A stretch of DNA of 64,000 bases, from positions 21,935 to 85,934 of the forward strand of contig CBFDCR010000012.1 of NCBI GenBank assembly GCA_965603365.1, in the 5' to 3' direction. Positions 1 to 64,000 of the stretch are shown one piece after another. Each line of letters starts with the position of its first letter. Position 1 is the first letter of the stretch. Source of the DNA: an uncultured bacterium. Lineage in GTDB: Bacteria > Acidobacteriota > Aminicenantia > UBA2199. A model generated the notes under the pieces. That model saw only the letters and a program-made list of their open reading frames with translations, ran no database searches and had not been told where the DNA came from. Position numbers and translations under genes: made by a program.

Positions 1-1
1 A

Positions 2-715
2 ATGAATGAGAGTCAGTTAGAGTATTTACCCAAACTGAGCATAAAAGACTTACAATTCAGAAGAAAAAAGGGAGTGGATTTTTTGCTAAATATCCAGGAT
101 TTGATAATATCTCCAGGGGAAAGAATAGCACTATTAGGCGTAAACGGTTCGGGTAAATCAACTTTATTGGCATTGTTGAACGGTTTATTACTGGCGGATA
201 GGTTTCTTTTTAAAATGGATGGTCGTGAATATACTTCACTAAAAAAGAGCAGGTTGGGTGATTTAATAAAAATTGTCTATCACAGCCCGACCAGTCAGAT
301 TATCGGCACAAAAATAGAAGAAGAGCTATTTGGCTTTCAGCAGATAAATTCAGAAATTCAAGGTTTATTAGAACAGCACTTTCCATTTTTAGAATCTGGT
401 AAAGACCCATTGAATTTATCTTTCGGGCAGCAACGGATATTGTGCATGCTTTCTGCTTTTTTATCGGATAAACCGATACTATTAATAGATGAACCGGAAT
501 ATGGCGTAGATTATCACTATTTGAAGTATATAAAGGCTTATATGCTTAAAAATAGGAGGAATAAGGCTTTAATTTTTTCGACTCACGATCTTGAGCTTGC
601 AGCTCAAATAGCAGATAGATGCTTTTTGATGTGTGATGGGACAATAGTTTCTGAAATCAAGTCTAAAAGTACAGAGGAAGTAAGGGATTGGTTTTTTAAA
701 AACAGTAAACATTGA
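2..715 (+). CDS. ABC ATPase, ECF-transporter A-component-like (CbiO/EcfA family)
   Basis: Walker A GVNGSGKST, signature-like LSFGQQR, Walker B ILLIDEPEYGVD, STHD H-loop. Lies 3 nt upstream of a CbiQ/EcfT-like membrane gene. The ATG at nt 2 is at the window edge, so the true start is uncertain. Confidence 0.8.
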   Translation: MNESQLEYLPKLSIKDLQFRRKKGVDFLLNIQDLIISPGERIALLGVNGSGKSTLLALLNGLLLADRFLFKMDGREYTSLKKSRLGDLIKIVYHSPTSQIIGTKIEEELFGFQQINSEIQGLLEQHFPFLESGKDPLNLSFGQQRILCMLSAFLSDKPILLIDEPEYGVDYHYLKYIKAYMLKNRRNKALIFSTHDLELAAQIADRCFLMCDGTIVSEIKSKSTEEVRDWFFKNSKH

Positions 716-718
716 AAA

Positions 719-1429
719 ATGTCTGATATTAGGCTAAGACTTATAAATTTTTTGCTTTTATCTGTGGCTTATGGTGTGGCATCATTGGAAATTATTCCAA
801 TAGTACTTTTGTCAGCATTCATTTTTGCCTTGATATTTAAACAGTCATTTGTTAGAAACTTTTCGATAATAATGTCAGGTTCAGTCGCAATTCTCGTCAT
901 TGCAGGAATAGCATGGTTATTGTCATCTGAGATTTCAATTTTTGAATTATCCATGAATTACCTACGATGGATTTCCCTTATTGTCATTGCCGTTGTTTTT
1001 TTTGGGATGATCAATTTATTTGAGTTTGTATCTGCTTTACGCTTTTTTAAAGTACCGGCAAGGATAGCTATTGCTTTTGGAATCGGATTAAGATTTTTGC
1101 CGGTTCTGGTTGAAGAGTCTAAGAGGGTGGTTCAAATACAACGGAAAAATGGATTAAAATTCTCTATTGCAACTATCCGAAAGGGAAATTTGATGAATTT
1201 CTTGAATAAAGTTTTAAGTCCTATTTTGGTTTCAATTTTGCGAAGGGCGGATTCAATTTCCCTTTCTGTAGTGATTCAACAAATAGAGTTCAGGATTATC
1301 GATTATCGTTTCAAACCGGTAAAAATTAGCGACTGGCTTAGCCTTGTGTTTTGCTTAATTATCCTGACGCTGTCAATATTAAATTTTGATATTGTTTTAA
1401 ATCAATTAAAGAGTTATTTGTCGGGATAA
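719..1429 (+). CDS. ECF-transporter T-component-like membrane protein (CbiQ/EcfT family)
   Basis: 236 aa with several hydrophobic helices and an Arg-rich loop (ESKRVVQIQRKNG) like EcfT coupling helices. Tightly linked to the preceding ATPase gene. Confidence 0.6.
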   Translation: MSDIRLRLINFLLLSVAYGVASLEIIPIVLLSAFIFALIFKQSFVRNFSIIMSGSVAILVIAGIAWLLSSEISIFELSMNYLRWISLIVIAVVFFGMINLFEFVSALRFFKVPARIAIAFGIGLRFLPVLVEESKRVVQIQRKNGLKFSIATIRKGNLMNFLNKVLSPILVSILRRADSISLSVVIQQIEFRIIDYRFKPVKISDWLSLVFCLIILTLSILNFDIVLNQLKSYLSG

Positions 1430-1581
1430 CCTGGGGAGAACAACGTGTATCAATTATAATCGCCGTGAGATTGGCGCCCAATTTGCCAGATAAAGTATTT
1501 GGCAAGTTGGGGGAGCACTGCGGGATTTGTTCTGGTAGGGATTAGAAGAGGCAGTGGTCAAGGGGCCGGGCGACCGGATGG

Positions 1582-1609
1582 TTGACAGTTGCTGAATTTT
1601 CCATACAAT
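1582..1609 (+). promoter_or_regulatory. sigma70-like promoter (TTGACA-16 nt-TACAAT) placed 7 nt before ATG 1616
   Basis: TTGACA at 1582-1587 and TACAAT at 1604-1609, read directly. It lies inside the TTG-extended track ORF (1589), which argues for the downstream ATG. Confidence 0.5.
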
Positions 1610-1615
1610 AGATCC

Positions 1616-2776
1616 ATGGAACAGGCAAGAACGACTTATCCTGGGGCTGTACGTCGTGATGTGAGTGGGGGCCATAATTGGAAGCCGAAACTAGTATGGA
1701 TTGGGCTGGGGGCCCTGGCGATTCTTTTGAACTACCTTTTCGAGTCGAGTCCCCATATCGTTGAATCGATCTACTCCCGGGGGATTTTCCAGGGGATTCG
1801 TTTCTGCTTAGACTATACCATAGGGTTACTTCCATTCCCCCTGGTTTACTTAATAGCTGCCGCATTGATACTTTTTTTAGTTGTAAAAATTGTCAGGCGG
1901 GTAAAAAAAGGGAAAATATTTAAAGAAGAGATCTCATGGCCGGCGCGGATCGTGAAAGGAGTATTGTCCTGGGCTGCCTTATTGGGGGCAATAGTATTTT
2001 TCTTCTATTTTTTCTGGGGATTCAATTACCAGCGCCTGCCTATAGAAAACCACTTAAAAATAAAGCCCGAACCCCTGGATATAGCTGGAATGAAGAGAGA
2101 GGCAGATATAGCGCTTCAAATGGTTGCGGCTGCCAGGAAAAATATCCAGGGAGCAGGAGAATACCCAATCGATTCTAATTTTTTACCAAAAGGACTCGAA
2201 AGTAAAATCCGAAAAAATCTAAAGAATGTGTTGATGTCTTTGGGATATCCGGCGGCTGGACGGGTTAGGGTACGCAAATTCAGCCCCTCCGGGTTTTTGA
2301 TGACTTTTGCCGTTAGCGGAATCTATCTCCCCTATACGGGAGAGGCATATATACCGGCAAATCTCACGGCAGTGGAATTACCCTTCACTATGGCCCATGA
2401 GATGGCACACGGATTCGGGTTTACAGAGGAGGGGACTGCCAATTTCCTGGCTTACCTGACATGTATTTTATCAAAAAACCCCCTGATACGGTATTCTGGG
2501 TGCATCGAATACTTTAACTACATCTCATTTGAGTTGTTTTTAGCCTCGCGCGAAGCCCACAAAGAGATGATGAAAAAACTGCCTCAAGGGGTTATTGCCG
2601 ACAGGAGAGCTATTTTTCGGAATTGGGGACGATACCGGGGTTGGCTCACAGATCTGGGACAAAAAGTCAATGATATTTACCTTAAAAGCCAGGGAATCAA
2701 AGAAGGTGTGAAAAGCTATAACCGGCTGATTATCCTGACCGCCGCCTGGAGAAGCGCGGCGCAGGATAGAATATAA
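1616..2776 (+). CDS. DUF3810-like membrane protein with HExxH zinc-protease motif
   Basis: N-terminal TM helices plus TMAHEMAHGFGFTEEGTANF (HEMAH). Start moved to ATG 1616 (in frame with track ORF 1589) because the promoter overlaps 1589. Confidence 0.65.
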   Translation: MEQARTTYPGAVRRDVSGGHNWKPKLVWIGLGALAILLNYLFESSPHIVESIYSRGIFQGIRFCLDYTIGLLPFPLVYLIAAALILFLVVKIVRRVKKGKIFKEEISWPARIVKGVLSWAALLGAIVFFFYFFWGFNYQRLPIENHLKIKPEPLDIAGMKREADIALQMVAAARKNIQGAGEYPIDSNFLPKGLESKIRKNLKNVLMSLGYPAAGRVRVRKFSPSGFLMTFAVSGIYLPYTGEAYIPANLTAVELPFTMAHEMAHGFGFTEEGTANFLAYLTCILSKNPLIRYSGCIEYFNYISFELFLASREAHKEMMKKLPQGVIADRRAIFRNWGRYRGWLTDLGQKVNDIYLKSQGIKEGVKSYNRLIILTAAWRSAAQDRI

Positions 2777-2822
2777 CCGGAAAGAGAAGATATATGAAAT
2801 ACTTACATAAGGGAGGTTAAGG

Positions 2823-3119
2823 ATGCAATTTATTGTTATAGCTTATGATGATGTTGACGAGCGGGCAATAGAAAGGAGATTGGCGGCTCGGGACGCCCAT
2901 TTAAAACAAGCTAAGGAAATGTTTGATAAGGGCAGATGGTTATATGCAGCGGGTATTTTGAACGATGATGGAAAGATGATCGGCTCAATGATAGTGTGTG
3001 ATTTTCCTTCCCGAAACGAGCTTGAAGAACAGTGGTTAAAAAATGAGCCTTACATTATCGGGAATGTATGGAAAAAGATTGAGGTGAACCGGGCGCAAGT
3101 AGCACCTTTTTTAAATTAA
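2823..3119 (+). CDS. YciI-family protein
   Basis: 98 aa with the YciI-like N-terminus MQFIVIAYDD...R...R..HL. SD AAGGGAGG lies upstream of the ATG. Confidence 0.65.
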   Translation: MQFIVIAYDDVDERAIERRLAARDAHLKQAKEMFDKGRWLYAAGILNDDGKMIGSMIVCDFPSRNELEEQWLKNEPYIIGNVWKKIEVNRAQVAPFLN

Positions 3120-3213
3120 TCGGTCAAATTGGACCATTTAATGCTCGGGACACCCATTAATTGGAGAAATCGAATTAAACGGGATTTTCAAAGGACAAAA
3201 AAAGTTGTATAAT

Positions 3214-4356
3214 ATGGCCATGATGGAGATTAAGACAGAAACGATCAGTCAATTGAAGGATGTGTTGAAAGATTTTGGCCGACCCGGGGCTACCATCGAC
3301 AGCCTGCAAGAGAAGATGGAGGCATCCAGGGAAAAGAGCGAGCGGAAATTGGCATTCCCGGCGGAATTAATCGATTTGCTGTTTGTCAGGATTTTAAAAT
3401 TCCCCGGACAACAAGGCCCGGGAAAAACCATATGGGCCGTCTATTTTCGCTATCAAAACATCGACTGCTCATTTAAACTGAAAAACATCGGCTTAAGGCT
3501 CTGCCTCCTGCCCGGTCGGGCCAATAAAGCGGACCTGAAGAAAACCGCCGAGGATATTATCGGGAAAACCACCGCGGCCTTGCTGCTGCTGGAACAGGAA
3601 TCATTGATCCCCCTGGGCAAACAGCACATAAAAAAGGGAAATTTCACCCTCGAAAATCAGTTTATAAAATTTTATGAGATGTATCGCTATTTCAGAGATC
3701 AGGCGAGGAAAATAAATGCCAAAATCAACAAAAAATCCCGGGAGGCAAAGAATATCGCCACCTTATTCAAGGAGACATCCCACCTGTCTCAGCAAAGCTT
3801 CTATAACTCCCTGGCCATGATGGATGCCTATTTCGGCGGCTTAGAGCAACTGTTGGTAATCGTATTACCCTTCCTTGACATCAACCTCAAATCACATGAC
3901 TTAGGGAAAATACTGGCAATGAGCTGGCAAGAAAAATTTCCCCGGGTCTTCGATATCCAGGCTAACCAGAAGGCTAGATTATTTTACGATCAGTTCATTT
4001 CACTGGAAGAAAAATTCCGCAATCTCTACGCCCACGGGGGATTTGAAAAAAAGGCTGCTTCTATCTATTGTCATGTTCCTGGGCTGGAGACAGTACCGGT
4101 GCAACTGCTGGGAACAGAACAAAAACTGGCTTTAAACTTCAACCAATTAGAGAAGGTCTTCTTTGAGGATGTATGCCGGCTGTTCGATGAGTTTGACGAG
4201 TGGCTGTTAACGGAAAAGGTCCGGTATGGGATCACCTATGCCCACAGCGGTTTAAGTGTCTCTTTCGATAAAAAATCCAGGACAAAATACCGGAAAGCGA
4301 TGGAATCGGAAGAGAGGTTCAATAAAATGATCAAGGCGCTGCCGGGTAGCAAATAG
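3214..4356 (+). CDS. hypothetical protein with HEPN-like RNxxxH motif
   Basis: Long ORF; first ATG at 3214 (the track starts at TTG 3205). No family recognised. FRNLYAHGG at nt 4018-4035 matches the R-N-x3-H HEPN active-site pattern. Confidence 0.45.
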   Translation: MAMMEIKTETISQLKDVLKDFGRPGATIDSLQEKMEASREKSERKLAFPAELIDLLFVRILKFPGQQGPGKTIWAVYFRYQNIDCSFKLKNIGLRLCLLPGRANKADLKKTAEDIIGKTTAALLLLEQESLIPLGKQHIKKGNFTLENQFIKFYEMYRYFRDQARKINAKINKKSREAKNIATLFKETSHLSQQSFYNSLAMMDAYFGGLEQLLVIVLPFLDINLKSHDLGKILAMSWQEKFPRVFDIQANQKARLFYDQFISLEEKFRNLYAHGGFEKKAASIYCHVPGLETVPVQLLGTEQKLALNFNQLEKVFFEDVCRLFDEFDEWLLTEKVRYGITYAHSGLSVSFDKKSRTKYRKAMESEERFNKMIKALPGSK

Positions 4357-4370
4357 GCAATTCTTGACTC

Positions 4371-5099
4371 TTAATAGAATATCCAGAACAGGAGAAGGGT
4401 AACGAGGCTGCCGGTTAGCGCGCCGAAGGAGATATCCAGAACAGAATGAATCTTCCGCGGCAGCCGGCTCAGGGAGACGAAGATCGCCAGTGCCAATGTA
4501 CCGAAAATAGCGATCCGATGGCTGCTCAAGTTCGTAATGGAAATCCAGATGGAAAAGACAATGGCGGAATGGCCGCTGGGAAATCCCCCCCTTAACGGAT
4601 GCCCTCTGCCGAAGTAGGCCTTGGCCATGATCACGATCAGCATCACCACGATAACCGCCAGCACGGCGATATTTTCCGGGTAGTGTTTGGCGATCCAGAA
4701 CCCTTCACGGATGATTCGCATAAAATAGGGCCAGAGGATCAAATAACCCACCACCAGGGCACCCACGGCGCAGACCAGGACGGCCCCGGCAGCCATGTCT
4801 TTGGCAATGCGGGCGGTTTCATTATTTTCACCATACTTTAAATCAACGATGGCCTCCAACGCCGAGTTGAGCATTTCGGCGGCAATAACCAGGAAAGTGA
4901 CCAGGGTAAGGGCGATAAATTCGTGTTTCTCCACCCCCAGCATGAAACAGCCGAACAGGACAAAAAAGGCCACCATCAGGTGAAATTTGAAGTGCCGCTG
5001 TGTCCTGGCGGCATGGAGTATTCCCTCGACCGCGAAATTGGCAGAATCGATCCAACGAACAAAAATTCTAATAACCGGAATGTCCCGAAGCTTCATCAT
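4371..5099 (-). CDS. fusion of DgkA-type lipid kinase domain and PAP2 phosphatase domain
   Basis: N-terminal half has the DgkA motif AEMLNSALEAIVD. C-terminal half has PAP2 motifs PSGHS and SRLPRKIHSVLD. Confidence 0.75.
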   Translation of the reverse strand: MMKLRDIPVIRIFVRWIDSANFAVEGILHAARTQRHFKFHLMVAFFVLFGCFMLGVEKHEFIALTLVTFLVIAAEMLNSALEAIVDLKYGENNETARIAKDMAAGAVLVCAVGALVVGYLILWPYFMRIIREGFWIAKHYPENIAVLAVIVVMLIVIMAKAYFGRGHPLRGGFPSGHSAIVFSIWISITNLSSHRIAIFGTLALAIFVSLSRLPRKIHSVLDISFGALTGSLVTLLLFWIFY

Positions 5100-5111
5100 T
5101 CACCTCGCTGT

Positions 5112-6119
5112 CTACTTCCAGATGCCGGGGATCTGGGTCTGGCAGTTGCCGCATTGCCCATCCGTCATGTTGATCATCCTGGTATAATAACCGGCCCGCT
5201 CAACCAGCAGCGCGCCGCAGTTGTGGCAGTGGGTGTGATCCCACGCATCCCCCGAAATATTACCGCCGTAGAGGTAGCGAAGCCCCTTTACCTTTGCGGT
5301 TTCCAGGCAGTGAAAGATACTGCCGGTGGGGGTGATGGGCGCATCCGTTAATTTATATTGGGGAAAAAACCGGGACACATGCCAGGGGATATTCTCGTCC
5401 ACTCCCAGGATAAAGTCAATCAGTTGTTTGATCTCTTCCTCATCATCGTTTAAGCCGGGGATTAACAGGGTGGTTAACTCCACCCACACCCCACTCTCAT
5501 TCATCCTCTTGATGGTTTCCAGAACCGGTGCCAGCCTGGCACTGCTGTAGGTTTTGTAAAAATCCTCGGTGTAGGCTTTTAAATCAATATTGGCGGCATC
5601 GAGATAGGGCTCCATCGTGTCAAAGGACTCCCGACTCATATAGCCGTTGGTAACCATGACGTTTTTCAGGCCATTTTCCCTGGCAATCCTGGCGGTCTCC
5701 AGCATCAGCTCAAAGTAGATGGTGGGTTCCGAATAGGTATAGGCGATGGTTTTGGAGTTGTAGGTCAGCGCCTGCCGGACCAACTCTTCGGGAGATATCT
5801 TCTCGCCATATATCTGGTGTTCTCCCGTTACCATAGAGAGGGAGTGATTCTGACAGAAGGTGCACTTAAAATTGCAGCCCATGGCGGCAATCGAAAAAGA
5901 GGTGGATGCCGGCAGGCAGTGATACAGAGGCTTCTTTTCGATGGGATCGGGGTGGGTGGCCGCCACCTTATCGTAATTCAATGAGAATAATTCGCCCTTC
6001 ATATTTTTCCGGACCCGACACACCCCCAACTGGTCCTCTTTGATCACACAATGGTGGGCACAGACATGGCATCTAACCTTGTCTTGATCGATTTTCTCAT
6101 ACAACAGGGCTGGTTTCAT
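5112..6119 (-). CDS. AmmeMemoRadiSam-type radical SAM enzyme (PFL-activase-like)
   Basis: N-terminal Cys cluster CHVCAHHCVIKEDQLGVCRVRKN followed by the rSAM CNFKCTFCQN (CxxxCxxC). 335 aa, the typical length for this family. Confidence 0.75.
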   Translation of the reverse strand: MKPALLYEKIDQDKVRCHVCAHHCVIKEDQLGVCRVRKNMKGELFSLNYDKVAATHPDPIEKKPLYHCLPASTSFSIAAMGCNFKCTFCQNHSLSMVTGEHQIYGEKISPEELVRQALTYNSKTIAYTYSEPTIYFELMLETARIARENGLKNVMVTNGYMSRESFDTMEPYLDAANIDLKAYTEDFYKTYSSARLAPVLETIKRMNESGVWVELTTLLIPGLNDDEEEIKQLIDFILGVDENIPWHVSRFFPQYKLTDAPITPTGSIFHCLETAKVKGLRYLYGGNISGDAWDHTHCHNCGALLVERAGYYTRMINMTDGQCGNCQTQIPGIWK

Positions 6120-6135
6120 GTTGATATCTCCTTAT

Positions 6136-6456
6136 TCACAGGATCTCCATCAGTTTGGCTTCGATCTGAACCTTTTGGACCGAACCCACCAGTTGGGATT
6201 TCACATTGCCGTTTTTCACAAACAGCAGGGTGGGGACACTGCGCACCAGGTACTTAGAAGATGTCCGGGGGCTTTCGTTGACATTGACTTTGAGGATTTT
6301 TACTTGCCCGGGATGATCGTCGGCGACCTTCTGCAAACAGGGCTCGATAGACCGGCAGGGGGCACAGGTAGGGGAAGAGAACTCTACAATAACGGCCCGT
6401 TCATCATTCAGTAGATCGTTAAAATCTGAGTCGTTTGACGGGATCAATTCACTCAT
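6136..6456 (-). CDS. trx: thioredoxin (CAPC active site)
   Basis: 106 aa. Active site FSSPTCAPCRSI, and the cis-Pro region SVPTLLFVKNG. Confidence 0.85.
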   Translation of the reverse strand: MSELIPSNDSDFNDLLNDERAVIVEFSSPTCAPCRSIEPCLQKVADDHPGQVKILKVNVNESPRTSSKYLVRSVPTLLFVKNGNVKSQLVGSVQKVQIEAKLMEIL

Positions 6457-6649
6457 CTATTTTCTCCTTTGTCAATCTTCTAATTTTTTTGATACACATT
6501 TAAACAAACAGGAGGCGAAATCCAATTATAACGCATCCGTCTCATAGGCATATTCTATTATTTTTTCCCGGATATTGTCAAGCGGAAATAAAATTGATTT
6601 TTATTTTGATTTTTCATTCATAATATATGATAATTAACAGTGACTTAAA

Positions 6650-6677
6650 TTGACATTTAGGTTGAATATAATATAAT
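6650..6677 (+). promoter_or_regulatory. sigma70-like promoter for the kinase-like gene (TTGACA-16 nt-TATAAT)
   Basis: TTGACA at 6650-6655 and TATAAT at 6672-6677 in an AT-rich divergent intergenic region. Confidence 0.4.
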
Positions 6678-6710
6678 ACATTATATATAATAGAACGGCA
6701 CCAAGAGACA

Positions 6711-9113
6711 ATGACAGTAGAAATCGACATGCCCGAATTGCCGGAGATACCCGGATACAAGATAATAAGAGTATTGTCTGAAGGGGAGAAGGCCTCGGTT
6801 TGCCTGGGGAGCGGTGAAAAAACGAACCGGAAAGTAGCCATTAAAATCTTCGACCCCTTCAGCTTTGCGGATGAAAAATCTGCCGAGGCTTACTTTGAAC
6901 AGGTAAAAAAACTGTCGACCCTGGAACACCGGAATATCATTTCCGTTTTTGAGGCGGTTTGTCAGGATAAACTTCGCTATGTGGTGATGGAATACCTTGA
7001 GGGGAGCATAAAAGATAGACTTCTCGACCAGGCCCGGTCCGGCCAGCAGGAATTGGTAATAGAGAGCAATATCATAACCGAAGACCAGGCCGGGCAGATT
7101 GAAGATGCGGGAATCGCCTCAAAACCGATTACCCTCCTGGGGGCCCTGAGTATCGCCAAACAAATCGGGGGGGCATTAGATTACAGCCATCAGGCAGGCT
7201 TTTTACACCGCAATATTAACAGTGAAAACATCATGTTTCGCCAGGATGGCACACCGGTACTGATGAATTTTGGCATCATTCCGGAAACGGGCAGCGATAA
7301 AACCGAGGCGAAAGCCAGAATAACGGTGGGTACTCCCGATTTCATGAGTCCGGAACAGTGGCGAAAAGAAGAACTGGACGGCCGCAGCGATATCTACTCC
7401 CTGGGAGTGGTACTGTACGAAATGCTGACCGGTCATCTGCCTTACGAAGGGGATATGTCCGTCGGTGTGGTGGTCAAGCACCTGCAAGAGCCGGTACCCC
7501 CTTTGCCGGATCAGATAAAACAATATCAGACCTTGATTAACCGGACAATGGCCAAAAGGCCGAAAGACAGGGTGCAAAACGGTAAAGAACTGGGTGAGTT
7601 GATCGATTCTCTCCTCGATTCTCCTCAAAAATCCCTTGAAGAAGAGGCCGAAAGCTCTTCCCAGGTATTCCAGAGTGAACGGGAAATAGAGGACTACATA
7701 ATGCCCCAACGAGATCGTTTGGTGTCTTTCGGCTCCGAGGATATCGACGATACCGGTAAAGAAGAGGAGGGTTTGGATCGGCCGGGGATTCACGAGACTC
7801 CTGGATTTAGAAAGTCCCCGGCTGGCGAAAAACGGGGATTCATTGCCGAATTTTTTAGTGATCCGGCAAAACCGGCGCTGGTGGTGGTGATGATCTTCTT
7901 GCTGGGTTTAGCGGTCTACTTTCTGACCAAAACGTTTAAAAGAGAGGCAGTCCCACCTCCCCCTGCCGAGACACAACAGCAGTCAACCGTTAGCCAAAAA
8001 GCGGTACCCACCAAACCCAGAGAGAAAAAACCGACTCGGCCAACGAAGCAAGCCTCCCAACAAACGCTTCAGGATGAGGAATACCAAAAAAATTATCAAC
8101 AGGCAGAAGAATTATTTAACGCCCAGCAGTACGAGGCAGCGTCACAAATACTTGAAGTGGCCAAAAAGATTAAAAATTCAAAAGAAACAAAAAAACTTGA
8201 AAATAATATTCGGCAAGCTCAAAAGGAAAAAGATGAAAAGGATTTTCAACAATATTTTTCCATTGCCCAATCGGAGTTTCGGAGGGGGCGGTATGAAGAA
8301 GCCCAACAGAACCTTGAACTGGCCATAAAAATCAAAACCACCTATGAAGTAACCGAACTGGAGCAGCAGTTAACGTTCAAACTGAAAGAGTTGGAAGCAG
8401 GAAAGCAAGTGGAGGAAAAAAAGCGGCAGGCCACCGAAAGGCAAGACAACGAAACATTCCGGCGATCTTCGATCAGCAACACGACTATGAGCTATCAGGC
8501 CTACCTCAGGAAATTTCCCGACGGTCTTCACGCCCAGGAGGCCCGGAAACGGATCGAGACACTGAAGGGAGGAAGGCTGGCACCTCTTACAACAAAACAA
8601 ACAATGCCGGTGGGAACAGTAAAACTCAGGACAAAACCGAAGGCCCTGAACCCCGCCGAAGTGAAATCCATGCTGAAAAAATGGGGCTTTTTCGACAATC
8701 TGGACAACAAAACCGGTAATTTTCGCAATTCCTTCAGTGTGAAGATTATGGGTAGAGACCGGGTGGTATTGGACGAGGCAACCGGCCTGATGTGGCACAC
8801 AGGCGGCTCAAACGAATACATGAGTTTTGCCAAAGCCGAGGCCTGGGTAGACAAATTCAATCGTATGGGCTATGCCGGATTTACCGACTGGAGACTGCCA
8901 ACCTTAGAAGAGGGGGCCTCGCTGCTGGAGAATCAGAAGAGCGCCAACGGACTCTTTATCGATGCTGTTTTCTTTGGCCGACAGAGTTGGATTTGGACAG
9001 CCGATCCCTATGGTTCCGACGGTCGGTGGCTGGTACGCTTCGACAGTGGAGATGTCTACGGCCGTTCCGTTTTTGACAGCAATTATGTGCGGGTGGTCCG
9101 CTCCATCCAATAG
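6711..9113 (+). CDS. Hanks-type Ser/Thr kinase homologue (degenerate catalytic motifs), TM, coiled-coil/TPR-like region, C-terminal DUF1566 (Lcl C-terminal-like) domain
   Basis: KVAIKIF (VAIK) and GTPDFMSPEQ are present, but HRD is HRN (7206-7214) and DFG is NFG (7266-7274). TM helix ALVVVMIFLLGLAVYF. The C-terminus (GLMWHT...FTDWRLPTLEE...YVRVVRS) is typical of DUF1566. Confidence 0.8.
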   Translation: MTVEIDMPELPEIPGYKIIRVLSEGEKASVCLGSGEKTNRKVAIKIFDPFSFADEKSAEAYFEQVKKLSTLEHRNIISVFEAVCQDKLRYVVMEYLEGSIKDRLLDQARSGQQELVIESNIITEDQAGQIEDAGIASKPITLLGALSIAKQIGGALDYSHQAGFLHRNINSENIMFRQDGTPVLMNFGIIPETGSDKTEAKARITVGTPDFMSPEQWRKEELDGRSDIYSLGVVLYEMLTGHLPYEGDMSVGVVVKHLQEPVPPLPDQIKQYQTLINRTMAKRPKDRVQNGKELGELIDSLLDSPQKSLEEEAESSSQVFQSEREIEDYIMPQRDRLVSFGSEDIDDTGKEEEGLDRPGIHETPGFRKSPAGEKRGFIAEFFSDPAKPALVVVMIFLLGLAVYFLTKTFKREAVPPPPAETQQQSTVSQKAVPTKPREKKPTRPTKQASQQTLQDEEYQKNYQQAEELFNAQQYEAASQILEVAKKIKNSKETKKLENNIRQAQKEKDEKDFQQYFSIAQSEFRRGRYEEAQQNLELAIKIKTTYEVTELEQQLTFKLKELEAGKQVEEKKRQATERQDNETFRRSSISNTTMSYQAYLRKFPDGLHAQEARKRIETLKGGRLAPLTTKQTMPVGTVKLRTKPKALNPAEVKSMLKKWGFFDNLDNKTGNFRNSFSVKIMGRDRVVLDEATGLMWHTGGSNEYMSFAKAEAWVDKFNRMGYAGFTDWRLPTLEEGASLLENQKSANGLFIDAVFFGRQSWIWTADPYGSDGRWLVRFDSGDVYGRSVFDSNYVRVVRSIQ

Positions 9114-9164
9114 TCGATTGCTTTTATATACACCATAATGATATAATCGGGGACTAAAACGAAG

Positions 9165-10169
9165 ATGAAACGAAAAGAGATTGCATTAATCAAGGAAACC
9201 AGGCAGAAACAATTTGTAAAGAAAATTATGGACGCCATCTCTCCTTATATCAGCCTGAAGTCCTGCCACCGGGTGGCCATCAAGATCAACCTCTCCGGCT
9301 CCCGGGAAATCTACGCCAATACCCATTACGAGACGGTGGAATCCTTAATATTTTACTTGAAAGACCAATACGGTATTTCCGATATTTCGGTGATCGAGGG
9401 TTCTGACGGTGCCTATTTTTCCGGTAGGACCACCTGGGATATTTTCTACAAATTTAGATATAAAGAGGTGGAACTAAATGGGGCCCGCCTGGTCAATCTC
9501 GACGAGATGCCCCATGAACAGACGCTGAAAGTGGACACCGTCAGTGGGGAGAGGGAAGTCCATTTCACCACCTTCGATACCGATTATATGATTTCCGTCG
9601 TGCCCCCCAAGACCCATAATATTTTCCCGGTATTCTTATCCATTCCCAACATCATCGGCTTTGTTAAACCGGAAGAACGGGTCTTAATGTTTGGCGCCTC
9701 CCGCAGTGAAATAAGAAAAATCAATTTTTCCACCAATCCTCAATATTTTCAACTGATCGACAATTCCGGTAAAAATTTCAGTCGTCTCCTGACTAAAATC
9801 TCTCCCTCCATGGTGATTATTGATGGACTCCATGGAATGGAGGGCCGGGGTCCCATCAAGGGGAGCCCCGTGTTCCACGGCTTCGCCATCGCCTCAGAAG
9901 ATCCGGTGCTGGCGGATTCGTTAGCCACCTATGTGATGGGATTTGAAGTCAATGAGGTCTCTTATCTCCATTATGCCTTCAACGAGGGCCTGGGGAATAA
10001 TCGTTGGCAAAACGTGATCGGAGTCGATCCGCCTCAGGTCAAATTTCCTTACCGACCGCATCCGCTGCACCACAAGCAAAGGTCATGGAGGAGTCATCTG
10101 CAAAGAAAAAATCGCGGGAACCGTGAAAAACGTGAAAACCGCTTGCCGGAGAACCAGGAAAAAGAATGA
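9165..10169 (+). CDS. DUF362-domain protein
   Basis: 334 aa with DUF362-like core (VAIKINLSG...THY...IIDGLHGMEGRGPIKGSPV). Its stop overlaps the larB start (ATGA at 10166). Confidence 0.6.
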   Translation: MKRKEIALIKETRQKQFVKKIMDAISPYISLKSCHRVAIKINLSGSREIYANTHYETVESLIFYLKDQYGISDISVIEGSDGAYFSGRTTWDIFYKFRYKEVELNGARLVNLDEMPHEQTLKVDTVSGEREVHFTTFDTDYMISVVPPKTHNIFPVFLSIPNIIGFVKPEERVLMFGASRSEIRKINFSTNPQYFQLIDNSGKNFSRLLTKISPSMVIIDGLHGMEGRGPIKGSPVFHGFAIASEDPVLADSLATYVMGFEVNEVSYLHYAFNEGLGNNRWQNVIGVDPPQVKFPYRPHPLHHKQRSWRSHLQRKNRGNREKRENRLPENQEKE

Positions 10170-10942
10170 TCCGGCAATTAAATAAAAATATCCGCCTGTT
10201 AAAGTCCGGGGAACTGTCTGAAGAAGAGTTTGTAAAGTTTTTAAAAAAGTTACCCTATGAAAATTTAGGAAACATCAAACTGGACTTTCACCGGCCCTTC
10301 AGAAGAGGGCTGCCGGAAGTCATCTACGGCCGGGAAAAAAGTCCGGAACAATTACAAAAAATCATTCATAAGTACAAAGAACTGGCTGAAGATATTCTGA
10401 TTACGAAAGTCAACCCGGATCATGTCAAATTACTGCAATCCTCCTTCGGGGATTTAATCTTCCACGAAAAAGCCGGAATTATCACCTTTAATAAAGCACC
10501 GAAAGTCAAATTTGACAGTTCCGTTCTGGTCTTGTCTGCCGGGGCTTCGGATGAGGCTGTGGCCGAAGAAGCCTATATCTCCGCCCTATACCTGGGCAAC
10601 CGGGTGGAAAAGGAGTATGATGTGGGAGTGGCCTGCCTGTCCAGGGTATTGGATCTGAAAGAGAAATTTAATGAGCAGGGTGTCATTATTGTGGTGGCTG
10701 GCATGGAGGGGGCACTGCCTTCGGTGGTGGCGGGTCTTACCGCTACACCGGTCATCGGGGTACCCACCTCTGTCGGCTATGGGGCAAACTTCAACGGAGT
10801 GGCCGCGCTGCTGTCCATGCTGAATGCCTGTGCCGGAGGGGTGAGTGTGGTCAATATCGACAACGGCTTCGGCGCCGCCTATCAGGCCACCCTGATCAGC
10901 CAGAAGATCTGCCGGGCATCAAATTCCTGTACTTTTCCTTGA
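10166..10942 (+). CDS. larB: nickel-pincer cofactor biosynthesis protein LarB (PurE-like carboxylase/hydrolase)
   Basis: PEVIYGREKSPEQL, PurE-like VLSAGASDEAVAEEA, VVAGMEGALPSVVAGL, PVIGVPTSVGYG. Confidence 0.8.
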   Translation: MIRQLNKNIRLLKSGELSEEEFVKFLKKLPYENLGNIKLDFHRPFRRGLPEVIYGREKSPEQLQKIIHKYKELAEDILITKVNPDHVKLLQSSFGDLIFHEKAGIITFNKAPKVKFDSSVLVLSAGASDEAVAEEAYISALYLGNRVEKEYDVGVACLSRVLDLKEKFNEQGVIIVVAGMEGALPSVVAGLTATPVIGVPTSVGYGANFNGVAALLSMLNACAGGVSVVNIDNGFGAAYQATLISQKICRASNSCTFP

Positions 10943-11405
10943 GTTTTTGGTCCACCACGTCGGGTACCATTTTTTTGATCTCACCGCCCAACTGGTATAT
11001 TTCTTTGACCAGGCGGGAACTCAAGAACGAGTAACATATCGACGGCACCAAAAATATGGTTTCGATTTCAGGCTCTAACTTGCGGTTCATCAAGGCCATT
11101 TGAAATTCCACTTCAAAATCCGATATAGCCCTCAAACCCCTGACCACCGTGGTGATATTTTTCTTCTTCACATAATCCACCAGCAGCCCTTCGAAACAAT
11201 CCACTTCGATCCTGGGGTTATCGGCAAAGGTATTTTCTAAAATTTCGAGCCGTTCCTCCAAACTGAACAGATAAGTCTTGGCGGGATTCTTTAAAACCGC
11301 CACCATTATCCTGTCAAAGATCTTGAGTCCCCGCTCGATGATATCGACGTGGCCGTTGGTCAGGGGATCGTAAGACCCCGGATACACTGCATTTTTACCT
11401 GTCAT
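10896..11405 (-). CDS. coaD: phosphopantetheine adenylyltransferase
   Basis: AVYPGSYDPLTNGHVDIIERG and RGLRAISDFEVEFQMALMN, the classical CoaD motifs. Confidence 0.9.
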   Translation of the reverse strand: MTGKNAVYPGSYDPLTNGHVDIIERGLKIFDRIMVAVLKNPAKTYLFSLEERLEILENTFADNPRIEVDCFEGLLVDYVKKKNITTVVRGLRAISDFEVEFQMALMNRKLEPEIETIFLVPSICYSFLSSRLVKEIYQLGGEIKKMVPDVVDQKLKEKYRNLMPGRSSG

Positions 11406-11965
11406 TTTGTTCCTCTGAGTTTGTTTAAAATATTATCGATATTTCTGTAAAGTCCTTCTATAGTTCCGTCATTGATAATATGATAATCGGCGATGGCAAT
11501 CGGGCCGGCCTTTTCGATATTCTTTATTTCAAAAAAATCACGTTCATCGACCTGCTGCGGTGTGAGGGGCCTTACCTTTCGGGTTCCAAGCCTCCGGTAT
11601 CTAATCTCCTTCGACGCATGTAACGCCAGGATAAAAAAAAGTTCGTGGTATTTTTCTTTTAAGTATAAAAATTCGGAAAAGCTGTACAGGCCGTCGATTA
11701 CGACATTCAAACCGGCCTCCAACTGCGAATCGATGTCGTGTACGGCCCTCCTGGCAATGACATCTATGCCAGATTCTTCGCGTAAGTTTTCCCTCACGAC
11801 TCTCTCATTGGCACTATTAATCTCCAAATTTCTTCTCTCGATCTCTGCCAGTACATAGCCGCCAAAATAGACAGACTTGAATCCCTTCACTTCTTCGATG
11901 TATTTAGTCGCCACCGTTTTTCCGGTTCCGCACATCCCCACTGTTGCCAGAACACATTCACTCAT
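11402..11965 (-). CDS. P-loop nucleotide/dephospho-CoA-kinase-like protein
   Basis: P-loop GMCGTGKT; 187 aa. Translationally coupled (4-nt overlap) to coaD. Confidence 0.5.
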   Translation of the reverse strand: MSECVLATVGMCGTGKTVATKYIEEVKGFKSVYFGGYVLAEIERRNLEINSANERVVRENLREESGIDVIARRAVHDIDSQLEAGLNVVIDGLYSFSEFLYLKEKYHELFFILALHASKEIRYRRLGTRKVRPLTPQQVDERDFFEIKNIEKAGPIAIADYHIINDGTIEGLYRNIDNILNKLRGTK

Positions 11966-11977
11966 AAAATGGTTCTC

Positions 11978-12562
11978 CTACTGTCCATATTTGATCTTAT
12001 CTTCGATAATATCATGGCTCTGCCACTCTTTGACCCAGTCGTCCACCAGAAAGGGCATAAGTTTTTTACCTTTATCCTCAACCGAGGCAACGACCCGTTT
12101 TAAGCCGGCGTTGATGATCATCTTCTTGCAGATGAAGCAGGGAAAGGCATTGATGATCTTGCCCGTCTCCCGGTTCTCGCCGTAGATGAACATGTCGCCC
12201 CCCAGTAAGCTGACCCCGGCCCGGGCCGCATTGATGATGGCATTCTGCTCTGCGTGTACCGAACGGCACAATTCATACTGGGTGCCGGAGGGAATCTTTA
12301 ATCTCTGCCGCAGGCAGAAGTCGTGTTCGATGGAACTGCGGGTATGACGTGGCGCACCCACGTAACCGGCGGCAATAATCTGGTCCTCCTTGACGATGAT
12401 GGCCCCTACCAGGACCTTCAGGCAGGTAGACCTCTGGGACACCACTCTGGCAATATTCAGATAGTATTCGTCTTTCGGGGGTCGCGGTATCACTTCACAT
12501 TGTATCAAGTTATCCCCAAAATGTCTAATAAATTCGATTTGAATTTTTAGAAAAATCATCAT
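11978..12562 (-). CDS. dCMP deaminase (ComEB/zinc cytidine-deaminase fold)
   Basis: HAEQNAI and PCFICKKMIINAG zinc motifs. The track ORF extends to 12694, but the homologous part starts near Met at 12562. The upstream extension overlaps a divergent gene. Confidence 0.8.
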   Translation of the reverse strand: MMIFLKIQIEFIRHFGDNLIQCEVIPRPPKDEYYLNIARVVSQRSTCLKVLVGAIIVKEDQIIAAGYVGAPRHTRSSIEHDFCLRQRLKIPSGTQYELCRSVHAEQNAIINAARAGVSLLGGDMFIYGENRETGKIINAFPCFICKKMIINAGLKRVVASVEDKGKKLMPFLVDDWVKEWQSHDIIEDKIKYGQ

Positions 12563-12573
12563 ATAATTGGGAT

Positions 12574-12855
12574 ATGAATCCCGGAACTTTTTCGCAGTTG
12601 AGCGACACCTCGGTGGAGGCCGAAGCGGTACAGATCGAATTGCTGCGAACATTAACGCCGGGTCAGCGGGCTGCCAAAGCCCTCTCCCTGTCACAGCAGG
12701 TGATTAACCTTTCCAAACGGGCCATCCGCCGCCGCCATCCCCACTTGCGTGAGTTTGAACTCAAGATCCTCTACCTCCACCACTTCTACGGCCCCGACAT
12801 CGCCGAAAAGGTGCGAACCCATCTGGAGAACAAACACCCCAATGATAACCAATGA
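12574..12855 (+). CDS. hypothetical small protein
   Basis: 93-aa ORF with ATG start. No family recognised. Confidence 0.35.
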   Translation: MNPGTFSQLSDTSVEAEAVQIELLRTLTPGQRAAKALSLSQQVINLSKRAIRRRHPHLREFELKILYLHHFYGPDIAEKVRTHLENKHPNDNQ

Positions 12856-13107
12856 AATCCAGACCGCATTAACCCCGCTGATTTCCGCTGCTCTTCATTT
12901 TTAATTAAGTTGCCTAAGTCCAACTTACCCGGCATTTCAGCCTCCTTCATCGCTGTTTCAGGAATTCTTATGGGTATTTATTTTCATAATAATATAAAAA
13001 AGTCAAAGTTAAAGAGATTATTTTATATAATTTTCAAAGTACAAGGTAAACCCAGGAAGGCCGGTTTCCCCAACTCCCCTGAAAATATCTCCGGAATGAT
13101 TTTTTGC

Positions 13108-13136
13108 TTGACATTTTTGGATGGAATGGGTATAAA
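13108..13136 (+). promoter_or_regulatory. sigma70-like promoter (TTGACA-17 nt-TATAAA) upstream of precursor peptide 1
   Basis: TTGACA at 13108-13113 and TATAAA at 13131-13136, about 70 nt before ATG 13208. Confidence 0.45.
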
Positions 13137-13207
13137 TGTGGTGGTGAAATCGATTCGAGCTGAAGATACATTGTTGGCAGATATTAAATAAAAAAAGGAG
13201 ATATCCC

Positions 13208-13369
13208 ATGACAACCAGGAAATTTGACAAAAAATTGGTTCTGAACAAGAGAACCGTGTCCCACCTGGACAACAAAGAGATGAAAAACTTACATGGTGGG
13301 GCGAAAGTTACCCAAAGAGAAACACTATGCCCCCCCACCTGCCTTACCTGTAATTGGGAGTGTCTTTAA
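13208..13369 (+). CDS. RiPP-like precursor peptide 1 (double-glycine leader, 4-Cys core), 53 aa
   Basis: Own translation: MTTRKFDKKLVLNKRTVSHLDNKEMKNLHGG / AKVTQRETLCPPTCLTCNWECL. AGGAG lies 7 nt upstream. The leader is paralogous to those of 13399-13551 and 18794-19042. Confidence 0.75.
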   Translation: MTTRKFDKKLVLNKRTVSHLDNKEMKNLHGGAKVTQRETLCPPTCLTCNWECL

Positions 13370-13398
13370 AGCCGGTGAGTCTTTACAAGAAGGTAATC

Positions 13399-13551
13399 GT
13401 GAAGGCCAAAAAACTTAACAAAAAGCTGGTTTTGAACAAAAAGACCATGTCCAATCTGGACACAGAGGAGATGAACCGCATCCACGGCGGAAAATTCACC
13501 TTTGATTTCCCCACCTGTTACTACAGTTGCCATACCTGTTTCTGCCCGTAA
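13399..13551 (+). CDS. RiPP-like precursor peptide 2 (double-glycine leader, 4-Cys core), about 50 aa
   Basis: GTG 13399 gives (M)KAKKLNKKLVLNKKTMSNLDTEEMNRIHGG / KFTFDFPTCYYSCHTCFCP. Start chosen by alignment with peptides 1 and 3. The track shows a TTG-extended 65-aa ORF from 13354. Confidence 0.7.
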   Translation: MKAKKLNKKLVLNKKTMSNLDTEEMNRIHGGKFTFDFPTCYYSCHTCFCP

Positions 13552-13613
13552 TAATTTCCTCTATTTTGAGATTTAGCGTTAGTGGTAGTGGTATAAATCT
13601 CGACTTTTTTTGT

Positions 13614-15494
13614 TTAGCCTTTAAGCAGATTTAGCAGGCCGGTGGTGAGGAAGGGGAGGTAGGTGATGAGCAGCACCGATGCCAGTTGGATGAAGAAGAA
13701 GGGCAGTACATCCTTGTAGATCTTAGCCATGGGTTCATTGAAACGGTAGGAAGCCAGGAACAGATTGAGCCCCACCGGTGGGGTCAGGTAGCCCAGTTCC
13801 ATGTTGGCCAGGAAGATGATGCCCAGGTGTACCGGGTGGATGCCGAAGATGTTGGCCAGCGGGATGATGAGGGGCACCACCACCATGATGGCGGAAAAGA
13901 TGTCCATGAAACAGCCGGTAATCAGCAAGGCCACATTGAGGAAGAGCAGGAATACGTATTTTGAGCTGATGGTGGCCTTGACCCAGGCGGTGAGCTGCAT
14001 GGGCACCTGGGCATCCACGATGAAGTAAGAGAGTCCCTTGGCTAAGGCCAGGATGGACAGCACCCCGCCAATAATGGGCAGGCATTTTAACAGTACCCCG
14101 GATAGGTCTCTGAGTTTCAGATCCCGGTGCACGATAAACTCGATGACAAAGGAATAGACGACAGCCAGGGCCGCACTCTCCACTATGGTGGTGAGTCCGC
14201 CAAAATAACTCACCAGGATCACCACCGGCAGTAAAATTTCCCAGATGGATTCCCGAACCGCGCTTAGAGCCTCTTTCAGATTGAAAGGTTCACGTTCTAC
14301 CTTGTTTCTGCTGGCGTAAATAATACCGAAGATGATCAGGGCCAGGACCATCACAAAACCCGGTATAATGCCGCCGACGAACATGTCTTTGATACTCACC
14401 CCCGCGGCTACCCCGTAGATGATAATGGGCAGACTGGGGGGGAACAGCAGCCCGATGCTGCCGGAAGCCGTTAATAGGCCGATACCGAAGCGGCGCCTGT
14501 ATTTACCCTGGATCAATACATAGGAGAGAAGACCTCCCAACGCCAGGATGGTCACCCCTGAGGCGCCGGTAAAGGTGGTAAAAAACGTACAGACCAGGAT
14601 GGCCATGATGGCTAAGCCGCCGGGAAACCAGGAAAAAAACGATTTAAACAGCCGGACCAGCCGTTCGCCGGCCTTACTTTCCGACAGGATGAAGCCGGCC
14701 ACCGTAAACAGGGGAATGGCGGGGATCGAGTGGCTGATGAGCATGGCATAGGCTTCGTTGGGGATGACCTCCAGGGGTTGCCCCATTCTGGCAAAGAGCA
14801 TGTAGGCAACACCCCCCAGCACCACGAAGATCGGTGTGCCGAATATGGCCGAGACGATCAATATGATGATTATGGGCACGGCGATCGCCCCGTTGACGGC
14901 GTGAAAAGCCTCCACCAATGGAAAGGTAAATGCCGGTACTGTATCGGTGAGCGCGCTCAGGATATTGACAATGGGTTCGAGGGCCAGCAGGGTGCCCAGC
15001 AGGAGGCCCAGGCTGGCAAAGAGTTTGTTCATGCCTTTTTTTTCCAGTCTGGTGACGAAGCGAATCGCCATCACCCCGTAACCAAAGACCATGACCGTGG
15101 CGATGAGCTGGATGGAGATCTTGCCGATTTTATTGGCCGGATCGAAACCGTTGAGAACCAGGGAGAGGGAACTCCAGGCCAAGGCGGTGGTAATCATGGC
15201 CGACAGCAGCGCCAGCCCGGTTTTGATCCAGGTCTTTAAGGGTTCCGGTGTTTTCAATTCTAAGGATAACGAGAGGTGTTTGCCCTCCCGGGAGGTAATC
15301 ATGCCGCCGATAAAGGTGATGACTAAGACCAGGTGGTGGGTATACTCGGTAGAACCGGCCACACCGGTGTGGAAAAATTTACGGGCAATGACTTCCATGA
15401 AGGGAAACATGGCGATCAGGAAGATGAATATATAAGCCAGCAGGTTCTCTAACTTCTGTAAATAGAGAAAAATATTTTTAATTTTTATTTTCAT
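13614..15494 (-). CDS. TRAP transporter fused small/large permease (DctQ-DctM fusion)
   Basis: 626-aa polytopic membrane protein. The N-terminal ~160 aa are DctQ-like and the rest DctM-like. Downstream of the SBP gene with a 17-nt overlap. Confidence 0.8.
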   Translation of the reverse strand: MKIKIKNIFLYLQKLENLLAYIFIFLIAMFPFMEVIARKFFHTGVAGSTEYTHHLVLVITFIGGMITSREGKHLSLSLELKTPEPLKTWIKTGLALLSAMITTALAWSSLSLVLNGFDPANKIGKISIQLIATVMVFGYGVMAIRFVTRLEKKGMNKLFASLGLLLGTLLALEPIVNILSALTDTVPAFTFPLVEAFHAVNGAIAVPIIIILIVSAIFGTPIFVVLGGVAYMLFARMGQPLEVIPNEAYAMLISHSIPAIPLFTVAGFILSESKAGERLVRLFKSFFSWFPGGLAIMAILVCTFFTTFTGASGVTILALGGLLSYVLIQGKYRRRFGIGLLTASGSIGLLFPPSLPIIIYGVAAGVSIKDMFVGGIIPGFVMVLALIIFGIIYASRNKVEREPFNLKEALSAVRESIWEILLPVVILVSYFGGLTTIVESAALAVVYSFVIEFIVHRDLKLRDLSGVLLKCLPIIGGVLSILALAKGLSYFIVDAQVPMQLTAWVKATISSKYVFLLFLNVALLITGCFMDIFSAIMVVVPLIIPLANIFGIHPVHLGIIFLANMELGYLTPPVGLNLFLASYRFNEPMAKIYKDVLPFFFIQLASVLLITYLPFLTTGLLNLLKG

Positions 15495-16488
15495 GCAGCT
15501 TTCGGTATTCTTCCAGATAACCGTTTACCTTCTCATAGATCTCTTTAGAAAAGGCTTTACCCACCAGTACGTCCATTCCTTTGAACGACTCGGACCTCCA
15601 GGCGGAAACTGCGTCTTCCGTGACTTCGTGAATTTTTAGACCGTTTTCGATCATGGTGTCGATGGCCTCTTTCTCCAGTTGACCGATTTCCCCGGATAAT
15701 TTTTTTTGAAGTCTCCGGGTAACCGCCAGCATTTCCTCTCTATACTTTTCGGGGATGCGCTGCCAGACCCGCTGGGAGAGCACGATGCCGCCCACTAAGG
15801 GGGCGATTTTAAGAGAACTCATATGGGGGGCCAGGCTGAAATATTGACCCGAGGCGGCTATCAGGGGCGGGAGGTAAAAGGCATTGACCATGCCGCTCTG
15901 CAAGGCCATCATCAGATCCTTTAAATTCTGAGGTACCACCTGGTAGCCCGATTTCTTCCAGGCCTGCTCCATCCGGGGTTCACCGGTGGTGAAGGATATC
16001 TTGTACTTCCGCATATCTTTGGGGTATAATACCGGTTTCTCGGTGAAGAAGTTGATCCAGCCGGATTTGGTCCAGATAATCAGCTTAAATCCCTTGCCCT
16101 CGATTTCCTTCTCAAATTGAGGTATCAATCGCTCTAACACATAGTCGAGCTCCGCTTCGGAGTTGAACAACAGGGGAATATTCAATACGTACATTTCCTG
16201 GTATAATTTGATGAGGCCCCAATTGGTCAGGGCAGCGCCTCCCAGGATACCCATCCTCATTTTGCGGATGGTATCTTCTTCGTTTCCGGCAATACCGCCG
16301 GGATATATCTTGATTTTGACTGTGCCGTTGGTGATCCGGGCCCACTCTCTGCCCAGCTCTTCCATGGCCTTGTCCCAGGGCGACCGGTCAGGGGCAATGC
16401 TGCCGAGTTTGATGGTCAAGCCCAGGGCAGATAGGCTGAAAAGCATTATAATCAACAGGAAAAAAAAAATGGTTTTGTTTATTTTCAT
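15478..16488 (-). CDS. TRAP transporter substrate-binding protein (DctP family)
   Basis: Signal peptide plus a DctP-like fold sequence (GSIAPDRSPWDKA...). Lies between the TatT-like and permease genes. Confidence 0.75.
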   Translation of the reverse strand: MKINKTIFFFLLIIMLFSLSALGLTIKLGSIAPDRSPWDKAMEELGREWARITNGTVKIKIYPGGIAGNEEDTIRKMRMGILGGAALTNWGLIKLYQEMYVLNIPLLFNSEAELDYVLERLIPQFEKEIEGKGFKLIIWTKSGWINFFTEKPVLYPKDMRKYKISFTTGEPRMEQAWKKSGYQVVPQNLKDLMMALQSGMVNAFYLPPLIAASGQYFSLAPHMSSLKIAPLVGGIVLSQRVWQRIPEKYREEMLAVTRRLQKKLSGEIGQLEKEAIDTMIENGLKIHEVTEDAVSAWRSESFKGMDVLVGKAFSKEIYEKVNGYLEEYRKLHENKN

Positions 16489-17468
16489 TTAAAACCTTCC
16501 TCCTCATGGCAATTTGTATCGTCGTCCGATTGATCGGCATCGTACTCTATAAAGTAATCCCCCACATGCTTCAGCAAGAAGCAGGCCTTGCGGCGGTTGA
16601 TGGTGTGGAGCAGCCGGTTTTCCGGATCAGTGTCCGGATCGATTTTTAAAACCTTTTCCAGCAGTTGTTTAAATTGAGCCAGATCCTGCTCCTTGACACA
16701 CACGGTGGTGGCCAGGGAGAGATATGCGGAAGTCGATTTTTCCCCCGAGGCATCTACGGCCGATTTGAAGTGCTGCCGGGCTTTGTTAAAATCTCCCCCC
16801 ATGTATTCGGGCATGGACCCGTAGTATAACACATAGAAATCGTGGAGGGCCCCCTGGTTAAAGGCAGGATCGAGTTCCAGCACCTTATCCATCATGGCCC
16901 TGGCCCGGGGTACCGTAATGCCCAGTTTCATGTCGAAGGGATCGATGGCAAAAGCACCCAGCCAGCCGGCGGCCGCCCAATAGAGCAGGGACACATCGTC
17001 TTTTTTCATATCTGCCAATGCTGCTTCATATTTCTTTTCATCCAGGGCCTTGCGGAAACCGGGGTGTTTGTGCTCCAGCCCATCCAGCAGGATGTCCCGG
17101 CCCCTCAAGTATAAATTCCTGGCCCGATTGTACATGAATTCCTGTTTTTTGTACTCTTCTTCGGAGAGCATGCTGGCGGGGGTCTGGATAAAGGCATTGG
17201 CGTACATGACATATAGACTGCCGATTCTTAACTGTAGACCCTCGTGACCCGGCACTGAGACCATCAGGCTTTCGTACATCTTGATGGCAAAGGGCAGGGC
17301 ATCGCCCACCAGTTCGGGGTCGTTATCGCCGGTAAAAACCGTACTCGATCCCGGTGCGGAAAGCATATCCGCCACCTTTTTAGTGGCCATTTTAGTGATG
17401 GAGCAGCCGCCGCTTAAGATGAGCAGCACCGGAATAACGATAAAAATAAGCATTCCTTTCCTTTTCAT
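16485..17468 (-). CDS. TatT-like TPR lipoprotein of a TPR-protein-associated TRAP transporter
   Basis: Lipobox LILSGGCS and a helical TPR-like body. The gene order T component, SBP, fused QM matches the Treponema TatT/TatP/TatQM arrangement. Confidence 0.6.
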   Translation of the reverse strand: MKRKGMLIFIVIPVLLILSGGCSITKMATKKVADMLSAPGSSTVFTGDNDPELVGDALPFAIKMYESLMVSVPGHEGLQLRIGSLYVMYANAFIQTPASMLSEEEYKKQEFMYNRARNLYLRGRDILLDGLEHKHPGFRKALDEKKYEAALADMKKDDVSLLYWAAAGWLGAFAIDPFDMKLGITVPRARAMMDKVLELDPAFNQGALHDFYVLYYGSMPEYMGGDFNKARQHFKSAVDASGEKSTSAYLSLATTVCVKEQDLAQFKQLLEKVLKIDPDTDPENRLLHTINRRKACFLLKHVGDYFIEYDADQSDDDTNCHEEEGFK

Positions 17469-17565
17469 CTTTTGCCTCCTCCTTGCCGTTGATATCCAAT
17501 TAAATATTTTTTCATGCCTGTCTCTAAACTCTCTATTCTACAATAAATAAATAATCGTTTGGAAT

Positions 17566-17582
17566 CCAAACGAGTAAATTTA
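17566..17582. promoter_or_regulatory. palindrome CGTTTGG-aat-CCAAACG upstream of the TRAP operon (possible operator)
   Basis: Perfect 7-bp inverted arms read directly, about 100 nt upstream of the TatT-like start codon. Confidence 0.3.
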
Positions 17583-17689
17583 ACTTATATTATACTATAT
17601 TTTACGAAAAACGCTAATCTTTGGTCCATTTATCTTGAAATTTTACATAAGTTTAAACAATTCGGGGCTGCTGCCGAAGAGAAGTTTTT

Positions 17690-17719
17690 GTTGACTTTTT
17701 TGTATTATTGTTCTATAAT
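17690..17719 (+). promoter_or_regulatory. promoter module TTGACTTTTTTGT...TATAAT (copy 1 of a shared module)
   Basis: TTGACT at 17690-17695 and TATAAT at 17714-17719. The sequence through about 17745 is near-identical to the minus-strand module at 30790-30845. Confidence 0.55.
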
Positions 17720-17789
17720 AATAGCACAATGAAACAAAAAGAGAGCAAGTCAATCAATTTTGACAACATAAAAGAGGGAGGTTATCACC

Positions 17790-18092
17790 ATGATCAAAAA
17801 AGGTCTTATATTCATACTTTTCTTGTTACTGGTCGTCTTTGTTTCCTGCCGGGACAAATCTCTGGCAAATGAAGCTAAGATTGGGGAGAATATCCGCAGT
17901 GCCGTTGAACTGTTTCAAGCCGCGCCGGCCCGGGCGGTAGAGGGGCAAGAGAATCCGGCGGGAAAGGGTTTTAAATTACTCCTGGAGGCCGTGACGCTGA
18001 CCCTGCCGGATACGGATTTTCCCGATGAAGTGAAGGAGAAGATTCTGCTGGCCCGCCAGAAATTCCAGGCTGTTCCTGACATCTTTAAATAA
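17790..18092 (+). CDS. small lipoprotein; the reading frame continues after one in-frame TAA to 18308
   Basis: Signal/lipobox LLLVVFVSC, SD GAGGGAGG. ORF 18120-18308 is in the same frame, separated only by TAA 18090-18092. Confidence 0.5.
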   Translation: MIKKGLIFILFLLLVVFVSCRDKSLANEAKIGENIRSAVELFQAAPARAVEGQENPAGKGFKLLLEAVTLTLPDTDFPDEVKEKILLARQKFQAVPDIFK

Positions 18093-18318
18093 AATGAGGA
18101 GCGGGACGCCGCGCTAAAATTGCTTTTCGAGGCCAGGCAGTTATTGAAACCCCAGAGGAACATGGCCACCGCGCCCTTCAAGATCGCCGAAAATGTAAAA
18201 AAACACCTCGACGCCGCCCTGGCCCACCTGGAGTCTGCCGTCCCCCACCAAACAGCCCTCTCTATCCTGGACGCCCTCCTCCTCATATTCCCCACCCCCA
18301 CCGACTAATTCACTCATC

Positions 18319-18395
18319 TACAATGCAAATTGCAAAATACCCAACAACCAACAGCCAATGGAATCTTTAAGTTCTCATTTTGCAATTTGCCATGT
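18319..18395. repeat. palindromic dispersed element, copy R1 (arms TGCAAATTGCAAAA / TTTTGCAATTTGC, heptamer-repeat core CCAACAA CCAACAG CCAATGG)
   Basis: Inverted arms read directly. Related copies at 44191-44330, 31775-31826 (partial) and 47459-47505 (partial). Confidence 0.7.
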
Positions 18396-18433
18396 ATCTG
18401 GGAAAACCGAAAGGGGACAATTTTCCCCACCCT

Positions 18434-18685
18434 GGTAACCCACAACATTTTGTCGGTACAACGTCTCATTTTGCCGGTACATTACGACAAAACGGCGGTA
18501 CAACACGACAAAGTGGCGGTACAATGTGACATTTGTCCGGTACAATGCGATATTTTTATGGTCCGCGTGATATCTTTGCGGTACAACATGACAGAATGCC
18601 GGTACAATACGATATATTTCCCGTCCCCACGACATTTTACCGGAACAACACCCCATTTTGGCGTTACCACACGCCATATTGAAGG
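18434..18685. repeat. degenerate tandem array A, about 11 units of 21 bp (consensus CGGTACAAYRYGACAWWWTGN)
   Basis: Units start at 18454, 18475, 18496, 18517, 18538, 18579, 18600 and so on. The region is open in several frames on both strands, as expected for a stop-free repeat. Confidence 0.75.
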
Positions 18686-18793
18686 TCCCATTACCCGCGC
18701 CGAGGCAGATTTCCAAAAAATGAGCCGACCACAGATGCGGCATAAAGTAATGTCATACACCGTGTAGGGGAAACAGGGGAAATGGGAAGAGAG

Positions 18794-19042
18794 TTATGGA
18801 CAATAGAAGGTGCACATAGTTATCGTCCAGTAGGTGGGCACGCAGTCGATAATCGTTTCGCAGTAAGGTTCGACGAATGTAATGCAACCGGCTGCTGTAC
18901 ATCTTGGTTCGTTGGTTTGACATTCGATGGGGCAAGTTACTGTAACACGGCCGCCTCTTACTTGACTCAGTTCATCATTACCAAGGTTGGCAATGGTTTT
19001 TTTGTTTAGCACCAGTTTTTTTGAAAACTTTTTTGTCTTCAT
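18794..19042 (-). CDS. RiPP-like precursor peptide 3 (double-glycine leader, 8-Cys 51-aa core), 82 aa
   Basis: MKTKKFSKKLVLNKKTIANLGNDELSQVRGG / RVTVTCPIECQTNEPRCTAAGCITFVEPYCETIIDCVPTYWTITMCTFYCP. SD GGAGGA upstream. The C-terminal CP end resembles peptide 2. Confidence 0.75.
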   Translation of the reverse strand: MKTKKFSKKLVLNKKTIANLGNDELSQVRGGRVTVTCPIECQTNEPRCTAAGCITFVEPYCETIIDCVPTYWTITMCTFYCP

Positions 19043-19138
19043 GGTATTAATCCTCCGTTTTTATATAGTTTGTTTTGTCTAACTTGGCTGCAAAAATCAA
19101 AGGATGCCTTTCTTTTCGACCTTCCTTTTGCATATAAC

Positions 19139-19166
19139 AGTATATGTATTTAACAAAAAAAGTCAA
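19139..19166 (-). promoter_or_regulatory. promoter TTGACTTTTTTTGT...TATACT for precursor 3
   Basis: On the minus strand: TTGACT (19166-19161), 16-nt spacer, TATACT (19144-19139). Shares the TTGACTTTTTTGT -35 block with 17690 and 20388. Confidence 0.5.
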
Positions 19167-19226
19167 TAAGTATTTCTGCATTTTTAATTTTAGAATCTCT
19201 GGGGGACAGCCCAAAAATCGCTTCCC

Positions 19227-19255
19227 TTGACAATTTTGTGATTAAATTCTATACT
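19227..19255 (+). promoter_or_regulatory. consensus promoter TTGACA-17 nt-TATACT
   Basis: TTGACA at 19227-19232 and TATACT at 19250-19255. GGAG at 19262 and ATG at 19272 follow. Confidence 0.5.
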
Positions 19256-19271
19256 ATTGCTGGAGACGACA

Positions 19272-19574
19272 ATGGCAGAAGTTATACGTATCAATGAAAA
19301 TATAAAAGATATTTTATTAAAACATACCCAAAAGCAGACCCCGGAAGAGAGTCTCAATGAGATATTAAAGAATGAAATCCACAGAAAGATTAAGAGATAC
19401 CTTTTGATGGTTAGACATTTTGAGAGGAAATATAATACTGATTTTGACCGCTTTGAGGCGATGAATAAAGACACCAGGATGGATTATGAAACGGAAAAAG
19501 ATTACTTTGACTGGGACATGGCCGTCACTGCCTTAGAAGATTTACATACGGAATTGACCCAACTCCAGCCATAA
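19272..19574 (+). CDS. hypothetical helical protein (antitoxin-like size and charge)
   Basis: 100 aa from ATG 19272 (MAEVIRINENIKD...). No family recognised. Confidence 0.4.
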   Translation: MAEVIRINENIKDILLKHTQKQTPEESLNEILKNEIHRKIKRYLLMVRHFERKYNTDFDRFEAMNKDTRMDYETEKDYFDWDMAVTALEDLHTELTQLQP

Positions 19575-19581
19575 AAAACTT

Positions 19582-19926
19582 TTTGAGGAACCCAAAATAG
19601 TAATAAGACAAACATCAGATAAAATTGTAGCAACATACGATGAAAAACAATTTTATGCCCTGAACAATGTAATTATTTTAAAACTTAATCATAATATAGA
19701 TCTTAATTACAAATTCATTCTCTGATTTCATCAAAGAAATCAAAAATCAAAAGACATCCCTCTCCAAGAAAGAAGAATTTGACTTAATGGGTCTATTTGA
19801 AGAACAAAAGTCCAACACCCTGACCCTCCAAAAGGAAATTGACCAGGTCGACAGAGAAATCGACCAGATGGTATATCAATTATACGGGCTGACCGACCAG
19901 GAGATTAAGATCGTAGAGGAGTCATA
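19582..19926 (+). pseudogene. remnant of the C-terminus of a type IIG / Eco57I-like restriction-modification enzyme (frameshifted, 5'-truncated)
   Basis: Own translation, frame A 19582-19725: FEEPKIVIRQTSDKIVATYDEKQFYALNNVIILKLN... (TaqI-like specificity-domain pattern). Frame B 19727-19926: ...LQKEIDQVDREIDQMVYQLYGLTDQEIKIVEES* (typical C-terminal tail of these enzymes). Confidence 0.6.
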
Positions 19927-19972
19927 ACGCAATTTTCGGTTGTCCCCTATTTTTCGTCCCGAAGTGTCCGTT

Positions 19973-20311
19973 TCCGGACAAAATTTCTCTGATGTCAGAG
20001 AAAATCTTTCCGACGTCAGATAAAATTTCTCCGATGCCGGACAAAATTCTTCCGATGCCAGACAAAATCTTTCTGATGTCAGACAAAATTTCTCCGATGC
20101 CAGATAAAATTTCTCTGACGCCAGACAAAATCTTTCTGATGTCAGACAAAATTTCTCCGATGCCAGACAAAATCTTTCCGACGTCAGACAAAATTTCTCC
20201 GATGCCAGACGAAATTCCTCTGATGCCAGACAAAATCTTTCTGATGATGTCAGACAAAATTTCTCCGATGCCAGACAAATTTTGTCCGATAACGGACACC
20301 ATTTATCCGTC
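19973..20311. repeat. tandem array B, 16 units of 21 bp (G[TC]CAGACAAAAT[CT]T[TC]TC[CT]GA[TC]) with 42-bp alternation
   Basis: Units counted by hand from 19973 (one 24-bp unit at 20225). Alternating variants are GTCAGACAAAATTTCTCCGAT and GCCAGACAAAATCTTTCTGAT. Confidence 0.9.
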
Positions 20312-20387
20312 GTCGTCGAGTAACATTTACTCGTGGTTGGCAATCACCTCTTAGCAATAACTACTTGAGGATGCCGCCTCAATGCTC

Positions 20388-20416
20388 TTGACTTTTTTGT
20401 TATGGTTCTATACAAT
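20388..20416 (+). promoter_or_regulatory. promoter TTGACTTTTTTGT...TACAAT for the propeller/rSAM gene string
   Basis: TTGACT at 20388-20393, 17-nt spacer, TACAAT at 20411-20416. ATG 20422 begins 6 nt after the -10 box. Confidence 0.5.
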
Positions 20417-20421
20417 ATGAA

Positions 20422-21471
20422 ATGATAGAAAAGAGGGTTCCGTGCATTGAGGAGTGGGAGGTATTGCCCAAAGCTGGGGCGTTTTATAAGAGAGTCACTG
20501 TGTTTATCCTGTTTGCGGTATTACTTCACTGTGCCTTTTATGCCAGCCAGGTGGATTTGCCGGAAGTATTGGCCCCTGCCTCTATCCATGTATACGGCGG
20601 CCGAATGTTCATTGCCGAAGCCGCGGCCATTCACATTTACTCGTTGAAGGACTTTAAACAGATAAAGCAATTTGGTCGGCAGGGTACGGGGCCGGGTGAG
20701 TTTTTCCGGGATACCAGACTCACCGTTTTCCCGGAGAGACTCGTGGTAAACACCTTTGGAAAACTGATCTTTTTTTCCCATGATGGCCTGTTGATGGAAG
20801 AGCACAAAAAAGCCGTTGAAATTATGTGGATATATCCGGTTGGCGATTGTTTTGTGGGGTCTGAGTTTGTACCCAGGGTTCAGAAAATCAACATCTATGA
20901 TGGAAATTTTCATCGTGTAAAAAATATCTTCGAGGGCTCGATCGGCTGGGTCTCATATTTCGAGAGCGGAACCGCAAAACAGGACCTCATTATGGTCAAG
21001 GATTACGCTGCACCGCATGTTTATAAAGATAAGATCTATATTTTTGATTCATCGAAGGGTTTCTTCTTTGCTGTTTTTGACAGCAGTGGAAAGAAGATTT
21101 TTGAGAAGAACATAGAGTATAAACCGCCGAAGGTCAGCGCCGACTACAAGAAGGAGAGGTTGAGACGGCTGGAAGAATCCCCCTGGTTCAAGAGTAGCAA
21201 AGATAGGTTTAATCCTGTATTCCCCGATTTCTTCCCTCCATACCGGTCGGTACGAATTTCAGATGACAGGATATACTTCGTTACTTATCTAAACATCGAC
21301 AATAAAGATGAAGTCGTCGTCACCGATTTAGAGGGCAATCTCATAAAGAAAACGTACATCCCCGCCACCCTTTACGACAAATACATCTTTACCATCAGCG
21401 GCAATAAGGTATACTCTCTAATTGAAGACGACAAAGAAGAATTATGGCAATTACTCATAGGAGATTTATAG
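20422..21471 (+). CDS. six-bladed beta-propeller-like exported protein (paralogue of 29758-30759)
   Basis: FGRQGTGPGEF motif and repeated beta-strand pattern; hydrophobic N-terminal segment VTVFILFAVLLHCAFYA. An alternative start is TTG 20464, preceded by GGAGTGGGAGG. Confidence 0.6.
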   Translation: MIEKRVPCIEEWEVLPKAGAFYKRVTVFILFAVLLHCAFYASQVDLPEVLAPASIHVYGGRMFIAEAAAIHIYSLKDFKQIKQFGRQGTGPGEFFRDTRLTVFPERLVVNTFGKLIFFSHDGLLMEEHKKAVEIMWIYPVGDCFVGSEFVPRVQKINIYDGNFHRVKNIFEGSIGWVSYFESGTAKQDLIMVKDYAAPHVYKDKIYIFDSSKGFFFAVFDSSGKKIFEKNIEYKPPKVSADYKKERLRRLEESPWFKSSKDRFNPVFPDFFPPYRSVRISDDRIYFVTYLNIDNKDEVVVTDLEGNLIKKTYIPATLYDKYIFTISGNKVYSLIEDDKEELWQLLIGDL

Positions 21472-21487
21472 GAAAAAGGAGGCATCG

Positions 21488-21673
21488 ATGATAAAAAATT
21501 TCTTTGGAGGAGTTGAAGAGCCGATGACCCCGGAGTCGGTTACCCTGGGTTGTGGTTGTTGGTGCAGTTGCGAAGGGGCCTGTGGCGATCAAAACGGCAA
21601 TAGTACCAGCATGACTGATTTGAATTGCTCACCGTTTCCTAAAGTTGCAATTATTTTGCCACCCCCAGCTTAA
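21488..21673 (+). CDS. Cys-rich small peptide, candidate rSAM/SPASM substrate
   Basis: MIKNFFGGVEEPMTPESVTLGCGCWCSCEGACGDQNGNSTSMTDLNCSPFPKVAIILPPPA. Strong SD AAAGGAGG 5 nt upstream. Lies 51 nt upstream of the rSAM/SPASM gene. Confidence 0.6.
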   Translation: MIKNFFGGVEEPMTPESVTLGCGCWCSCEGACGDQNGNSTSMTDLNCSPFPKVAIILPPPA

Positions 21674-21724
21674 ACTCAGATTCATTTGTTGTAAATCTAA
21701 GGCGACGAATAACAAAATCAACTT

Positions 21725-23311
21725 ATGCCACCACATCATATGAAAGTACTGGAAAGCAAAAATAAAGATAATGCTGACCCTCAGATTTGGGCCAAACTCT
21801 TTGAAATTAACGAGAAAAGATATTGTTACGATGTGGGGACTAACCATATTATGGAAGTTGATGATGTCTTGTATGAGGTCTTGAAAAAATACAATTATTC
21901 CAATAAAAAGAGGATAGCCGCAGATTTGTCATCCAGATATTCGGTTGAGGATATTGAAAGAGCGGTTGGCGCGGTGGACGAATTCAGCCAGGCCAAAGGG
22001 GGATTTATACTTCAAAAAAGGATTCGTCTGGCGTTTCCTTTCAGCCAGCGTGAATATAAGTTTCTTCTGGAACATTTTCTCAGTCATCTGATTTTGAATA
22101 TTACAGAAGACTGCAATTTACGTTGTAAATACTGTGCGTTCAGTGGGAGTTATAAATATAGAAGGACTCACAAAAAAGTTTCGATGCCATGGCCGGTTAT
22201 TCAGAAGGCAGTTGATTTCTTTATCCCCCGAACCGTTTTGAGGATAAATGAATTAAAGAGGCCTGTGTCTTTTGGCTTTTATGGAGGAGAGCCCCTATTG
22301 GAGCCAGGGAAAATGTTCAAAACGGTGGAATACGTTCGGCACAGATGGCCGGATATTTTCCCTGAGATTAATTTTGCCATCACCACAAATGGGACTTTGC
22401 TTTCCCGAGAAATAATTGACCCATTAATAAAGTATAATTTTGGGATTACTATAAGTCTGGATGGTTACAAGGAGTTACACGATAAGAGCCGCATTTTTAT
22501 GAAGGGAGGGGGAACGTACGACATAATAATGAAAAACATTGATTTAATTAAAAAAATTGACCGTGAGTATTTCAGACAAAGAGTATTTTTTGCTGGGGCC
22601 ATGTCCCCCCCATATGATCTTCACGGAATACTTGAATATTTTCGCAGGGAGTTCCCAAACCAGGAGATCCCAAATGTGTATAGCCTGGTGGATGAATTTG
22701 ACACCGATTTTTTCGATAATTTCGATATGGATGAAGAGAATAGAAAATATGCACAGCAATCCTTTGAAGCCAGATGTGAATTTATAAAGAAAAAAATGGA
22801 AGGTGAGGATGATCCCATATTATCTGGTTTTATTCAAGATAATACAATGGACATCCATAACAGGAAACTTTTCAGTCTCCCGGAAGCGACATATCCCAAT
22901 GGTTGTTGCCCCCCAGGATTAAAAAAACTTTTTGTGGACACGGAAGGAAGATTTCATGTATGTGAGAGGGTGAATTCATATTTTAGCATTGGAGATCTGG
23001 ATAATGGATTTGATATCCCCAAAATATTCGATCTAATAGACGGATACTCAAAAGCAGCCGATCACTGGAAATATTGCTGGGCGATCAGGTTTTGCAACTC
23101 TTGTTTTGTCTCCGTTATTGAGGGCGATCATTTCTCAAGGGAGAGAAAAAAGACAATGTGTGAGAGAACAAAAGGCGACATCTTAAGTCGGCTGGTTACG
23201 TATGTCTATCTGGCGGAGCATAATCCCCGACTATTTGATAAAAAGTATTTCAGAGGGGAAGATACGGTGGGGGATCTGGTAAAATACCTCCAGCAGAATA
23301 AGTTACATTAA
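21725..23311 (+). CDS. radical SAM/SPASM-type peptide-modifying enzyme
   Basis: ITEDCNLRCKYCAF (CxxxCxxC), FYGGEPLL, and a C-terminal Cys cluster (CCPPG...GRFHVCERV...CWAIRFCNSC) like the SPASM auxiliary-cluster domain. About 100-aa N-terminal extension. Confidence 0.8.
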   Translation: MPPHHMKVLESKNKDNADPQIWAKLFEINEKRYCYDVGTNHIMEVDDVLYEVLKKYNYSNKKRIAADLSSRYSVEDIERAVGAVDEFSQAKGGFILQKRIRLAFPFSQREYKFLLEHFLSHLILNITEDCNLRCKYCAFSGSYKYRRTHKKVSMPWPVIQKAVDFFIPRTVLRINELKRPVSFGFYGGEPLLEPGKMFKTVEYVRHRWPDIFPEINFAITTNGTLLSREIIDPLIKYNFGITISLDGYKELHDKSRIFMKGGGTYDIIMKNIDLIKKIDREYFRQRVFFAGAMSPPYDLHGILEYFRREFPNQEIPNVYSLVDEFDTDFFDNFDMDEENRKYAQQSFEARCEFIKKKMEGEDDPILSGFIQDNTMDIHNRKLFSLPEATYPNGCCPPGLKKLFVDTEGRFHVCERVNSYFSIGDLDNGFDIPKIFDLIDGYSKAADHWKYCWAIRFCNSCFVSVIEGDHFSRERKKTMCERTKGDILSRLVTYVYLAEHNPRLFDKKYFRGEDTVGDLVKYLQQNKLH

Positions 23312-23375
23312 TCGTGAATCCCGAAATAACGATCAATAGATCTCAAAATCATAGAATAGTTTAAAGAGGTTGACG

Positions 23376-25256
23376 ATGCCCAAAGATGGGATAAAACGAA
23401 TAGTGATGCATTGGATGCCGCCGGCAATGATTACGACCCCTTCCCTTTCCTACTCTATATTAAAAAGTTTCATGAATCAGCATGGGTATGATAGCGAGAT
23501 TATTTATTGGAATCAGTTGATATTTAAAATCATGAGACCATTCTTTTATGGTGGGAGGCTTCAAGATTCTGCTGTAGACAATTTATTTCTTGCACCCTTT
23601 TTATTGGAGATTTCGGATAAGTACAGTGACACCCTTAAAAAGAAAAGGGTTTTATCTTTTTTGCGGAGTAATTTATTGAAATTTACAATCAAGGAGGATG
23701 AAGTCGAAGAATATATTTGGGATATTAGGGGAAAAATCGGGCGCTTAGTGGATTCCATTCTGGCTGAGATGGAGGCCGAGAATATTTTCCTGTTCGGATT
23801 TTCCAGTAAATTTTTTCAATGGCTCCCCGGCATGTTACTGGCGGAAAAGTTAAAAGAAAAGTTCCCCGGGATTAAAATAGTAATTGGCGGGTTTGGAGAT
23901 CAGAACGCAGCCCGAGAAATACTTCACCTGTGTCGATATTTTGATTTTGCCGTGTGGGGGGAGGGGGAATATCCACTTCTCGGACTCTGCCAGCGATTGG
24001 AAGATGGTGGCAATCGTTTCGAGTCGATCCCCCGGTTGTTATATTGGGGGCAAGGGGAGGAGATTAAGGCCACCTCATCCCGCAGCCGCTATTTAAATTT
24101 TGATAACTATATGTATCCTGACTTTTCAGATTTTATCGAATCTTATAACAATGAAGAATTGAGAAAAAATATTTACTTTCCCATTGAATCCTCCAGGGGC
24201 TGCCACTGGAACCGCTGTAAATTTTGTACTTTGAATGTGGGGTATAAATACAGAACCCGATCCCCCGAAAGTATTGTTCGGGAGATTGAATTTATGTTTG
24301 ATAAACATAAAATACACCGTTTTCGATTTGCAGACAACGATATTGTGGGAAAGAGCATAGGGCAGTTTGAAAGATTACTGGAGATGGTCACTGCATCATC
24401 ATTGAGAAATCGGGTCAAGTATGACCTCTATGCAGAGATTGTCCACCACGGATTCAATTCCCGGCTTATAAAAAAAATGGCAGTCGCGGGTTTTACCCAC
24501 GTTCAGATCGGCTACGAAGCCATTACCGATGGCTTGTTGAAAAAGATTGATAAAAAAGCAGATTTCGCCGATCATATCCTTTTTGTAAAATTCGCTTCAA
24601 AATATGGAATTTCTATAACCGGAGCCAACATCTTACGGGGGATTATCGGCGAGACCGAAGACGACGTTCTGGAAGGTATTCATGATTTGACATTTCTAAG
24701 ATTCTTTTTAAAAGATGCACCTATTCAGTTTTATCATTATATAAGTGAGCTGCGACTTTCTGGAGGGAGCCGGTTTTTCCAGATGTTGAGCCTGGAAGAG
24801 CGTAAAAAATGGAACGCTAGCGCCATGACTTATTTTATCCCCCAGTGGTTCATCGTGAAAGATAACGATCGACGTTTTGGGCTGTTTTCCTTTTCCAGGG
24901 AGTTGGATAATAAAGTCGAATGGGAAAATTTTGAAAAGTTAAATAACTTTCTCGAAAAAACCGAGGTAACGTATCAAATACTTGAAAATAACGGGATTTA
25001 TTATTACAGTGAATTCATGGCCGGGAAGCGGGTGAATTATATCGTGTTCGATGAACCGGAATATTGGCAGGTATTAAAAGCTGCCAACAACGAGGTAAAA
25101 TCTTTTAAAGAAATATTCGCCGAAGTCAAGACAAAATTCCCCGGTATTATCGAAAAATATCTGGTTGAGATTATTGAAAAACTAAAAAATGATTTTTTGA
25201 TTTACTCCAACAAAGATTTAACGAGAATTGTATCAGTCATGGACACCGGTGAATAG
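23376..25256 (+). CDS. B12-binding-domain radical SAM protein (RiPP-maturation rSAM type)
   Basis: N-terminal Rossmann-like region, then ESSRGCHWNRCKFCTL (CxxxCxxC variant typical of class B rSAM). ATG 23376 follows AAGAGG; the track starts at TTG 23370. Confidence 0.75.
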   Translation: MPKDGIKRIVMHWMPPAMITTPSLSYSILKSFMNQHGYDSEIIYWNQLIFKIMRPFFYGGRLQDSAVDNLFLAPFLLEISDKYSDTLKKKRVLSFLRSNLLKFTIKEDEVEEYIWDIRGKIGRLVDSILAEMEAENIFLFGFSSKFFQWLPGMLLAEKLKEKFPGIKIVIGGFGDQNAAREILHLCRYFDFAVWGEGEYPLLGLCQRLEDGGNRFESIPRLLYWGQGEEIKATSSRSRYLNFDNYMYPDFSDFIESYNNEELRKNIYFPIESSRGCHWNRCKFCTLNVGYKYRTRSPESIVREIEFMFDKHKIHRFRFADNDIVGKSIGQFERLLEMVTASSLRNRVKYDLYAEIVHHGFNSRLIKKMAVAGFTHVQIGYEAITDGLLKKIDKKADFADHILFVKFASKYGISITGANILRGIIGETEDDVLEGIHDLTFLRFFLKDAPIQFYHYISELRLSGGSRFFQMLSLEERKKWNASAMTYFIPQWFIVKDNDRRFGLFSFSRELDNKVEWENFEKLNNFLEKTEVTYQILENNGIYYYSEFMAGKRVNYIVFDEPEYWQVLKAANNEVKSFKEIFAEVKTKFPGIIEKYLVEIIEKLKNDFLIYSNKDLTRIVSVMDTGE

Positions 25257-25359
25257 CGAAGGGTGGGGGAGGAGTCGGATTTGTTGACATGGGGGGGGAA
25301 TTAATTTAAAATTTGTTTTGGTGTGAAATTGTTTTAATAAGTAGAGGTTGAAGCGGTCT

Positions 25360-26100
25360 ATGAGAAGTGTGGTTCAGGTAATAAAAAAGTCGGGTTCGTC
25401 GAAACAGATGGTGATGTTTCCCTTTGGGGGCGGCAGCGGCTATTCGTTTATGGAACTGGTCAAGGAGATTACGGCGGATGCCGAAGTCATCGTGATCAAT
25501 CCGCCGGGTCACATGTTCAACAACGGCAAGCCCCTGGAGAGTATCGATGCCATGGCCTATCTCTATTCAAGGGAACTCCTCCCTCTTTTAAAAGAGAACT
25601 GCCTGTTTTTCGGCCACAGCATCGGCGCACTGGTAGCCTATGAGATGTGCCGGGACTTAGAACGGAAACTGAATATTAAGAAACTGATCATCTCCAGTGT
25701 CAATCCCCCCCACTGTGTGATGGCTGAGGTGGATATGCATTCCGGCATGGATACGCCGCAGTTGATTCAAAAATCGATAAAAATGGGCGGCATGCCGGAG
25801 ATCTTCAAGGAAGATTCCGATCTGCTGGAGAAGTTCATCGCCGGTTTGAGGGCGGATTTGAAGGCCCTGGAGAGATATGACGGCGGTAAATGGGCCGATG
25901 CCGGTAAAATAGGGACCGGCGGCCTGGTATTATACAGCGACGGGGATTATATTGTCGATCCGCTGAAGGTAAGAGAGTGGAACCGGTACCTGGATTGTTC
26001 AGATTTCGTCCAATTTTCCGGCGACCACTTCTACCTGTTCGAGCCGGCCAATCTAAAAGCGGTGGCCCGGCTGCTATCTACCCAGATCAATATGGGGTAG
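25360..26100 (+). CDS. type II thioesterase-like alpha/beta hydrolase
   Basis: MVMFPFGGGSGYSF (like FPYAGG), nucleophile elbow GHSIGA, C-terminal GDHFYL (His). Start uncertain (TTG 25348, ATG 25360 or ATG 25408). Confidence 0.7.
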   Translation: MRSVVQVIKKSGSSKQMVMFPFGGGSGYSFMELVKEITADAEVIVINPPGHMFNNGKPLESIDAMAYLYSRELLPLLKENCLFFGHSIGALVAYEMCRDLERKLNIKKLIISSVNPPHCVMAEVDMHSGMDTPQLIQKSIKMGGMPEIFKEDSDLLEKFIAGLRADLKALERYDGGKWADAGKIGTGGLVLYSDGDYIVDPLKVREWNRYLDCSDFVQFSGDHFYLFEPANLKAVARLLSTQINMG

Positions 26101-26127
26101 ACCGCTTCACCATAAGGGAAGGTAAAC

Positions 26128-27363
26128 ATGAAAAAGTGGGGAATTTATTTTGTTTTTTTTCTATTTTTTAGCCTATCTGCAACGGCCGAAGAGATCCACG
26201 TTCTGGCCGCCAATGGGGAGTTGACCAAAATTCAGGCCTTACTGCAAAAGCAGCCGGAGTTGGTAAACCGTCTGGATCAGGACAAATGGACGCCCCTGCA
26301 CTTTGCCGCTCTTGGGGGCCATCTTAAGGTGGCGGCGTGCCTGGTTGACCGGGGAGCAGAGGTCAATGCCGTGGATAAATATGGGTTGGCGCCCCTGGAT
26401 CTGGCGGCACTGAAAGAGTCCGACCCCCTGGTAGATCTGCTGATCCGCCGGGGCGCCGAAATACGCTCCCGGGAGGAAATATTGGATCGTCTGGGACAGC
26501 GCACCGAAATACCGGTGTTAAACTTCAAGAAGGAGTTGGTGGAACTGCTGGCCAGTAAGGGAATCACCCCGGAGGCGGGCTCCCGGAGCTTCAGCGCCAT
26601 TACCCTGGTGATGGCCATCATGAAGGTGAGGGAGGATGTGGCCGGTATTAAGGATTTAAAGGAGTTGGACCAGAGGCCGACGTTTCATCCGGGTACGACG
26701 TCGCTCCACCAGGCGGCCGAAAAAGGGGATTTGCCCCGGGTCAAATACCTGGTTCAGTCGAATCCCCGGGCGGTGAATGTGGGAGATGAGTTTGGCATTA
26801 CCCCCCTTCACTTTGCCGCCATCAACAACCAAAGGGAAGTCGTCGAATATTTGATTGCCCAGGGAGCCCTGATAAATACCAGAACCCACAAGGGTATAAC
26901 CCCTTTATACGGGGCCTGCAGCGAGGGCCGTAAGGAAATCGCAGCATTGCTGATTGCCAGGGGTGCGGTTGTCAATGCCGCCACTGTGGAGGGCGCTACC
27001 CCCCTTCATGCTGCCCCCACCCGGGAAGTAGCGGAACTGCTGATCAAGCATGGGGCAAAGGTGATGGCTCTGAACAAGTATGGCTATACCCCCCTGCACA
27101 TCGCCGCCCTCTACGGGCATACCGCAGTGGCCAGGTACCTGATCTCAAGGGGGGCGGGGGTCAATCAAAAGAACGTGTTTGGCTGGACCCCGTTAATGGA
27201 GGCGGTCTACGGTAACCATGGGGACGCGGTGCTGCTGCTGCTGGAAAAGGGGGCCTACGTTAATGCCAAAAATCAAAGCGGTTCCACCGCGCTGGAGATT
27301 GCTACTATTTTAAAAAGCCGTGAGATAGCCGCTATCCTCCGGAAACACGACGCCTTTCGCTGA
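26128..27363 (+). CDS. secreted ankyrin-repeat protein
   Basis: Signal peptide MKKWGIYFVFFLFFSLSATA and multiple TPLH[FI]AA...G....LL..GA..N repeats. Confidence 0.85.
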   Translation: MKKWGIYFVFFLFFSLSATAEEIHVLAANGELTKIQALLQKQPELVNRLDQDKWTPLHFAALGGHLKVAACLVDRGAEVNAVDKYGLAPLDLAALKESDPLVDLLIRRGAEIRSREEILDRLGQRTEIPVLNFKKELVELLASKGITPEAGSRSFSAITLVMAIMKVREDVAGIKDLKELDQRPTFHPGTTSLHQAAEKGDLPRVKYLVQSNPRAVNVGDEFGITPLHFAAINNQREVVEYLIAQGALINTRTHKGITPLYGACSEGRKEIAALLIARGAVVNAATVEGATPLHAAPTREVAELLIKHGAKVMALNKYGYTPLHIAALYGHTAVARYLISRGAGVNQKNVFGWTPLMEAVYGNHGDAVLLLLEKGAYVNAKNQSGSTALEIATILKSREIAAILRKHDAFR

Positions 27364-27368
27364 GGCTC

Positions 27369-27830
27369 TTATTGGGTGCGATCGGCATCCGGGTTATTGA
27401 ATGCTGCCAATTTTTGTTTTCGATTGCTGGTGGATATCCCCCCGGTATAGGGTAAATATATGACCTTCACCCCCACCCGGCACAGCTTTTCTTCGAATTT
27501 TTTGAAGCGTTCGGTATTGTACCAATCGTCGCCGATAAACATCACATCGAATTTTAATTTTTGCCACATTTCGTATTTGTCCAGGTGATCCTGGGGGATC
27601 GCCAGATCCACGTACTTGATACTCTGGACGATTTCGAGCCTTTCGGCGAAGGGCACCACCGCCCTCGCCCCTTTATACCCCACCAGCTCATCGATGGTAA
27701 CGCCCACGATTAAGCGGTCACACAGGGCCTTTGCCCTCTTTAATATATTTAAATGCCCGATGTGAAACAGGTCGAAAACGCCGCTGGTATAGCCGATAAC
27801 TTGTTTTTTTTCTTTCTTGTCCTTTTTCAT
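27369..27830 (-). CDS. cytidylyltransferase, glycerol-3-phosphate cytidylyltransferase (TagD)-like
   Basis: GYTSGVFDLFHIGHLNILKRAK (HxGH) and the ...STS... RTxGxST-like C-terminal motif. 153 aa. Confidence 0.75.
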   Translation of the reverse strand: MKKDKKEKKQVIGYTSGVFDLFHIGHLNILKRAKALCDRLIVGVTIDELVGYKGARAVVPFAERLEIVQSIKYVDLAIPQDHLDKYEMWQKLKFDVMFIGDDWYNTERFKKFEEKLCRVGVKVIYLPYTGGISTSNRKQKLAAFNNPDADRTQ

Positions 27831-28036
27831 TCTTTACCCTTTTCCTATATTCACAAGGTCATATAATAAAACATCCGCCATTATTGTGTCAATGCTTTGC
27901 CCCATTCTTATCGATATTTTATTTCGTTTTTCGTTTTCCCTTGAAATGTAGGGGCAAATTTAATAAAATGTTCGTCTATAAGATTAATTTTTTGTTAATG
28001 AAATTTGAAAAAAATGGAGCGAAGAGTCGAGAGACC

Positions 28037-28831
28037 ATGGCTGTAGAAAAGAAATTCACCTATAAGTATGATTTTCGCAAATCATTGAAGGAAGATTCCA
28101 GATATCCCATCCTGAATTATTTCCGGGTGGAGCGATACTTTACCCGGCCGCTGGCGTCGTTGATCGTGAAGGCCGTGATAAATACCCCCATCACCCCCAA
28201 CCAGATTACGGTTTTTTCCTTTTTCCTGGGGATTTGTGCCGGTATCTGCCTTTCCCTCGGTAAGCCCGGTTACTTTATGGCCGGCGGCATCCTGGCCCAG
28301 TTGTCCTCGATTTTTGACTGTTCCGACGGCATGCTGGCCCGGGCCAGGAATAGGTGCAGCGATTACGGCGCCTATCTGGATCTGTTCCTGGACCGCTTTG
28401 TCGATCTTTTCCTGCTTGGTGGCGGGGCGACCGGCTATTTTGTCTATTCAAAAGATTTAACATTTTTTATTGTATCCATCTTTGGCGTGGCGCTCTACTT
28501 TTTGCAGGTCTCCCTTTATTATCTCACCAAAATCTATAAGAAGAATACAAAGTTCGGTGAAGCCGCCGAAGCCCGGGGCTTATACATTTTTTTACTCTTT
28601 GTCTTTTCGCTGGCCAATCAAATGAAGCTGTTGATTTTAATTTATTTAACGGCCACGGTCAGCAACAACATCATCAAGATTATTAATTTAATCAGGTTGG
28701 GTATACTGAGTAAGAAGTCTGCTCTTCCTCCTTCTCAGCATGGGGATCAAACCGACCCCCGCCCACAGGAATCCCAATATGCGCCTGAAGATCACCAGGG
28801 CCACGCCGAAATCCATGGGAATACCCAGTAA
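28037..28831 (+). CDS. CDP-alcohol phosphatidyltransferase family protein
   Basis: DCSDGMLARARNRCSDYGAYLDLFLDRFVD matches DGx2ARx8Gx3Dx3D. Start uncertain (ATG 27998 or 28037). The 3' end overlaps the convergent gene by 144 nt. Confidence 0.75.
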   Translation: MAVEKKFTYKYDFRKSLKEDSRYPILNYFRVERYFTRPLASLIVKAVINTPITPNQITVFSFFLGICAGICLSLGKPGYFMAGGILAQLSSIFDCSDGMLARARNRCSDYGAYLDLFLDRFVDLFLLGGGATGYFVYSKDLTFFIVSIFGVALYFLQVSLYYLTKIYKKNTKFGEAAEARGLYIFLLFVFSLANQMKLLILIYLTATVSNNIIKIINLIRLGILSKKSALPPSQHGDQTDPRPQESQYAPEDHQGHAEIHGNTQ

Positions 28832-29683
28832 AGTAAATAGGGAGAGGTAGGTGACCTCGTAGATGCCTAAGGAGGCCGGCAGCCCGGGAAGTAAATAGGC
28901 AAACGATCCCAGGGTGATCAACAGGAAACTGTCCAGGAAGGTGATGTGTCCGGCACCGATGAATAAAAAGTTCACATAAATCTCCCCTGTCCACCACAAG
29001 ATCATCATGACGTATAAAATAAAGACCCCCGGAAAGGTTTTATGGTGATGGGCATAAAAATCGGAAATATAGGCATCGGTTTCCCGGATCTTTTGCCGGT
29101 TTTTCTCCAGGAATTTGAATTTTAATTTGACTTTTTTCAATAGATCGATGAGCCAGATAAAGAGGCCTTTTTTCTGCTTTTTGAGGATAAAAGCCCCTGA
29201 AAGGACGACCACTGCCGCCAGGGAAATAAACACCAGTCTCTGGCCGCCCGACATGGGGATCTTGATCAGGGCGATGGCCACCCCGATGACGACCAGCAAG
29301 GTGGTGGCCAGGAGTTCGATGGTTTTGTCCACCACTGCCGAAGCCAGGACTTTTTTGGGGGGAGCCGATTCCACCATTAAGACTTTAAAGGCTTCGCCGC
29401 CTATTTTGGAAGAGGGCGTCAGGGAGCCCACCGCATGGCCGGCAAGCCGGGCCCGCAGCAGATGCCACAGCGGGATGCGGCTCTCATACCGGGCCAGGAT
29501 GATCTGCCAGTTGAGGGCCCGGATCAGCCAGAATACGAGCCTCAAACAGAACAGGATCAGGAAGTTTTGCCAGGACATCTTCTGGATAATCTGCCAGATA
29601 TAGCGGGGGTCCAGTTTAACCAGAATATAAATAAACAGCCCCAGCCCGATAAAGGCCAGGATTCTTACAATTTTTTGCCGCAT
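28688..29683 (-). CDS. flippase-like / lysylphosphatidylglycerol-synthase TM-region (UPF0104) family membrane protein
   Basis: 331-aa polytopic protein. N-terminus (KIVRILAFIGLGLFIYILV) and overall pattern are typical of UPF0104. Confidence 0.55.
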   Translation of the reverse strand: MRQKIVRILAFIGLGLFIYILVKLDPRYIWQIIQKMSWQNFLILFCLRLVFWLIRALNWQIILARYESRIPLWHLLRARLAGHAVGSLTPSSKIGGEAFKVLMVESAPPKKVLASAVVDKTIELLATTLLVVIGVAIALIKIPMSGGQRLVFISLAAVVVLSGAFILKKQKKGLFIWLIDLLKKVKLKFKFLEKNRQKIRETDAYISDFYAHHHKTFPGVFILYVMMILWWTGEIYVNFLFIGAGHITFLDSFLLITLGSFAYLLPGLPASLGIYEVTYLSLFTLLGIPMDFGVALVIFRRILGFLWAGVGLIPMLRRRKSRLLTQYTQPD

Positions 29684-29757
29684 GCGGCTCCTTCACATTT
29701 GGGAATGATATTTATACCAGATCTGAATGTTAAATTCAAATCCCCAAACTGCGGCTT

Positions 29758-30759
29758 CTATTCATCCAGATTGTGCAGGTGAAGCTCCCACTCTTCTTCG
29801 TCCATGCTTTCTATGAGTTGATAAAGTTTGCCGTTTTTGACGGCAAAGGGATAGAGATCGGCGGAACTCATGTTTTTAAGGGGCAGTAATACCCTTTTCA
29901 AGAGTTTTCCTTTCAGATGAAATACCAGAATTTCGTAGTTTTCGTTCTCTTTTTTCCAGGTTATGGCATAGACTTTTTGGCCGTCGGCGGCGATCTCCCG
30001 CACCGCCGGGTAGCGGTCGGGAAATTTTATGGGTTTTAACATCTCGGAAAACTGTTTGATCTCGGGGTCTGTCTTTAAATAGTGGATGACCCGATTTTTG
30101 TCCTTTTCCGTGACTTTGATTCTCCGGTACTCTTTCGTTATGGCGTACAGTTTTTGGCCGTTTTCGTCGAAAACATCGATCACGAAGTCTTCTTTCACCG
30201 CGAGCAATAGCTTATCCCCGCAAATATCGGCAGACAGGGTTCTGGCAAAGGCTTTCGTACCCTTGCCCGGTTGAAATTCGACCTCCCATCTGGCTACCTC
30301 TTTTTCCTTTTTTACGGTTGCATCGTAGATGTTCATGGTGTTGTACAGGGTGCCGTCATCCACCACGATTCCGGCCCCGATAAATTTTTTCCCCAGCACC
30401 CGAAATCTCCGGTGATTGGCAGGGGTCCTCATCTCTTTGATAAATTTCCCCTCTTTTGTCAGGTACGAGAGCTTGCCCACGCTGTTGACGATTATGTGAT
30501 CAGCCTGGATGTCGATGAGGTAAATCTTATCCTTAAATTCTGCCGGGCCTTCCCCCTCCCGGCCGAACTGCTGGAGCAACCGGTAATCCTCCAGGGAATA
30601 GACAAAGACCGTTGTCCTGTCGGCCACATAGAGTCTATCTTCATCCACGGCCATGGCCCCGGGTTTCGTCAACTGGCTGAAGACCGCCACCCTTTTACCG
30701 AAAACCTGGGTTGAAAGTATAAAAAACAAGGCCAATAACAATAAAAGTAGTTTTTTCAT
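29758..30759 (-). CDS. six-bladed beta-propeller-like exported protein (paralogue of 20422-21471)
   Basis: Signal peptide MKKLLLLLLALFFILSTQVFG and FGREGEGPAEF motif. Start set at ATG 30759 behind AGGAGG. The track extension to 30879 has no support. Confidence 0.65.
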   Translation of the reverse strand: MKKLLLLLLALFFILSTQVFGKRVAVFSQLTKPGAMAVDEDRLYVADRTTVFVYSLEDYRLLQQFGREGEGPAEFKDKIYLIDIQADHIIVNSVGKLSYLTKEGKFIKEMRTPANHRRFRVLGKKFIGAGIVVDDGTLYNTMNIYDATVKKEKEVARWEVEFQPGKGTKAFARTLSADICGDKLLLAVKEDFVIDVFDENGQKLYAITKEYRRIKVTEKDKNRVIHYLKTDPEIKQFSEMLKPIKFPDRYPAVREIAADGQKVYAITWKKENENYEILVFHLKGKLLKRVLLPLKNMSSADLYPFAVKNGKLYQLIESMDEEEWELHLHNLDE

Positions 30760-30816
30760 GTTTCCTCCTGGACTTTTTAAATGAAAGCAAAGCTTTTTTT
30801 GTATCATTGTGCTATA

Positions 30817-30845
30817 ATAATAGAACAATAATGCAAATTTGTCAA
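30817..30845 (-). promoter_or_regulatory. promoter module (copy 2): TTGACA-17 nt-TATTAT, near-identical to 17690-17745
   Basis: Minus strand: TTGACAAATTTGCATTATTGTTCTATTATTATAGCACAATGATACAAAAA, compared with TTGACTTTTTTGTATTATTGTTCTATAATAATAGCACAATGAAACAAAAA at 17690. Confidence 0.55.
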
Positions 30846-30899
30846 CCCCAAAATTTTTTTTCTTGACTGCCCGAATCATGAACCGCGAATCAGGAAAGA

Positions 30900-31730
30900 T
30901 CAGGCCCCATCGATTCTGGTGAGTGCGTCTCTGGCGGCCATGGGCAGGCCGATGTGGCCGGGGGGGACCTGGGGTTCCCGGGTGTTGATGCGGATTAAGG
31001 TGGCATTATTGCCGGGGATCATGCCCTGGGCAGTCATGCGTACAGTGGGCACACCGGTGCCGGCGCCGCACTCCACAATCGCCATGGGTATTCGCCGGTT
31101 TTCCCTCACCCACCGGTTTAATCCCTGCTGCTGAAGGTCGGTGTTATGGGAGATCCAGTTCCAATCGCCGAACATCAGGATGTTGGGCCTGGCCATATCG
31201 CCGCAATGGGGGCAGCGGGGTAGGGGGGCCTGGGCCTGCATGGTCTCTTCATCTACCCTTACCCCAATATCTCCTGCCTCCCAGATGGCCTCGCCGCAGG
31301 GAGCCGAGCACTGCAGGTGGTGGATGGAGCCGTGACACTCCACCAGCCGGTCTTTGGCGAAACCGGCCTGCTGGAACTGGCCGTCCACGTTGGAGGTAAA
31401 GACAAAGTAACCGCCCGGTTTTTCCTCTCCCCATTTCAGCAGGATGTCGAATCCCTTATGAGGCGTGGTGCTGCGGTACAAATTCAAACGGTGACCGTAA
31501 AAACCCCAGGCTAAGTTTGGCTCCTGTTCAAACCAGTGGGGATTGGCCATGTCGATGAAACTGTAGCCCAACCTGGCAAAGGGTGGATAGGCCTTCCAGA
31601 AGCCCTGGTTGCCCCGGAAATCCGGCAGTCCCGAATCCACCCCCATGCCGGCCCCGGCACAGATAAACAGCGCCTCCGCCTCCCGGATACACCCTGCCGC
31701 CTGCCTGATCGATGTCTCTAAGTGTCCCAT
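30900..31730 (-). CDS. Sir2-family NAD-dependent deacylase
   Basis: GAGMGVDSGLPDFRG, zinc Cys pairs CHGSIHHLQC and CPHCGDMARPNILMFGD. Start set at Met 31730. The upstream extension runs into repeat R3. Confidence 0.8.
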   Translation of the reverse strand: MGHLETSIRQAAGCIREAEALFICAGAGMGVDSGLPDFRGNQGFWKAYPPFARLGYSFIDMANPHWFEQEPNLAWGFYGHRLNLYRSTTPHKGFDILLKWGEEKPGGYFVFTSNVDGQFQQAGFAKDRLVECHGSIHHLQCSAPCGEAIWEAGDIGVRVDEETMQAQAPLPRCPHCGDMARPNILMFGDWNWISHNTDLQQQGLNRWVRENRRIPMAIVECGAGTGVPTVRMTAQGMIPGNNATLIRINTREPQVPPGHIGLPMAARDALTRIDGA

Positions 31731-31774
31731 GTCCAGACCATTTATAACAAAAAAAACCGGAGAAATCAACAAAA

Positions 31775-31826
31775 GGCAAAACAGCCAACAACCAATAGCC
31801 AATTAATCATTGAATGTTGTTTGGCA
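31775..31826. repeat. partial copy R3 of the palindromic heptamer-repeat element
   Basis: GCAAAACAGCCAACAACCAATAGCCAAT matches the core of R1 and R2. Confidence 0.5.
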
Positions 31827-31872
31827 TAAGATGGAGAGTTTGCTATAATTATCTTTTTTTGATGGAGGATCA

Positions 31873-33288
31873 ATGGAGAAGCATGAAATATTTCAACTGA
31901 AGATTACGCTGGTCTATACGGATCCGCCTATATGGCGGCGCTTCCTGGTGGAGAACAATATTACCTTTGCTTCCTTGCATAGGGTGATTCAAGATGTCAT
32001 GGGCTGGGAATTCGATCATGCCTGGGAGTTTGAGATGAAAAAGCAGCGCATTCAGATGCCGGGAAGGAGTGAATCCATTTTCGGTGATTTTGAAAGTGAA
32101 TGTGCCGATGAGGTGGAGCTCCGGGATAAATTGGTGCGGGTGGGACAAAAATTTAAGTATACTTACGATTTCGGCGACGACTGGAAGCATGAGATCCTGT
32201 TTGAAAAGCGTTTGCCTGTGGAGGAGGGCCAATACTACCCCGTCTGCCTGGAGGGGGAGAGGGCCTGTCCACCGGAAGATTGCGGCGGTATCTGGGGCTT
32301 TTATGAAAAACTAAGGGTCATCCAGTCTTCCCCCCAAGATGATGATGACTGGGCCCGGGAGTGGATGGGGGGTTTTGATCCCGACGCCTTCGACATAGAT
32401 GAAGTAAACAAGGCCCTCAGGAGCGGCCGCAGCCTGGGGGGGCACGATGAAGAGGTGGTGGAAAATTTTCTCGAGTTTGCCGGTGAGCCTTTTACATTGG
32501 AGAAGCTCTTCGAGGAGGCCGGCATCGATCCCACAGGGGAACATGCCGCCAGCGTACGGACTGACATCTGGGGAGATGATGAACTCGTCCTGGATCAGGA
32601 TAAGGCATATCCCTCGAGCTACGTCTTGAAGAACGCTTCGATTTTGATCCGGCCCGACGCATTTGAGATCGAACAGGGAATACTGATTCCCGGACAGCGC
32701 CTGTTTCCCTTTTATTATGAGGATGAATATGTTGAAGGCTTTGAGTTGCAGTATAAATACGAGTCCCTGGCAGTAAAAGGGATATCCCTTGAACAGGGAG
32801 ATGTGGATCGCTATTTCGGTTTAATGGCAGATGAGGGCATTCCCCTGGCCGATTTGGACGACTACCCTGAGGAGGAGGGAGAAGGAGAGGCGGTGCGGCT
32901 AATGGTCTGGGATTTAAGCCCCCTGTATCGCACCTGTCAGTTTGAACCGGGCCAGGCTGTCCTGGTAAAGCCCCTCGATATTGGTACCCGCGAGTTTGAG
33001 GTCAAATACTTCTCTCCCCAGAAACTGGAAAAGAAGTGGCCCCGAATCGAGCAGGCGGGGGCACAATTTTTAGAGATTCTAAAAGAAGTGCTGCAGCGAG
33101 ATATCCCCTTTACCTCCATTACCCACCAGATGCTCTATGCCTATTACGAGTTCGGCAAAAAGCACGGTTGGGAACTCCCCTTGCCGGACCTCGACGCCCT
33201 CCTGAAACAGGCCCCCCACATCACCGCCTTCACCCCGGAAACCGGCCCCAAACGCCTCAGCCTCACCACCGACCCACATTCCACCTGA
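31873..33288 (+). CDS. pRiA4b ORF-3-like family protein with long C-terminal extension
   Basis: N-terminus IFQLKITLVYTDPPIWRRFLVENNITFASLHRVIQDVMGWEFDHAWEF is the hallmark of this family. Confidence 0.7.
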   Translation: MEKHEIFQLKITLVYTDPPIWRRFLVENNITFASLHRVIQDVMGWEFDHAWEFEMKKQRIQMPGRSESIFGDFESECADEVELRDKLVRVGQKFKYTYDFGDDWKHEILFEKRLPVEEGQYYPVCLEGERACPPEDCGGIWGFYEKLRVIQSSPQDDDDWAREWMGGFDPDAFDIDEVNKALRSGRSLGGHDEEVVENFLEFAGEPFTLEKLFEEAGIDPTGEHAASVRTDIWGDDELVLDQDKAYPSSYVLKNASILIRPDAFEIEQGILIPGQRLFPFYYEDEYVEGFELQYKYESLAVKGISLEQGDVDRYFGLMADEGIPLADLDDYPEEEGEGEAVRLMVWDLSPLYRTCQFEPGQAVLVKPLDIGTREFEVKYFSPQKLEKKWPRIEQAGAQFLEILKEVLQRDIPFTSITHQMLYAYYEFGKKHGWELPLPDLDALLKQAPHITAFTPETGPKRLSLTTDPHST

Positions 33289-33527
33289 CCCTTCCATTTT
33301 CCCCATAATGATAAAAAAACAGTCGATAACGGGCACTATTCATTCATTCAGGCTTCAACCAGGCCATTAAAGAATAAAAGATGTGGATAAAGATATTGCC
33401 AAAATGGGCGGAAAGTGTTAAATATATAGACGTTATGAGAAACGATGTGGGAACTTTCGCTCGATTTATACGTTTTGTTAAATATGAGGATTAAACTATA
33501 AAAAAAATCGAAATCAGGAGTGTAGGT

Positions 33528-34694
33528 ATGACAGGATTGAGAAAGTTTATCGGTTTTTTGATTCTCCTGTTGATGGGGATTCCGATACTGTTCGGTATCA
33601 TCTGGGCGGTCGGCCTGACCAAGGCAGCCGTTTCGCCCGAGATGGTGTCGGAACTGCCCCGGGAGATTATCGAGGGGGTACCGGCTTATATGGATGAGTT
33701 TATTGCCGCCGCCCAGAAGGAAGACGTGTATATGGACGACAATGAGCGGGCCTGGCTCAATGCCCTGGCAGAGGCCGATATATCCATACGGGATTTGATG
33801 CAGGATACCGGCATTTCCGGCTGGCTGGAAGGGGAGTTGGCCGACTCTCTGGAAGCCCTGGGGGCCGTGCTGCGGGGAGAACGGCGGCCGGACCCGGTGG
33901 TGCTGGACTTCCGTCCCTTAAAGAAGGCGCTGCAGCATGAGGCCATCGATAAGTATTTGCTGAAGGTGCTGGAGAAGCTGCCCCCCTGTTCCGAAGACCA
34001 ACTGGAGGAGTGGAGGGATGCGGCCCTGCACCCCGGTTTTGTGGATATCGAAGATCTGCCGGCCTGCCGACCGGCTGGAGGTGTGGTGGCCGAATACCTG
34101 AAGGTGGCCAAGGCCGAGATGGTATGGGATATGCCGGACGAGGTGGAACTGTTTGAAGGGATTCACCGCTTTCCCCGGGGCCTGAACATCGCCCAATCCG
34201 CGGTCTCCCTCTCCCTGGTTCTCTTCTTGATACCCGCGGCCTTCATTTTCCTGGGCGCCCTGGTGGCCGCCACTTCTAAGGCCAGTTTCTTCCGCTGGAG
34301 CGGTGTCTCTACTTTAGTAGGCGGCCTGTCTGCCCTGGGCCTGGCCTATTTTGCCAAAAATATCGTGCCCTGGGCCATCCATATGTCCTCCTACCACTAT
34401 TCGGAGTGGACCCGGTTGGAGGAACTGGCGGTGGAAAAACTGGGCGGATTGGGCATCGTATTGACCGATTACCTGTTCTCGCCGGTGATATCCGTGGCCG
34501 GTGTCGTCTGTGTGATCGGCGTGATCCTCTTTGCCCTCTCCTTTGCCTTCACCACCGCGGCCCCCGCTGAACCCAGACCCCAGACCCAGCCCCAACCTCA
34601 GCCCACACCGGGCGGCGAACCGATCCCGTCGACACCATCGGAACCCCAGGCAGCAGAGGAATCCCCAAAACCGGAGGCGCCAAAAGAGTCGTAG
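33528..34694 (+). CDS. hypothetical membrane protein with Pro/Gln-rich tail
   Basis: N-terminal TM, large soluble region, a C-terminal TM cluster, and PRPQTQPQPQPTPGGEP low-complexity tail. Confidence 0.5.
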   Translation: MTGLRKFIGFLILLLMGIPILFGIIWAVGLTKAAVSPEMVSELPREIIEGVPAYMDEFIAAAQKEDVYMDDNERAWLNALAEADISIRDLMQDTGISGWLEGELADSLEALGAVLRGERRPDPVVLDFRPLKKALQHEAIDKYLLKVLEKLPPCSEDQLEEWRDAALHPGFVDIEDLPACRPAGGVVAEYLKVAKAEMVWDMPDEVELFEGIHRFPRGLNIAQSAVSLSLVLFLIPAAFIFLGALVAATSKASFFRWSGVSTLVGGLSALGLAYFAKNIVPWAIHMSSYHYSEWTRLEELAVEKLGGLGIVLTDYLFSPVISVAGVVCVIGVILFALSFAFTTAAPAEPRPQTQPQPQPTPGGEPIPSTPSEPQAAEESPKPEAPKES

Positions 34695-34826
34695 ACATTT
34701 TGCAGGTGACTGGCTGTGAAAAAAGTGTAAAAAGTTTAAAATTGGGTTGACTTTCTGTCGGTGCATCTATAAAATAGGGACGGAGTTTATGTATTTGAAA
34801 TTACAATTATATATGGGAGGCTTTAA

Positions 34827-35183
34827 ATGAAATTTTTAACCACGACCCTTGCCAGGATTTTGTTTGCCCTGCCTTTTGGTGTATTTGGTGTCTTGCATTT
34901 TATCAATGCCGGGATGATGCAGGGAATCGTTCCTTCTTTCATGCCGTTTAAGGCATTCTGGGTGTATCTAACCGGTGTGGCTTTAATCCTGGCCTGTATC
35001 AGTATCCTCACCAAGGTTCAGATCAAATTGGCTTCACTGCTGCTCGCCTTAATGCTCCTTATATTTGTATTGACCATTCATCTTCCCGCTGCCATAAAGG
35101 GCATGTCATTGGTCAACCTGTTGAAAGATATCAGTCTGGCTGCTGCTGCCCTCCTGGTGGCCGGGGGCTGCGGTAAAGATTAA
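34827..35183 (+). CDS. DoxX-family membrane protein
   Basis: 118 aa, four hydrophobic helices, DoxX-like ARILFALPFGVFGVLHF. Confidence 0.6.
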   Translation: MKFLTTTLARILFALPFGVFGVLHFINAGMMQGIVPSFMPFKAFWVYLTGVALILACISILTKVQIKLASLLLALMLLIFVLTIHLPAAIKGMSLVNLLKDISLAAAALLVAGGCGKD

Positions 35184-35806
35184 TTTTTCTTATTTTTAAT
35201 TTTTCTGAAATTGCGCTTTATAAGAGCGAGAATCCAGGCATATTTTTCCTGAAGTTGTTTGAGTCGTTCCAGGTTCTGATCGTTCATCGCAGTGTTCGGC
35301 TTTTGGCCGGCTTTCCGGGCAAAATCCAGCACCCCGTCGGCTTCGCTGTCGCCCAACAGGTAGGTTTCGCCGGAGGGAAACTTCAATCTCATATCGATCA
35401 CGTCAACAGGCACCCCCTGCATCAACCGTTCGATCCGCTCATCCCGGTCCCTGGCATCCCGGGCCGTGCCGTACGTTACGGTGGCCCAATAACCTTTTTC
35501 ATTTAAATCCAGTACATAGGAATCGTAAAACCAATCGGGGCTCCAGGAAGAGATACTGCCGCTTTTGCCGCCGGTTCGCTTTTGATATTCCCGGTATAAA
35601 ATGTGTTGTTGGCTCTGGCGGCCGTAGTGTTCGATCACCGCCAATGCCTGGTACATGGTGGCGTCGGCCGGCAGGTTGAGTTTCGGCGGTTGAATCAAGG
35701 GGCCGGTGGTTAGGGGTTCGGTTTTTTTTGGTCCGGCAGCCGAGCAGCCGAACCAGACTGCTATAAATAGGACCGCCAATGCTCTGACAATTTTTTTTAC
35801 TTTCAT
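35180..35806 (-). CDS. hypothetical lipoprotein
   Basis: Signal plus lipobox AVWFGCS. No family recognised. Confidence 0.5.
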   Translation of the reverse strand: MKVKKIVRALAVLFIAVWFGCSAAGPKKTEPLTTGPLIQPPKLNLPADATMYQALAVIEHYGRQSQQHILYREYQKRTGGKSGSISSWSPDWFYDSYVLDLNEKGYWATVTYGTARDARDRDERIERLMQGVPVDVIDMRLKFPSGETYLLGDSEADGVLDFARKAGQKPNTAMNDQNLERLKQLQEKYAWILALIKRNFRKIKNKKN

Positions 35807-36255
35807 GTATTTCTATCCCGTTCCATTTTTTTGGCTCTTGACAGTTCGTTGGTGGCCCCGGCAATGAGCAGCACCAGTGAGGCGGCCAGGGTCAACAATA
35901 TCCCGATTCGGCACTGATGAAGGATATAGCGGCAGCGAAAAAACAGGACGATGATGAGAATGACCGGTACACTGCCGACTAACATGGCAGCCGGGCCGGT
36001 GGATTTATTGAATAGGGAGAGAATAATGATGACAGCCGCGCCGATGGGGATCAGGTAGACCAACAGGGTGATCATACCGGCAATGGATTGGAAGACATTG
36101 ATAAAGTGCAGCAGCCTGGCCATATTGTAACCCGCTACCGTTAAGACCGGGTTGGCAAACCAGGGTAAAAAAAAGGCGGCGATTAATACAATGGCGGAAA
36201 CGCCCACCGGCTTTTTGACCACTCTGAGAAAATGGTTTGATTGATCTGTCGACAT
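35803..36255 (-). CDS. hypothetical membrane protein
   Basis: 150 aa, four predicted TM helices. 4-nt overlap with the downstream lipoprotein gene. Confidence 0.5.
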   Translation of the reverse strand: MSTDQSNHFLRVVKKPVGVSAIVLIAAFFLPWFANPVLTVAGYNMARLLHFINVFQSIAGMITLLVYLIPIGAAVIIILSLFNKSTGPAAMLVGSVPVILIIVLFFRCRYILHQCRIGILLTLAASLVLLIAGATNELSRAKKMERDRNT

Positions 36256-36381
36256 TTTGTATTTCTTTAGGCTACCTTATATCATTTTTCCCCCATAAAA
36301 TCAACCGACCACATTGATTCTATCGGCTGCTTGTGGTATAAAATAGAGGTAAAATATTAAGAGTCAAGATGGGCTGGCAAA

Positions 36382-36696
36382 ATGGACAGTAGAAAGACAA
36401 AAAGGGTTAAGGAAAATAAGGAGATTACGCTGATCGATGACAACCGTCATTTCCCTGCCGTGCTCACCAGCATCTCTAAAAATGGCATGTCGGTAAGATG
36501 CAGCCGTGTCTTCCCCACATACAAGGAGATCGGGATTTCATTCAACATTGGCAACCAGCAGATTGAAATAAGGGGCTGTGTTCGCTGGGTGAACGAGCAT
36601 GTGGGCAGATCGAAAGAAAAATTGAAAGAGATAGGGATTCTGGTCAAGGATCCGCCGGCAGAATTTTTAAATTATGTAAATGCGATTTCTAAGTGA
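36382..36696 (+). CDS. PilZ-domain-like small protein
   Basis: 104 aa. N-terminal R/K-rich KRVKENKE... and ISKNGMSV pattern resemble the PilZ RxxxR / DxSxxG motifs (degenerate). Confidence 0.45.
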   Translation: MDSRKTKRVKENKEITLIDDNRHFPAVLTSISKNGMSVRCSRVFPTYKEIGISFNIGNQQIEIRGCVRWVNEHVGRSKEKLKEIGILVKDPPAEFLNYVNAISK

Positions 36697-37396
36697 AGGA
36701 ACGGGTTAGATAGGTTTTTCTCTTTTCTTCGGGAAATTTCTCTATGGCGTAGCGCAGCATGGTGCGGGGCATGGTCTGATAATGTTTCTTTAAGAATGAC
36801 TCTTCCGATTCCAGATCTCTATTGCCGATCTCCCGCAGCATCCAGCCGACGGCCTTGTGAATCAGTTCTTGGGGGTCATGGACCAGCATTTCTATGATTT
36901 GCAGGGCGGTGGCGAATCGACCGGACTTGATGGCGCCGAAGGTGGACAGGATGGCGATCCGCCGTTCCCACAAATTTTCCGATCGGGCCAGTCGAAACAG
37001 GATATCCTTGTCTCTCCCCTTCAAGAAATCCCCCACAATATGTTCGGCCGAGGCATCTACCAGGTCCCAGTTGTTGATTTTGTGGGTGTTTTTTAAATAG
37101 ATGTCGAAGATTTTACCTTTGCAGTCGGCATCCCCTTTTTTGTAAATGAGGATCAAGATAAAGAGGGCCAGGTGCCGTTCTTCGTGGAATTCCGATTGTA
37201 ACAACGTCTCTGCCTCTTCGATGCTCAAGGTCTTAAATTCTCTGGCCATTTGGCGCAGCACCGGTACCCGGATGCCTAAGAAGCGGTCCCCTTCGCCGTA
37301 TTCACCGGGCCCGGTTTTAAAAAATCGCCGGGCCAAGAGGGCATCCTCCGGGTTGGCCGCTGCCTTCAGTTTTTCCCGTAATAATTTTAAACTCAT
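36689..37396 (-). CDS. DNA alkylation repair protein (AlkD/HEAT-like repeat family)
   Basis: From Met 37396: MSLKLLREKLKAAANPEDALLARRFFKTGPGEYGEGDRFLGIRVP... is typical of this family, as is the later WERR. Confidence 0.7.
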   Translation of the reverse strand: MSLKLLREKLKAAANPEDALLARRFFKTGPGEYGEGDRFLGIRVPVLRQMAREFKTLSIEEAETLLQSEFHEERHLALFILILIYKKGDADCKGKIFDIYLKNTHKINNWDLVDASAEHIVGDFLKGRDKDILFRLARSENLWERRIAILSTFGAIKSGRFATALQIIEMLVHDPQELIHKAVGWMLREIGNRDLESEESFLKKHYQTMPRTMLRYAIEKFPEEKRKTYLTRSFT

Positions 37397-37748
37397 TTTT
37401 TCCTCACACAAATTATTAGCATATTCGATCCCCGCAGTCAATTGTTCCGCAGCAGATCCTGCCCCTTCCCTCCCCAAAATACACATAGAGTTTTTTTATT
37501 AAAATTCAGGAGGTGATGTTTGCTGATTTTGATGCTATAACAATAAAAGAAAAAAACATGGGAAAATTGGTGGGCTGGATTTTTATTGAGATTGGTGGTT
37601 GACAACAGGGAGAAAACATTTTAAGATTATCGTTAAGGATTTAAATGCGCCGGGAATTAGTGCTATTCCATAGGCGGTGTTACTTTTATCACTTTTACCA
37701 GATAATGCAGATAAATTTATTTAAAACGATAAATGAGGAGAATAAGAT

Positions 37749-38942
37749 ATGAGCTACACATTTTCAAAGATGTCAAAAAGCATCGTCCGATCTGAAATCC
37801 GTGAAATATTAAAACTGTCCCGCAAGCCGGGAGTCATCTCTTTTGGCGGGGGCCTGCCCGATGCTTCGCTCTTTCCTATTCAGGACATAATCGCGATTAC
37901 TAAGGATGTGTTGGAAAAAAAAGGGTATTTAGCCCTACAATATGGGCCGACTGCTGGGGAACCCGAAATGCTGGAAGCCCTCAGGGATCATATGGCAGAA
38001 TTTGGAGATAAGACGACCACCGAACAGATATGCGTGACCTCTTCTTCCCAGCAGGGTCTCGATCTGGTTGCCCTGTTGTTGCTGGACGATGGGGAACCCA
38101 TTGTGATGGAACTGCCCTCCTATCTCGGTGCCATCCAGGCTTTTCGCCGCTGTGGTGCAGACATGCGGGGCGTTCTCATGGATGACGATGGCATGGATAT
38201 CCGACAGTTGATAAAGGTGCTGGATGGCTTAGAGAAGGAAGGCAAAAAGCCGAGGTTCATTTACACGGTGCCCGATTTTCAGAATCCTTCGGGTATTACC
38301 ATGAGCATAGAGCGGCGAAAAGAACTCGTTAGAATTGCTCATGAGAGAGAAATTCCCATTGTGGAGGATTCGCCCTACCGGGAACTCTCCTTCACCGGCG
38401 AAGTGTTACCCAGTCTATGGAACATTGCCGCTGGCAGGGGGGTGCTGATGTTAAAGACCTTTTCCAAGATGCTCTTTCCCGGCATGCGCATGGGCTGGCT
38501 CGTAGGGGAAAAAGATTTGATCGACAAGGTCATCATGCTCAAGCAGTCGGTGGACCTGTGCACCCCTCCCTTCAACCAACTGATTCTGGCTTCCTATATC
38601 AAAAAGGGCAAGATGAAGCAGACCATCGACAAGGCCATCGAATGCTATCGCCCCAAGCGGAAGGCCATGCTGGAAGCCCTGGAAAACTATATGCCCAAAG
38701 GGGTCTCCTGGTCGAAACCCGACGGCGGTATGTTTTTGTGGGTTACTTTACCGGAATGGGTCGATACTAAGGAGATATTTGTAAAGGCGGTGGAACGCAA
38801 CGTGGCCTATGTCATCGGCCGCCCCTTTCACTGTGATAATTCCGGCAGCAACACCATGAGGTTGAACTACTCCTTCCCGTCGGTGGAGCAGGTCGACCAG
38901 GGCATCAAACAACTGGCCGAAACCATCAAACAGGTGTTTTAA
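37749..38942 (+). CDS. PLP-dependent aminotransferase, class I/II (2-aminoadipate/aromatic aminotransferase-like)
   Basis: ISFGGGLPD N-terminal motif, YTVPDFQNPSG, TFSKMLFPGMRMGW (PLP Lys). Confidence 0.8.
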   Translation: MSYTFSKMSKSIVRSEIREILKLSRKPGVISFGGGLPDASLFPIQDIIAITKDVLEKKGYLALQYGPTAGEPEMLEALRDHMAEFGDKTTTEQICVTSSSQQGLDLVALLLLDDGEPIVMELPSYLGAIQAFRRCGADMRGVLMDDDGMDIRQLIKVLDGLEKEGKKPRFIYTVPDFQNPSGITMSIERRKELVRIAHEREIPIVEDSPYRELSFTGEVLPSLWNIAAGRGVLMLKTFSKMLFPGMRMGWLVGEKDLIDKVIMLKQSVDLCTPPFNQLILASYIKKGKMKQTIDKAIECYRPKRKAMLEALENYMPKGVSWSKPDGGMFLWVTLPEWVDTKEIFVKAVERNVAYVIGRPFHCDNSGSNTMRLNYSFPSVEQVDQGIKQLAETIKQVF

Positions 38943-39020
38943 TGTTCCTGTTGAAGGGATTTGATTCATCAAACCCCTACAGGCCGGGACATGATATGGT
39001 TATGCCTTAGGAGTGCGAAC

Positions 39021-39779
39021 ATGAAGATCGATCTGTCTGGTATGAATGTGACCGTCACCGGTGCCAGCCGGGGGATCGGCCGGGCCATTGTGCAGGCGTT
39101 GGCCTCTGCCGGTGCCCGGCTGGGCGTTCATTACTGTCGGAACGAAAAGGCGGCCCGCGAGCTTGCCCGAGAGGTGGGCAACGGGTCCCAGATTTTCAGG
39201 GCCGATCTGTCCAGTGCCCCTGAGTGCTCCAAACTCTTTAATGAGGTTGAAGCGGCATTCGGCACCATCCACGCCTGGGTCAACAATGCCGGCATTGCTT
39301 TGAAATCACCGTTGGAGATGCAGTCTGAAACCTGGCAGGCAAACTGGCAGCAAACCTTGATGGTCAATTTAACGGCCGTGGGACTGCTGTGCCGGTCGGC
39401 CATCCGCCATTTTCGTGACCACGGGGGCGGCAGGATTATCAATATCGCTTCACGGGCTGCCTTTAGGGGAGATACGCCGGAATACCTGGCCTATGCCGCT
39501 TCTAAGGGGGGTATCGTTTCCCTGACCCGCTCCATTGCCCGGGGCTGCGGTAAGGAAAATATCAAGGCCTTCATTATTGCTCCCGGTTTTGTACGCACCG
39601 ATATGGCTCAGGAATTCTTTGATGAATACGGCGAGGAGATCGCCTTAGATGACATTGCCCTGCCCCGATTGACCGAGCCGGAGGATCTGGGACCTGTGGT
39701 GGCCCTGCTTTGCAGCGGTTTGGCCGATCATGCCACCGGCTCCACCATCGACATCAATGCCGGAAGCTACGTGCATTGA
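39021..39779 (+). CDS. SDR-family oxidoreductase
   Basis: TGASRGIGRAI, NNAG, and the catalytic YAASKGG pattern. ATG 39021 preferred over the TTG 38961 extension. Confidence 0.85.
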   Translation: MKIDLSGMNVTVTGASRGIGRAIVQALASAGARLGVHYCRNEKAARELAREVGNGSQIFRADLSSAPECSKLFNEVEAAFGTIHAWVNNAGIALKSPLEMQSETWQANWQQTLMVNLTAVGLLCRSAIRHFRDHGGGRIINIASRAAFRGDTPEYLAYAASKGGIVSLTRSIARGCGKENIKAFIIAPGFVRTDMAQEFFDEYGEEIALDDIALPRLTEPEDLGPVVALLCSGLADHATGSTIDINAGSYVH

Positions 39780-39828
39780 TTTTTAATTTGACTCTTTACA
39801 TAAGTTTAACATTTTTATAGAATATAGG

Positions 39829-41079
39829 ATGGACAATCAAGAACTTCAAAATTTTCAAGATATCATTAAGCGTCGGGCAGATTTCCCTTCCCTGGCCCGT
39901 CAACATAATGGCTATACGCTGGCGTTTTTTGATGGCCCTGGCGGCACCCAGGTACCGCAGTCGGTCATCGATGCCGTCCTCCGATATTATATGACCAGCA
40001 ACGCCAACGTCCACGGCTCTTTTATCACCTCTCAGGAGACAGACAGACTGGTAGAAGAGGCCCGATCCGCCATGGCCGATTTTTTGGGGGCGGAGAGCAA
40101 CCTCTGCATCTCGTTCGGTGCCAACATGACCAGTCTCACCTTTTCCCTGAGCAAGGCCATCGGCCGTTTTTTGCAGCCGGGAGAAGAGATCCTGGTCACC
40201 CGGTTAGATCATGAAGCCAACCGGGGGCCGTGGCTGGCCCTGCGGGAGAGGGGCATCCGGGTTCGGGAAGCGGCGATCAAGCCTGACTGTACCCTCGATT
40301 ATGAGGACTTCCGCAGTAAGCTTACCGATTCGACCCGGTTGGTGGCGGTGGGCCTTGCCGCCAATGCCTTCGGCACCGTGAACGACCTGGCGCGGATACG
40401 GAAATGGGCCTACGAAGTCGGTGCCTGGCTGCTGGTGGATGCCGTGCATTATGCCCCCCATTTTCCCCTGGATGTGCAAGCCCTGGGGGTGGATTTCCTG
40501 TTGTGCTCTGCCTACAAGTTCTACGGCCCCCATGTGGGCATCCTCTATTCCAGAGAGGGGCTGCTGGATCGAGTCCAAACGGATCGGCTGCGGACGCAGG
40601 ATCAGCGGGCCCCATACTGCATTGAGACCGGTACGCTGAACCATGCCGCCGTTGCCGGAGTTAAAGCGGCAGTGGAATACATCGCCTCTTTCGCTGAAGC
40701 GGATGGCCAGCGTTCAAGAATTTTTAACGGTATGAGTCGCATCACCGATTGCGAACATGAACTGGCGCGGTCTCTTTTTGATGGCCTCGATAATATTCCA
40801 GGGGTGACCATTTATGGTCCTTCTTTCGGAGATCATCTTCGGGCACCCACAGTCTCTTTTACCGTTGAGGGCAAGAGACCCGAAGAGGTCTGCCAGTTGC
40901 TGGCGGGGAAGGGGATTTGTGCCTCGTACGGCCATTTTTATGCCATCCGGCCCATGGAGGTACTGGGGCTGCTGGAAATGGGTGGGGTCACTCGATTGGG
41001 TATCTCCCTTTACAATACTATGGAGGAGATTAATCGGGTGCTGGATGAAATAAAGCACATCGCTGCCGAGAGCCATTAG
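39829..41079 (+). CDS. class V aminotransferase / cysteine desulfurase-family protein
   Basis: LVDAVHYAPH and SAYKFYGPH (PLP Lys). 416 aa. Confidence 0.75.
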   Translation: MDNQELQNFQDIIKRRADFPSLARQHNGYTLAFFDGPGGTQVPQSVIDAVLRYYMTSNANVHGSFITSQETDRLVEEARSAMADFLGAESNLCISFGANMTSLTFSLSKAIGRFLQPGEEILVTRLDHEANRGPWLALRERGIRVREAAIKPDCTLDYEDFRSKLTDSTRLVAVGLAANAFGTVNDLARIRKWAYEVGAWLLVDAVHYAPHFPLDVQALGVDFLLCSAYKFYGPHVGILYSREGLLDRVQTDRLRTQDQRAPYCIETGTLNHAAVAGVKAAVEYIASFAEADGQRSRIFNGMSRITDCEHELARSLFDGLDNIPGVTIYGPSFGDHLRAPTVSFTVEGKRPEEVCQLLAGKGICASYGHFYAIRPMEVLGLLEMGGVTRLGISLYNTMEEINRVLDEIKHIAAESH

Positions 41080-42855
41080 ATGTTTGACTTTGCCTTTTGG
41101 TATACGGCCAGTTTGCTGGTCATTATGACGACTGTACTGGTGCTGGAGTGGATTGAGGCGGATATCGCCATTTTTTCCGTTTTGATTTTACTCATTGTAG
41201 GCGGCGTGATTGATGTAGAGGAGGCTTTTGTCGGTTTTTCCAATCCCGGCATGTTGACCATCTTGTTTCTGTTTATCGTGGCCGCAGCCATGCAAAAGAT
41301 CGGTGTAGTCAATCAAATTGGGGAAGCACTATTGGGAAAGACAGGGAGCATAACTAAAAAGCTGTTTCGTTTCCTGCCGCCCATCTCGGCAATCTCTGCT
41401 TTTTTTAACAATACCCCTATTGTGGCCATGCTGATTCCGGTGGTGCGGGGCTGGAGTAAGAAAAATCAAATCTCGGTATCGAAGTTGCTGATTCCCCTAT
41501 CTTACGCCACCATCCTGGGCGGCACCTGTACCCTCATCGGCACCAGTACCAACCTGGTGGTGCATGGCCTGATGTTGGAGAATGGATTACAGGGGATGGG
41601 CTTTTTTGAGATATCCAGAGTGGGTATACCGGTCGCCCTGTTCGGACTGGCTGTCATCATCTTGTTCGTGCACCGGTTGTTGCCGGATCGTAAAGAGCCG
41701 TTGGTGGAACTGGGAGAGGAAACCCGGGAATTCGTGGTGGTCATGAAGGTGGAAAAGGGATATCCCCATATTGGTAAGTCCATTGAGGCGGCGGGTTTAA
41801 GGCACTTAAAGGGATTATTTCTCTTTGAAATCGAACGGCACGCTTACCTGCTGAATTCCGTCGGGCCGGACGAGAAAATTCAGTTATACGATCGCCTGTT
41901 TTTCACCGGGCTGCCGGAGACCATCATGGAGCTCCAGAAAACCCAGGGCCTGTCCTTGCTAAAGGATGCGGTCTTTGATTTGAAAAATTACGATTCCGAT
42001 AACCTGCGTACCTTCGAGGTGGTGGTATCCGCCAATTCACCTCTGGTGGGCAAGAATGTACGGGAGAGCAATTTCAGAAGGAATTACGATGCAGTGATCA
42101 TTGCCATCCACAGAAGCGGTGAGCGGATTCGTCAGAAGGTCGGCAATATCGTCATCCGTCCCGGTGATACTTTGTTGATCCTGGCCAAACATAATTTCAT
42201 GCAGCAGTGGTATCACACCAGGGATTTTTACCTGGTCTCCCGCTCGGTAGATATTCCCTCCAAGCCCCGTTGGTATTCTTACTTTTCCCTGGGAATTTTG
42301 GGCGCTATGATCGTGGCCATGGCCTTCGGCGTCATACCTGTCTTAGTGGCGGTGAGTGCGGCGGCGGCAATATTGGTGATTTCCCGCTGTATTACCACCG
42401 AAGATGCTCGCAGCAACGTGGATTGGAAAGTCTTACTTATTATTGCCTCAGCTTTCGGCATTGCCAAAGGACTGGATAACTCCGGTGTAGCCCATTTCCT
42501 GGCGGTTAAACTCGTTGATCTGATTGGCTCTTTAGGGATTCTGGCCATGCTGGCCGTAGTCTATTTTGTGACCAATTTTTATACTTCAATTATCACCAAC
42601 AATGCGGCTGCCGCCCTGCTGGTCCCCGTCGCCCTGTCAACGGCCAATCAGGCAGGATTTGATCCTCGGGCCTTTCTTTTTGCCGTGGCCATAGCTGCCT
42701 CCGCCAGCTTCGCCACCCCTATCGGTTACCAGACCAACCTGATGGTCTACGGTCCCGGAGGATACAAATTTAAAGATTTTCTGAAAGTCGGTGTGCCGCT
42801 GAATATTTTAGTCGGCATCGTGGCGGTCCTGACAATCTATTTTCTTTATAGTTAA
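41080..42855 (+). CDS. SLC13/DASS-family permease with central TrkA-C domains
   Basis: 591 aa. TM bundles flank two soluble TrkA-C-like segments ([18 protein letters not shown]..., [17 protein letters not shown]...). Confidence 0.75.
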
Positions 42856-42861
42856 ATTCTA

Positions 42862-43518
42862 TTAGTCGCTGCAGATGAATTGCACCACCGGATCTGCGGT
42901 GAGCTGGTTGGTGACATATTGAGTGGGATGGCCGATGATCACCGACGGCGTACCCAGGAAGTCGATGGTCCAATCGTTGTAATCGATGTCGAACCCCTGG
43001 TTGTAATAGGCCGCCCATACCAGTTCGCTGCAGTACCATAAGTTGGATGTAATGGGCCAGCCGTACGGGTCATTGCACTTCCTCATGCCGTGAAACCAGT
43101 ACTGATAGTTGTCTTCGCCGGAAGGCGGTGAGCCCATGGCCCATTGAACGGCCGCCGCCTTCTGGGTATCGGAGGCGGTCGCCACTTCGTAGAAGGTGAA
43201 GTTCTCGTACCAATCCTTGAGGGTTGAATAACTTATGGTACCGACGCCGGAATGAGACGCTTCCACGAATTGGTTGCCGTCCAGATAATCGTGGCCCAGG
43301 TAGAGGGCACAATGGTCGTTGCTGGTGCCCTTTAGATAACTTTTCTTCTCGCCTACACCCGGTTTGATATCCATAAAAATGATATCGCCCTTATGCACAC
43401 TGGCGGGCACCTGGTCCACAGTGGTGGGAAAGAGACCGGAAGGCATGGCCGATATCAGCAGTATGGATATCGACAGACTCCACAAAACCCTTTTTTTCAA
43501 TAATACTCTCTGGTTCAT
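42862..43518 (-). CDS. secreted permuted papain-like (YiiX/YaeF, NlpC/P60 superfamily) hydrolase
   Basis: Signal peptide, GDIIF, HCALYLG, VEASHSGV and YCSELVWAAY in the permuted order typical of this family. Confidence 0.55.
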   Translation of the reverse strand: MNQRVLLKKRVLWSLSISILLISAMPSGLFPTTVDQVPASVHKGDIIFMDIKPGVGEKKSYLKGTSNDHCALYLGHDYLDGNQFVEASHSGVGTISYSTLKDWYENFTFYEVATASDTQKAAAVQWAMGSPPSGEDNYQYWFHGMRKCNDPYGWPITSNLWYCSELVWAAYYNQGFDIDYNDWTIDFLGTPSVIIGHPTQYVTNQLTADPVVQFICSD

Positions 43519-43646
43519 GTTGATTTAAACCTCCTTTATATATATTCAATATCAAATGTCGTTTTTCCGGGGTTTGGCTTTACCTCATGTACATATTATG
43601 CAAGCAATACCAGGATTTGTCAAATCCGATTGGCCGAAAAATATTA

Positions 43647-44291
43647 TTAAAACCGGAAAATCAATCCCACCTGGCTGACCCAAAAGCCGGTAGTAGTGCC
43701 GCTGGTAAAGATATGGTGGTAATCGGTTCCCCACTGGATGATCCAGTCGGCATTGAATGAATAATCCAGTCCCAGGCCGAGGTTAACGCCCGGTTGGGCA
43801 CGGCCGGTTTTGGGGATGTAGAGACCGGCACCGCCCCTTACATAGGGTCGGAAAGGATAGGTTGTAAATTCATATTTCAGGTTGGCCGACAGGTTCCACC
43901 AGTGGGTATCAGAGACCGGAGGAGATCCCGCCTTAAAGTGATTGTAGCCCAAAAGGCCCAGCAGCGAGAGCCGTGGTGAAAGATGGTAATCCAGGTTCAA
44001 CCCCAGCCTGTAACTGCCGTTGTAAAAGGTGTTAAAATTCCCGACTGGCAGGGTGATACCGGCATGGACACTGAGACTGTACCGTTTCTGGAGTTTATGG
44101 GCCAGGTTGAATGAGGTGGCCGTTCCCTTGACATCGACGGTGATATCGACATCCCCCAGATCTACGGAGGAGCACATTGGGGACAGCCGGTACAATGCAA
44201 ATTTCAAAATACCCAACAGCCAGCAACCAATTTCAATGGTCATTGCAAAATAACCAATACCCAATAACCAATGAAATCTTAACGTACTCAT
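43647..44291 (-). CDS. outer-membrane beta-barrel protein. N-terminus is uncertain and may be supplied or disrupted by repeat R2
   Basis: Alternating beta-strand pattern and C-terminal ...GLIFRF. Candidate starts are ATG 44177 (no signal peptide) or ATG 44291 (inside repeat R2). The rest of track ORF 43647-45065 is antisense to a radical SAM gene. Confidence 0.55.
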   Translation of the reverse strand: MSTLRFHWLLGIGYFAMTIEIGCWLLGILKFALYRLSPMCSSVDLGDVDITVDVKGTATSFNLAHKLQKRYSLSVHAGITLPVGNFNTFYNGSYRLGLNLDYHLSPRLSLLGLLGYNHFKAGSPPVSDTHWWNLSANLKYEFTTYPFRPYVRGGAGLYIPKTGRAQPGVNLGLGLDYSFNADWIIQWGTDYHHIFTSGTTTGFWVSQVGLIFRF

Positions 44292-44330
44292 TTTGCATTT
44301 TGCATTGGCTGTTTTGCAATTTGCAATGTA
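44191..44330. repeat. palindromic heptamer-repeat element, copy R2 (apparently one copy nested in another)
   Basis: Outer arms TACAATGCAAATTTCAAAA ... TTTTGCAATTTGCAATGTA. The inner unit CATTGCAAAATAACCAATACCCAATAACCAATGAAATCTTAACGTACTCATTTTGCATTTTGCA resembles R1 and R4. Confidence 0.7.
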
Positions 44331-44378
44331 TGTTATAGGCTCCTGGGCCGTCGGGTGGTTTTGGGGTATAATAGGGGT

Positions 44379-45428
44379 ATGGAATATACATGTGAGTTGC
44401 GGAGACAGGGGTTGTCGCCGGGGCGGTGTACGGTGAAGGAGAGGGGTACGGGGCGGCAGGGTCCGGCCTGTGAAATGACCCTCAAGAGCGAGGGCGGCGT
44501 GCTGCAGCGGTTGATCACCTCGGCCCACCTGTCGAGACCGGAACACTATTTTTCCATCTACCAGTCCGGCTGCAACATGGAGTGCCTCAAGTGCCACTCC
44601 TGGCGCTTCAGCCAGTATACGGAGGGGGAGTGGTACTCCGCCGCTGATATCCTGCGAATGGCAGGGGCGTATGCCCGGACAGTCACCTATGAGGAGCCGA
44701 AGGAGCGGGCCACCTCGTTCCATGCCCTGGACCTGTGCCGGGGCTGCGGTGCCTGTGTGCACCCGGACCGCCCCGGCGCCAAGGGGCCTTTGTGTCCCGG
44801 CAAAGTCGAGCCTTACCAGGTGGTCTTGAGTCCCCAGGGTTTTGGCCCGGCCCGAAACATCGTGGCCTTTACCGGCGGCGATGTCATGTGCCGTCCCGAT
44901 TTTTATGCCGACTGCGGCCGGAAGATAAAAGAGAACAACCTGCGCCTGTGGCTGCTGCTGGAGACCAACGGTTACGGTCTCACTCCCCAGAATCTCGATG
45001 TGTTGAAGGGGGCAGGCATCGATGCCTTCTGGCTGGACATCAAGGCCTTTGCTGCCGATGTCCACAAGAAACTGACCGGGGTCTCCAATGAGGGCATCTT
45101 GAAGTTACCGGCGGAGATGGTGAAGCGGGATTTTACCCTGGAGGTGTTGACGTTGTACATTCCCGGCTGGGTGGAGGCAGACCAGATCGGCCGCATTGCC
45201 GAAATCACGGCAGCGGTGGACAAAAACATCCCCTTCACCATCCTGGCCTTCTTCCCGGAATACAAGATGAAGCAGGTGACTTCCCCCACCCTGGATCAGA
45301 TGCTGGCCGCCTACGACGAAGTAAAGAAGACCGGCCTCCACCATGTCCGCCTGGCCAACCTGGGGGTATTCATCACCAGCGAAACCCAGATGGCCGCCCT
45401 CCTCTCCCATGCCCCCGACGCCGTTTAG
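44379..45428 (+). CDS. radical SAM protein (PFL-activase-related, function unknown)
   Basis: YQSGCNMECLKCHSW (CxxxCxxC) and FTGGDVM. Start uncertain (GTG 44355, ATG 44379 or ATG 44472). Confidence 0.7.
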   Translation: MEYTCELRRQGLSPGRCTVKERGTGRQGPACEMTLKSEGGVLQRLITSAHLSRPEHYFSIYQSGCNMECLKCHSWRFSQYTEGEWYSAADILRMAGAYARTVTYEEPKERATSFHALDLCRGCGACVHPDRPGAKGPLCPGKVEPYQVVLSPQGFGPARNIVAFTGGDVMCRPDFYADCGRKIKENNLRLWLLLETNGYGLTPQNLDVLKGAGIDAFWLDIKAFAADVHKKLTGVSNEGILKLPAEMVKRDFTLEVLTLYIPGWVEADQIGRIAEITAAVDKNIPFTILAFFPEYKMKQVTSPTLDQMLAAYDEVKKTGLHHVRLANLGVFITSETQMAALLSHAPDAV

Positions 45429-45515
45429 TTTACTTTACCCTATCTTAATGTTCCATCATCTTCATCTCAGTTTTTTTGGTTTACAGATTTTTTTGCCTGT
45501 CCCCTTTCGCCTCCC

Positions 45516-45719
45516 TTAAGTGATTTCTTTTACCAGTTGGATATTTTGCCTGATCAGTTTATTCACCATTGTTTCCACATCCATGCCCTTCCTGGCGGCT
45601 ATATCTTCAACAAACTTCCGAATATCCGGCTCCAGGTAAATCGGTAGATTCAATTTAACGTTCTTTCTATAAAATTTACCTCTTTCACCCTTAGAAAAAT
45701 CATACTCTTTTTGAATCAT
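45516..45719 (-). CDS. small antitoxin-like protein (RHH/CopG-like; EYDFSKGERGKFY N-terminus)
   Basis: 67 aa. This N-terminal motif is common in antitoxins encoded downstream of BrnT-type toxins. Lies directly downstream of a BrnT-like remnant. Confidence 0.5.
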   Translation of the reverse strand: MIQKEYDFSKGERGKFYRKNVKLNLPIYLEPDIRKFVEDIAARKGMDVETMVNKLIRQNIQLVKEIT

Positions 45720-45728
45720 AATATCTCC

Positions 45729-45785
45729 TCATATTGCCTTATCATGATCCCAATCGAAATCGTAATTGAATACTCTTTCAGCCAT
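45729..45785 (-). pseudogene. 18-codon remnant of a BrnT-like toxin gene
   Basis: Own translation MAERVFNYDFDWDHDKAI* matches the F-x-WD-x2-KA start of BrnT toxins, then stops. Confidence 0.45.
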
Positions 45786-45893
45786 TTTTCATATCCGCAA
45801 AATCAAGCACGCCTGAATATAGCATTTTCGTATTTATCACCTTATTATATATGATACACAAATTTTGCAATTGGTCAATATGGGACTCTCTTT

Positions 45894-46060
45894 TTGCCTG
45901 TCCCGTAAACTCTTGTTCATACAAAAATTAAACTCACCCCTTGATCCCCTCTCTTAAAAAGAGAGGGGAAATAAACTCCCCTTCTCTTTATAAGAGAAGG
46001 GGTTGGGGGATGAGTTAAGGAAGTTCGCTATTTTCATAGGAGCAAAAAAGGGACAGGCAA
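45894..46060. mobile_element. MITE-like double-hairpin element, copy A (TIR TTGCCTGTCCC / GGGACAGGCAA)
   Basis: Two perfect hairpins (CCCCTCTC-7 nt-GAGAGGGG at 45946-45968; CCCCTTCTCTT-tat-AAGAGAAGGGG at 45978-46002) between 11-bp terminal inverted repeats. The 92-nt core (45925-46016) equals the reverse complement of 50377-50468 except at 3 positions. Confidence 0.7.
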
Positions 46061-46061
46061 G

Positions 46062-46724
46062 AATATCATCCATAACCTGGATGATATTACATTGGACCGG
46101 AGATATGCCGCCATGTTGGGATATACCCAGGACGAACTGCACCGCTATTTTGATGACAGGATGGAGGCCTTCTGCAAACTAAAGGATTTTAAAAAAGAAG
46201 AACTGCAGGATGACATAAAATATTGGTACAATGGGTACTCCTGGGATGGCCAAAACTATGTATACAACCCCTTTTCGCTGCTGAAGTTTTTCCATAAAAG
46301 TCAATTTAGCAACTACTGGTTTGAGAGTGCCACCCCCTCTTTTTTAGTTAAACTCATCAAGGAAAAAGAGTACAGGGTACAGGATGTGGCCCAACTGGAG
46401 AACTATAAAGCCGGGGAATCGGTGTTTGAATCCTTTGAGATCGAAAAGATGAATGTGACGTCGCTGCTGTTTCAAACCGGTTATCTGACCATCCGGGAGA
46501 TCGAACCCATCGATCGCAATCGCAATAGAAGGCTTTATGTATTGTCCTACCCCAATATAGAAGTCAAAGAATCCTTTATGGAACACCTCCTGGCCGAGTT
46601 CTCCGAAAAATTCGCCGATAAAGTGAGTGTGATCATTTACGAGTTAAGGTGGAGCAAAAAGGGGCCAGGCAAATATCCCCCATTATTGAAAAAGAGAGTA
46701 GAATCTGATAATATAAGGCCGTGA
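46062..46724 (+). pseudogene. internal fragment of an AAA-ATPase-like/PD-(D/E)XK (PF09820-type) gene, truncated at both ends
   Basis: NIIHNLDDITLDRRYAAMLGYTQDEL...YNGYSWDG...YNPFSLLKFF...YWFESATPSFL... matches the middle of this family. There is no Walker A region and no C-terminal nuclease domain. Begins at the edge of MITE copy A. Confidence 0.6.
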
Positions 46725-46730
46725 TGTAAA

Positions 46731-47117
46731 ATGATTGACGTAAACAAACAGATTGAATATTGGACAGCAGGCGCGGAAGCTGATATTGATACAGCCGGAA
46801 TTTTAATAAAAAAGAGGAAATATCTTCATGGCCTTTTCTTTTGCCATTTAGCGATTGAAAAAATTATTAAAGCGAATGTGGCCAAAGGCACTCATCAGAC
46901 CCCACCCAAATCCCACAATTTATTTCGACTTTTAGAAGATGCCGGTATAGATATGGAGGATGAAAACATAGAGTTTCTTGGAATTTTGATGAAATATCAG
47001 TTGGAAGGAAGGTATCCGGATTATAGCCCCCAGGTTCCTGATAAGAAGACGGTAAGGGGATATTTTAGTAAAACCAGGGAGATGTTGATATGGCTAAAAA
47101 GGAAATTGTACGATTGA
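46731..47117 (+). CDS. HEPN-domain protein (toxin-type partner of a minimal nucleotidyltransferase)
   Basis: 128 aa, helical, with the EGRYPDY motif. Overlaps the following nucleotidyltransferase gene by 28 nt. Confidence 0.7.
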   Translation: MIDVNKQIEYWTAGAEADIDTAGILIKKRKYLHGLFFCHLAIEKIIKANVAKGTHQTPPKSHNLFRLLEDAGIDMEDENIEFLGILMKYQLEGRYPDYSPQVPDKKTVRGYFSKTREMLIWLKRKLYD

Positions 47118-47410
47118 TCCAGGAGTTGTTGAAACGTCTTTTCCAGGAAGGGATCTCTGTAGAGAAGGCTTTTTTATACGGCAGTCATGCCAGGGGAGAA
47201 GAGAATGAGGAGAGCGATATCGATATATTGCTGGTGTCTGCACTTTTTGATCAAAATGATGATCAGGTGGTGGGCAGGGCCTGGCGAATCAGTCGGTCCA
47301 TAGATCCCAGGCTTGAGCCCTATACCATGGGCAAAGAGAAATTTTCCAACGATCATATTTCGCCACTTATACAGATCGTAAAGAAAGAGGGCGTAGAGAT
47401 CCGGCTGTAG
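47090..47410 (+). CDS. minimal nucleotidyltransferase (MNT) domain protein
   Basis: YGSHARGEENEESDIDILLV (GSx10-11 DxD motif). 106 aa. Confidence 0.8.
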   Translation: MAKKEIVRLIQELLKRLFQEGISVEKAFLYGSHARGEENEESDIDILLVSALFDQNDDQVVGRAWRISRSIDPRLEPYTMGKEKFSNDHISPLIQIVKKEGVEIRL

Positions 47411-47458
47411 TTCCACCGATTTTCGAATTTGGCCCACCTGAGTTCCCAAATTTTCCAC

Positions 47459-47505
47459 CATAACCAATAAAATCTTGAAGGATTCATTTTGCTTTTTGCA
47501 TTGAA
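47459..47505. repeat. partial copy R4 (right half) of the palindromic heptamer-repeat element
   Basis: AACCAATAAAATCTTGAAGGATTCATTTTGCTTTTTGCATTG aligns with the inner unit of R2. Confidence 0.5.
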
Positions 47506-47569
47506 TAGCCCTCTACAGGCTTGACTTTTGGTGCTGGTTTTTAATAGAATGGGTTTTCAGGGGAAAAAT

Positions 47570-50317
47570 ATGAGTGTAATAGATTGGGCAGTGATTATGG
47601 GTTCCGGCGCCGCGGTGTTGAGTTGTCTTTTATTTCTTTACCAACTCTTGCGGCGTAAGAAAATCAAAAGAGATGAACTGGTCGCTCAGCGGGAAGCCAT
47701 ACACCTGTATAAGGAGAAGATGCTCAAGAAGGGCGCGCCCGTGTTGATGAAGGATTACCGGGAGGCACTGGCCAAAGAGTTGGGCACCGTCAACCTGTTT
47801 GGCCTGCGGCATTTCGATAATATCCCGGTGAAGCTGGATGAGGTGTTTGTACCCCTGCGCATTTCCGAAGCCTGGCGCAGCGAGTGGCGCTTCGATCCCC
47901 GCAAGCGTAAAAACAGGCAAGAGCTGGCCAGGTTTGAGTCCGGCGAGCGATCCTTTGCCCCGGCAGAGGTGATGCGCCGGGCCTTTAAAAAAGCCCCACT
48001 CTTACTGATCATCGGCGACCCCGGCTCCGGTAAGACCACCTTGTTGAAATACTATGCCATATCCTGCCTGGAAAACCGGCACAAACAACTGGGACTGCCT
48101 AAACATGTACTGCCCATCTTTCTTCCCCTGCGGGAACTGCAATTTGAAGGATCCCGTCCCATCCTGCTGTGGGAAAACCTGGCCCGGCGGCCAAAGACCG
48201 CTCTTTTAAATATTACCGCACGGGACTTTCGATACTGGATCCGGAACCGGCCCAGCCTGATCCTGCTGGACGGCCTGGATGAGATCAGCGACCTGGAGCG
48301 CCGCTGGGCCGCGTGTGAGTGGATCAAGCACCTCAGCGAGACCCTGCCAGAGGCCCGGTTCGTGGTCACGGCCCGGGGAACCGGCGTGCGCAAGGAAGAT
48401 CTGGTGGAACTGGAGTGCCGCCACTTGCGGGCGGATATCCTGGATTTTTCGCCGGAGCAGCAGGGGATATTTTTGAAGAGCTGGTTCCGCTCCGCGTTCC
48501 TGGAAGAACTGCCGGAAGAGGGGATAACGGAGCGGGCCTGGCAGGCGCAGCAGACCGGGGAGGCCGAGGCAAAGGCAAGAGAGATCATCGATTTTTTAAA
48601 TAAAAAGGAGAACCGGGGCATCCGCCAGTTGGCGGGCATACCCATGCTGCTGCAAATCATGGCAATTGTGTGGAAGGACCGGGAGTACCTGCCGGGCAGC
48701 CGCTTTGAACTGTATGATACTGCCCTGGATTACCTGCTGGATTACCGGGACCGCCGGCGGAAAATCAAGCCGCCGCTGCCGGTGGAAAGCAGCCGGCGGG
48801 TGCTGGAACCCACGGCCCTATGGATGCAGCTTGAAGAGCGAGATGAGGCCGAAAAGAGTGAATTCCATGAAAAAGCGGCGCCCATTTTAGAGACCATGAA
48901 AGAGCAGTTGTCGGCGGAGAAGTTTTGTGTCTATCTGCGGGACCGGGCCGGTCTGATCGCCGATTACGGGGAAGATCACTATATATTCCGCCACAAGTCT
49001 TTCCGGGAGTTCCTGACCGGCGCGCAGTTGCTCAAGGAGGGCCACCAGGAGGAGTGGCTGAAGACCCTGGTGGAGAATTTTAAACAGCCCTGGTGGGAAG
49101 AGGTGCTGCGTTTTTTCATGAGCAGTGCCGACGATAAAATCTTTGACCGCTTCATGCGCCTCTTCTTCCGCTCAGAGGTGAGCCGGTCCCTCACTGCCAA
49201 CCAGCAGATACTGCTTGAGAACCTGGTGCGGGAATCCCCCCAGTGGAAGGTGGATGGCCTGATCGACAGCCTGGAGGATACCGGTCTGAACCACAACCAG
49301 ATCCGCTGTGCACTGGATTGCCTGAAAACAATCGGTATCCCCCGGGCGATAGACGGCATCAAAGAAGCCGACAAAAGCAGTTGGAGCCAGGCCAACCGCA
49401 GCCATGCCGACGACATCGTGGCCGAAGCCACGGGTACACCGGCAAAACCGGCGATAGTAGATGAGGCGGCGCCCCCCTCTTTCCGCAACCCCTTCGAGGA
49501 CAACGTGGAGTACATCCTGATCCCCGGCAACACCTACACCTATTCGGTGTCGAAAAAAGAGGTCACTGTGCCGGACAGCTACTTCTGCAAATACCCGGTC
49601 ACCAACAAACGCTACCGCCGCTTCATGGCTTACCTCTCCAAAGAGGAAAAGGAACTGACCGGTGTGCTTCCCCTTGACCTGTTTGCTCCCAAACTGCGGA
49701 CATTTGCAGGCTCCATACAAGGGTTTCTGGAAAAGTCGGGCAAGCAGCCGGAAAAGTGGTTGAAGGCATTCCGTTCCCGGGCCGATGATGATCGACATTT
49801 TAACGGTCCCGACCAGCCGGTGGTAAGGATTAACTGGTATGCGGCCCGGGCCTACTGCTTCTGGCTTTCATGCATGGAAGCGGCCCAACAGGGAGATTTT
49901 AAGAACCGGGATGTCGATGCGGTTGCGTCTATTTACCGGCTGCCCCGTGAATGGGAGTGGGAGTGGGCCGCGGCCGGTCGCGAACCGGACGGCTCTTTAA
50001 GGGAGTACCCCTGGCCCAAAAACAAGGGAGAACCCACCCCGGAACTGGCCAATTACGGTAGAAATGTGATTACCACCACACCGGTGGGCCGCTACCCCGA
50101 TGGGGCCACGTCCGAGGGCTTAATGGACATGGCCGGCAATGTCTGGGAGTGGATGGAGAATTTAGATAAAGAATATGGGATTCCGGCGTTGCGCGGCGGC
50201 TCGTGGATCAACGGTAAGGTCAACCTCCGTTGTTCCGCCCGCAGCAACGCCAGCCTCATCACCCCTCGTGCCAAGTTCTACGGCATCGGTTTTCGTGTTG
50301 TGCGGTGCCAGTTTTAG
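47570..50317 (+). CDS. membrane-anchored NACHT (STAND) NTPase fused to a C-terminal FGE-sulfatase (SUMF1-like) domain
   Basis: N-terminal TM IMGSGAAVLSCLLFLYQLL, Walker A GDPGSGKTTLLKY, Walker B LILLDGLDE. C-terminus has PVVRINWYAARAYCFWLS, YRLPREWEWEWAA, MAGNVWEWM, RGGSW and GFRVVR. ATG 47570 follows AGGGGA; the track starts at TTG 47528. Confidence 0.8.
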   Translation: MSVIDWAVIMGSGAAVLSCLLFLYQLLRRKKIKRDELVAQREAIHLYKEKMLKKGAPVLMKDYREALAKELGTVNLFGLRHFDNIPVKLDEVFVPLRISEAWRSEWRFDPRKRKNRQELARFESGERSFAPAEVMRRAFKKAPLLLIIGDPGSGKTTLLKYYAISCLENRHKQLGLPKHVLPIFLPLRELQFEGSRPILLWENLARRPKTALLNITARDFRYWIRNRPSLILLDGLDEISDLERRWAACEWIKHLSETLPEARFVVTARGTGVRKEDLVELECRHLRADILDFSPEQQGIFLKSWFRSAFLEELPEEGITERAWQAQQTGEAEAKAREIIDFLNKKENRGIRQLAGIPMLLQIMAIVWKDREYLPGSRFELYDTALDYLLDYRDRRRKIKPPLPVESSRRVLEPTALWMQLEERDEAEKSEFHEKAAPILETMKEQLSAEKFCVYLRDRAGLIADYGEDHYIFRHKSFREFLTGAQLLKEGHQEEWLKTLVENFKQPWWEEVLRFFMSSADDKIFDRFMRLFFRSEVSRSLTANQQILLENLVRESPQWKVDGLIDSLEDTGLNHNQIRCALDCLKTIGIPRAIDGIKEADKSSWSQANRSHADDIVAEATGTPAKPAIVDEAAPPSFRNPFEDNVEYILIPGNTYTYSVSKKEVTVPDSYFCKYPVTNKRYRRFMAYLSKEEKELTGVLPLDLFAPKLRTFAGSIQGFLEKSGKQPEKWLKAFRSRADDDRHFNGPDQPVVRINWYAARAYCFWLSCMEAAQQGDFKNRDVDAVASIYRLPREWEWEWAAAGREPDGSLREYPWPKNKGEPTPELANYGRNVITTTPVGRYPDGATSEGLMDMAGNVWEWMENLDKEYGIPALRGGSWINGKVNLRCSARSNASLITPRAKFYGIGFRVVRCQF

Positions 50318-50337
50318 GGTCTCTGTTGGTACTCTGA

Positions 50338-50493
50338 TGCTCTGTCCATCTGAAACTCTGGTCCCGCGGCAGGTGCAACTCATCCCCCAACCCCTTCTCT
50401 TAGAAAGAGAAGGGGAGTGTATTTCCCCTCTCTTCTTAAGAGAGGGGATCAAGGGGTGAGTTTAATTTTTAAGGGAAACAAAACGGGACAGTC
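50338..50493. mobile_element. MITE-like double-hairpin element, copy B (inverted relative to copy A)
   Basis: The core 50377-50468 is the reverse complement of 45925-46016 (3 differences, located in hairpin loops or the linker). Degenerate end TGCTCTGTCC at 50338 and GGGACAG at 50485. Confidence 0.65.
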
Positions 50494-50513
50494 CAATTTC
50501 TCTACCACTATTT

Positions 50514-50618
50514 TCATTTTATTATAGAAGCTAAATACCGGGTTTTATCGACATAATAATAGTGTCCTGTCACAAATTTTTCATAGTCTGTCAGGCCATA
50601 AGGGATTTTTTTGATCAT
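50514..50618 (-). pseudogene. N-terminal fragment (34 codons) of an AAA-ATPase-like (PF09820-type) gene
   Basis: Own translation MIKKIPYGLTDYEKFVTGHYYYVDKTRYLASIIK* matches the family N-terminus (...Y[FY]VDKT.[YF]I). Lies 21 nt from MITE copy B. Confidence 0.55.
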
Positions 50619-50819
50619 CTTATCACGTATCTCCGCTAAGATTATATCCAATCTCCACCGCTATTGCAAACCCCGGCTAAAGATTTTGGGCGGGGGGTGA
50701 AAAATGTGGAAAAAATGGCCTGCTTCTATTGAAATACCGCTTTATTTCGTTTAAAATTCCTTTTTGGAGCCTCGTCGACTCAGAGGAATTTATTATTAAC
50801 GATGAAATAAGGAGGAATC

Positions 50820-51959
50820 GTGGATTATTTATTGACCGAAGAGCAAATGATGTTGCGGGACATGGTTGCCAAATTTGCCAAAAATGAGATCGGCCCCTGT
50901 GCCCGGGAAAACCAGGAGAAGGGAGAATTCCCGGCGGAGATTGTGAAAAAGGCCGGTGAACTGGGTTTGATGGGCGTGGCCTATCCGCCGGAGTACGGCG
51001 GGGCCGGCATGGATTATGTGTCGTATATGATCGCTATCGAGGAAATTTCCCGGTATTGTGCCTCCACCGGCGTGATCGTCTCGGCCCACTCTTCGCTGTC
51101 GGTGGACCCCATCTTCCGCTTTGGTACCGAGGAACAAAAGAAGAAATATTTGCCGGACATGTGTGCCGGTAAGAAGATCGGCTGCCTGGCCCTGACCGAG
51201 CCGGGGGCCGGTTCCGACGCCGGTGCTACCAAAACAACGGCTAAGCTTGAAGGTGATCATTGGGTGCTGAACGGCACCAAACAGTTTACCACCAACGGCA
51301 ACGAAGCGGAAGTGGCGGTCATTATCGCCTCCACCGATCCGGCCCAGAAGGCCCGCGGCATCAGTGCCTTTATCGTGGAAAAGGGAACACCCGGTTTCCG
51401 GGTGGGCAAGCTGGAACACAAACTGGGGATCAAAGCTACCTCCACGGCGGAATTTATCTTAGAGGAGTGCAAAATCCCCCAAGGGAACCTGCTGGGTGAG
51501 TTGAACAAAGGATTCAAGATCTCCATGATTACGTTGGACGGCGGCCGGTTGGGAATCGCCTCTCAGGCCCTGGGTATTGCCCGGGCCTCCATAGAGGATT
51601 CCATTCAATACGCCAAGGAACGGGAGCAGTTTGATCAGCCCATTGCCAGTTTCCAGGCCATCCAGTGGATGATTGCCGATATGTGGACCGAGTATGAGGC
51701 GGCCTGGCTGTTGACCTACCGGGCCTCTTTGATGAAGGATAAAGGTTTGCCCTATTCCAGGGAGGCGGCCATGGCCAAGCTCAAGGCCTCCGAAGTGGCC
51801 TCCTTTTGCGCCAACAAGGCGATTCAGATCCACGGCGGTTACGGCTACATCAAGGAATTTGATGTGGAGCGATACTTGCGGGATGCCAAAATCACCGAGA
51901 TTTACGAGGGCACCAGTGAAATCATGAGGCTGGTGATATCGGCGAGTCTGTTGAAATGA
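50820..51959 (+). CDS. acyl-CoA dehydrogenase (short/branched-chain type)
   Basis: GTG start behind AAGGAGG. LTEPGAGSD, QIHGGYGY, and IYEGTSEI near the C-terminus. Confidence 0.9.
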   Translation: MDYLLTEEQMMLRDMVAKFAKNEIGPCARENQEKGEFPAEIVKKAGELGLMGVAYPPEYGGAGMDYVSYMIAIEEISRYCASTGVIVSAHSSLSVDPIFRFGTEEQKKKYLPDMCAGKKIGCLALTEPGAGSDAGATKTTAKLEGDHWVLNGTKQFTTNGNEAEVAVIIASTDPAQKARGISAFIVEKGTPGFRVGKLEHKLGIKATSTAEFILEECKIPQGNLLGELNKGFKISMITLDGGRLGIASQALGIARASIEDSIQYAKEREQFDQPIASFQAIQWMIADMWTEYEAAWLLTYRASLMKDKGLPYSREAAMAKLKASEVASFCANKAIQIHGGYGYIKEFDVERYLRDAKITEIYEGTSEIMRLVISASLLK

Positions 51960-51987
51960 CCGGGTTACCGCGAGGGGAAAAGGGGTC

Positions 51988-52731
51988 ATGACAGAAGATA
52001 AAAGAAGCGCCGAAGATCTCAGCCAGGAAGAACTGGTGCGCTTGCTGATGGATTTTTTTCACCGCACCGCCATGCACCATGCCATGTGGTATGCCGAAGT
52101 GCAGCACCAACTGGGACGGCAAAAGGCCCAGGATATTCTGAAGTCGGTGGTGGAGAAGGGATTCGACATCCAACTAAAGAGGTTGGCCAAAACCATCGGT
52201 TTCGAGATGAAGGATGGTCTGCCGGTGCCGCTGTTGAATCTACCCGAAGATAAATTGAAGGAATTGACCGAAACCGCGGCCGTCAACTGGTTGGCCAACG
52301 ACGGTGTCTGGTTTCAGGCGGTGGAGTTCTCACGGAATATGGGCGATGCCAAGCGGAGCAACGATTCCTGCTGGGCCCAATTTTCTCCCTTCGAGGCCTG
52401 GTCCATCAAGCGGTTTTTGGACCTGCCGGATCAGCCGGGTCTGGAAGGTTTAAAAAGGGCTTTACAGTTTCGTTTATATGCCTTTATCAACAAGCAGTCC
52501 ATCGCGGCTGAGACGGCCGAAGGCTTCACCTTCATGATGAATGAGTGCCGGGTACAGGCGGCCAGGAAGCGAAAAGGTCTGGATGATTATCCCTGCAAAT
52601 CGGCGGGGCTGGTGGAATACCCGATGTTTGCCGAAGCCATCGATTCCCGCATCAGAACCGAATGTATCGGCTGCCCGCCGGATGAGCATCCGGACGAATG
52701 GTACTGTGCCTGGCGGTTCACCATGAAATAA
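51988..52731 (+). CDS. conserved hypothetical protein (DUF6125 / ATC-hydrolase-like), Cys-rich C-terminus
   Basis: 247 aa with C-terminal CRVQ...CKS...CIGC...CAWRF. The family assignment is from memory only. Confidence 0.4.
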
Positions 52732-52747
52732 TGGAATAGAGGAGAAT

Positions 52748-55700
52748 ATGACGGCAAAAACAGCAGACGTAGACGTTTATCAGGCAAAAAATAAGATTCG
52801 GGTGGTGACCGCCACCTCGTTGTTTGACGGCCACGATGCCTCCATTAATATCATGCGCCGTATTATCCAGGCTTCCGGCTGCGAGGTGATCCACCTGGGG
52901 CACAACCGTTCGGTAAAAGAGGTGGTGAACTGTGCCATCCAGGAGGATACCCAGGCTGTGGCGGTGACCTCCTACCAGGGCGGCCATGTGGAATATTTAA
53001 AGTACATGTATGACCTGCTCAAGCAGGCCGGCGCGGATCACATCAAAATCTTTGCCGGCGGCGGCGGGGTGATCCTGCCGGCTGAGATCAAGGAGCTTCA
53101 GGAATACGGCATCACCCGGATTTACTCCCCCGATGACGGCCGGGCCATGGGGCTGCAGGGCATGATCAACGATATGCTATCCAGATGTGATGTTCCCACC
53201 GGTGCCCATTTAGACGGTGCGTTTGAAAATCTGAGAAACAGGGATTATAAAGCCATTGCCCGCCTGATATCGGCGGCCGAAAATTTTCCCGATAAGTCCA
53301 GAGGGGTGATGCGGCAGCTCGAGGAGATTGTCCGGGAAAAAACGGTGCCGGTGTTAGGCGTTACCGGCACTGGCGGTTCGGGAAAGTCTTCGCTGCTGGA
53401 TGAAGTGATCAACCGTTTCCTGAAGGATTTTAAAGAAAAGAGTGTGGCTGTTATTTCGGTGGATCCATCCAGGAGAAAGTCCGGTGGGGCATTAATGGGA
53501 GACCGCATCCGCATGAATGCCATTCACGACGGCCGGGTGTATATGCGCTCCCTGGCCACCCGGCAGTCTAATCTGGCTCTGTCGAAGTATGTGCGGGAGG
53601 CCGTCGATATTCTAAAAGCCGCCGGATTTGATCTGGTTCTGCTGGAGACCTCAGGGATAGGCCAGTCGGACACCGAGATTATCGATCATTCCGATGTGTG
53701 CCTCTATGTCATGACACCGGAGTACGGTGCCGCCACCCAACTGGAAAAGATCGACATGCTGGATTTTGCCGATCTGATCGCCATCAACAAGTTTGATAAA
53801 ATCGGCGCCCAGGATGCGCTGCGGGATGTGCGAAAACAGTATCAGCGCAATCATCAACTCTGGGATACCCCGGTTGAGGATCTGCCGGTTTTCGGCACCA
53901 TCGCCTCTCACTTCAACGATCCCGGAGTGAACTTACTGTATAGAGCCATTCTCAATCGGATTGTGGAAAAGACCGGCGCAGATTTAAAATCCACTTACCG
54001 GATCACTGCGGAGATGAGCCAGAAAGTATTCATCATTCCTCCCCATCGAACCCGCTACCTGTCGGAGATCACCGAGAGTATTCGCCGTTACGATCAATGG
54101 GTGGAGGACCAGCGGGAAGTGGCGCAGCAGTTGTATGGTATCAAACAATCCTTAGGGGCCCTTGACAGGGCCGAAACTCCGGCTCGAGGTGAATTGAAGA
54201 AACAGTTGTCAGAGCTTTATCAGGAATATGAAACCCAACTGGATGAGCAGAACAGGAAAGTCCTGGAAAACTGGGATCAAAAAGTCCAATCCTATAAAAA
54301 GGATTTTTATACTTTCAAAGTCCGGGATAAGGAGATCAAAATCGCCACCCACAGCGAAACCCTGTCCCACACCCATTTTCCCAGGATCAGTCTACCGAGA
54401 TACAAAGCCTGGGGAGATATCTTGAGGTGGAATTTGCAGGAAAATGTACCGGGGGAATTCCCCTTTACCGCCGGCGTGTTTCCCTTTAAACGGGAGGGCG
54501 AAGACCCCACCCGCATGTTTGCCGGTGAGGGCGGACCCGAACGTACCAACAGACGGTTTCATTATCTGGCCTTTGATCAACCGGCCAAGCGGCTGTCCAC
54601 CGCCTTTGATGCGGTCACCCTGTACGGCGAAGATCCGGATCTTCGCCCCGATATCTATGGTAAGATCGGCAATTCCGGTGTCTCTATCTGCTGCCTGGAC
54701 GATGCCAAGAAGCTCTATTCCGGTTTTCGGCTGGCGGATCCCAGGACCTCGGTCTCCATGACCATCAACGGCCCGGGCCCCATCATGACCGGTTTCTTCA
54801 TGAACACCGCGGTAGACCAGGAGTGTGAGATCTACATCAAAGAGCATGGACTGGTGGACCGGGTCAACCAAAAAATCGACCGGATATATAAAGAAAAGGG
54901 AGTGCGGCCCCGTTATCAGGGTGAGCTGCCCCGGGGCAGCGATGGCCTGGGTTTGATGCTCCTGGGAGTGACAGGTGACCAGGTACTGCCCCGGGATATT
55001 TACGAGAACATAAAGGCAGAGACCCTGTGCCGGGTGCGGGGCACGGTCCAGGCGGATATCTTGAAAGAAGACCAGGCCCAGAATACCTGCATCTTCTCCA
55101 CCGAATTTGCCTTGAAGATGATGGGGGATGTGCAGGAGTACTTTACCCGGCACAATGTGCGCAACTTTTACTCGGTCTCCATTTCCGGTTACCACATCGC
55201 CGAGGCCGGTGCCAATCCCATTACCCAGTTGGCCCTGACCCTGGCCAACGGCTTTACCTACGTGGAATATTATCTAGCCCGGGGCCTGGACATCGATCAG
55301 TTTGCCCCCAACCTCTCCTTTTTCTTTTCCAACGGCATCGAACCGGAGTATGCGGTCATCGGCCGGGTGGCCCGGCGCATATGGGCCAAGGCCATGAAGT
55401 TTAAATACAAGGGCAATGACCGTTCCCAGAAGTTGAAATATCACATCCAGACCTCCGGCCGGTCGCTCCACTCCCAGGAGATCAATTTTAACGACATCCG
55501 CACCACCCTCCAGGCCCTGTACGCCATCTACGACAACTGCAACTCCCTGCACACCAACTCCTACGACGAGGCCATCACCACCCCCACCGAGGAGTCGGTG
55601 CGGCGGGCCATGGCCATCCAGTTGATCATCAACCGGGAACTGGGGCTGGCCAAAAACCAGAATCCGCTGCAGGGATCTTTCATCATCGAAGAGTTGACCG

Positions 55701-56137
55701 ACCTGGTGGAGGAGGCGGTGTTGCTGGAGTTTGACCGCATCTCCGAGCGGGGCGGCGTACTGGGGGCCATGGAGACCAATTACCAGCGGGGCAAGATACA
55801 GGAGGAATCCCTCTATTACGAACAGTTGAAGCAGACGGGCGAGTATCCCATCATCGGCGTCAACACCTGGCTCTCTTCCGAGGGATCCCCTACGGTCATC
55901 CCCGGCGAGGTGATCCGGGCCAGCCAAGAGGAGATGCAATTTCAACTGCAGACCGTGGAGAGCCTGCACCAACGAAATGAGGCTACCGGCCCCCAACTGC
56001 TGGAAGAGCTGCAGCAGGTGGCCGTCAATAACGAAAATATCTTTGAAAAACTGGTGGAGGTCACTAAATACTGCTCCATCGGCCAGATCACCGGCGCCCT
56101 CTACAAAGTAGGCGGCCGCTACCGCCGCAATATGTAG
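52748..56137 (+). CDS. icmF: fused isobutyryl-CoA mutase (B12-binding domain, MeaB-like G protein, mutase catalytic domain)
   Basis: N-terminal [10 protein letters not shown] (DxHxxG B12 motif), central [14 protein letters not shown]-loop and NKFD, and a C-terminal methylmalonyl-CoA-mutase-like TIM barrel. 1129 aa. Confidence 0.9.
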
Positions 56138-56192
56138 ATCCCCCCAGCAAGTAGATGGAAAAAAGGGGAAATGGGGCCCTTTTTTCGTGAAC

Positions 56193-56221
56193 TTGACAAA
56201 AGAGGAGCCGTCGGCGATAAT
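56193..56221 (+). promoter_or_regulatory. consensus promoter TTGACA-17 nt-GATAAT inside the 5' end of track ORF 56171
   Basis: TTGACA at 56193-56198 and GATAAT at 56216-56221. Argues that the RhuM-like CDS starts downstream. Confidence 0.45.
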
Positions 56222-56260
56222 ACCCACAAACATCGTGAAGAAATTAATGGAGAAACAGAA

Positions 56261-57331
56261 TTGAGTGATAAGGATATTTCAGAATCTATTCCCAATTCTG
56301 AAATTACCATTTATGAAACAGAAGACGGGAAGGTAAAGATCGAAGTTTATTTTGGGAATGAAAATCTTTGGCTGTCGCAGGGGCTAATGGCGAAGCTGTT
56401 TGAATGCTCTAAAGACAACATTTCCCTTCACCTGAAAAATATCTACAGCGAAGGTGAACTGGATGAAGCGGCAACTACCGAGGAATTCTCGGTAGTTCGG
56501 CAAGAGGGTAAACGTCAGGTAAAACGGAGCATCACATTTTATAGCCTGGAGGCCATCATCGCTGTCGGCTACAGGGTAAACTCTACTCGAGGCACCCAGT
56601 TTCGGACCTGGGCAACCGATAAACTGAAAAACTATATTCTTAAAGGTTTTGCCATTGACGGCGATCGTTTCAAATACGGTACTCGCTTTGATGCTCGATA
56701 TTTCGAGGAACTCCTGGAAGAAATTAGAGAGATCCGGGCCAGTGAACGCATGGTGTATCAGAAGATTACCGATATTTATGCTACGGCTGTGGACTATTCT
56801 CCTAACTCTGTTGAAACAGAAAAGTTTTTTGCTACCGTGCAAAATAAAATGCACTTTGCAATAACTGGAAAGACCGCGGCGGAAATTGTTGCAGAGCGAG
56901 CAGATAAATATAAACCCAATATGGGTCTGACAACCTGGCGAAAGTCGCCCAAAGGAAAAATTTTGAAATCCGATATTTTCATAGCCAAAAATTATTTGCA
57001 AAAAGAGGAAATAAAAGCCCTTAATCATATTGTAGACATGTATCTGGATTATGCCGAGCTTCAGGCCAGCAGGGGGCGGCTAATGAAGATGGGGGACTGG
57101 GTGGGAAAACTCAATGCTTTCCTGAAGTTTAATGAGTTTGATATTTTGCAGGACAAAGGCAAAATTTCTCGTGAAGTTGCCAATGCACTGGCTGAAAAAG
57201 ACTATGAAGTTTTTCGGATCAATCAGGATAAAAATTATATTTCTGATTTTGATCGAATGGTGAAAGGGCTAAAAAAACCTAAAAAAAATGAAGAGGGTAT
57301 AAAAACGGGACACACGAAACATTCCTCATAG
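56261..57331 (+). CDS. RhuM-family (virulence-associated, Fic/DOC-context) protein
   Basis: IYETEDGKVKIEVYF...LWLSQ..MAKLF......ISLHLKNIY..GEL......EEF..V..EG.R.V.R....Y.L.AIIAVGYRVNS..GTQFR.WAT is the RhuM hallmark. TTG 56261 is a tentative start; there is no in-frame ATG until much later. Confidence 0.75.
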   Translation: MSDKDISESIPNSEITIYETEDGKVKIEVYFGNENLWLSQGLMAKLFECSKDNISLHLKNIYSEGELDEAATTEEFSVVRQEGKRQVKRSITFYSLEAIIAVGYRVNSTRGTQFRTWATDKLKNYILKGFAIDGDRFKYGTRFDARYFEELLEEIREIRASERMVYQKITDIYATAVDYSPNSVETEKFFATVQNKMHFAITGKTAAEIVAERADKYKPNMGLTTWRKSPKGKILKSDIFIAKNYLQKEEIKALNHIVDMYLDYAELQASRGRLMKMGDWVGKLNAFLKFNEFDILQDKGKISREVANALAEKDYEVFRINQDKNYISDFDRMVKGLKKPKKNEEGIKTGHTKHSS

Positions 57332-57644
57332 CCTTTACTGGAAGATTTTTATTGATCACAATCCAATAGAGGATTGGCAACCATAGGGGACAAGAGTTCG
57401 CTCCTGTCGAGATTTACTCCAATTCCGGCCTTTAAGACGAAATACCGAAGATCAACTCCCACTTTCGGGGCTTTTTTCCCCAAAAACGAGGTTTTAACCT
57501 CGAGGGAGATGACCCTGATGGAACGCTGCCCGCCAGACAGGTAAGCGGGCAATCTCCGGTGCTGCCTCAAGGTGAATTTGAAGAAAAAATGAAATGGGGG
57601 GGCGTTCTTTTGTGGGGGGAAATGGTGTATAATGATCGCGGACT

Positions 57645-58013
57645 ATGGAAGTAAAATTGCCGGATAAGTTGACGTTCAAGAGAAGGGAGGTCATCCAGTT
57701 GACCAAACTGGATGGCAGGGTGCTGGATTTCTGGGAGAGTGAATTCGGCGGATTCGTGCCGGTGGTCAATAACCTGGGGGAAAAATTTTATACCCGCCGG
57801 GATGTGGAACTTATTTTAAAAATCAAAAAATTTCTATTTGAGGAAAAGGTCGACAAGACCAGGATCAAAGAGATGCTGCGGACCGACACCCCATCTCCTT
57901 CTCCGAAGGTTGAAGCGGCCGATAATGGCAACTGGTGGCCCGAAAGGCGTGATTTAATTAAAAGTCGTTTAAAAGAGATATTGACATTACTGGACAAACG
58001 TGATAAAAAGTAA
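57645..58013 (+). CDS. MerR-family transcriptional regulator (small)
   Basis: HTH region FKRREVIQLTKLDGRVLDFWESEF and YTRRDVELILKIK. Immediately precedes tRNA-Pro. Confidence 0.7.
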   Translation: MEVKLPDKLTFKRREVIQLTKLDGRVLDFWESEFGGFVPVVNNLGEKFYTRRDVELILKIKKFLFEEKVDKTRIKEMLRTDTPSPSPKVEAADNGNWWPERRDLIKSRLKEILTLLDKRDKK

Positions 58014-58020
58014 TATAAGT

Positions 58021-58097
58021 CGGGACGTGGCGCAGTCTGGTAGCGTACACGCTTGGGGTGCGTGTGGTCGGTGGTTCAAATCCACTCGTCCCGACCA
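58021..58097 (+). tRNA. tRNA-Pro: tRNA-Pro (anticodon GGG), CCA encoded
   Basis: Folded by hand: acceptor CGGGACG/CGTCCCG, D arm GCGC...GCGT, anticodon stem CACGC/GCGTG with loop TTGGGGT (GGG), T arm GGTGG-TTCAAAT-CCACT, then ACCA. Confidence 0.9.
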
Positions 58098-58216
58098 TCT
58101 TCTCTATGATCTTCATGGCAGTGTACCAATAACAAGGGAATATAAATTAGTATTGCCTTAAATTAAAACGTTCATCACCCATAAAGGTTGAGAAATAGAA
58201 GACGAGGAGCATTGTA

Positions 58217-58987
58217 TTGAGCGGAAAAAAGAGGCCATGTATCTTGTTGACCAACGACGACGGCTATCAGTCGGCGGGTATCACTACTTTGAGGGAGCGT
58301 CTTTCTAAAGATTACAACGTATATATGGTGGCACCGGATCGGGAGAGAAGCGCCATCAGCATGGCCCTGACCTTGAAGCGACCCCTTAGAGTAACGGAAT
58401 TTTCTGAACATTGCTTCTGGATAGACGGGACACCCATCGATTGCGTCAATCTAGCTCTCCATAAGCTTTTGCCAACCACTCCCGATTTCATCGTTTCCGG
58501 CATGAATTTCGGGGAAAATATTTCGTATGATGTTTTTTTCTCCGGCACGGTGGCCGGTGCCTTTTCAGGCTTCCTGTACGGAATCCCCTCCATGGCGGTT
58601 TCGTTGATTCCGGATCAGACGAGCAATTCTGCCGATTCATACAACGTTGACCAGGGGGCCGAAATCGCCCTCAGGATCTTGCGCAAGCTGCTGCCCCGGA
58701 AGAATGCCGATGTGGTCTATAATTTGAATATTCCCTTTCACAATAACGGCGAAGTTATAGTGACCTCCCTGGGGGACAAGAAATATTATCCGGATGTAGA
58801 GGTGCGCAGCGATCCCCGGGGCAAGGAGTATTACTGGTTGGGAACCGGAAACCCGGTCTATCGATTGGTTGAGGGTACCGATGTCTGGGCGCTAAAAAAC
58901 GGCTATATCTCGTTGAGCGTGATCAAGTATGATTTAAATTGCAGGGAAGAACAGCAAAAGTTGACGGAGGGTTTAGATGAAGTTTAA
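58217..58987 (+). CDS. surE: 5'/3'-nucleotidase SurE
   Basis: ILLTNDDGYQSAGI and SGMNFGEN. TTG start 8 nt after GAGGAG. Confidence 0.9.
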   Translation: MSGKKRPCILLTNDDGYQSAGITTLRERLSKDYNVYMVAPDRERSAISMALTLKRPLRVTEFSEHCFWIDGTPIDCVNLALHKLLPTTPDFIVSGMNFGENISYDVFFSGTVAGAFSGFLYGIPSMAVSLIPDQTSNSADSYNVDQGAEIALRILRKLLPRKNADVVYNLNIPFHNNGEVIVTSLGDKKYYPDVEVRSDPRGKEYYWLGTGNPVYRLVEGTDVWALKNGYISLSVIKYDLNCREEQQKLTEGLDEV

Positions 58988-59597
58988 TCCCATTCGCCGG
59001 CTGTATGATTGGGTGTTGGCCTGGGCGGAAAAGCCCTCGGCCCAATATGCCCTGTTTGCACTGGCCTTTGCCGAGAGCAGTTTCTTCCCGGTACCGCCTG
59101 ACGTACTGCTCATCCCCCTGGTACTGGGATACCGTAAAAAGTGGTTCCGGCTGGCCCTTACCGTTACGGTGGCTTCGGCCTTAGGCGGGATATTTGGCTA
59201 TGTGATCGGTCATTTTATGTGGTGGGGTGGGGCCGGCCAGTATTCAGGGGTGGCCCAGTTCTTCTTTCACCATATACCGGGATTCTCCGAAGAGGTCTTT
59301 CGCTCCATGCAACTGCAGTATATGAAGTATGGCTTCTGGATTGTGTTCACCGCCGGATTTACCCCCATCCCCTACAAGATTTTTACCATCTCCTCCGGTG
59401 CCTTTGATCTCAATTTTGTAACCTTTATGGCTGCCTCGGTGATCTCCCGGGGTGCCCGCTTCTTTCTGGTGGCCTTTCTGATTTACTATTTTGGCGAATC
59501 CATCAAGATCTTTATCGATAAATACTTCAACTGGCTGGCCCTGGTGTTTACCGTACTGTTAATCGGCGGCTTCCTCCTCATCAAAAAAATGGTCTAA
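58977..59597 (+). CDS. YqaA/DedA-like (VTT/SNARE-associated domain) membrane protein
   Basis: FAESSFFPVPPDVLLIP motif. 206 aa, polytopic. Confidence 0.7.
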   Translation: MKFNPIRRLYDWVLAWAEKPSAQYALFALAFAESSFFPVPPDVLLIPLVLGYRKKWFRLALTVTVASALGGIFGYVIGHFMWWGGAGQYSGVAQFFFHHIPGFSEEVFRSMQLQYMKYGFWIVFTAGFTPIPYKIFTISSGAFDLNFVTFMAASVISRGARFFLVAFLIYYFGESIKIFIDKYFNWLALVFTVLLIGGFLLIKKMV

Positions 59598-59622
59598 ATC
59601 TTTACGCCCTTCGCGGCTTTAT

Positions 59623-60528
59623 TTAAGCCATGGCCGCGGCCAGGACAATGGAGTAGTATTTGGAGTCGTCCTCGTCGGCCCGGGAGGTCAGCACCGCCGG
59701 GAAGGGGGCACCGGTAACAATGGCTGCCGGCCGGCCCTTAGCTAAAATGGTGATGGATTTGTAGAAGACATTGCCGGTTTCGATATTGGGGAAAATCAGG
59801 ATGTCGGCATGGCCGTCCACCGGCGACTTTAACCCCTTGATCTCGCAGGCCCTCTTGGAGAGGGCCACGTCGAGGGCTAAGGGGCCGTCCACAATGGCGC
59901 CTTTAATCTGTTCCCGGTCGGCCATCTTGGAAATAATGGCGGCATCCAGGGTGGCGGGTAATTTATCCGAGACCTTCTCGTTGGCGGCAATCAGAGCCAC
60001 TTTTGGATTGTCGATGTGCAGGCTTTGGGCAACGTTGATGTCGAATCGGAGTATCTGGATCTTTTGCTGCAAGTCGGGTTCCGGGATCATGGCCACGTCT
60101 GAGACAATCAGTAATTTATCGTATGTGGGTACCTCGATGATGGAGGCATGGGATAGGATGCACCCCTCCTTGATGAGATTGAATTCTTTGTTTAAGATGG
60201 ATTTTAAGAAGAGGGTCGTTGAAATAAATCCCTTCATCAGTATGGAGGCCTTCTCATCGAGGATCATCTTTACCGCCTGCATGCCGCTCTTTTTTTCATC
60301 CGGTTCGTCTACGATATCAAACATGTCTGGCGGTATGTTTAATTTTCGGCATTTTTCCTCTATGATTTTTCCATCGCCGATTAAGATACCGTCTACGATT
60401 TTCTCCCTCACCGCCCGTTCCACCGCCTGTATGGTCTCCTCATCTTGTCCGTAGGCCACCGCCATTTTGGGTGTTTGTTTCTTTTTGACCAGAGTTTCCA
60501 ATTCCCCTAAACTCTTTATTGAAGTCAT
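59623..60528 (-). CDS. ptb: phosphate butyryltransferase
   Basis: 301-aa phosphate acyltransferase fold. Immediately downstream of, and overlapping, buk. Confidence 0.85.
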   Translation of the reverse strand: MTSIKSLGELETLVKKKQTPKMAVAYGQDEETIQAVERAVREKIVDGILIGDGKIIEEKCRKLNIPPDMFDIVDEPDEKKSGMQAVKMILDEKASILMKGFISTTLFLKSILNKEFNLIKEGCILSHASIIEVPTYDKLLIVSDVAMIPEPDLQQKIQILRFDINVAQSLHIDNPKVALIAANEKVSDKLPATLDAAIISKMADREQIKGAIVDGPLALDVALSKRACEIKGLKSPVDGHADILIFPNIETGNVFYKSITILAKGRPAAIVTGAPFPAVLTSRADEDDSKYYSIVLAAAMA

Positions 60529-61619
60529 GATTTACCTCCTGAAAAACGCCAGATTTTTGCTTGACTTTCTCCGTTTAAAACACGGAGTACAGCCTTAGAC
60601 AAGGCCGACATTTCGTCTTCCCCCGGAAACACCAATATGGGGGCCAGAAATTCGATTCTCTGCCTGACCAGGTCCACCAGTTCTTCATGGTAGGCCATGC
60701 CGCCGGTTAATACCACGGCGTCAATGCGACCGGAAAAAACCGCGGACAGGGCCGCGATGGCCTTAGCCGCGGTGTAGGCCATGGCCGTAAAGATGAGTTC
60801 CGCCCGTTTATCGCCGTCGGCAATTCTCCGGGCTACCTCTTTTAAATTGTTGGTGCCTAAATGGCCCACCAGCCCGCCCTTACCGGTGATTTTTTGCTTC
60901 AATTCCGCCAGGCTGTATTTACCGGAAGTGGCCAGTTCCACCAGGCTCCAGGTCGGAATAGTCCCGGCTCTCTCTGGCGAAAAGGGCCCCTCTCCATCGA
61001 GGGCATTGTTGACGTCCACTACCGCTCCCTGCTTGTGGGCACCGATGGAAATGCCGCCCCCCAGGTGGGCCACAATCAGGTTGCACTCTTCGTATTTTTT
61101 TCCCAGGCTGTCGGCTGCCTCCCGGGCGGTTGCCTTCTGATTCAGGGCATGAAAGATGCTGACCCGCTTGATTTCCGGAATCCCTGTAATCCTGGCTGTG
61201 TCGTCCATCTCATCTACCACCACCGGATCTACGATGTAGGCGGGAATATTTAGGGGTTCGGAGATGGAAAAGGCAATAATAGCGCCCAGGTTCGAGGCGT
61301 GTTCTGCGGTTGTGACGGACAGATAATCCACCATTTCCCGATTAACGATATAGGTGCCGGATTTCAGGGGGGGGAGCAGTCCGCCTCTGCCGGCCACCGC
61401 ATTCAGATTCGCCATGTCCATCTCGTTTTTTTTCATGAAGTCCAGGACAATTTTGGTTCTGAAATCCCTTTGATCGATGATTCTGGGGTATCGGGCGATT
61501 TCCCTGACGGTATGGGATATCGTGGAGGAAAGGATTTTTTTCTCGTTTAAGAAAACCGCCACTTTGGTGGAGGTGGAGCCCGGGTTGATGGTCAGAATGT
61601 ACAGTTTGGGCGATCCCAA
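60525..61619 (-). CDS. buk: butyrate kinase
   Basis: ILTINPGSTSTKVAVF N-terminus and HLGGGISIGAH. 364 aa. Confidence 0.9.
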   Translation of the reverse strand: MGSPKLYILTINPGSTSTKVAVFLNEKKILSSTISHTVREIARYPRIIDQRDFRTKIVLDFMKKNEMDMANLNAVAGRGGLLPPLKSGTYIVNREMVDYLSVTTAEHASNLGAIIAFSISEPLNIPAYIVDPVVVDEMDDTARITGIPEIKRVSIFHALNQKATAREAADSLGKKYEECNLIVAHLGGGISIGAHKQGAVVDVNNALDGEGPFSPERAGTIPTWSLVELATSGKYSLAELKQKITGKGGLVGHLGTNNLKEVARRIADGDKRAELIFTAMAYTAAKAIAALSAVFSGRIDAVVLTGGMAYHEELVDLVRQRIEFLAPILVFPGEDEMSALSKAVLRVLNGESQAKIWRFSGGKS

Positions 61620-61639
61620 TGGATTGCCCCTTTATTTAC

Positions 61640-63487
61640 TTAAAAAGAGAGGGTGATGGGCACATCTAACCAGACTTTTACTTTAACCCCATTCTTCTGG
61701 GCAGGCTTATATTTCCCGTTGGCCAGGGTGGTGGACAGCGTTAATTTGATCTCCGGTTCCACATTGCCCTTGATTTTAACCCTGGATATGTTGCCCTTTT
61801 CGTCAATGAGCAGGGAACAGGTGATGTTCATCTGCAGGCCCTTGTATTTTTTTCGAATGGATCGGGAGAATTCGGGATCTTCGCTGTTGATCAGGATCGG
61901 CTTCTGGGTGGCAAATTGAATGTCGATGAGTTCGCCCACGGCTACCACCCTCTCCTGTTCCTCCTTTAATTTCCTCTCGGCCTCCTCTTTTTGTTTTTGC
62001 TTTTCTTCTTCCAGCCTTTTCTTCTCTGACTCTTCTTCCAGTTTTATTTTTTCCTCTTCGATTCTCTTTTTTTCGGCCTCAAGTTCTTCTAATTTTTTGG
62101 CCTGCTCGATTGCCTGTTTGCTTTCCTGTTCTTTTCGTTCCTGTTCCTGGCGCCAGGCTTTGAGCCTGGCGATTTCACCTTCTTTGGTCTTTTGCTCTTC
62201 CTCGGTGGTGGTAATCTGTTCTTCCAGGGATTTCAATTTTGCCTCATATTCGTTTTTTGTTTGCTGCTGAATCTGGGCCAGCTTTCGTTCCGATTCCTGT
62301 TTAACCTTCAATTGTTCTTGTTTGGCCTTGTTGGCCTGGCTAATATATAAAAAACCGGCTATACCGATTACGGCAATCAGTATAATAATCAAAGGCAGCA
62401 GGAATTTTGATTTCGATTTTTCGGTTTCCTCAAGGCCGGTCAGGATCTTTTCCACGATTTCGTTATCTGCTCTGGCCCGTTCTTCAGCCGTTTTTTCTCC
62501 GACTTCCGGGTCGGATTCCGGAATTTCATAGTTCAACTCCCCGGCCATCATGGTTGTCTCTTCTTCCATCATGTCGGTGTAAAGGGAATTCATGAAGTAG
62601 GCCAGACTAAAGGTCACAGAGGAGAGCTCTTCAATCTTAAAATAATTTGAGATGTAATCCTTTAACTCCCTGACATTGTTGAATCTTTTAATGGGGTCCG
62701 GATGGAGGGTTTTTTTGAAAAAATTGATCATACTGGTCAGATAATCTTTATCGGTGGTGGGTATGAGATGGCTAAAGCTGATACTGGAGAATTTGGCATC
62801 AAAATCCTCACCCGGTGTATATGAAAAATACTTGCCGGTTAAGATGCGATATATGGTATAACCCAGATGATATATATCGGATTGGGGAACGATCTTATCT
62901 CTTTTTTGATATTCGGGGGTCAGCCAGGAGCCGTATTTCATCTCCATTTCTTTATATAGATTGCCGTTTTGACTCAGATAGGGGGCGATGCCATAATTTT
63001 TTAGATATATATTGCCGTCATAGTCAATGATGATGTTGTCGGGTGTTAAAAATCCGTGAAAGGATTTTTTCCCGCTCACCACTATGGATGATCCCATATC
63101 GATGATATCGGCAATAGCGGTGACCATGGAGAAGGCCAGGTCGAAATTGATGGGTACCTCTTGTTGGGCGGCGTCTTCGAGGATATTTTCCAGGGTTTTC
63201 CCCTTAAGATAGGGGAAGATCAAGAGGGTCGCCTCTTTACTCCTGACAATTTTGTCGGGAGAATAGAGATGGGTGATGTTGGATTTTTTGATGCCCTCCA
63301 GCAGAACCGATACCCTCTTCCAGGTGGTCTCATCCATGGTATAAACGGGATTCACTTCGGTGATGAGTTGATGTTGAACCGGTTTGTTGTCTTCGATACC
63401 GGCGCCCCGAAAGTTGGCTCCTATTGAGTCCGCATGCAATTGTTCAAAAATTAAGTAGTTGTTTAAAATGTTGTATGTTTTCATCAT
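61640..63487 (-). CDS. kinase-like (pseudokinase), TM, Glu/Lys-rich coiled coil, C-terminal TonB-C-like domain protein
   Basis: Kinase-fold pattern, but the catalytic loop reads HGFLTPDNIII (no HRD Asp or Lys), DFG reads NYG, and there is no VAIK Lys. TM LLPLIIILIAVIGIAGFLYI. A long EEKxK coiled coil. The C-terminal ~90 aa resemble TonB_C. Confidence 0.6.
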   Translation of the reverse strand: MMKTYNILNNYLIFEQLHADSIGANFRGAGIEDNKPVQHQLITEVNPVYTMDETTWKRVSVLLEGIKKSNITHLYSPDKIVRSKEATLLIFPYLKGKTLENILEDAAQQEVPINFDLAFSMVTAIADIIDMGSSIVVSGKKSFHGFLTPDNIIIDYDGNIYLKNYGIAPYLSQNGNLYKEMEMKYGSWLTPEYQKRDKIVPQSDIYHLGYTIYRILTGKYFSYTPGEDFDAKFSSISFSHLIPTTDKDYLTSMINFFKKTLHPDPIKRFNNVRELKDYISNYFKIEELSSVTFSLAYFMNSLYTDMMEEETTMMAGELNYEIPESDPEVGEKTAEERARADNEIVEKILTGLEETEKSKSKFLLPLIIILIAVIGIAGFLYISQANKAKQEQLKVKQESERKLAQIQQQTKNEYEAKLKSLEEQITTTEEEQKTKEGEIARLKAWRQEQERKEQESKQAIEQAKKLEELEAEKKRIEEEKIKLEEESEKKRLEEEKQKQKEEAERKLKEEQERVVAVGELIDIQFATQKPILINSEDPEFSRSIRKKYKGLQMNITCSLLIDEKGNISRVKIKGNVEPEIKLTLSTTLANGKYKPAQKNGVKVKVWLDVPITLSF

Positions 63488-63559
63488 TAACCTCGTGCTC
63501 GCTCTAAATATATATGATTACACTCAAAATTTCAATAACAAAATGGTATTATATTTTTT

Positions 63560-63868
63560 TTATTCCATTTTTGTCTTGACCGATTGGATCTTGCCTTCCA
63601 TCGATCCTTTTTTATCCCGCCGGTCATCGATGCTGATCCGGGTGGAGACACGCCGGGCCCCTTTCAGGAATGGCGTTTCGTGCATCTGGCGGATGAGTTT
63701 GAGAATGCCGTCGAGATCCCCTTCCAATATGGTGGCCATGGGGGTAAGCATGCTTTTTACATTTTTATACTCTTTTACCACCTTCTCCACCTCCGCCACA
63801 TAGGCACTCAAGGACGTAGATCCCGTACCCAACGGCACCACCGTAACTTCCACAATAACATGACTCAT
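63560..63868 (-). CDS. MTH1187/YkoF-family (DUF77) thiamine-binding-like protein
   Basis: VIVEVTVVPLGTGSTSLSAYVAEV... and MATILEGDLD. 102 aa. Confidence 0.75.
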   Translation of the reverse strand: MSHVIVEVTVVPLGTGSTSLSAYVAEVEKVVKEYKNVKSMLTPMATILEGDLDGILKLIRQMHETPFLKGARRVSTRISIDDRRDKKGSMEGKIQSVKTKME

Positions 63869-64000
63869 ACTACCCCTCCTCGGATTTTTATTTCAGACCT
63901 TTCGCACTTTTCATGTTCTCTGACCATTGGAAATGGCCGCATTTGTGTCAGCGTCCGTATCAGAAGGCTCCTCAAGTTCAAACAAATCATGGCTTCTACG

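Follow-up and report, generated by a model that had tools for sequence, protein, structure and literature searches.

Three Cys-rich precursor peptides with lanthipeptide-type Gly-Gly leaders in a 64-kb bacterial window that lacks LanB, LanC and C39 exporter genes

Class I lanthipeptide precursors (LanAs) of the Bacteroidetes carry a leader with the motif LxLxKx5L...GG (Walker et al. 2020, PMC7268733). Several paralogues occur per genome, often in tandem, with about 17 in the Chitinophaga pinensis locus L014, and in the Bacteroidota loci examined here LanB and LanC genes adjoin the precursors. C. pinensis is also the source species of the pinensins. A second group of Gly-Gly-leader peptides, the radical-SAM-modified TIGR04149 RiPPs of the GG-Bacteroidales type, is accompanied by a cassette of TIGR04148 and TIGR04150 genes, usually together with a bacteriocin exporter (PMC4573289). 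Precursors need not be clustered with their enzyme, as the genes of many prochlorosin precursors lie at a distance from that of the modifying enzyme (PMC7268733).

Here we describe three peptide genes, pep1 to pep3, in a 64-kb stretch of DNA (hereafter the window), the features of which are listed in Table 1. Like the class I LanAs of Bacteroidetes, the three peptides pass the leader HMM, carry the exact LxLxKx5L motif, end the leader in Gly-Gly, have cores rich in Cys and Thr/Ser and occur as paralogues. In contrast to the Bacteroidetes loci, there is no LanB, LanC or C39 ABC transporter with HlyD within 64 kb, and the cores bear no relation to the SDSFxACGSCF type seen in L014. With the TIGR04149 RiPPs, the peptides share a homologous leader region, the GG leader and the Cys-rich character, but all three score higher on NF038153, and the defining TIGR04148 plus TIGR04150 cassette is absent from the window. 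The resemblance to prochlorosins (ProcA/ProcM), which consists of many precursor genes with a conserved leader and hypervariable cores, is a functional analogy and not homology: prochlorosins combine a Nif11-type leader with a class II LanM in cyanobacteria, whereas pep1-3 have a class I type leader and no synthetase was located in the window. Finally, a SPASM enzyme of the kind known from CcpM (TIGR04068) and other sacti- and ranthipeptide systems lies 2.7-8 kb from the Cys-rich pep1-3; it stays below the CcpM cut-off, however, and has its own adjacent candidate precursor, and pep1-3 carry a GG leader that belongs to another family.

Table 1. Peptide genes and neighbouring features, in window coordinates
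Feature	Position	Strand	Remarks
Promoter-like site	13108..13136	+	TTGACA-17 nt-TATAAA, upstream of pep1, read from sequence
pep1 Shine-Dalgarno	13196..13200	+	AGGAG, 7 nt before ATG
pep1 precursor	13208..13369	+	ATG start, 53 aa, product MTTRKFDKKLVLNKRTVSHLDNKEMKNLHGGAKVTQRETLCPPTCLTCNWECL
pep1 leader	13208-13300	+	31 aa, GG at end
pep1 core	13301-13366	+	AKVTQRETLCPPTCLTCNWECL, stop codon next
pep2 precursor	13399..13551	+	GTG start, 50 aa, product (M)KAKKLNKKLVLNKKTMSNLDTEEMNRIHGGKFTFDFPTCYYSCHTCFCP
pep2 leader	13399-13491	+	
pep2 core	13492-13548	+	KFTFDFPTCYYSCHTCFCP, stop codon next
TRAP operon DctQM	13614-15494	-	DctP and TAtT also belong; convergent with pep1/pep2
pep3 precursor	18794..19042	-	82 aa, GGAGG Shine-Dalgarno upstream
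pep3 leader	19042-18950	-	
pep3 core	18949-18797	-	51 aa, 8 Cys, 10 Thr, no Ser
Cys-rich ORF	21488..21673	+	61 aa, core GCGCWCSCEGACG; candidate precursor of radical SAM cluster
RiPP-type tailoring cluster	21725..26100	+	link to pep1-3 putative
SPASM radical SAM peptide maturase	21725-23311	+	
B12-radical SAM C-methyltransferase-like	23370-25256	+	
Thioesterase	25348-26100	+	PF00975, 116 bits

Judged by profile scores, the leaders of pep1-3 belong first to NF038153 (lant_leader_L1a) and PF28317 (Lant_leader_dom), the Bacteroidetes class I lanthipeptide type. All three pass NF038153 (cut-off 22 bits), with 36.4 bits for pep1, 40.1 for pep2 and 44.5 for pep3; precomputed PF28317 matches lie on pep1 and pep2, and the curated leader models match at E values of 4e-9 and 3e-10. 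The pattern L10-x-L12-x-K14-x5-L20, together with G30-G31, is present in each peptide. The first-pass annotation of this DNA had described the leader as TIGR04149-like; at the 25-bit cut-off of that model, pep2 passes (31.4 bits), pep1 falls 0.2 bits short (24.8) and pep3 clearly fails (17.4). The TIGR01847 bacteriocin signal, suggested in the same place as a check, did not apply: pep2 scored 10.8 bits against a cut-off of 15.7, and pep1 gave no match at E <= 10. The underlying idea of RiPP-type precursors with a conserved GG leader and divergent Cys-rich cores is supported. Pep1-3 are additional members of an already curated leader family, and it is their orphan, dispersed arrangement that is unusual. 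The leader does not diagnose the chemistry, because TIGR04149, a model of radical-SAM-modified RiPPs, cross-matches the same sequence.

For pep1 and pep2, our translations reproduced the 53-aa and 50-aa peptides reported earlier, and a new count returned the same 18 of 31 identical leader residues and four Cys in each core, the first three of which follow a CxxxCxxC spacing in both. The peptides had been considered hidden, yet the JGI annotation already lists pep1 as 'natural product precursor', and its product is found unchanged, with PF28317, on the metagenome contigs L001-L003. The GTG codon that opens pep2 lies within the frame 13354..13551, and its use is supported by the family alignment, in which relatives such as P0007 open likewise with MKAKK(L/F)xKKL, and by an independent 50-aa gene call in L003 that carries PF28317. 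The Shine-Dalgarno claimed for the pair stands for pep1, whereas pep2 is preceded by the weaker GAAGG only. The putative promoter was not listed by a consensus promoter scan, as the -10 rule of the scan demands a T at position 6; strain L003 deviates from it at position 13113. An intrinsic terminator 3' of pep2 is not claimed, the hairpin being no better than those of shuffled sequences (z 0.29). The convergent orientation of the pair and the TRAP operon (DctQM, DctP, TAtT) was likewise seen as described.

The supposed pair is in fact a trio. When an HMM built from the pep1 and pep2 leaders was run over the six frames of the 64-kb window, just three segments matched, with E values of 5.5e-23, 7.1e-22 and 1.8e-13, and the next-best match had an E value of 0.85. 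The likeness of the three segments is far beyond chance, and the third of them, pep3, had been overlooked. Its core belongs to a subfamily of 10 members in which 7 Cys and 8 Thr are invariant. Overall, we found 69 relatives with a conserved leader and Cys/Thr-rich cores. Comparing pep1 with its orthologue P0002 (62% identical) gave a pN/pS of 0.27 for the whole peptide and 0.23 for its core, at near-saturated synonymous sites (pS 0.81), and the sole strain-level difference within the ORFs is synonymous. These data show that pep1-3 are true genes on which selection acts at the protein level; conservation of the DNA without the ORFs, named earlier as the pattern that would count against them, is not what the substitutions reveal. 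A search of IMG/VR for a viral or mobile origin returned no relative, and the only known RNA family in the window is one tRNA, distant from the peptides.

The earlier remark that no maturase adjoins the peptides agrees with our Pfam and tblastn searches of the window. Neither LanB nor LanC was detected in the 64 kb (Pfam; tblastn with LanB/LanC from L012 and L014), nor did tblastn reveal a C39/ABC homologue that could represent a C39-peptidase ABC transporter (PCAT); the one ABC ATPase in the window (2-715) has a CbiQ-like protein as its partner. Several other candidates were rejected. The pair of 1129-aa and 386-aa ORFs at 52.7-57.3 kb, considered as LanB/LanC, is resolved by Pfam into a fusion of the B12-binding/MeaB/methylmalonyl-CoA mutase type and a RhuM protein. 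A class III/IV-type synthetase was considered for the Ser/Thr kinase of 800 aa at 6711-9113, but this is a kinase of the Hanks type that has an Lcl_C domain and neither a LanC nor a lyase domain; in the other annotated loci, kinases were not seen near the precursors. The radical SAM gene at 5112-6119, 7 kb upstream, encodes an AmmeMemoRadiSam enzyme above cut-off and not a RiPP maturase.

Extending the survey to related loci gave the same picture. LanB, LanC and the C39 transporter were absent from all 33 other non-redundant non-Bacteroidota loci, and from 17 of 17 non-Bacteroidota loci of at least 10 kb by Pfam and tblastn (L033, L036, L041, L044 and L046 were covered by the tblastn survey only, the other annotated loci also by Pfam). 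A LanC-like fragment was present on one 1.3-kb contig of unknown origin. The Bacteroidota control loci L012, L014 and L016, which come from C. pinensis (L014), a Chitinophagaceae MAG and Pedobacter terrae, had LanB and LanC beside the leader in 3 of 3 cases, and in the Chitinophagaceae MAG and P. terrae a C39 ABC transporter and HlyD also adjoin the precursors. Unbiased clustering of all neighbouring ORFs from 37 non-redundant loci yielded no shared candidate maturase; the recurrent neighbours were LanB, LanC, ABC exporters, XRE-type HTH proteins, PIN toxins and peptidase C69, as well as AAA_14/DUF4143 proteins and Reg_prop sensor kinases. The precursors themselves are dispersed, with eight at four separate loci of one Aminicenantes MAG and three at two sites of the window, and they form arrays of 3-5 in L004, L006 and L007. 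Given that Shine-Dalgarno motifs precede 26 of the 47 window genes and that the closest matching genomes are MAGs of Aminicenantes and Deferrimicrobium, the host appears to lie outside Bacteroidota.

The cores were analysed in a set of 87 unique members that are related sequences and not independent samples. Cys accounts for 15.8% and Thr for 15.3% of their residues. In 86 of the 87 cores, Ser plus Thr equal or exceed Cys, a count for which a pooled-composition null gives 59.5 +/- 2.8 and which none of 2000 shuffles reached, and the two quantities are tightly correlated (r = 0.93). For the window peptides, the ratio of Cys to Ser plus Thr is 4/4 in pep1, 4/4 in pep2 and 8/10 in pep3. These data show that the core composition fits lanthionine stoichiometry. 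Spacing is directional as well: Ser/Thr located 4-5 residues N-terminal to a Cys are enriched (z +5.0 and +6.7), whereas those 4-5 residues C-terminal to it are depleted (z -5.4 and -4.6). Cys counts are even in 34 and odd in 53 cores, and there is thus no even-number bias of the disulfide type. The TC dipeptide is over-represented (z = 5), placing many Thr directly beside Cys; such an adjacent Thr-Cys cannot itself form a ring and counts against a lanthionine reading. Together, stoichiometry, direction and the lack of an even-Cys bias are more in keeping with lanthionine chemistry than with disulfides.

We consider it probable that pep1-3 are genuine, translated LxLxKx5L...GG precursors whose cores become thioether-linked, most probably as (methyl)lanthionines, and are matured and exported in trans. 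Each gene would give rise to a prepeptide of 50-82 aa, the 31-residue leader of which may serve as the handle for the modifying enzymes and for a C39-peptidase ABC exporter that is predicted to cut after Gly-Gly31. The Cys/Thr-rich core would be cross-linked by thioethers, presumably (methyl)lanthionines formed by dehydration of Thr/Ser and subsequent addition of Cys. As no gene for these enzymes or for the exporter accompanies the peptides, they would have to be supplied in trans by another part of the genome, in the way that a remote synthetase processes dispersed prochlorosin precursors. The type of cross-link, the site of cleavage and a maturase and exporter acting in trans are what we infer; with no LanB, LanC or C39 gene in the window or in the 17 long non-Bacteroidota loci, the trans lanthipeptide system is assumed and not seen. 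A more far-reaching version, which we judge rather unlikely, is that a lineage outside Bacteroidota, of Aminicenantes-like sediment bacteria, keeps a large dispersed set of LxLxKx5L-GG precursors without adjacent canonical LanB/LanC/PCAT genes. All of them would be served by one distant and highly promiscuous system, as a class I counterpart of the prochlorosins, or else the Thr/Cys-coupled cores would be cross-linked by enzymes so far not recognised as lanthipeptide machinery.

A different possibility, which we judge rather unlikely, is that pep1-3 are substrates of the radical SAM cluster at 21.7-26.1 kb and thus radical-SAM-modified RiPPs of the TIGR04149 kind. The SPASM enzyme might then form Cys thioethers of the sacti- or ranthipeptide type, while C-methylation might fall to the B12-radical SAM protein and an accessory or protease role to the thioesterase-fold protein. 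The cluster is close, with the SPASM gene beginning 2.7 kb from pep3 and 8.2 kb downstream of pep1/pep2, in agreement with the 8 kb given by the first-pass annotation; no lanthipeptide enzyme is in sight, and pep2, with pep1 at the borderline, matches TIGR04149. Moreover, L005 contains a genuine TIGR04148 (498.7 bits) and TIGR04150 (373.2 bits) cassette with an NF038153-type precursor, P0056, about 1 kb upstream, and a B12-radical SAM gene resembling TIGR03975, as also found in the window (197.4 bits, cut-off 281.85), lies about 1 kb from the L033 precursor. However, the window SPASM enzyme is CcpM-like and remains under every equivalog cut-off, its best matches being TIGR04068 CcpM (314.8 bits, cut-off 500) and TIGR04148 (150.8 bits, cut-off 300), and the TIGR04150 pseudo-radical-SAM protein was not found in the window. 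The radical SAM genes at 8 kb differ from the TIGR04148/TIGR04150 pair that accompanies TIGR04149, and a candidate precursor of their own lies beside them. This Cys-rich ORF has a strong AGGAGG Shine-Dalgarno, and 52 nt separate its end from the SPASM gene; it has no NCBIfam match, its leader is not of the pep1-3 type, and its CxCxC...G motif, unlike the cores of pep1-3, is shared with the precursors beside the L005 cassette. An opposite-strand TRAP operon separates pep1/pep2 from the cluster, no radical SAM gene occurs within 10 kb of the close relatives of pep3 in L004 and L008, and a RiPP-type radical SAM gene occurs in only 3 of the 17 long non-Bacteroidota loci. Known ranthipeptides follow a donor-then-acceptor order, as in CxxxD motifs; in the cores studied here, the depletion of Ser/Thr at +4 or +5 after Cys argues against this chemistry.

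It is improbable that the peptides are GG-leader class II-like bacteriocins or signalling peptides whose export and cleavage depend on a remote C39 transporter and which contain disulfides but no enzymatic cross-links. The want of any recurring maturase beside the precursors of the 37 loci would agree with this, as would the even Cys counts that the window cores happen to have (4, 4 and 8) and a thioredoxin gene 7 kb upstream. Yet odd counts prevail in the family, unexpectedly for disulfide-only peptides, the close coupling of Ser/Thr to Cys, with its direction from N to C, would be left unexplained, TIGR01847 is not matched, the C39 transporter is not nearby either, and the thioredoxin gene adjoins the housekeeping AmmeMemoRadiSam gene. 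That pep1-3 are chance or non-functional intergenic reading frames, as their shortness, the GTG start and poor Shine-Dalgarno of pep2 and the insignificant hairpin behind it might suggest, is already effectively refuted by curated HMM matches above cut-off, the 69 homologues, the pN/pS value at near-saturated synonymous sites, the three isolated leader matches in six frames and the Cys and Thr positions kept across the pep3 subfamily.

Should the peptides be matured in trans, the organism and its relatives would be a source of many unexplored thioether peptides, given three different cores in the window and dozens across related metagenomic loci, and a leader type held to be a Bacteroidetes speciality would extend to other phyla. 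Cluster-based mining tools, which require LanC or a radical SAM gene within a few genes, will miss such precursors. Combining Ser/Thr-Cys stoichiometry with the direction test provides a cheap guess, from sequence only, at the chemistry of orphan precursors. If these genomes turn out to contain no canonical enzymes, the peptides would point to a new maturation chemistry.

Translation of the window recovered both precursor peptides reported by the first-pass annotation, pep1 and pep2, and our own count of the leaders (the first 31 residues, ending in Gly-Gly) reproduced the 18 of 31 identities given there. The description as a tandem pair held for these two ORFs but overlooked a third paralogue, pep3. 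An HMM built from the pep1 and pep2 leaders matched only three segments in the six frames of the 64-kb window (next best E 0.85), the third being pep3, which sits between the TRAP-TAtT operon and a repeat-rich stretch. When started at GTG, pep2 begins with MKAKKLNKKL, exactly as in family members, and a separate 50-aa gene call for it is present in the near-identical metagenome strain L003. The pair had been credited with its own promoter and Shine-Dalgarno; pep1 has AGGAG, whereas pep2 has GAAGG only. The promoter-like site was read in the sequence and was not returned by a consensus promoter scan, and a hairpin 3' of pep2 was no better than shuffled sequences (z 0.29). The reported convergence with a TRAP operon was borne out, and housekeeping genes (thioredoxin, Ser/Thr kinase, dCMP deaminase, AmmeMemoRadiSam radical SAM enzyme) lie upstream of pep1/2. 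Shine-Dalgarno-like motifs precede 26 of 47 window ORFs versus a 13% background; as Bacteroidota rarely use such sequences, the host probably lies outside this phylum.

Precursor genes and surrounding features of the window
Feature	Position	Strand	Details
AmmeMemoRadiSam-system radical SAM gene	5112-6119	-	above its cut-off; 7 kb upstream of pep1/2
Promoter-like site	13108-13136		TTGACA-17-TATAAA
Shine-Dalgarno of pep1	13196-13200	+	AGGAG
pep1	13208-13369	+	ATG start; 53 aa
pep2	GTG 13399, within frame 13354-13551	+	50 aa
TRAP-TAtT operon	13614-17468		convergent with pep1/2
Short ORF	17790-18092		100 aa
Second, short 21-nt array	18475-18525		near the 19977-20290 array
pep3	19042-18794	-	82 aa; 51-aa core with 8 Cys; GGAGG upstream
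21-nt tandem repeat	19977-20290		14.8 copies, 79% matches
TolB-like/DUF5128-like beta-propeller paralogues	20422-21471 and 29758-30879 (-)		flank the radical SAM cluster region; 25% identity, E 2e-33
RiPP-type cluster	21.7-26.1 kb		SPASM radical SAM maturase, B12-radical SAM C-methyltransferase-like protein, thioesterase
929-aa protein	47528-50317		NACHT NTPase, C-terminal FGE-sulfatase domain
1129-aa fusion, presumably IcmF-like	52748-56137		B12-binding, MeaB GTPase, methylmalonyl-CoA mutase; downstream of acyl-CoA dehydrogenase and DUF6125 protein genes

All three peptides belong to one leader family. The NCBIfam model NF038153 ('lant_leader_L1a, class I lanthipeptide'; cut-off 22 bits) scored pep1, pep2 and pep3 at 36.4, 40.1 and 44.5 bits, and precomputed Pfam matches were to Lant_leader_dom (PF28317). 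The likeness to TIGR04149 proposed at first pass applied to pep2 (31.4 bits, cut-off 25), while pep1 (24.8) and pep3 (17.4) stayed below, and the precursor leaders did not reach the cut-off of the likewise suggested TIGR01847 model. The three share L10-x-L12-x-K14-x5-L20...G30-G31, and the same LxLxKx5L motif, often with a Gly-Gly end, has been described for Bacteroidetes class I LanAs with a C39 protease in their cluster (Walker et al. 2020; PMC7268733). Nor are the precursors hidden from annotation: the JGI annotation lists pep1 as 'natural product precursor', making it visible to automated annotation.

Our core comparison covered 87 unique sequences of non-Bacteroidota and metagenomic origin, whose main residues are Cys (15.8%), Thr (15.3%) and Pro (10.7%). 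Ser plus Thr at least equalled Cys in 86 of them, compared to 59.5 ± 2.8 under a pooled-composition null (reached by 0 of 2000 shuffles), and the two counts correlated with r = 0.93, although the sequences are related and such figures are indicative rather than independent tests. Relative to Cys, Ser/Thr were over-represented 4-5 residues away on the N-terminal side (z +5.0, +6.7) and under-represented 4-5 residues away on the C-terminal side (z -5.4, -4.6); Cys counts were even in 34 cores and odd in 53. In class I lanthipeptides, (methyl)lanthionine formation needs a Ser/Thr per Cys on the N-terminal side, and the number and placement seen here point, indicatively, to that requirement. Known ranthipeptide motifs have Cys first and then the acceptor, which would be the opposite order. 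We propose that the 31-aa leader would recruit the enzymes that modify the peptide and an exporter that cleaves at GG, all of them encoded away from the precursor genes, and that thioether-bridged lanthipeptides are the most probable products of the cores.

The first-pass remark that no maturase adjoins pep1/2 stands: neither Pfam analysis of the large ORFs examined nor a tblastn search with reference enzymes across the entire window detected LanB, LanC or a C39 transporter. Two ORFs of LanB/LanC-like size (1129 and 386 aa) were assigned by Pfam to an MCM/MeaB fusion and RhuM. The same machinery was absent from all 17 non-Bacteroidota loci of at least 10 kb, and a LanC fragment occurred on L043, one tiny contig of unclear origin. 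In contrast, LanB and LanC adjoined precursors in all three Bacteroidota loci, those of Chitinophagaceae and Pedobacter also carrying a C39 ABC transporter and HlyD. Unbiased clustering of ORFs neighbouring precursors yielded no common candidate maturase; besides LanB, LanC and ABC exporters, recurrent neighbours were XRE-type HTH proteins, PIN toxins, peptidase C69, AAA_14/DUF4143 and Reg_prop sensor kinases. The XRE-type protein, about 145 aa long, lay near precursors in five non-redundant loci (L006, L020, L022, L036, L048; PF12844/PF01381 in the first three, which have precomputed Pfam) and is a possible dedicated regulator. Because the leader matches while the cluster features defining the class, adjacent LanB/LanC and PCAT, were not found locally, we file pep1-3 as leader-family members that are likely, though not proven, lanthipeptides.

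The main rival reading, that the neighbouring radical SAM cluster modifies pep1-3, takes its appeal from proximity and from two further loci with RiPP-type radical SAM genes close to precursors (L005 and L033), yet we judge it unlikely. Every enzyme of the 21488-26100 cluster fell under its equivalog cut-off: the SPASM maturase matched CcpM best (TIGR04068, 314.8 bits, cut-off 500) and failed the TIGR04148/TIGR04150 test with only 150.8 bits for TIGR04148 (cut-off 300), and the B12-radical SAM protein reached 197.4 bits for TIGR03975 (cut-off 281.85). Moreover, a 61-aa Cys-rich ORF whose core is GCGCWCSCEGACG has AGGAGG as its Shine-Dalgarno and stops 52 nt short of the SPASM gene, so this uncharacterised RiPP-like cluster plausibly has a precursor of its own. 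L005 holds a genuine TIGR04148 (498.7 bits) and TIGR04150 (373.2 bits) cassette at 9121-14401, flanked by three precursors that have another leader (LIKLSKNQLDEVKAGA) and CxCxC cores (CGCSCYY...) and matched no NCBIfam model; at a distance of 1 kb upstream is a peptide of the NF038153 type, and the upstream flank of the cassette carries two NF038153-like peptides. In L033, a TIGR03975-like gene is about 1 kb from the precursor. The linkage to radical SAM genes is not conserved, and the core statistics argue against such modification. That pep1-3 are disulfide-only peptides is improbable, as the availability of Ser/Thr for each Cys would not be expected of them.

Lanthipeptides or not, the precursors behave as real genes. 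A large protein collection contained 69 relatives, nearly all with PF28317, sharing the consensus leader MKTKKFSKKLVLNKKTIANL..E...GG and having highly diverse, Cys- and Thr-rich cores. The pep1 orthologue P0002 is 62% identical, its core RETLCPPTC[L/Y]TCNWECL almost unchanged, and codon comparison gave pS 0.81, pN 0.22 and pN/pS 0.27 overall (leader 0.29, core 0.23). Conservation is at the protein rather than the DNA level, which answers the concern, raised at first pass, that the DNA but not the ORFs might be conserved. The near-identical strains L001-L003 (98.3-99% identity) differ by one synonymous base inside the pep1/pep2 ORFs, and all 10 members of the pep3 subfamily keep the same 7 Cys and 8 Thr in their cores. 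That pep1-3 are chance ORFs is scarcely credible. Among side observations, the 19977-20290 repeat is open in several frames on both strands and gives spurious Cys-repeat ORFs, such as 19876-20343(-). The short ORF at 17790-18092 corresponds to gene calls of at least 159 aa in L001 and L002, a 7.5-kb alignment with the strains has one indel, and the ORF may reflect a frameshift or assembly error.

Genome and metagenome scans with contig look-ups gave 52 loci, 37 of them non-redundant. One Candidatus Aminicenantes MAG carries 8 precursors at four separate loci, and one Candidatus Deferrimicrobium MAG has a precursor; the three Bacteroidota are a Chitinophagaceae MAG, Pedobacter terrae and Chitinophaga pinensis, the last with about 17 tandem precursors. 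No viral relatives were found. Individual neighbours include a protein-arginine deiminase (PF03068; L013 170-1852 (-), Candidatus Deferrimicrobium) about 0.4 kb from the precursor, an NRPS-type ORF with TubC_N docking and Condensation domains (L010 562-4140 (-), Aminicenantes MAG) about 6 kb away, and a Memo-family gene directly upstream of three tandem precursors (L004 7721-8875). The occurrence of AmmeMemoRadiSam/Memo genes in both L004 and the window is possibly coincidental.

Since the leader family is already published and has a curated model, and the peptides are picked up by automated annotation, pep1-3 add members to a known family. Among the papers searched, Aminicenantes and lanthipeptides were not mentioned together. 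Less ordinary is the presence of dispersed orphan precursors with a Bacteroidetes-type lanthipeptide leader in apparently Aminicenantes-like genomes. Conceivably, though we think it unlikely, they belong to a class I system that works in trans much as the prochlorosin one does, or are matured by an unrecognised chemistry.

Follow-up and report, generated by a model that had tools for sequence, protein, structure and literature searches.

Regulators of the YtrA subfamily are proteins of 120-130 amino acids that are usually encoded by the first gene of an ABC operon and that regulate their own synthesis (PMC6746942, PMC4494728). The YtrA operator is a long palindrome of about 24 bp with the general form NyGT-Nx-ACNy, in which GT and AC lie far from the centre (PMC6746942, PMC4494728), and extra flanking half-sites are known in the GntR/YtrA family (PMC4494728, PMC6746942). 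In Staphylococcus aureus, the YtrA-type repressor PmtR acts on an operator within the promoter and is released by peptides that the cell itself makes (PMC5080381). Judged by sequence criteria, the two promoters analyzed here, P1 and P2, would belong with these YtrA-type systems (B. subtilis YtrA, YtrASa, PmtR), and operators of a YtrA-type repressor that are common to a few envelope genes are of a kind already well known. What the bacterial YtrA systems share with P1 and P2 is a small repressor of ~125-135 amino acids and a long palindrome with GT and AC far from its centre (PMC6746942), as well as autoregulation combined with one or two extra promoters and with envelope or exported targets (PMC6746942, PMC12772383). 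YtrASa of Sulfolobus acidocaldarius likewise has a tiny regulon, made up of its own operon and one separate membrane-protein locus, and an operator lying over the transcription start site, with a core palindrome and secondary half-sites that aid binding (PMC6746942). It differs in being an archaeal protein that forms a compact dimer and in having an operator core of 14 bp, whereas the core of P1 and P2 is 24 bp long as in bacterial YtrA operators. PmtR-PmtABCD provides a precedent for a peptide-responsive YtrA switch beside peptide-producing genes; however, PmtR controls only its own ABC exporter operon, and the link of P1 and P2 to the neighbouring RiPP genes is an analogy.

The window, i.e. 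the whole stretch of 64,000 nucleotides that was analyzed, carries two copies of a promoter block, each in front of a gene for an exported protein:

17691-17743, plus strand: P1 module, a 53-nt block comprising promoter, operator and the first predicted transcribed bases
30845-30793, minus strand: P2 module, the second copy of the 53-nt block common to P1
17691-17719, plus strand: P1 sigma-70-type promoter, TTGACT (17691-17696), a 17-nt spacer and TATAAT (17714-17719), matching the consensus at 11 of 12 positions
30845-30817, minus strand: P2 sigma-70-type promoter, TTGACA (30845-30840), a 17-nt spacer and TATTAT (30822-30817), matching the consensus at 11 of 12 positions
17790-18092, plus strand: predicted P1-driven gene, encoding a protein of 100 amino acids that has a signal peptide and a lipobox-like Cys, and starting 73 nt past P1
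29758-30759, minus strand: predicted P2-driven gene, encoding the exported six-bladed beta-propeller 2 and starting ~60 nt past P2
28688-29683, minus strand: gene of an LPG_synthase_TM-type membrane protein, downstream of propeller 2 on the same strand

Aligned at TTGAC, P1 and P2 are identical at 46 of 53 positions, while their flanks are unrelated; before the -35 hexamer and past ~53 nt the similarity is gone entirely. The preliminary description had called the two copies near-identical and had put P1 before a small lipoprotein and P2 before the second propeller; the sequences it quoted were found where it had located them, and the genes are as it described. Both promoters combine near-consensus sigma-70 hexamers and a 17-nt spacer with a gene downstream, and the genes behind them have Shine-Dalgarno sites, the promoters lying 70-85 nt upstream. 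The 100-aa protein behind P1 had no match among Pfam families. The exported six-bladed propeller family, to which the product behind P2 belongs, is much expanded: a protein search yielded 25 matches here and as many as 37 in relatives, mostly 30-40% identical to one another.

A 29-nt core of the block, ATTATTGTTCTATWATWATAGCACAATGA, is present in the window in two copies, where shuffled sequence gave an expectation of 0.00. Searching the whole 5.3-Mb genome (163 contigs of an assembly that is 85% complete) by BLAST and with degenerate patterns yielded no third copy, indicating that the block is not a dispersed repeat or MITE. P1 and P2 are thus the sole pair of their kind in 5.3 Mb, both at gene starts, and in every genome searched the module was present in at most three copies. 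The case that the preliminary description had named as fatal to its view, a high-copy repeat scattered regardless of gene starts, is therefore not what the genome scan returned. It had also extended the match through the -35 and -10 boxes and about 25 nt of leader. The boxes indeed match, and the leader is shorter than claimed: with the start site predicted ~7 nt past the -10 box, the shared transcribed stretch amounts to ~20 nt, most of it within a dyad symmetry.

The common core of P1 and P2 is a 24-bp palindrome, ATTGTTCTAT-N4-ATAGCACAAT, which is self-complementary at 20 of its 24 positions and has the half-site form ATTGT-N14-ACAAT. It forms the centre of the following predicted elements:

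17707-17730: predicted P1 core operator, ATTGTTCTAT-AATA-ATAGCACAAT; the -10 box overlaps its left arm, and the predicted +1 falls within its right arm
30806-30829: predicted P2 core operator, ATTGTTCTAT-TATT-ATAGCACAAT
17700-17737: P1 extended dyad of 38 bp, with an outer GT (17702-17703) and an outer AC (17734-17735) around the same centre

The arms are the same in P1 and P2, and the 4-nt centres are reverse complements of each other. From a position 10 nt past the -35 hexamer, the palindrome extends through the -10 hexamer to just beyond the predicted start site; on either side, a weaker outer box (GT or AC) lies 8 bp outside the inner one. The palindromic nature of the core came to light because BLAST matched the copies in the opposite relative orientation as well, and the hairpin into which the whole modules fold in silico (z-scores of -4.7 and -3.0) is due to the same dyad symmetry. 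In its length of 24 bp, its GT-N14-AC geometry and its degree of self-complementarity, the palindrome corresponds to the YtrA operator. Given that the shared part of the block is a palindrome of the type bound by YtrA, an ordinary regulon of one repressor and two promoters would account for it, rather than an RNA element or a repeat. We consider it probable that P1 and P2 are two strong sigma-70 promoters with a built-in operator for a GntR repressor of the YtrA subfamily. The common regulator that the preliminary description had postulated thus gains support from the embedded 24-bp palindrome, from the presence of the same architecture before YtrA-type genes across the family, and from the recurrence of the same target classes in different genera.

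The pattern TTGAC-N12-TTGT-N14-ACAA occurs at only three sites of this genome, namely P1, P2 and the promoter of a GntR gene on another contig:

Contig C41: operon of three genes encoding a 125-aa GntR protein, an ABC ATPase and a 604-aa membrane protein

The 125-aa protein and a 133-aa protein both match the Pfam GntR family (E = 1.7e-12 and 1.8e-12, respectively) and align over their full length with small YtrA-type structures in the PDB (3NEU, 4R1H, 6SBS, 2DU9/2EK5); their N-terminal GntR winged helix, C-terminal domain of ~50 amino acids and total length within 120-140 amino acids place them in the YtrA subfamily. Over 72 genomes of the family, the pattern gave 34 matches versus 8 for the reversed control, and ~19 of the 34 lie directly upstream of YtrA-like genes encoding 124-139 amino acids, most of which are followed by an ABC ATPase gene. 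A stricter pattern applied to 251 genomes of the class gave 28 matches versus 1 in the control. We refer to the family sites of the form ATTGTAYTA...TAATACAAT as type I and to the P1/P2 variant, ATTGTTCTA..., as type II. Type-I YtrA-ABC promoters, e.g. that of the C41 operon, resemble P1 and P2 in carrying TTGACA followed after 10 nt by a 24-bp ATTGT-N14-ACAAT palindrome that includes the -10 box. They differ in the inner bases of the arms, which read TTGTAYTA in type I and TTGTTCTA / TTGTGCTA in P1 and P2, and in lacking the outer boxes that P1 and P2 have; furthermore, translation of type-I regulators is Shine-Dalgarno-led and their genes are followed by an ABC ATPase gene, whereas the type-II gene is leaderless.

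Within the family, every well-formed palindrome located beside a regulator adjoins a YtrA-like GntR gene. We also scanned for the palindrome across Bacteria with one genome per species (185,579 genomes). Most hits were in unrelated contexts; five independent ones, from other phyla (one genome of Isosphaeraceae, three of Lachnospiraceae and one of Filifactoraceae), lie directly upstream of a YtrA-like gene. Other YtrA-like paralogues of the family (C3:83480-83540, loci L056-L068) show the same layout and N14 spacing with ACTGT-N14-ACAGT (or ACTGC/ACTGA) in place of the ATTGT form, and a switch of operator specificity among members of the family appears to involve mainly the second half-site base.

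In the sister species G001 and G002, the P1/P2 variant precedes a second YtrA paralogue of 133-139 amino acids, which is followed by a gene for a small exported protein. The start codon of this paralogue is an ATG inside the right operator arm, implying a leaderless mRNA. Counting these two type-II genes, ~19 genes of the family and the five genomes of other phyla, the motif lies in the own promoter of a YtrA-type regulator, the placement that goes with autoregulation. In G045, which belongs to another genus, the module stands before an exported propeller on one contig and before a small exported protein on another, and these are the same two target classes as in the genome analyzed here; the own promoter of the type-II gene of G045 has a good left arm and a poor right one. 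In G021 and G004, from a third genus, the module is followed by a small exported ORF, a propeller and the type-II regulator gene (gntR-II), in G021 across two contigs joined by a 36-nt overlap of 100% identity. Type-II regulators form a supported clade (96/92) apart from the ABC-linked type-I clade, and clade and module co-occur in 5 of the 5 genomes that have both. The implied type-II paralogue would thus be unlike known YtrA proteins in having no link to an ABC transporter and in being leaderless with its start codon inside the operator; its predicted targets, exported beta-propellers and small exported proteins, would also be unlike those of known YtrA.

The propellers behind the module are 37-40% identical to each other, whereas the operator is at least 90% conserved. 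In an alignment of eight modules, there is no variation in TTGAC, TTGT, CTA, two of the -10 positions, ACAAT or the outer AC. A cis element so much better conserved than the proteins downstream bears the mark of a binding site. A position-weight matrix for type II, built from six sites of other genomes only, scored P1 and P2 at 38.6 bits each in this genome, followed by the C41 operator at 19.3 bits and by all remaining sites at 15.7 bits or less; given this gap, the predicted type-II regulon here consists of exactly P1 and P2. Further sites of the form ATTGT-N14-ACAAT (13 observed versus 5.7 expected) and the top hits of the type-I matrix fell inside coding genes and were dismissed as chance.

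The module also holds a trace of the regulator's reading frame, as seen from the following features:

17729-17731, plus strand: ATG embedded in P1, inside the right operator arm, at the place of the leaderless start of type-II YtrA in the sister species
First codons after the embedded ATG, P1 of this genome (G000): MKQKESK
First codons, contig C21 of G045: IKQKEDK
First codons, regulator of G001: MVQREDR
First codons, regulator of G002: MAQGEDR

The ATG in P1 is probably a relic of the start codon of a regulator gene. Over the 45 nt past it, P1 and the G002 regulator gene match at 22 of 45 positions (p = 0.0012, uncorrected for 28 comparisons). These similarities weakly suggest that the target promoters arose as copies of the promoter that the regulator itself uses, including the first few codons of its gene, and such copying would explain the short "leader" that P1 and P2 share.

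As to which repressor reads P1 and P2 in this genome, the most likely candidate is a separate YtrA paralogue, the one of type II, as the associations in related genomes suggest. Searches of this assembly, which is 85% complete, yielded no type-II gntR gene, the best match being 41% identical, and relaxed tblastn detected no relic of it in the window. At the position downstream of the cysA orthologue where G001 has its type-II YtrA gene alongside genes for NfeD and SPFH, contig C68 of this genome carries a 327-aa transposase-like ORF. The sole resident repressor whose operator has the same outer half-sites, ATTGT/ACAAT, is the YtrA-ABC regulator of C41. The type-I matrix scored P1 and P2 at 22.3 bits versus 27.9-39.1 bits for true type-I sites, and P1 and P2 are the best intergenic matches of that matrix outside its own sites. 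Between the 604-aa permease of the C41 operon and the stand-alone propellers, BLAST found no similarity. We attempted to assign the repressor by its recognition helix, comparing regulators with TTGT-type and CTGT-type operators; among 32 regulators there was no clean determinant, and since the helices did not separate the two operator types, the regulator is not assignable from sequence. On balance we slightly favour a type-II gene residing in the unassembled 15% of the genome. Cross-regulation of P1 and P2 by the C41 repressor is a less probable arrangement, and that the two are orphan operators is a little less probable again.

In the mechanism that we propose, a dimer of a YtrA-type repressor would bind the palindrome, perhaps joined by another dimer at the outer boxes, and would block RNA polymerase at the -10/+1 region until a signal releases it from the palindrome. 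Expression of the small lipoprotein gene would thereby be switched off and on in step with that of the propeller-2 operon. What the sequences show is the architecture of the promoters, their uniqueness in the genome, their conservation and their genomic associations; from these we infer that a repressor binds and acts there, which repressor it would be in this strain, and that a signal releases it.

Two other promoters of the locus share part of the P1 sequence:

20388-20416, plus strand: P3, the promoter in front of propeller 1 and the rSAM string (20422-25256), matching P1 from the -35 to the -10 part (25 of 27 positions, allowing a 2-nt gap)
19139-19166, minus strand: P4, promoter of precursor 3; it has only TTGAC and a T-tract in common with P1, and no operator

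The preliminary description had noted that the -35 block recurs, and the recurrence is real: TTGACTTTTTTGT is found at 17691 and at 20388, and TTGACTTTTTTTGT at 19166 on the minus strand. From this it had deduced a regulon that ties the dispersed parts of the locus together, a view that holds for P1 and P2 and fails for the rSAM string (20388) and precursor 3 (19166), whose promoters have no operator; the matrix finds exactly two sites. P3 lacks the right operator arm and was not picked up by the type-II matrix. It is therefore not a predicted operator site, and it may be a decayed relative of the module. Given that neither P3 nor P4 has an operator, the module links two genes and not the locus as a whole. 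TTGACTTTTTTGT is present five times in the genome against 0.56 expected. TTGACTTTTTT, i.e. the -35 hexamer with the T-tract, is present 45 times against 14 expected and is thus not specific to the locus. Within the window TTGACTTTTTT was found five times against 0.06 expected (12996-13006 on the minus strand, 17691, 19156-19166 on the minus strand, 20388 and 29127), four of the five sites lying within 7.4 kb. This clustering is a local promoter "style" or a matter of shared ancestry, and the operator does not account for it.

The surroundings of P3 and P4 have further features. Back to back with P4 lies a promoter at 19227-19255 on the plus strand (TTGACA-17-TATACT, 11 of 12 consensus positions), which precedes a 105-aa ORF (19257-19574) without a confident Pfam family. 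A tandem array at 19977-20290, consisting of ~15 copies of a 21-bp unit with the consensus GACAAAATTTCTCCGATGCCA (79% matches), ends ~100 nt before the -35 hexamer of P3, and a shorter related 21-bp array is located at 18475-18525.

Several other readings of the P1/P2 block have to be weighed against that of a YtrA-type operator. The preliminary description had regarded the block as a 5'UTR module and possible sRNA target, and one may think of a block that acts as RNA, being either a 5'UTR target of an sRNA or RNA-binding protein or a leaderless short ORF that begins at the embedded ATG. In line with this, ~20 nt past the predicted +1 are common to P1 and P2 (GCACAAUGAWACAAAAA), the ATG (17729 in P1, 30807 in P2) is kept in seven of eight modules and serves relatives as the actual leaderless start codon of the type-II regulator gene, and in P2 it is in frame with propeller 2. 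However, the predicted transcribed leaders of P1 and P2 have no significant structure (z-scores of -0.3 and +0.6) and no Rfam match; scanning 12-34 kb against Rfam at E <= 1 returned only three sub-threshold chance hits to eukaryotic miRNA/sRNA models. Conservation is moreover symmetric about the DNA dyad, covering the untranscribed left arm and the -35 hexamer, the module on C21 of G045 has ATA in place of ATG, and the ORFs opened by the embedded ATG vary in sequence and length. Since the shared stretch past +1 consists of the right arm, the outer AC half-site and the codon relic, an explanation at the RNA level is not needed, and we regard it as very unlikely. The palindrome could also be the operator of another family (ArsR, Xre or another) and not of a YtrA-type GntR protein, an idea that draws on the absence of the cognate YtrA gene from this assembly and on the scan of 185,579 species genomes, in which similar palindromes were found beside ArsR-type genes in four Bombella genomes. 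The motif alone is therefore not proof of the YtrA family. Well-formed instances within the family of genomes are nevertheless always beside a YtrA-like GntR gene whenever they adjoin a regulator, the length of 24 bp and the GT-N14-AC geometry fit the description of the YtrA subfamily (PMC6746942, PMC4494728), and the type-II clade accompanies the module in all five genomes that have both, leaving an operator of another family highly improbable.

That P1 and P2 are merely a strong promoter duplicated in a recent local event, e.g. along with a propeller gene and its upstream region, with a palindrome devoid of function, would be compatible with the paralogy of propellers 1 and 2, with the -35 to -10 part that P3, in front of propeller 1, shares with P1, and with the local enrichment of TTGAC plus T-tract. 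Against such a duplication, the P1 gene encodes an unrelated small lipoprotein and no propeller, the sequence just outside the block is unrelated, and the module is absent upstream of all 16 of the 16 other propeller paralogues of this genome that were examined. The operator is in addition nearly unchanged in other genera, where it precedes propellers of ~38% identity as well as regulator genes, and we consider a functionless duplicate improbable. The two copies are inverted, lie 13.1 kb apart and flank an AT-richer RiPP region, as inward-facing terminal inverted repeats of a 13-kb mobile island with the RiPP genes would, and synteny with the sister species breaks at ~17623, ~70 nt upstream of P1. 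However, between P1 and P2 there is no transposase or integrase ORF, each of the two is a complete promoter correctly placed before a gene, and other genomes have single copies of the module before regulator, propeller and small exported protein genes. An empty site was not demonstrable in the sister genomes, given that they are rearranged on both sides, synteny breaking at ~17623 and continuing on other contigs. A mobile island bounded by P1 and P2 is accordingly exceedingly unlikely.

Some observations concern the edges of the modules themselves. The ATG in the P2 operator (30805-30807, minus strand) lies in frame 16 codons before the start of propeller 2 (30757-30759, minus strand), so a leaderless transcript could yield an N-terminally extended propeller isoform (MIQKKLCFHLKSPGGN-MKKLL...), and the ATG embedded in P1 opens an ORF of 47 codons in a frame other than that of the lipoprotein gene. 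A stretch of 47 nt (17576-17622) before the TatT / TRAP transporter operon shows 87-88% conservation in both sister species; it is adjoined by a terminator-like hairpin (17573-17555, minus strand), and synteny with these species ends at 17622.

Taking P1 and P2 as operators of a YtrA-type repressor, one may sketch a wider scenario, which we hold to be rather doubtful as a whole. A leaderless, lineage-specific YtrA paralogue of Aminicenantes would have spread its promoter and operator, along with its first codons, to genes of propellers and small exported proteins beside RiPP-type clusters, building a peptide-responsive envelope regulon on the model of PmtR; here the regulator would perhaps have been lost, leaving two perfectly conserved orphan operators that are read by the YtrA-ABC repressor or are permanently derepressed. 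What the predicted operators offer in any event is a concrete and testable regulatory link between two otherwise unannotated exported proteins beside an uncharacterized radical-SAM peptide cluster of an uncultured phylum. They also correct the idea that the whole locus is one regulon, the operator being confined to two promoters. For the YtrA subfamily, whose regulons usually consist of one ABC operon, the type-II systems would add a branch that is associated with propellers and not with ABC transporters, and they may provide an example of how a regulon grows through copying of the regulator's own autoregulated promoter.

Follow-up and report, generated by a model that had tools for sequence, protein, structure and literature searches.

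Peptide 3 and its surroundings

The window, by which we mean the whole 64-kb stretch of DNA that was analysed, contains three genes for small Cys-rich peptides with leaders of one type. Peptide 3 is encoded at 18794..19042 on the minus strand, as located from the ORF list and the sequence, with an ATG start. It is an 82-aa precursor, just as the first-pass annotation had described it. A 31-aa leader of the form LxLxKx5L...GG (codons 19042..18950) precedes a core of 51 aa (codons 18949..18797), among them 8 Cys and 10 Thr; the stop codon is at 18796..18794. The leader is MKTKKFSKKLVLNKKTIANLGNDELSQVRGG, after which the core runs RVTVTC...MCTFYCP. A ribosome-binding site, GGAGGA (19056..19051), lies 8 nt 5′ of the ATG and is invariant in an upstream alignment of five loci. 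The separate promoter that had been proposed for the gene is found at 19139..19166 on the minus strand. It is sigma-70-like, with TTGACT (19166..19161), a 16-nt T-rich spacer and TATACT (19144..19139), and was rated a 10/12 match in the promoter scan; its −35 and −10 regions are kept in L002, L003 and L005 in the upstream alignment (L numbers denote related loci). Transcription is predicted to start near 19132. This promoter position implies a 5′ UTR of ~90 nt with a fold z of 0.03, and neither a structured 5′ UTR nor a terminator was found at peptide 3 (fold z ~0). Peptide 3 is a real, conserved precursor gene which, as far as sequence signals can tell, is transcribed separately and translated from its own ribosome-binding site.

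The other two genes lie on the plus strand. Peptide 1 (13208..13369) is a 53-aa paralogue with the same leader type and a 4-Cys core, and is conserved in L011-L014. Peptide 2 (13399..13551), a paralogue of 50 aa, starts with GTG and again has a 4-Cys core, which is the same in L011, a locus with 92% nucleotide identity. A promoter-like site for the pair, with TTGACA, a T-run and TATAAA, is found at 13108..13136 on the same strand. Scanning the intergenic DNA for small Cys-rich ORFs with a ribosome-binding site returned only peptides 1-3 and an ORF at 21488..21673, which belongs to a neighbouring radical-SAM (rSAM) operon treated below.

Peptide 3 had been placed between two inverted 21-bp repeat arrays. 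The two arrays are there, at 18434..18674 and 19946..20290; their inversion is not. Array A, downstream of peptide 3, is degenerate with a 21-bp period and is 98.5% identical in a close strain, L005. Array B, with ~15 units of the same period, lies between peptide 3 and the rSAM operon and is absent from L005. The consensus units of the two arrays match at 13/21 positions directly and at 10/21 as reverse complements (chance level). An Rfam search for known RNAs gave sub-threshold miRNA noise in array B and nothing else. Also between peptide 3 and the operon are a 105-aa ORF and the frameshifted remnant of a restriction-modification enzyme (19563..19927, plus strand), recognized by a fragment of its TaqI_C specificity domain (E = 4.1e-9). 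This remnant is a rearrangement scar.

The peptide 3 promoter had further been said to carry a block found also at 17690 and 20388, and this block had been read as a transcriptional link to the propeller/rSAM genes. The sites are indeed of the same type; they are not literally identical, as TTGAC is followed by seven T at peptide 3 and by six T at 17691 and 20388. The motif TTGACNTTTTT occurs six times in the window against 0.35 expected, five of these in 12996-20398. Two of the sites stand before genes that seem unconnected with either the peptides or the rSAM operon, at 17691 (a small lipoprotein-like ORF, in a region conserved in L011) and at 12996 on the minus strand; at 29127 the motif falls within coding sequence. 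In an alignment of five promoters the −35 box, T-run and −10 box are all that is shared, with no common operator, and the orthologous peptide 3 promoter in L002 is without the T-run. The proposed link is not supported. From its sequence and distribution we take the block for a common strong-promoter form and not for evidence of a regulon.

A widespread leader and a narrow core

All three peptides score above the curated cut-off (22 bits) of the leader model NF038153 (lant_leader_L1a), with 44.5 bits for peptide 3 (E = 1.2e-11, residues 1-31), 36.4 for peptide 1 and 40.1 for peptide 2, which bears out the assignment of peptide 3 as a third paralogue by its leader. The 17 of 31 leader positions said to be identical between peptides 3 and 1 were counted again with the same result; our own count against peptide 2 is likewise 17 of 31. 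In peptide 3 the motif residues are L10-V-L12-N-K14-KTIAN-L20 and G30-G31, directly followed by the 8-Cys core; this is the LxLxKx5L plus GG signature that was defined for Bacteroidetes class I LanAs (Walker et al. 2020, PMC7268733). For 7 of the 9 full-length homologues of peptide 3 there is also a precomputed match to the related model PF28317 (Lant_leader_dom).

A coincidence between Lys-rich stretches, raised earlier as the possible undoing of the leader relationship, fails as an explanation when many homologues are compared. A profile of the peptide 3 family was searched against 1.84 billion cluster representatives and gave 1716 matches at E ≤ 1e-3, of which 9 were at E ≤ 1e-10; all 15 of the 15 aligned members match NF038153. 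The many loose and few strict matches indicate that the leader is conserved and widespread, the core variable and narrow.

Leader type does not settle the enzyme. TIGR04149, a model for rSAM targets with a cut-off of 25 bits, is passed by peptide 2 (31.4 bits) and by neither peptide 1 (24.8) nor peptide 3 (17.4), and 13 of 15 relatives match it at E ≤ 0.01. The LxLxKx5L/GG leader is used by LanBC with C39 peptidases (PMC7268733), by SPASM rSAM pairs (PMC4573289) and by ATP-grasp enzymes (PMC8939145), so the name of a leader model is not decisive. Since the leader type is already catalogued, peptide 3 would be annotated automatically as a 'class I lanthipeptide'; such labels call for caution where a model named for one enzyme class is common to LanBC, SPASM rSAM and ATP-grasp systems.

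The core of peptide 3 represents a small new family, previously undescribed. Its nine full-length homologues come from metagenomes, are 77-87 aa long and have 60-99% identity; their alignment has 7 invariant Cys and 7 invariant Thr, falling into the blocks TCP..C.TN(E), CT.AGCIT.VE(P).C and T.T.CTFYC. It is this 51-aa core with its invariant Cys and Thr that is new, beside a leader that is not. Exact look-up of the window's peptide 3 and of P0031 gave no record, a PDB search with the core gave no match, and metagenome and viral scans for more core-family loci gave pattern matches, none of which was confirmed. Within the family, dN/dS is 0.06-0.4 for the leader and 0.18-0.67 for the core, below 1 in every defined comparison, which indicates purifying selection on a coding gene whose leader is more constrained than its core. 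This is the usual situation for RiPP precursors. The close strain differs from the window by one amino acid in peptide 3 (V11M, in the leader), with the nucleotides of the core unchanged.

It had been suggested that the 8-Cys core is a duplicated 4-Cys module. Local alignment of the N-terminal against the C-terminal half, compared with 2000 shuffles, speaks against this (p = 0.15-0.76 across eight family members), and the sole motif recurring twice in the core is the short C-x-T-x(1-2)-E-P-x-C. The module containing the first four Cys, TCPxxCxT[ND]ExxCTxxGC, is found widely, here with a lineage-specific extension after it; more distant relatives have only this first module in common, and their C-terminal parts are unrelated. 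Peptides 1 and 3 have in common the core start CPxxCxT. A likeness had also been seen between the tail ...MCTFYCP and the ...HTCFCP of peptide 2, and it does not stand out from composition-matched shuffles (p ~0.37). Nor do the cores of peptides 1 and 2, taken as a whole, resemble that of peptide 3 significantly (p ~0.3-0.37).

Some indication of core chemistry comes from 145 cores with a related leader. Their mean length is ~36 aa, with 16.3% Cys and 15.2% Thr, and the Cys count is odd in 74 and even in 71; one paralogue in L001 has 7 Cys. The lack of even Cys parity, together with the similar abundance of Cys and Thr, argues against disulfides alone and favours thioethers, where each Cys has one non-Cys partner. 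Each invariant Thr of the peptide 3 family is N-terminal to an invariant Cys as T-x1-5-C (mostly x2-5), a spacing compatible with lanthipeptide rings. At conserved TxTC positions Ser replaces Thr in P0008, P0181 and P0228, an interchange that fits dehydration chemistry slightly better than links to the Thr C-gamma. These residue patterns make thioether chemistry likely in mature peptide 3. Were the maturase identified, the product of this family would be a peptide densely cross-linked by as many as eight rings.

The neighbouring rSAM operon

The operon lies on the plus strand behind a promoter-like site (20388..20416; TTGACT, 17 nt, TACAAT). Its first gene (20422..21471) encodes a membrane-anchored, 6-bladed beta-propeller-like protein with weak matches to DUF5128 and TolB_like, whose homologues are in the same operon in L006, L007 and L015. 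Next is the small ORF that appeared in our intergenic scan (21488..21673), a Cys-rich peptide of 61 aa, MIKNFFGGV...GCGCWCSC..., directly 5′ of the rSAM gene. Its N-terminus, MIKNFFGGVEEP, is unrelated to the peptide 3 leader, and it matches no known family. A homologue search found only the peptide itself; relatives were located by position in L006, L007 and L015, and both position and sequence are kept in all four of the four loci. By this conservation it is likely to be the cognate precursor of the operon.

The candidate maturase (21725..23311) is a CteB/CcpM-like rSAM/SPASM peptide maturase; no other thioether-type RiPP enzyme occurs in the window. Against curated maturase models it reaches no cut-off, scoring 314.8 on the best model, TIGR04068 (CcpM; cut-off 500), 150.8 on TIGR04148 (300), 118 on TIGR03974 (425) and 136 on NF047865 (340). 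Its best PDB match is 5WGG (E = 3.6e-24, residues 33-459), which we take to be CteB, and a search of genome contigs with this single sequence gave only a 36%-identical match in Ruminococcus. A B12-binding rSAM protein follows (23370..25256), similar to RiPP C-methyltransferases, with B12-binding and Radical_SAM domains and 197 bits on TIGR03975 (cut-off 282). Further on, still on the plus strand, are a thioesterase-fold protein and an ankyrin protein. GC content is 39-44% in the propeller, rSAM and B12-rSAM genes and 49-56% in the flanks; it is 47.7% in the peptide 3 core, with a background of 48%. Gene content and low GC mark the propeller, small ORF, rSAM and B12-rSAM genes as a module of its own.

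The first-pass annotation tied peptide 3 to these genes, and the tie is not conserved in related loci. In L006, L007 and L015 the rSAM homologues are 47-56% identical to that of the window. Propeller, MIxxF[FY]GGV...GCGCxCxC small ORF, rSAM and B12-rSAM occur together in 4/4 loci; a leader-type peptide was found near 0/3 of these related operons, where a precursor conserved beside its maturase would have been expected. The operon therefore has a candidate precursor of its own.

Seen from the peptides, the result is the same. L001 has five such peptide genes, and the peptide 3 homologue in L002 is a stand-alone gene; within ~10 kb of the homologues in these two loci there is no rSAM or other maturase, nor is there a maturase within ~10 kb of leader relatives in L008, L009 and L010. 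L005 is 98.5% identical to the window over 18248-19221 and diverges at 19221; in place of the window's scar, array B and operon it then has genes for a TPR-kinase and a further leader peptide. L011 and L012, 92% identical over 13068-18309, keep peptides 1 and 2 next to a TRAP operon and then jump from 18309 to ~47.5 kb of the window, with no rSAM within 10 kb. This jump identifies 18.3-47.5 kb as a variable island. The rSAM operon could lie beyond the 10-kb flanks examined in the related genomes. A leader HMM built for this analysis found no leader-type peptide at 80 SPASM loci on viral contigs, whose enzymes are distant and carry little weight here.

Neither the large ORFs scanned in the 64-kb window nor the called genes of the fetched homologous loci included a LanB, LanC, ATP-grasp or C39/ABC exporter. 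The arrangement typical of class I lanthipeptides, with LanB and LanC beside the precursor, is seen neither in the window nor in L001, L002, L005 and L008-L014. What emerges as new is that precursors with the NF038153 leader are scattered and stand-alone in this lineage rather than members of clusters, and that the tempting assignment of peptide 3 to the adjacent rSAM operon fails comparative tests. For RiPP mining based on clusters this is a caution: proximity within one genome is not linkage.

Possible routes of maturation

Our preferred reading, which we hold at about even chances, takes peptide 3 as a member of a dispersed precursor family with conserved leaders and variable cores that is matured in trans, probably to a thioether peptide. 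The gene would be transcribed from its own sigma-70-type promoter and translated from its strong ribosome-binding site. A leader-specific maturase, other than any conserved neighbour of the gene, would then bind the prepeptide through its leader, and the 8 Cys would form intramolecular thioether rings with conserved Thr (or Glu); this step is suggested by the 1:1 ratio of Cys to Thr, their T-x2-5-C spacing, the exchange of Thr for Ser in some relatives and Cys counts that show no preference for even numbers. Going by the known biology of this leader type, a C39-type peptidase/exporter encoded elsewhere would cut the leader after Gly-Gly. The enzyme may, tentatively, be unlinked class I machinery of the LanB/LanC type; with a smaller chance it is another unlinked leader-specific enzyme, for instance a TIGR04148-type SPASM or an ATP-grasp. 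As no LanB, LanC, ATP-grasp or exporter was found in the window or the fetched loci, the trans-acting enzyme is hypothetical. The place of peptide 3 beside the propeller/rSAM/B12-rSAM operon would be a strain-specific arrangement in the variable island. Two points weigh against maturation in trans: there are three leader-type peptides no more than 8.5 kb away from a thioether-type rSAM/SPASM, which is unlikely to be a coincidence if the genome has only few such genes, and peptide 2 passes the rSAM-target model TIGR04149 (31.4 against 25).

The same points speak for the earlier reading, in which peptides 1-3 are substrates of the adjacent operon: the CteB/CcpM-like rSAM/SPASM would install Cys-to-Thr/Glu carbon thioethers of the sactipeptide or ranthipeptide type, the B12-rSAM would C-methylate, and the propeller and other proteins would serve export or immunity. 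We consider it possible, if doubtful, and give it about the same weight as unlinked LanB/LanC machinery. The operon is 1.4 kb from peptide 3 and 6.9 kb from peptides 1 and 2, its rSAM belongs to a thioether-forming SPASM clade, the leader family overlaps the TIGR04149 rSAM targets, the −35/T-run promoter type is common to both, and no second RiPP enzyme was found in the 64 kb; Bacteroides clusters of a peptide, a lipoprotein and two rSAMs have a similar layout (PMC4573289). What tells against it is mostly comparative: the operon has its own Cys-rich small ORF with an unrelated N-terminus in 4/4 loci, leader-type peptides are near 0/3 related operons, the adjacency is lost in the 98.5%-identical strain, and peptides 1 and 2 are kept elsewhere with no such operon in the vicinity. 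The operon also stands apart in GC (39-44% against 48%), the TIGR04148, TIGR04068 and TIGR03974 cut-offs are not reached, and Ser/Thr interchange at conserved positions disfavours links to the Thr C-gamma. Peptide 3 might instead stay unmodified, as a bacteroidetocin-like bacteriocin or signal peptide with four disulfides and a double-glycine leader used for export only, through a C39 peptidase-containing ABC transporter (PCAT). The GG leader, the even number of 8 Cys and the lack of a maturase conserved beside peptide 3 in any locus would suit such a peptide; the parity of 74 odd to 71 even among the 145 related cores, the 7-Cys paralogue in L001 and the way Thr matches Cys in both abundance and conservation would not, nor was a PCAT found in the window, and we judge the proposal improbable. 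That the ORF is a decaying or non-functional relic in a rearranging island is brought to mind by the restriction-modification pseudogene, repeat arrays and synteny breakpoints around it. Its intact reading frame, ribosome-binding site and promoter, the single V11M change and unchanged core nucleotides in the close strain, and dN/dS below 1 throughout make this highly improbable.

Maturation in trans has a parallel in the prochlorosins and ProcM, where dispersed precursors meet one promiscuous maturase. Here too conserved leaders are joined to hypervariable cores, and a genome has several precursor genes, many of them distant from any maturase (PMC7268733); the leader family (Nif11 in prochlorosins) and the organisms are different. 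One could also imagine a prochlorosin-like combinatorial system based on radical-SAM chemistry in an uncultured Gram-negative lineage, with many dispersed LxLxKx5L-GG precursors and hypervariable Cys/Thr cores, the unusually long 8-Cys core of peptide 3 among them, served in trans by one promiscuous rSAM/SPASM thioether synthase and a B12-rSAM methylase, which would also serve the unrelated MIKNFFGG...GCGCxCxC type of precursor. We rate it as unlikely.

Two rSAM systems invite comparison with the operon. The GG-Bacteroidales system (TIGR04149/TIGR04148/TIGR04150) has a related leader type, of which peptide 2 passes the model, Cys-rich cores, and the layout of a peptide, a lipoprotein-like protein and two radical-SAM proteins. 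Unlike in that system, peptide 3 scores only 17.4 (cut-off 25) and the rSAM only 151 on TIGR04148 (cut-off 300), the second enzyme here is a TIGR03975-like B12-rSAM and not the pseudo-rSAM TIGR04150, and a different small ORF occupies the precursor position of the operon. Enzymes of the CteB/CcpM type cross-link Cys to carbons of Thr, Asp, Glu or Asn in Cys-rich peptides. The neighbouring rSAM resembles these SCIFF/CteA-CteB and CcpM ranthipeptide systems in aligning with CteB (5WGG) and in having CcpM as its best model; however, it misses all curated cut-offs, the SCIFF precursor model has no match, the leader of peptide 3 bears no relation to those of SCIFF peptides, and the co-occurrence of peptide and enzyme is not conserved.

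Closest to peptide 3 itself are the Bacteroidetes class I lanthipeptide precursors (NF038153; pinensin-type; PMC7268733), to which it is alike in a leader at twice the cut-off, with LxLxKx5L and a GG end, and in a core with many Thr and Cys spaced as T-x2-5-C. It is unlike them in having no LanB, LanC or C39 peptidase in the 64 kb or in related loci and in that the genes here are scattered and stand-alone, not clustered with a synthetase. The 51-aa core exceeds in length the other cores found here behind this leader type (mean ~36 aa over 145 cores) and matches none of the described lanthipeptides. Its TxTC...C start resembles the intertwined rings D/E of nisin.

Small Cys-rich ORF of the rSAM operon

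A small Cys-rich ORF (21488-21673, +) lies directly 5′ of the rSAM/SPASM gene in the rSAM operon. It immediately precedes that gene in all four related operons, those of the window and of L006, L007 and L015, three loci with homologues of the operon, where its counterparts are at 9643-9837, 9711-9881 and 6594-6782, respectively. Its sequence (MIKNFFGGVEEP...LGCGCWCSC...DLNC.P.P) matched no known family; M1, I2, F5, G7, G8, V9 and a GCGCxCxC block are invariant among the four loci. This ORF is probably the real precursor of the operon, and probably defines an undescribed system of propeller, peptide, rSAM and B12-rSAM.

After the B12-rSAM gene come a thioesterase-fold gene and an ankyrin-repeat gene (25348-27363), which may lie outside the operon because they are not conserved 3′ of it in L006 and L007. 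Their GC contents (51% and 56%, respectively) are those of the host, unlike that of the operon.

Apparent variable island

The 29-kb segment at about 18300-47500 looks like a variable island; in L011, a relative 92% identical, it is missing from the interval that separates the TRAP operon from the NACHT/FGE-sulfatase gene. Its contents include peptide 3 (the 82-aa precursor), the low-GC rSAM operon, SIR2, a PRiA4_ORF3 protein, lipid-synthesis genes and a second TolB-like propeller (29758-30879). Frameshifted restriction-modification enzyme remnants are found at 19563-19927, where the tail ...YGLTDQEIKIVEES comes after a fragment of a TaqI_C specificity domain (E = 4e-9).

An element resembling a miniature inverted-repeat transposable element (MITE) occurs at 18319-18396 and 44191-44331, and partially at 31776-31803. 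It is small (about 80 bp) and dispersed, with inverted repeats at both ends (TACAATGCAAATTGCAAAAT ... ATTTTGCAATTTGCCATGTA). The 18.3-kb copy is 10-70 bp past the end of synteny with L011 (18309) and the contig breaks (18248, 18267) of L005, L013 and L014, the first a strain 98.5% identical near peptide 3 and the others loci conserving its paralogue peptide 1.

Outside this segment, annotation of the collinear L013 places a thioredoxin/PedC-like small protein at about 6156-6476 (-) of the window and a 335-aa radical-SAM gene at about 5112-6119 (-) of the window; in L013 the former adjoins the latter and a Pkinase + Lcl_C gene.

Related leader-type peptides and 21-bp arrays

L001, a locus with peptide 3 homologues, carries tandem long-core family paralogues (9071-9298 and 10001-10252), which lie next to a sigma-54 two-component pair and a further three genes for leader-type peptides. 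Their leader peptides are identical, with dS 0.23 across the leader codons, and their cores have diverged (7 Cys versus 8 Cys), a pattern for which homogenisation of the leader or diversification of the core may be responsible. In L005, peptide 3 is flanked by another leader-type peptide (65 aa, 9 Cys) and a 706-aa TPR + Ser/Thr kinase (127-324 and 508-2628), both absent from the window.

Tandem arrays of strictly 21-bp period and differing unit sequence were found repeatedly in variable regions of several related genomes: at 18434-18674 and 19946-20290 in the window, and in L001 (18519-18695), L011 (5101-5340) and L015 (1-63). The first-pass annotation took the window pair to be inverted; instead, the two resemble each other weakly when read in the same direction (13/21, p about 0.017). 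Every reading frame is open throughout the array at 19946-20290.

Follow-up and report, generated by a model that had tools for sequence, protein, structure and literature searches.

The tandem array at positions 19973-20311 of the window, the 64,000-nucleotide stretch of DNA from an uncultured bacterium that was analysed, is almost certainly a non-coding member of a dispersed class of repeats with a period of 21 bp and is not specific to the operon beside it. The original prediction had described a phased protein-binding array and compared it to iterons, centromeres and enhancer-like sites. Phased binding of a protein is still the best reading and a candidate class of protein can now be named, but the analogies to iterons, centromeres and an operon enhancer fail. 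It is proposed, with confidence that falls a little short of even, that the arrays are phased operator-like sites for XRE/CI-type paralogues, and that the copy in the window is an orphan.

Tandem Repeats Finder applied to the window reported the array at 19977-20290 with a period of 21, 14.8 copies, 79% matches and a score of 363. In the register of the original prediction the units start at 19973, 19994 and so on to 20270, which gives 15 units. The sixteen units counted there are acceptable, as the 15 clear 21-bp units are followed by a decayed 16th at 20291-20311; two decayed units in all lie after 20290, the divergence being progressive. The features of the element and its surroundings are listed in Table 1. 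Every unit is an imperfect dyad, AGACAAAA/TTTCTCCG, with 21 bp from centre to centre, and the outermost units of the array at 19973-20290 approach the perfect palindrome GGACAAAATTTTGTCC. A hairpin scan revealed two 16-bp palindromes that bound the array, TGTCCGTTTCCGGACA at 19965-19980 on the left and TGTCCGATAACGGACA at 20283-20298, inside the tail, on the right. The two ends of the array pair in inverted orientation with matches at 19 of 21 positions because the unit itself is palindromic. In the autocorrelation of the array the self-identity was 0.78 at a lag of 21, 0.80 at a lag of 42 and 0.85 at lags of 63 and 105. Since the identity at lags of 63 and 105 exceeds that at 42, the higher-order pattern consists of two-unit and three-unit blocks and not of a clean 42-bp alternation. 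Both of the unit types quoted in support of such an alternation are present, but they alternate only in part, with two-unit and three-unit blocks mixed.

Table 1. Coordinates of the repeat element, the features around it, other copies of its family, and relatives rich in the associated gene family. Positions without a contig handle are those of the window.
Feature	Position	Strand	Basis or remark
Second, decayed 21-bp array of a different family, core GCCGGTACAA	18447..18650	+	Tandem Repeats Finder 18475-18525
Relic 3' end of an Eco57I-type (type IIG) restriction-modification gene	19787..19927	+	46-codon ORF
Leader (left end): TGTCCCCTATTTTTCGTCCCGAAG then palindrome TGTCCGTTTCCGGACA	19941..19985	+	common to family copies C88, C20, C130; hairpin scan
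Core array, 15 units of 21 bp, consensus GACAAAATTTCTCCGATGCCA	19973..20290	+	Tandem Repeats Finder, unit table, autocorrelation
Unit 13, 24 bp due to a GAT insertion	20225..20248	+	unit table
Tail (right end): three progressively diverged units GACAAATTTTGTCCGATAACG, GACACCATTTATCCGTCGTCGTC, GAGTAACATTTACTCGTGG	20270..20336	+	
Sigma-70-like promoter TTGACT-17-TACAAT, outside the repeat element	20388..20416	+	10/12 consensus matches
First downstream gene, 6-bladed beta-propeller protein of the radical-SAM peptide cassette	20422..21471	+	weak DUF5128 and TolB_like matches
Long family copy, about 20 units	C88:16910-17340		
Long family copy, about 15 units	C11:86588-86912		
Shorter family copy	end of contig 1		
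Family copies with 1-3 units only	C44, C48, C35, C30		
Family copies with the left end only	C20, C130		
Relatives rich in the two-domain XRE family	G001, G002, G004, G006, G017, G021		

The palindromic units raise the question of an RNA function, in which a transcribed string of hairpins would act, as REP elements do, as a stabiliser, a terminator or a protein sponge. Folding of the two strands is much better than that of shuffled sequence (z = -4.3 and -9.4), and hairpin-plus-T-run sites are found at both ends of the array. However, good folding is automatic for tandem quasi-palindromes, and the fold obtained is one giant self-paired hairpin, in which the predicted pairing joins distant units. 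REP and BIME elements are marked by stable single-unit hairpins in alternating orientation and an associated RAYT transposase; the units here are direct repeats, and their dyad has a loop too short for a stable stem in a single unit. The array region has no Rfam match, the search of Rfam 15 having returned only chance-level miRNA matches far below the gathering threshold. The orientation of arrays relative to neighbouring genes, although suggestive in some families with small numbers, is inconsistent across families. A role as RNA is therefore considered very unlikely.

Three overlapping open reading frames of 120-155 aa run through the array as originally reported, and a heptad-repeat protein such as ...PDKISPM... 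had been offered as an alternative to a binding array. In each of the three long copies of the family the PDKISxM frame stays open, and the sole indel in the 19973-20290 array is of 3 bp. Of the 63 single-base substitutions possible in the unit, however, one alone gives a stop in the PDKISxM frame, so that the open frame is uninformative. The coding reading was rejected because indels break the frame and the variation lacks codon periodicity: the indels between units across arrays include 26 that are not multiples of 3 as opposed to one that is, and the variation per column shows no 3-base periodicity (z = -1.6). Furthermore, one copy has a 7-bp indel in its conserved tail, the ATG is located inside the unit and lacks a ribosome-binding site, and Pfam gave only repeat artefacts for the ORFs of the array. 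A protein product is thus scarcely credible.

The repeat family to which the array belongs occupies about 11 loci in the genome, three with long and about eight with short copies. The copies have in common a leader, TGTCCCCnATTTTTCnTCCCGAA, followed by the palindrome. The tail of three diverged units in fixed order is found also after the copies on C88, C44, C48 and C35, and tails related to that at 20270-20336 follow the copies on C11 and C1. The common leader and tail indicate that the locus is a modular element comprised of a leader, a variable number of units and a tail; copies truncated to one end also exist. The mean difference between units is 3.7 positions inside the 19973-20290 array as opposed to 5.4-5.8 positions between arrays, a result indicating that the array was homogenised or expanded locally. 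Terminal inverted repeats beyond the palindrome of the unit, a target-site duplication and a transposase were looked for and not found. The family was absent from 40 relatives, from a collection of species-representative genomes and from viral contigs. Toxin-antitoxin pairs are common beside copies of this family. A 105-aa ORF upstream of the array (19257-19574) has a weak paralogue, with 34% identity over 53 aa, at C1:181141-181461, immediately in front of a further array of this family, the one at the end of contig 1.

A census was conducted with Tandem Repeats Finder on the whole 5.3-Mb Aminicenantes assembly (163 contigs, 49% G+C, 85% complete), using gene calls from a long-ORF heuristic of our own and not from a trained gene finder. 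The period was 21 in 105 of 173 tandem-repeat loci at a score of at least 80, and in 212 of 413 loci at a score of at least 50. Of the 133 arrays with four or more copies, 88 had a period of 21 and eleven more a period of 20, 42 or 43. Arrays of at least 84 bp numbered about 126 and totalled 26.5 kb. The spacing of units across arrays (n = 756) was 21 bp in 729 instances, 22 bp in 18, 20 bp in 7, and 19 bp and 24 bp in one each. When rotation and strand were allowed for, 84 well-defined arrays fell into about 22 families at no more than 6 mismatches. Past 6 mismatches the distances between families resembled those obtained with shuffled units, apart from a slight excess at 7-8 mismatches, indicating that unrelated sequences share one period. 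Compared with shuffled units, the units are enriched in dyad symmetry (p = 6e-5), which is nevertheless not universal. Variability between units is column-specific in 57 of 71 arrays, and in some of these invariant blocks alternate with blocks that vary in almost every unit, as in ACGTCA-NNNN-TGACG on contig 99; in the 19973-20311 array it is partly the amplification of two-unit and three-unit blocks. Arrays of different families are often side by side. Many contig ends bear arrays (for example C40:155, C123:1, C48:1, C35:1 and C86:10), especially of the family whose 43-bp double units have a GATATC core, and since arrays break the assembly at contig ends the census is an underestimate. The search of the genome for other arrays, proposed with the original prediction, therefore yielded largely what is expected of a generic satellite, with the family recurring at its roughly 11 loci and the period in more than 100 arrays. 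Nothing relevant was found in the literature on tandem repeats of Aminicenantes or on 21-bp intergenic repeats.

These numbers bear directly on the analogy to plasmid-type iterons or a partition centromere, which was suggested by direct repeats of about two helical turns, like the 17-22 bp of iterons. Iterons and the sopC locus of the F plasmid are present once per replicon beside rep or par genes, and the units of sopC carry a short dyad. Helix-phased direct repeats are a feature in common with both, and a short dyad in each unit with sopC, but neither the single locus per replicon nor the rep or par neighbour holds for the array in the window. More than 100 such arrays are on ordinary chromosomal contigs, and no gene for replication (rep) or partition (par) lies beside the array, the flanks of which are the Eco57I-type relic and the beta-propeller gene. 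The likelihood that the array is an iteron or centromere locus is considered negligible.

The array is located at the edge of the radical-SAM peptide cassette. Upstream of it, residues 13-46 of the restriction-modification relic are 71% identical to the C-termini of two open frames of approximately 1000 aa on C35 and C32, of which the C35 frame bears Eco57I, TaqI_C and N6_Mtase domains. The stop codon of the relic is 13 bp before the leader and 46 bp before the start of the array. The intact contig-35 paralogue of the relic likewise ends beside an element of the same repeat family. Farther upstream, 1.3 kb from the array and beyond a stand-alone precursor-peptide gene, the decayed second array has units that resemble family 9 of the census. 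Downstream, the 20388-20416 promoter belongs to the peptide cassette. The ATG at 20422 is 6 nt past the -10 hexamer with no ribosome-binding site in front. The mRNA of this first cassette gene may be leaderless, or translation may in fact begin further downstream. For the same gene, metagenome contigs gave a single distant relative and genome contigs gave none. The exact sequence of the radical-SAM protein is without a record, and an orthologous locus was not identified in species of the same genus, where the best matches to the radical-SAM enzyme are 42% identical.

The gap of 77 nt between the end of the array at 20311 and the -35 box at 20388 was confirmed. This proximity to a strong promoter is what would be expected of a dedicated upstream regulatory site of the radical-SAM peptide operon, enhancer-like or repressor-loading, through which the array might affect the neighbouring promoter. 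The copies on C11 and C44 also have consensus promoters approximately 75-95 nt past the tail and pointing away. On the other hand, the array lies at the cassette edge beside a decayed restriction-modification gene, other copies of the same family are found in unrelated contexts, and the class of arrays has no preference for gene starts over gene ends. Classified by flanking genes, arrays in co-directional, divergent and convergent spacers are in the ratio 46:23:13, mirroring the 277, 139 and 66 kb of intergenic DNA of each kind, which indicates that the arrays are intergenic in proportion to the available DNA. Arrays are near stop codons as often as near start codons, and genome-wide they show no preference for promoter-bearing spacers or gene starts. 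The position upstream of the operon is consequently no evidence of a role there, and the enhancer-like role at this operon is not upheld by the unrelated contexts of the other copies and the lack of a bias towards promoters and starts. A dedicated function at the operon is unlikely, and the lesson of the window is against reading the array as a regulator of the peptide operon in particular.

Clustering of the genes flanking arrays identified eight small helix-turn-helix genes of the XRE family, and a profile built from the eight found 21 full-length paralogues in the genome. An array of at least 84 bp is located within 400 bp upstream of 7 of the 21 paralogues, compared with 2.06% of all genes (odds ratio 26, p = 1e-7). 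When weaker or decayed 20-21-bp arrays are counted too, 11-12 of the 21 have one upstream. None of 13 other HTH_3 ORFs had an array nearby. All eight of the paralogues within 3 kb of an array are within 400 bp of it, seven with the array upstream and one with the array downstream, whereas the baseline for that distance among genes in such array neighbourhoods is 16%. Every array linked to a paralogue is from a different sequence family, and several extend up to or into the start of the linked XRE gene, the arrangement expected of an autoregulatory operator. Among the matches of the proteins are HTH_3, HTH_19 and Phage_CI_repr as well as the 434, P22 and ImmR repressors. The AlphaFold model, with a mean pLDDT of 80, predicts a five-helix DNA-binding domain and a three-helix C-terminal domain, and the full-length SinR chain 1b0n aligns to the model over 117 columns, though with an rmsd of 9.9 A. 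The family consensus varies at the first residues of the recognition helix, which we take, judging by 434-type repressors, to be the pattern expected with diversified DNA specificity. The results indicate that the arrays are statistically tied to an expanded phage-repressor-like family, the members of which may bind the arrays.

Counting against the repressor-operator reading, only about 8 of the approximately 126 arrays adjoin a gene of the XRE family, and the large array families 1, 3, 6 and 9 have no linked XRE gene in the 85%-complete assembly. Moreover, 15-20 sites are to our knowledge far more than in any known operator. Restriction-modification methylase genes are also found beside arrays, in 5 of 13 cases compared with 5% of all genes (p = 3e-4), and part of the XRE association could therefore reflect variable genomic islands.

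A candidate partner of the array in the window was found among 24 XRE-type genes examined, only one of which, C33:35271-35744 on the minus strand, has upstream units like those at 19973-20290. Four matches to the unit were found upstream of this gene at no more than 6 mismatches, compared with 0.036 expected. The upstream region consists of about 18 heterogeneous 21-bp units, of which the type TTGCACCTAATTTCTCCGACGCC matches the 19973-20290 unit at 16 of 20 positions, and the gene-proximal boundary of this array resembles the leader of the element in the window. The resemblance of the units suggests that this paralogue is the probable cognate gene of the 19973-20311 family.

The XRE gene family is present in 14-31 copies in six relatives from four genera with genomes larger than 5 Mb, and in 0-1 copies in 34 others with smaller genomes. 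Some of the copies in the large-genome relatives sit as tandem pairs. Arrays in the relatives were sought by running Tandem Repeats Finder on samples of 240-400 kb and accepting periods of 20-21 or 43 with at least 3.5 copies. All five XRE-rich genomes sampled were positive, with 8, 4, 4, 9 and 2 arrays, as opposed to none of three sampled genomes that are without the XRE family. An upstream 20-21-bp array was found for 5 of 26 paralogues sampled in the relatives, while in the random samples none of 19 arrays was beside an XRE-family gene, such genes being too few in those samples. For an orthologous pair from two species of the genus, with 71% protein identity, the units are related and show 7 differences in 21 positions, a closeness reached by 0.3% of random pairs. 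The largest array family, family 0, and a close orthologue of its linked gene are both absent in five relatives, in which the best orthologue of the linked protein is 46% identical. Array families and paralogues both turn over quickly.

A substantial possibility is that the element is a neutral or selfish minisatellite, of the kind of the BrickBuilt or MIRU elements, that spreads as a module of leader, units and tail, expands by replication slippage and has no host function at the locus; the link to XRE genes would then mark where arrays first arise or are tolerated. Several of the results are as expected for such an element. Arrays are proportional to intergenic DNA with no positional bias, the repeat families are species-restricted with quick turnover, truncated copies have the leader only or the tail only, arrays of different families are often adjacent, and there is enrichment in restriction-modification and toxin-antitoxin islands. 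A selfish minisatellite nevertheless leaves unexplained the exact 21 bp in about 22 unrelated families, the alternation of conserved and hypervariable columns in the unit, and the tight, upstream-oriented adjacency to one gene family, and the search for non-unit terminal inverted repeats, target-site duplications and a transposase was negative.

The closest architectural relative of the 19973-20311 element is BrickBuilt, a minisatellite MITE of Porphyromonas gingivalis with 23-nt tandem units (Klein et al. 2015, PMC4596501). The likeness lies in spacer-free units of about two helical turns (23 nt versus 21 here), in a conserved leader and tail with small inverted-repeat ends, and in many strictly intergenic copies confined to one species. 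The differences are that no sequence relationship exists, that about 22 unrelated unit families have one period here, that no target-site duplication was found here, and that the arrays here are linked to a DNA-binding gene family and not to a transposase. MIRU of mycobacteria and BOX of pneumococcus are also dispersed intergenic tandem repeats with variable internal modules and conserved ends. The element in the window resembles these in its dispersal between genes and in a variable number of modules between conserved ends; however, the units of MIRU and BOX are 40-100 bp, they form one or few families, and no constant period extends across unrelated sequences.

On the side of the protein, the operators of the CI repressor of coliphage 186 are two helical turns apart on a protein wheel (PMC3675496). 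The dyad sites described here are likewise two turns apart, which would put successive helix-turn-helix dimers on one face of the DNA. However, phage 186 has three operators as opposed to 10-20 sites here, and 186 CI forms a 14-mer wheel whereas the paralogues have a three-helix C-terminal domain according to the model. The structure of 186 CI (2fjr) matches the paralogues over residues 17-94 only (E = 0.0028), and homology that would include the wheel-forming C-terminal domain was therefore rejected. The two-domain XRE repressors of the SinR, 434 and P22 type have a predicted fold in common with the array-linked gene family but differ in that their known members bind few sites. In the literature no SinR/434/P22-type repressor was found reported with arrays of 10-20 sites or with approximately 20-30 paralogues per genome.

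The explanation preferred here is that the element is a dispersed non-coding minisatellite, consisting of leader, about 15 units of 21 bp and tail, and that its units, imperfect palindromes two helical turns apart, would serve as operator-like sites. Most likely a lineage-expanded set of two-domain XRE/CI-type repressors gave rise to the class of arrays and probably still binds it. In these proteins a helix-turn-helix domain is joined to a helical C-terminal domain, and the latter may have a role in oligomerisation. One array family appears to correspond to each paralogue and to lie in front of that paralogue's own gene. The arrays would grow and shrink locally by slippage or unequal exchange, and the period of 21 bp may have been fixed by the need for successive sites on one face of the helix to be occupied by a cooperative protein oligomer.

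One length of two helical turns in about 22 unrelated repeat families demands a molecular ruler, and we know of no described system that accounts for one. The association with the repressor family is the first concrete and testable candidate for the 21-bp ruler. A more far-reaching proposal, possible though doubtful, is that some Aminicenantes have a system of 20-30 paralogous XRE/CI-type repressors, each with a 21-bp-phased operator satellite of its own, the satellites having multiplied to more than 100 loci. The ruler would be the geometry of a cooperative oligomer wrapped around or coating the arrays, which would serve across the genome as platforms for loading, insulating or titration and not as ordinary operators.

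Arrays beside NRPS, PKS or radical-SAM genes amounted to 8-9% compared with 5%, a difference that was not significant. Two giant NRPS genes flank an array of 13 units from the largest family at C19:32507-32783; the array is 17 and 27 bp from the gene ends according to the heuristic gene calls, and appears to be inside an operon.
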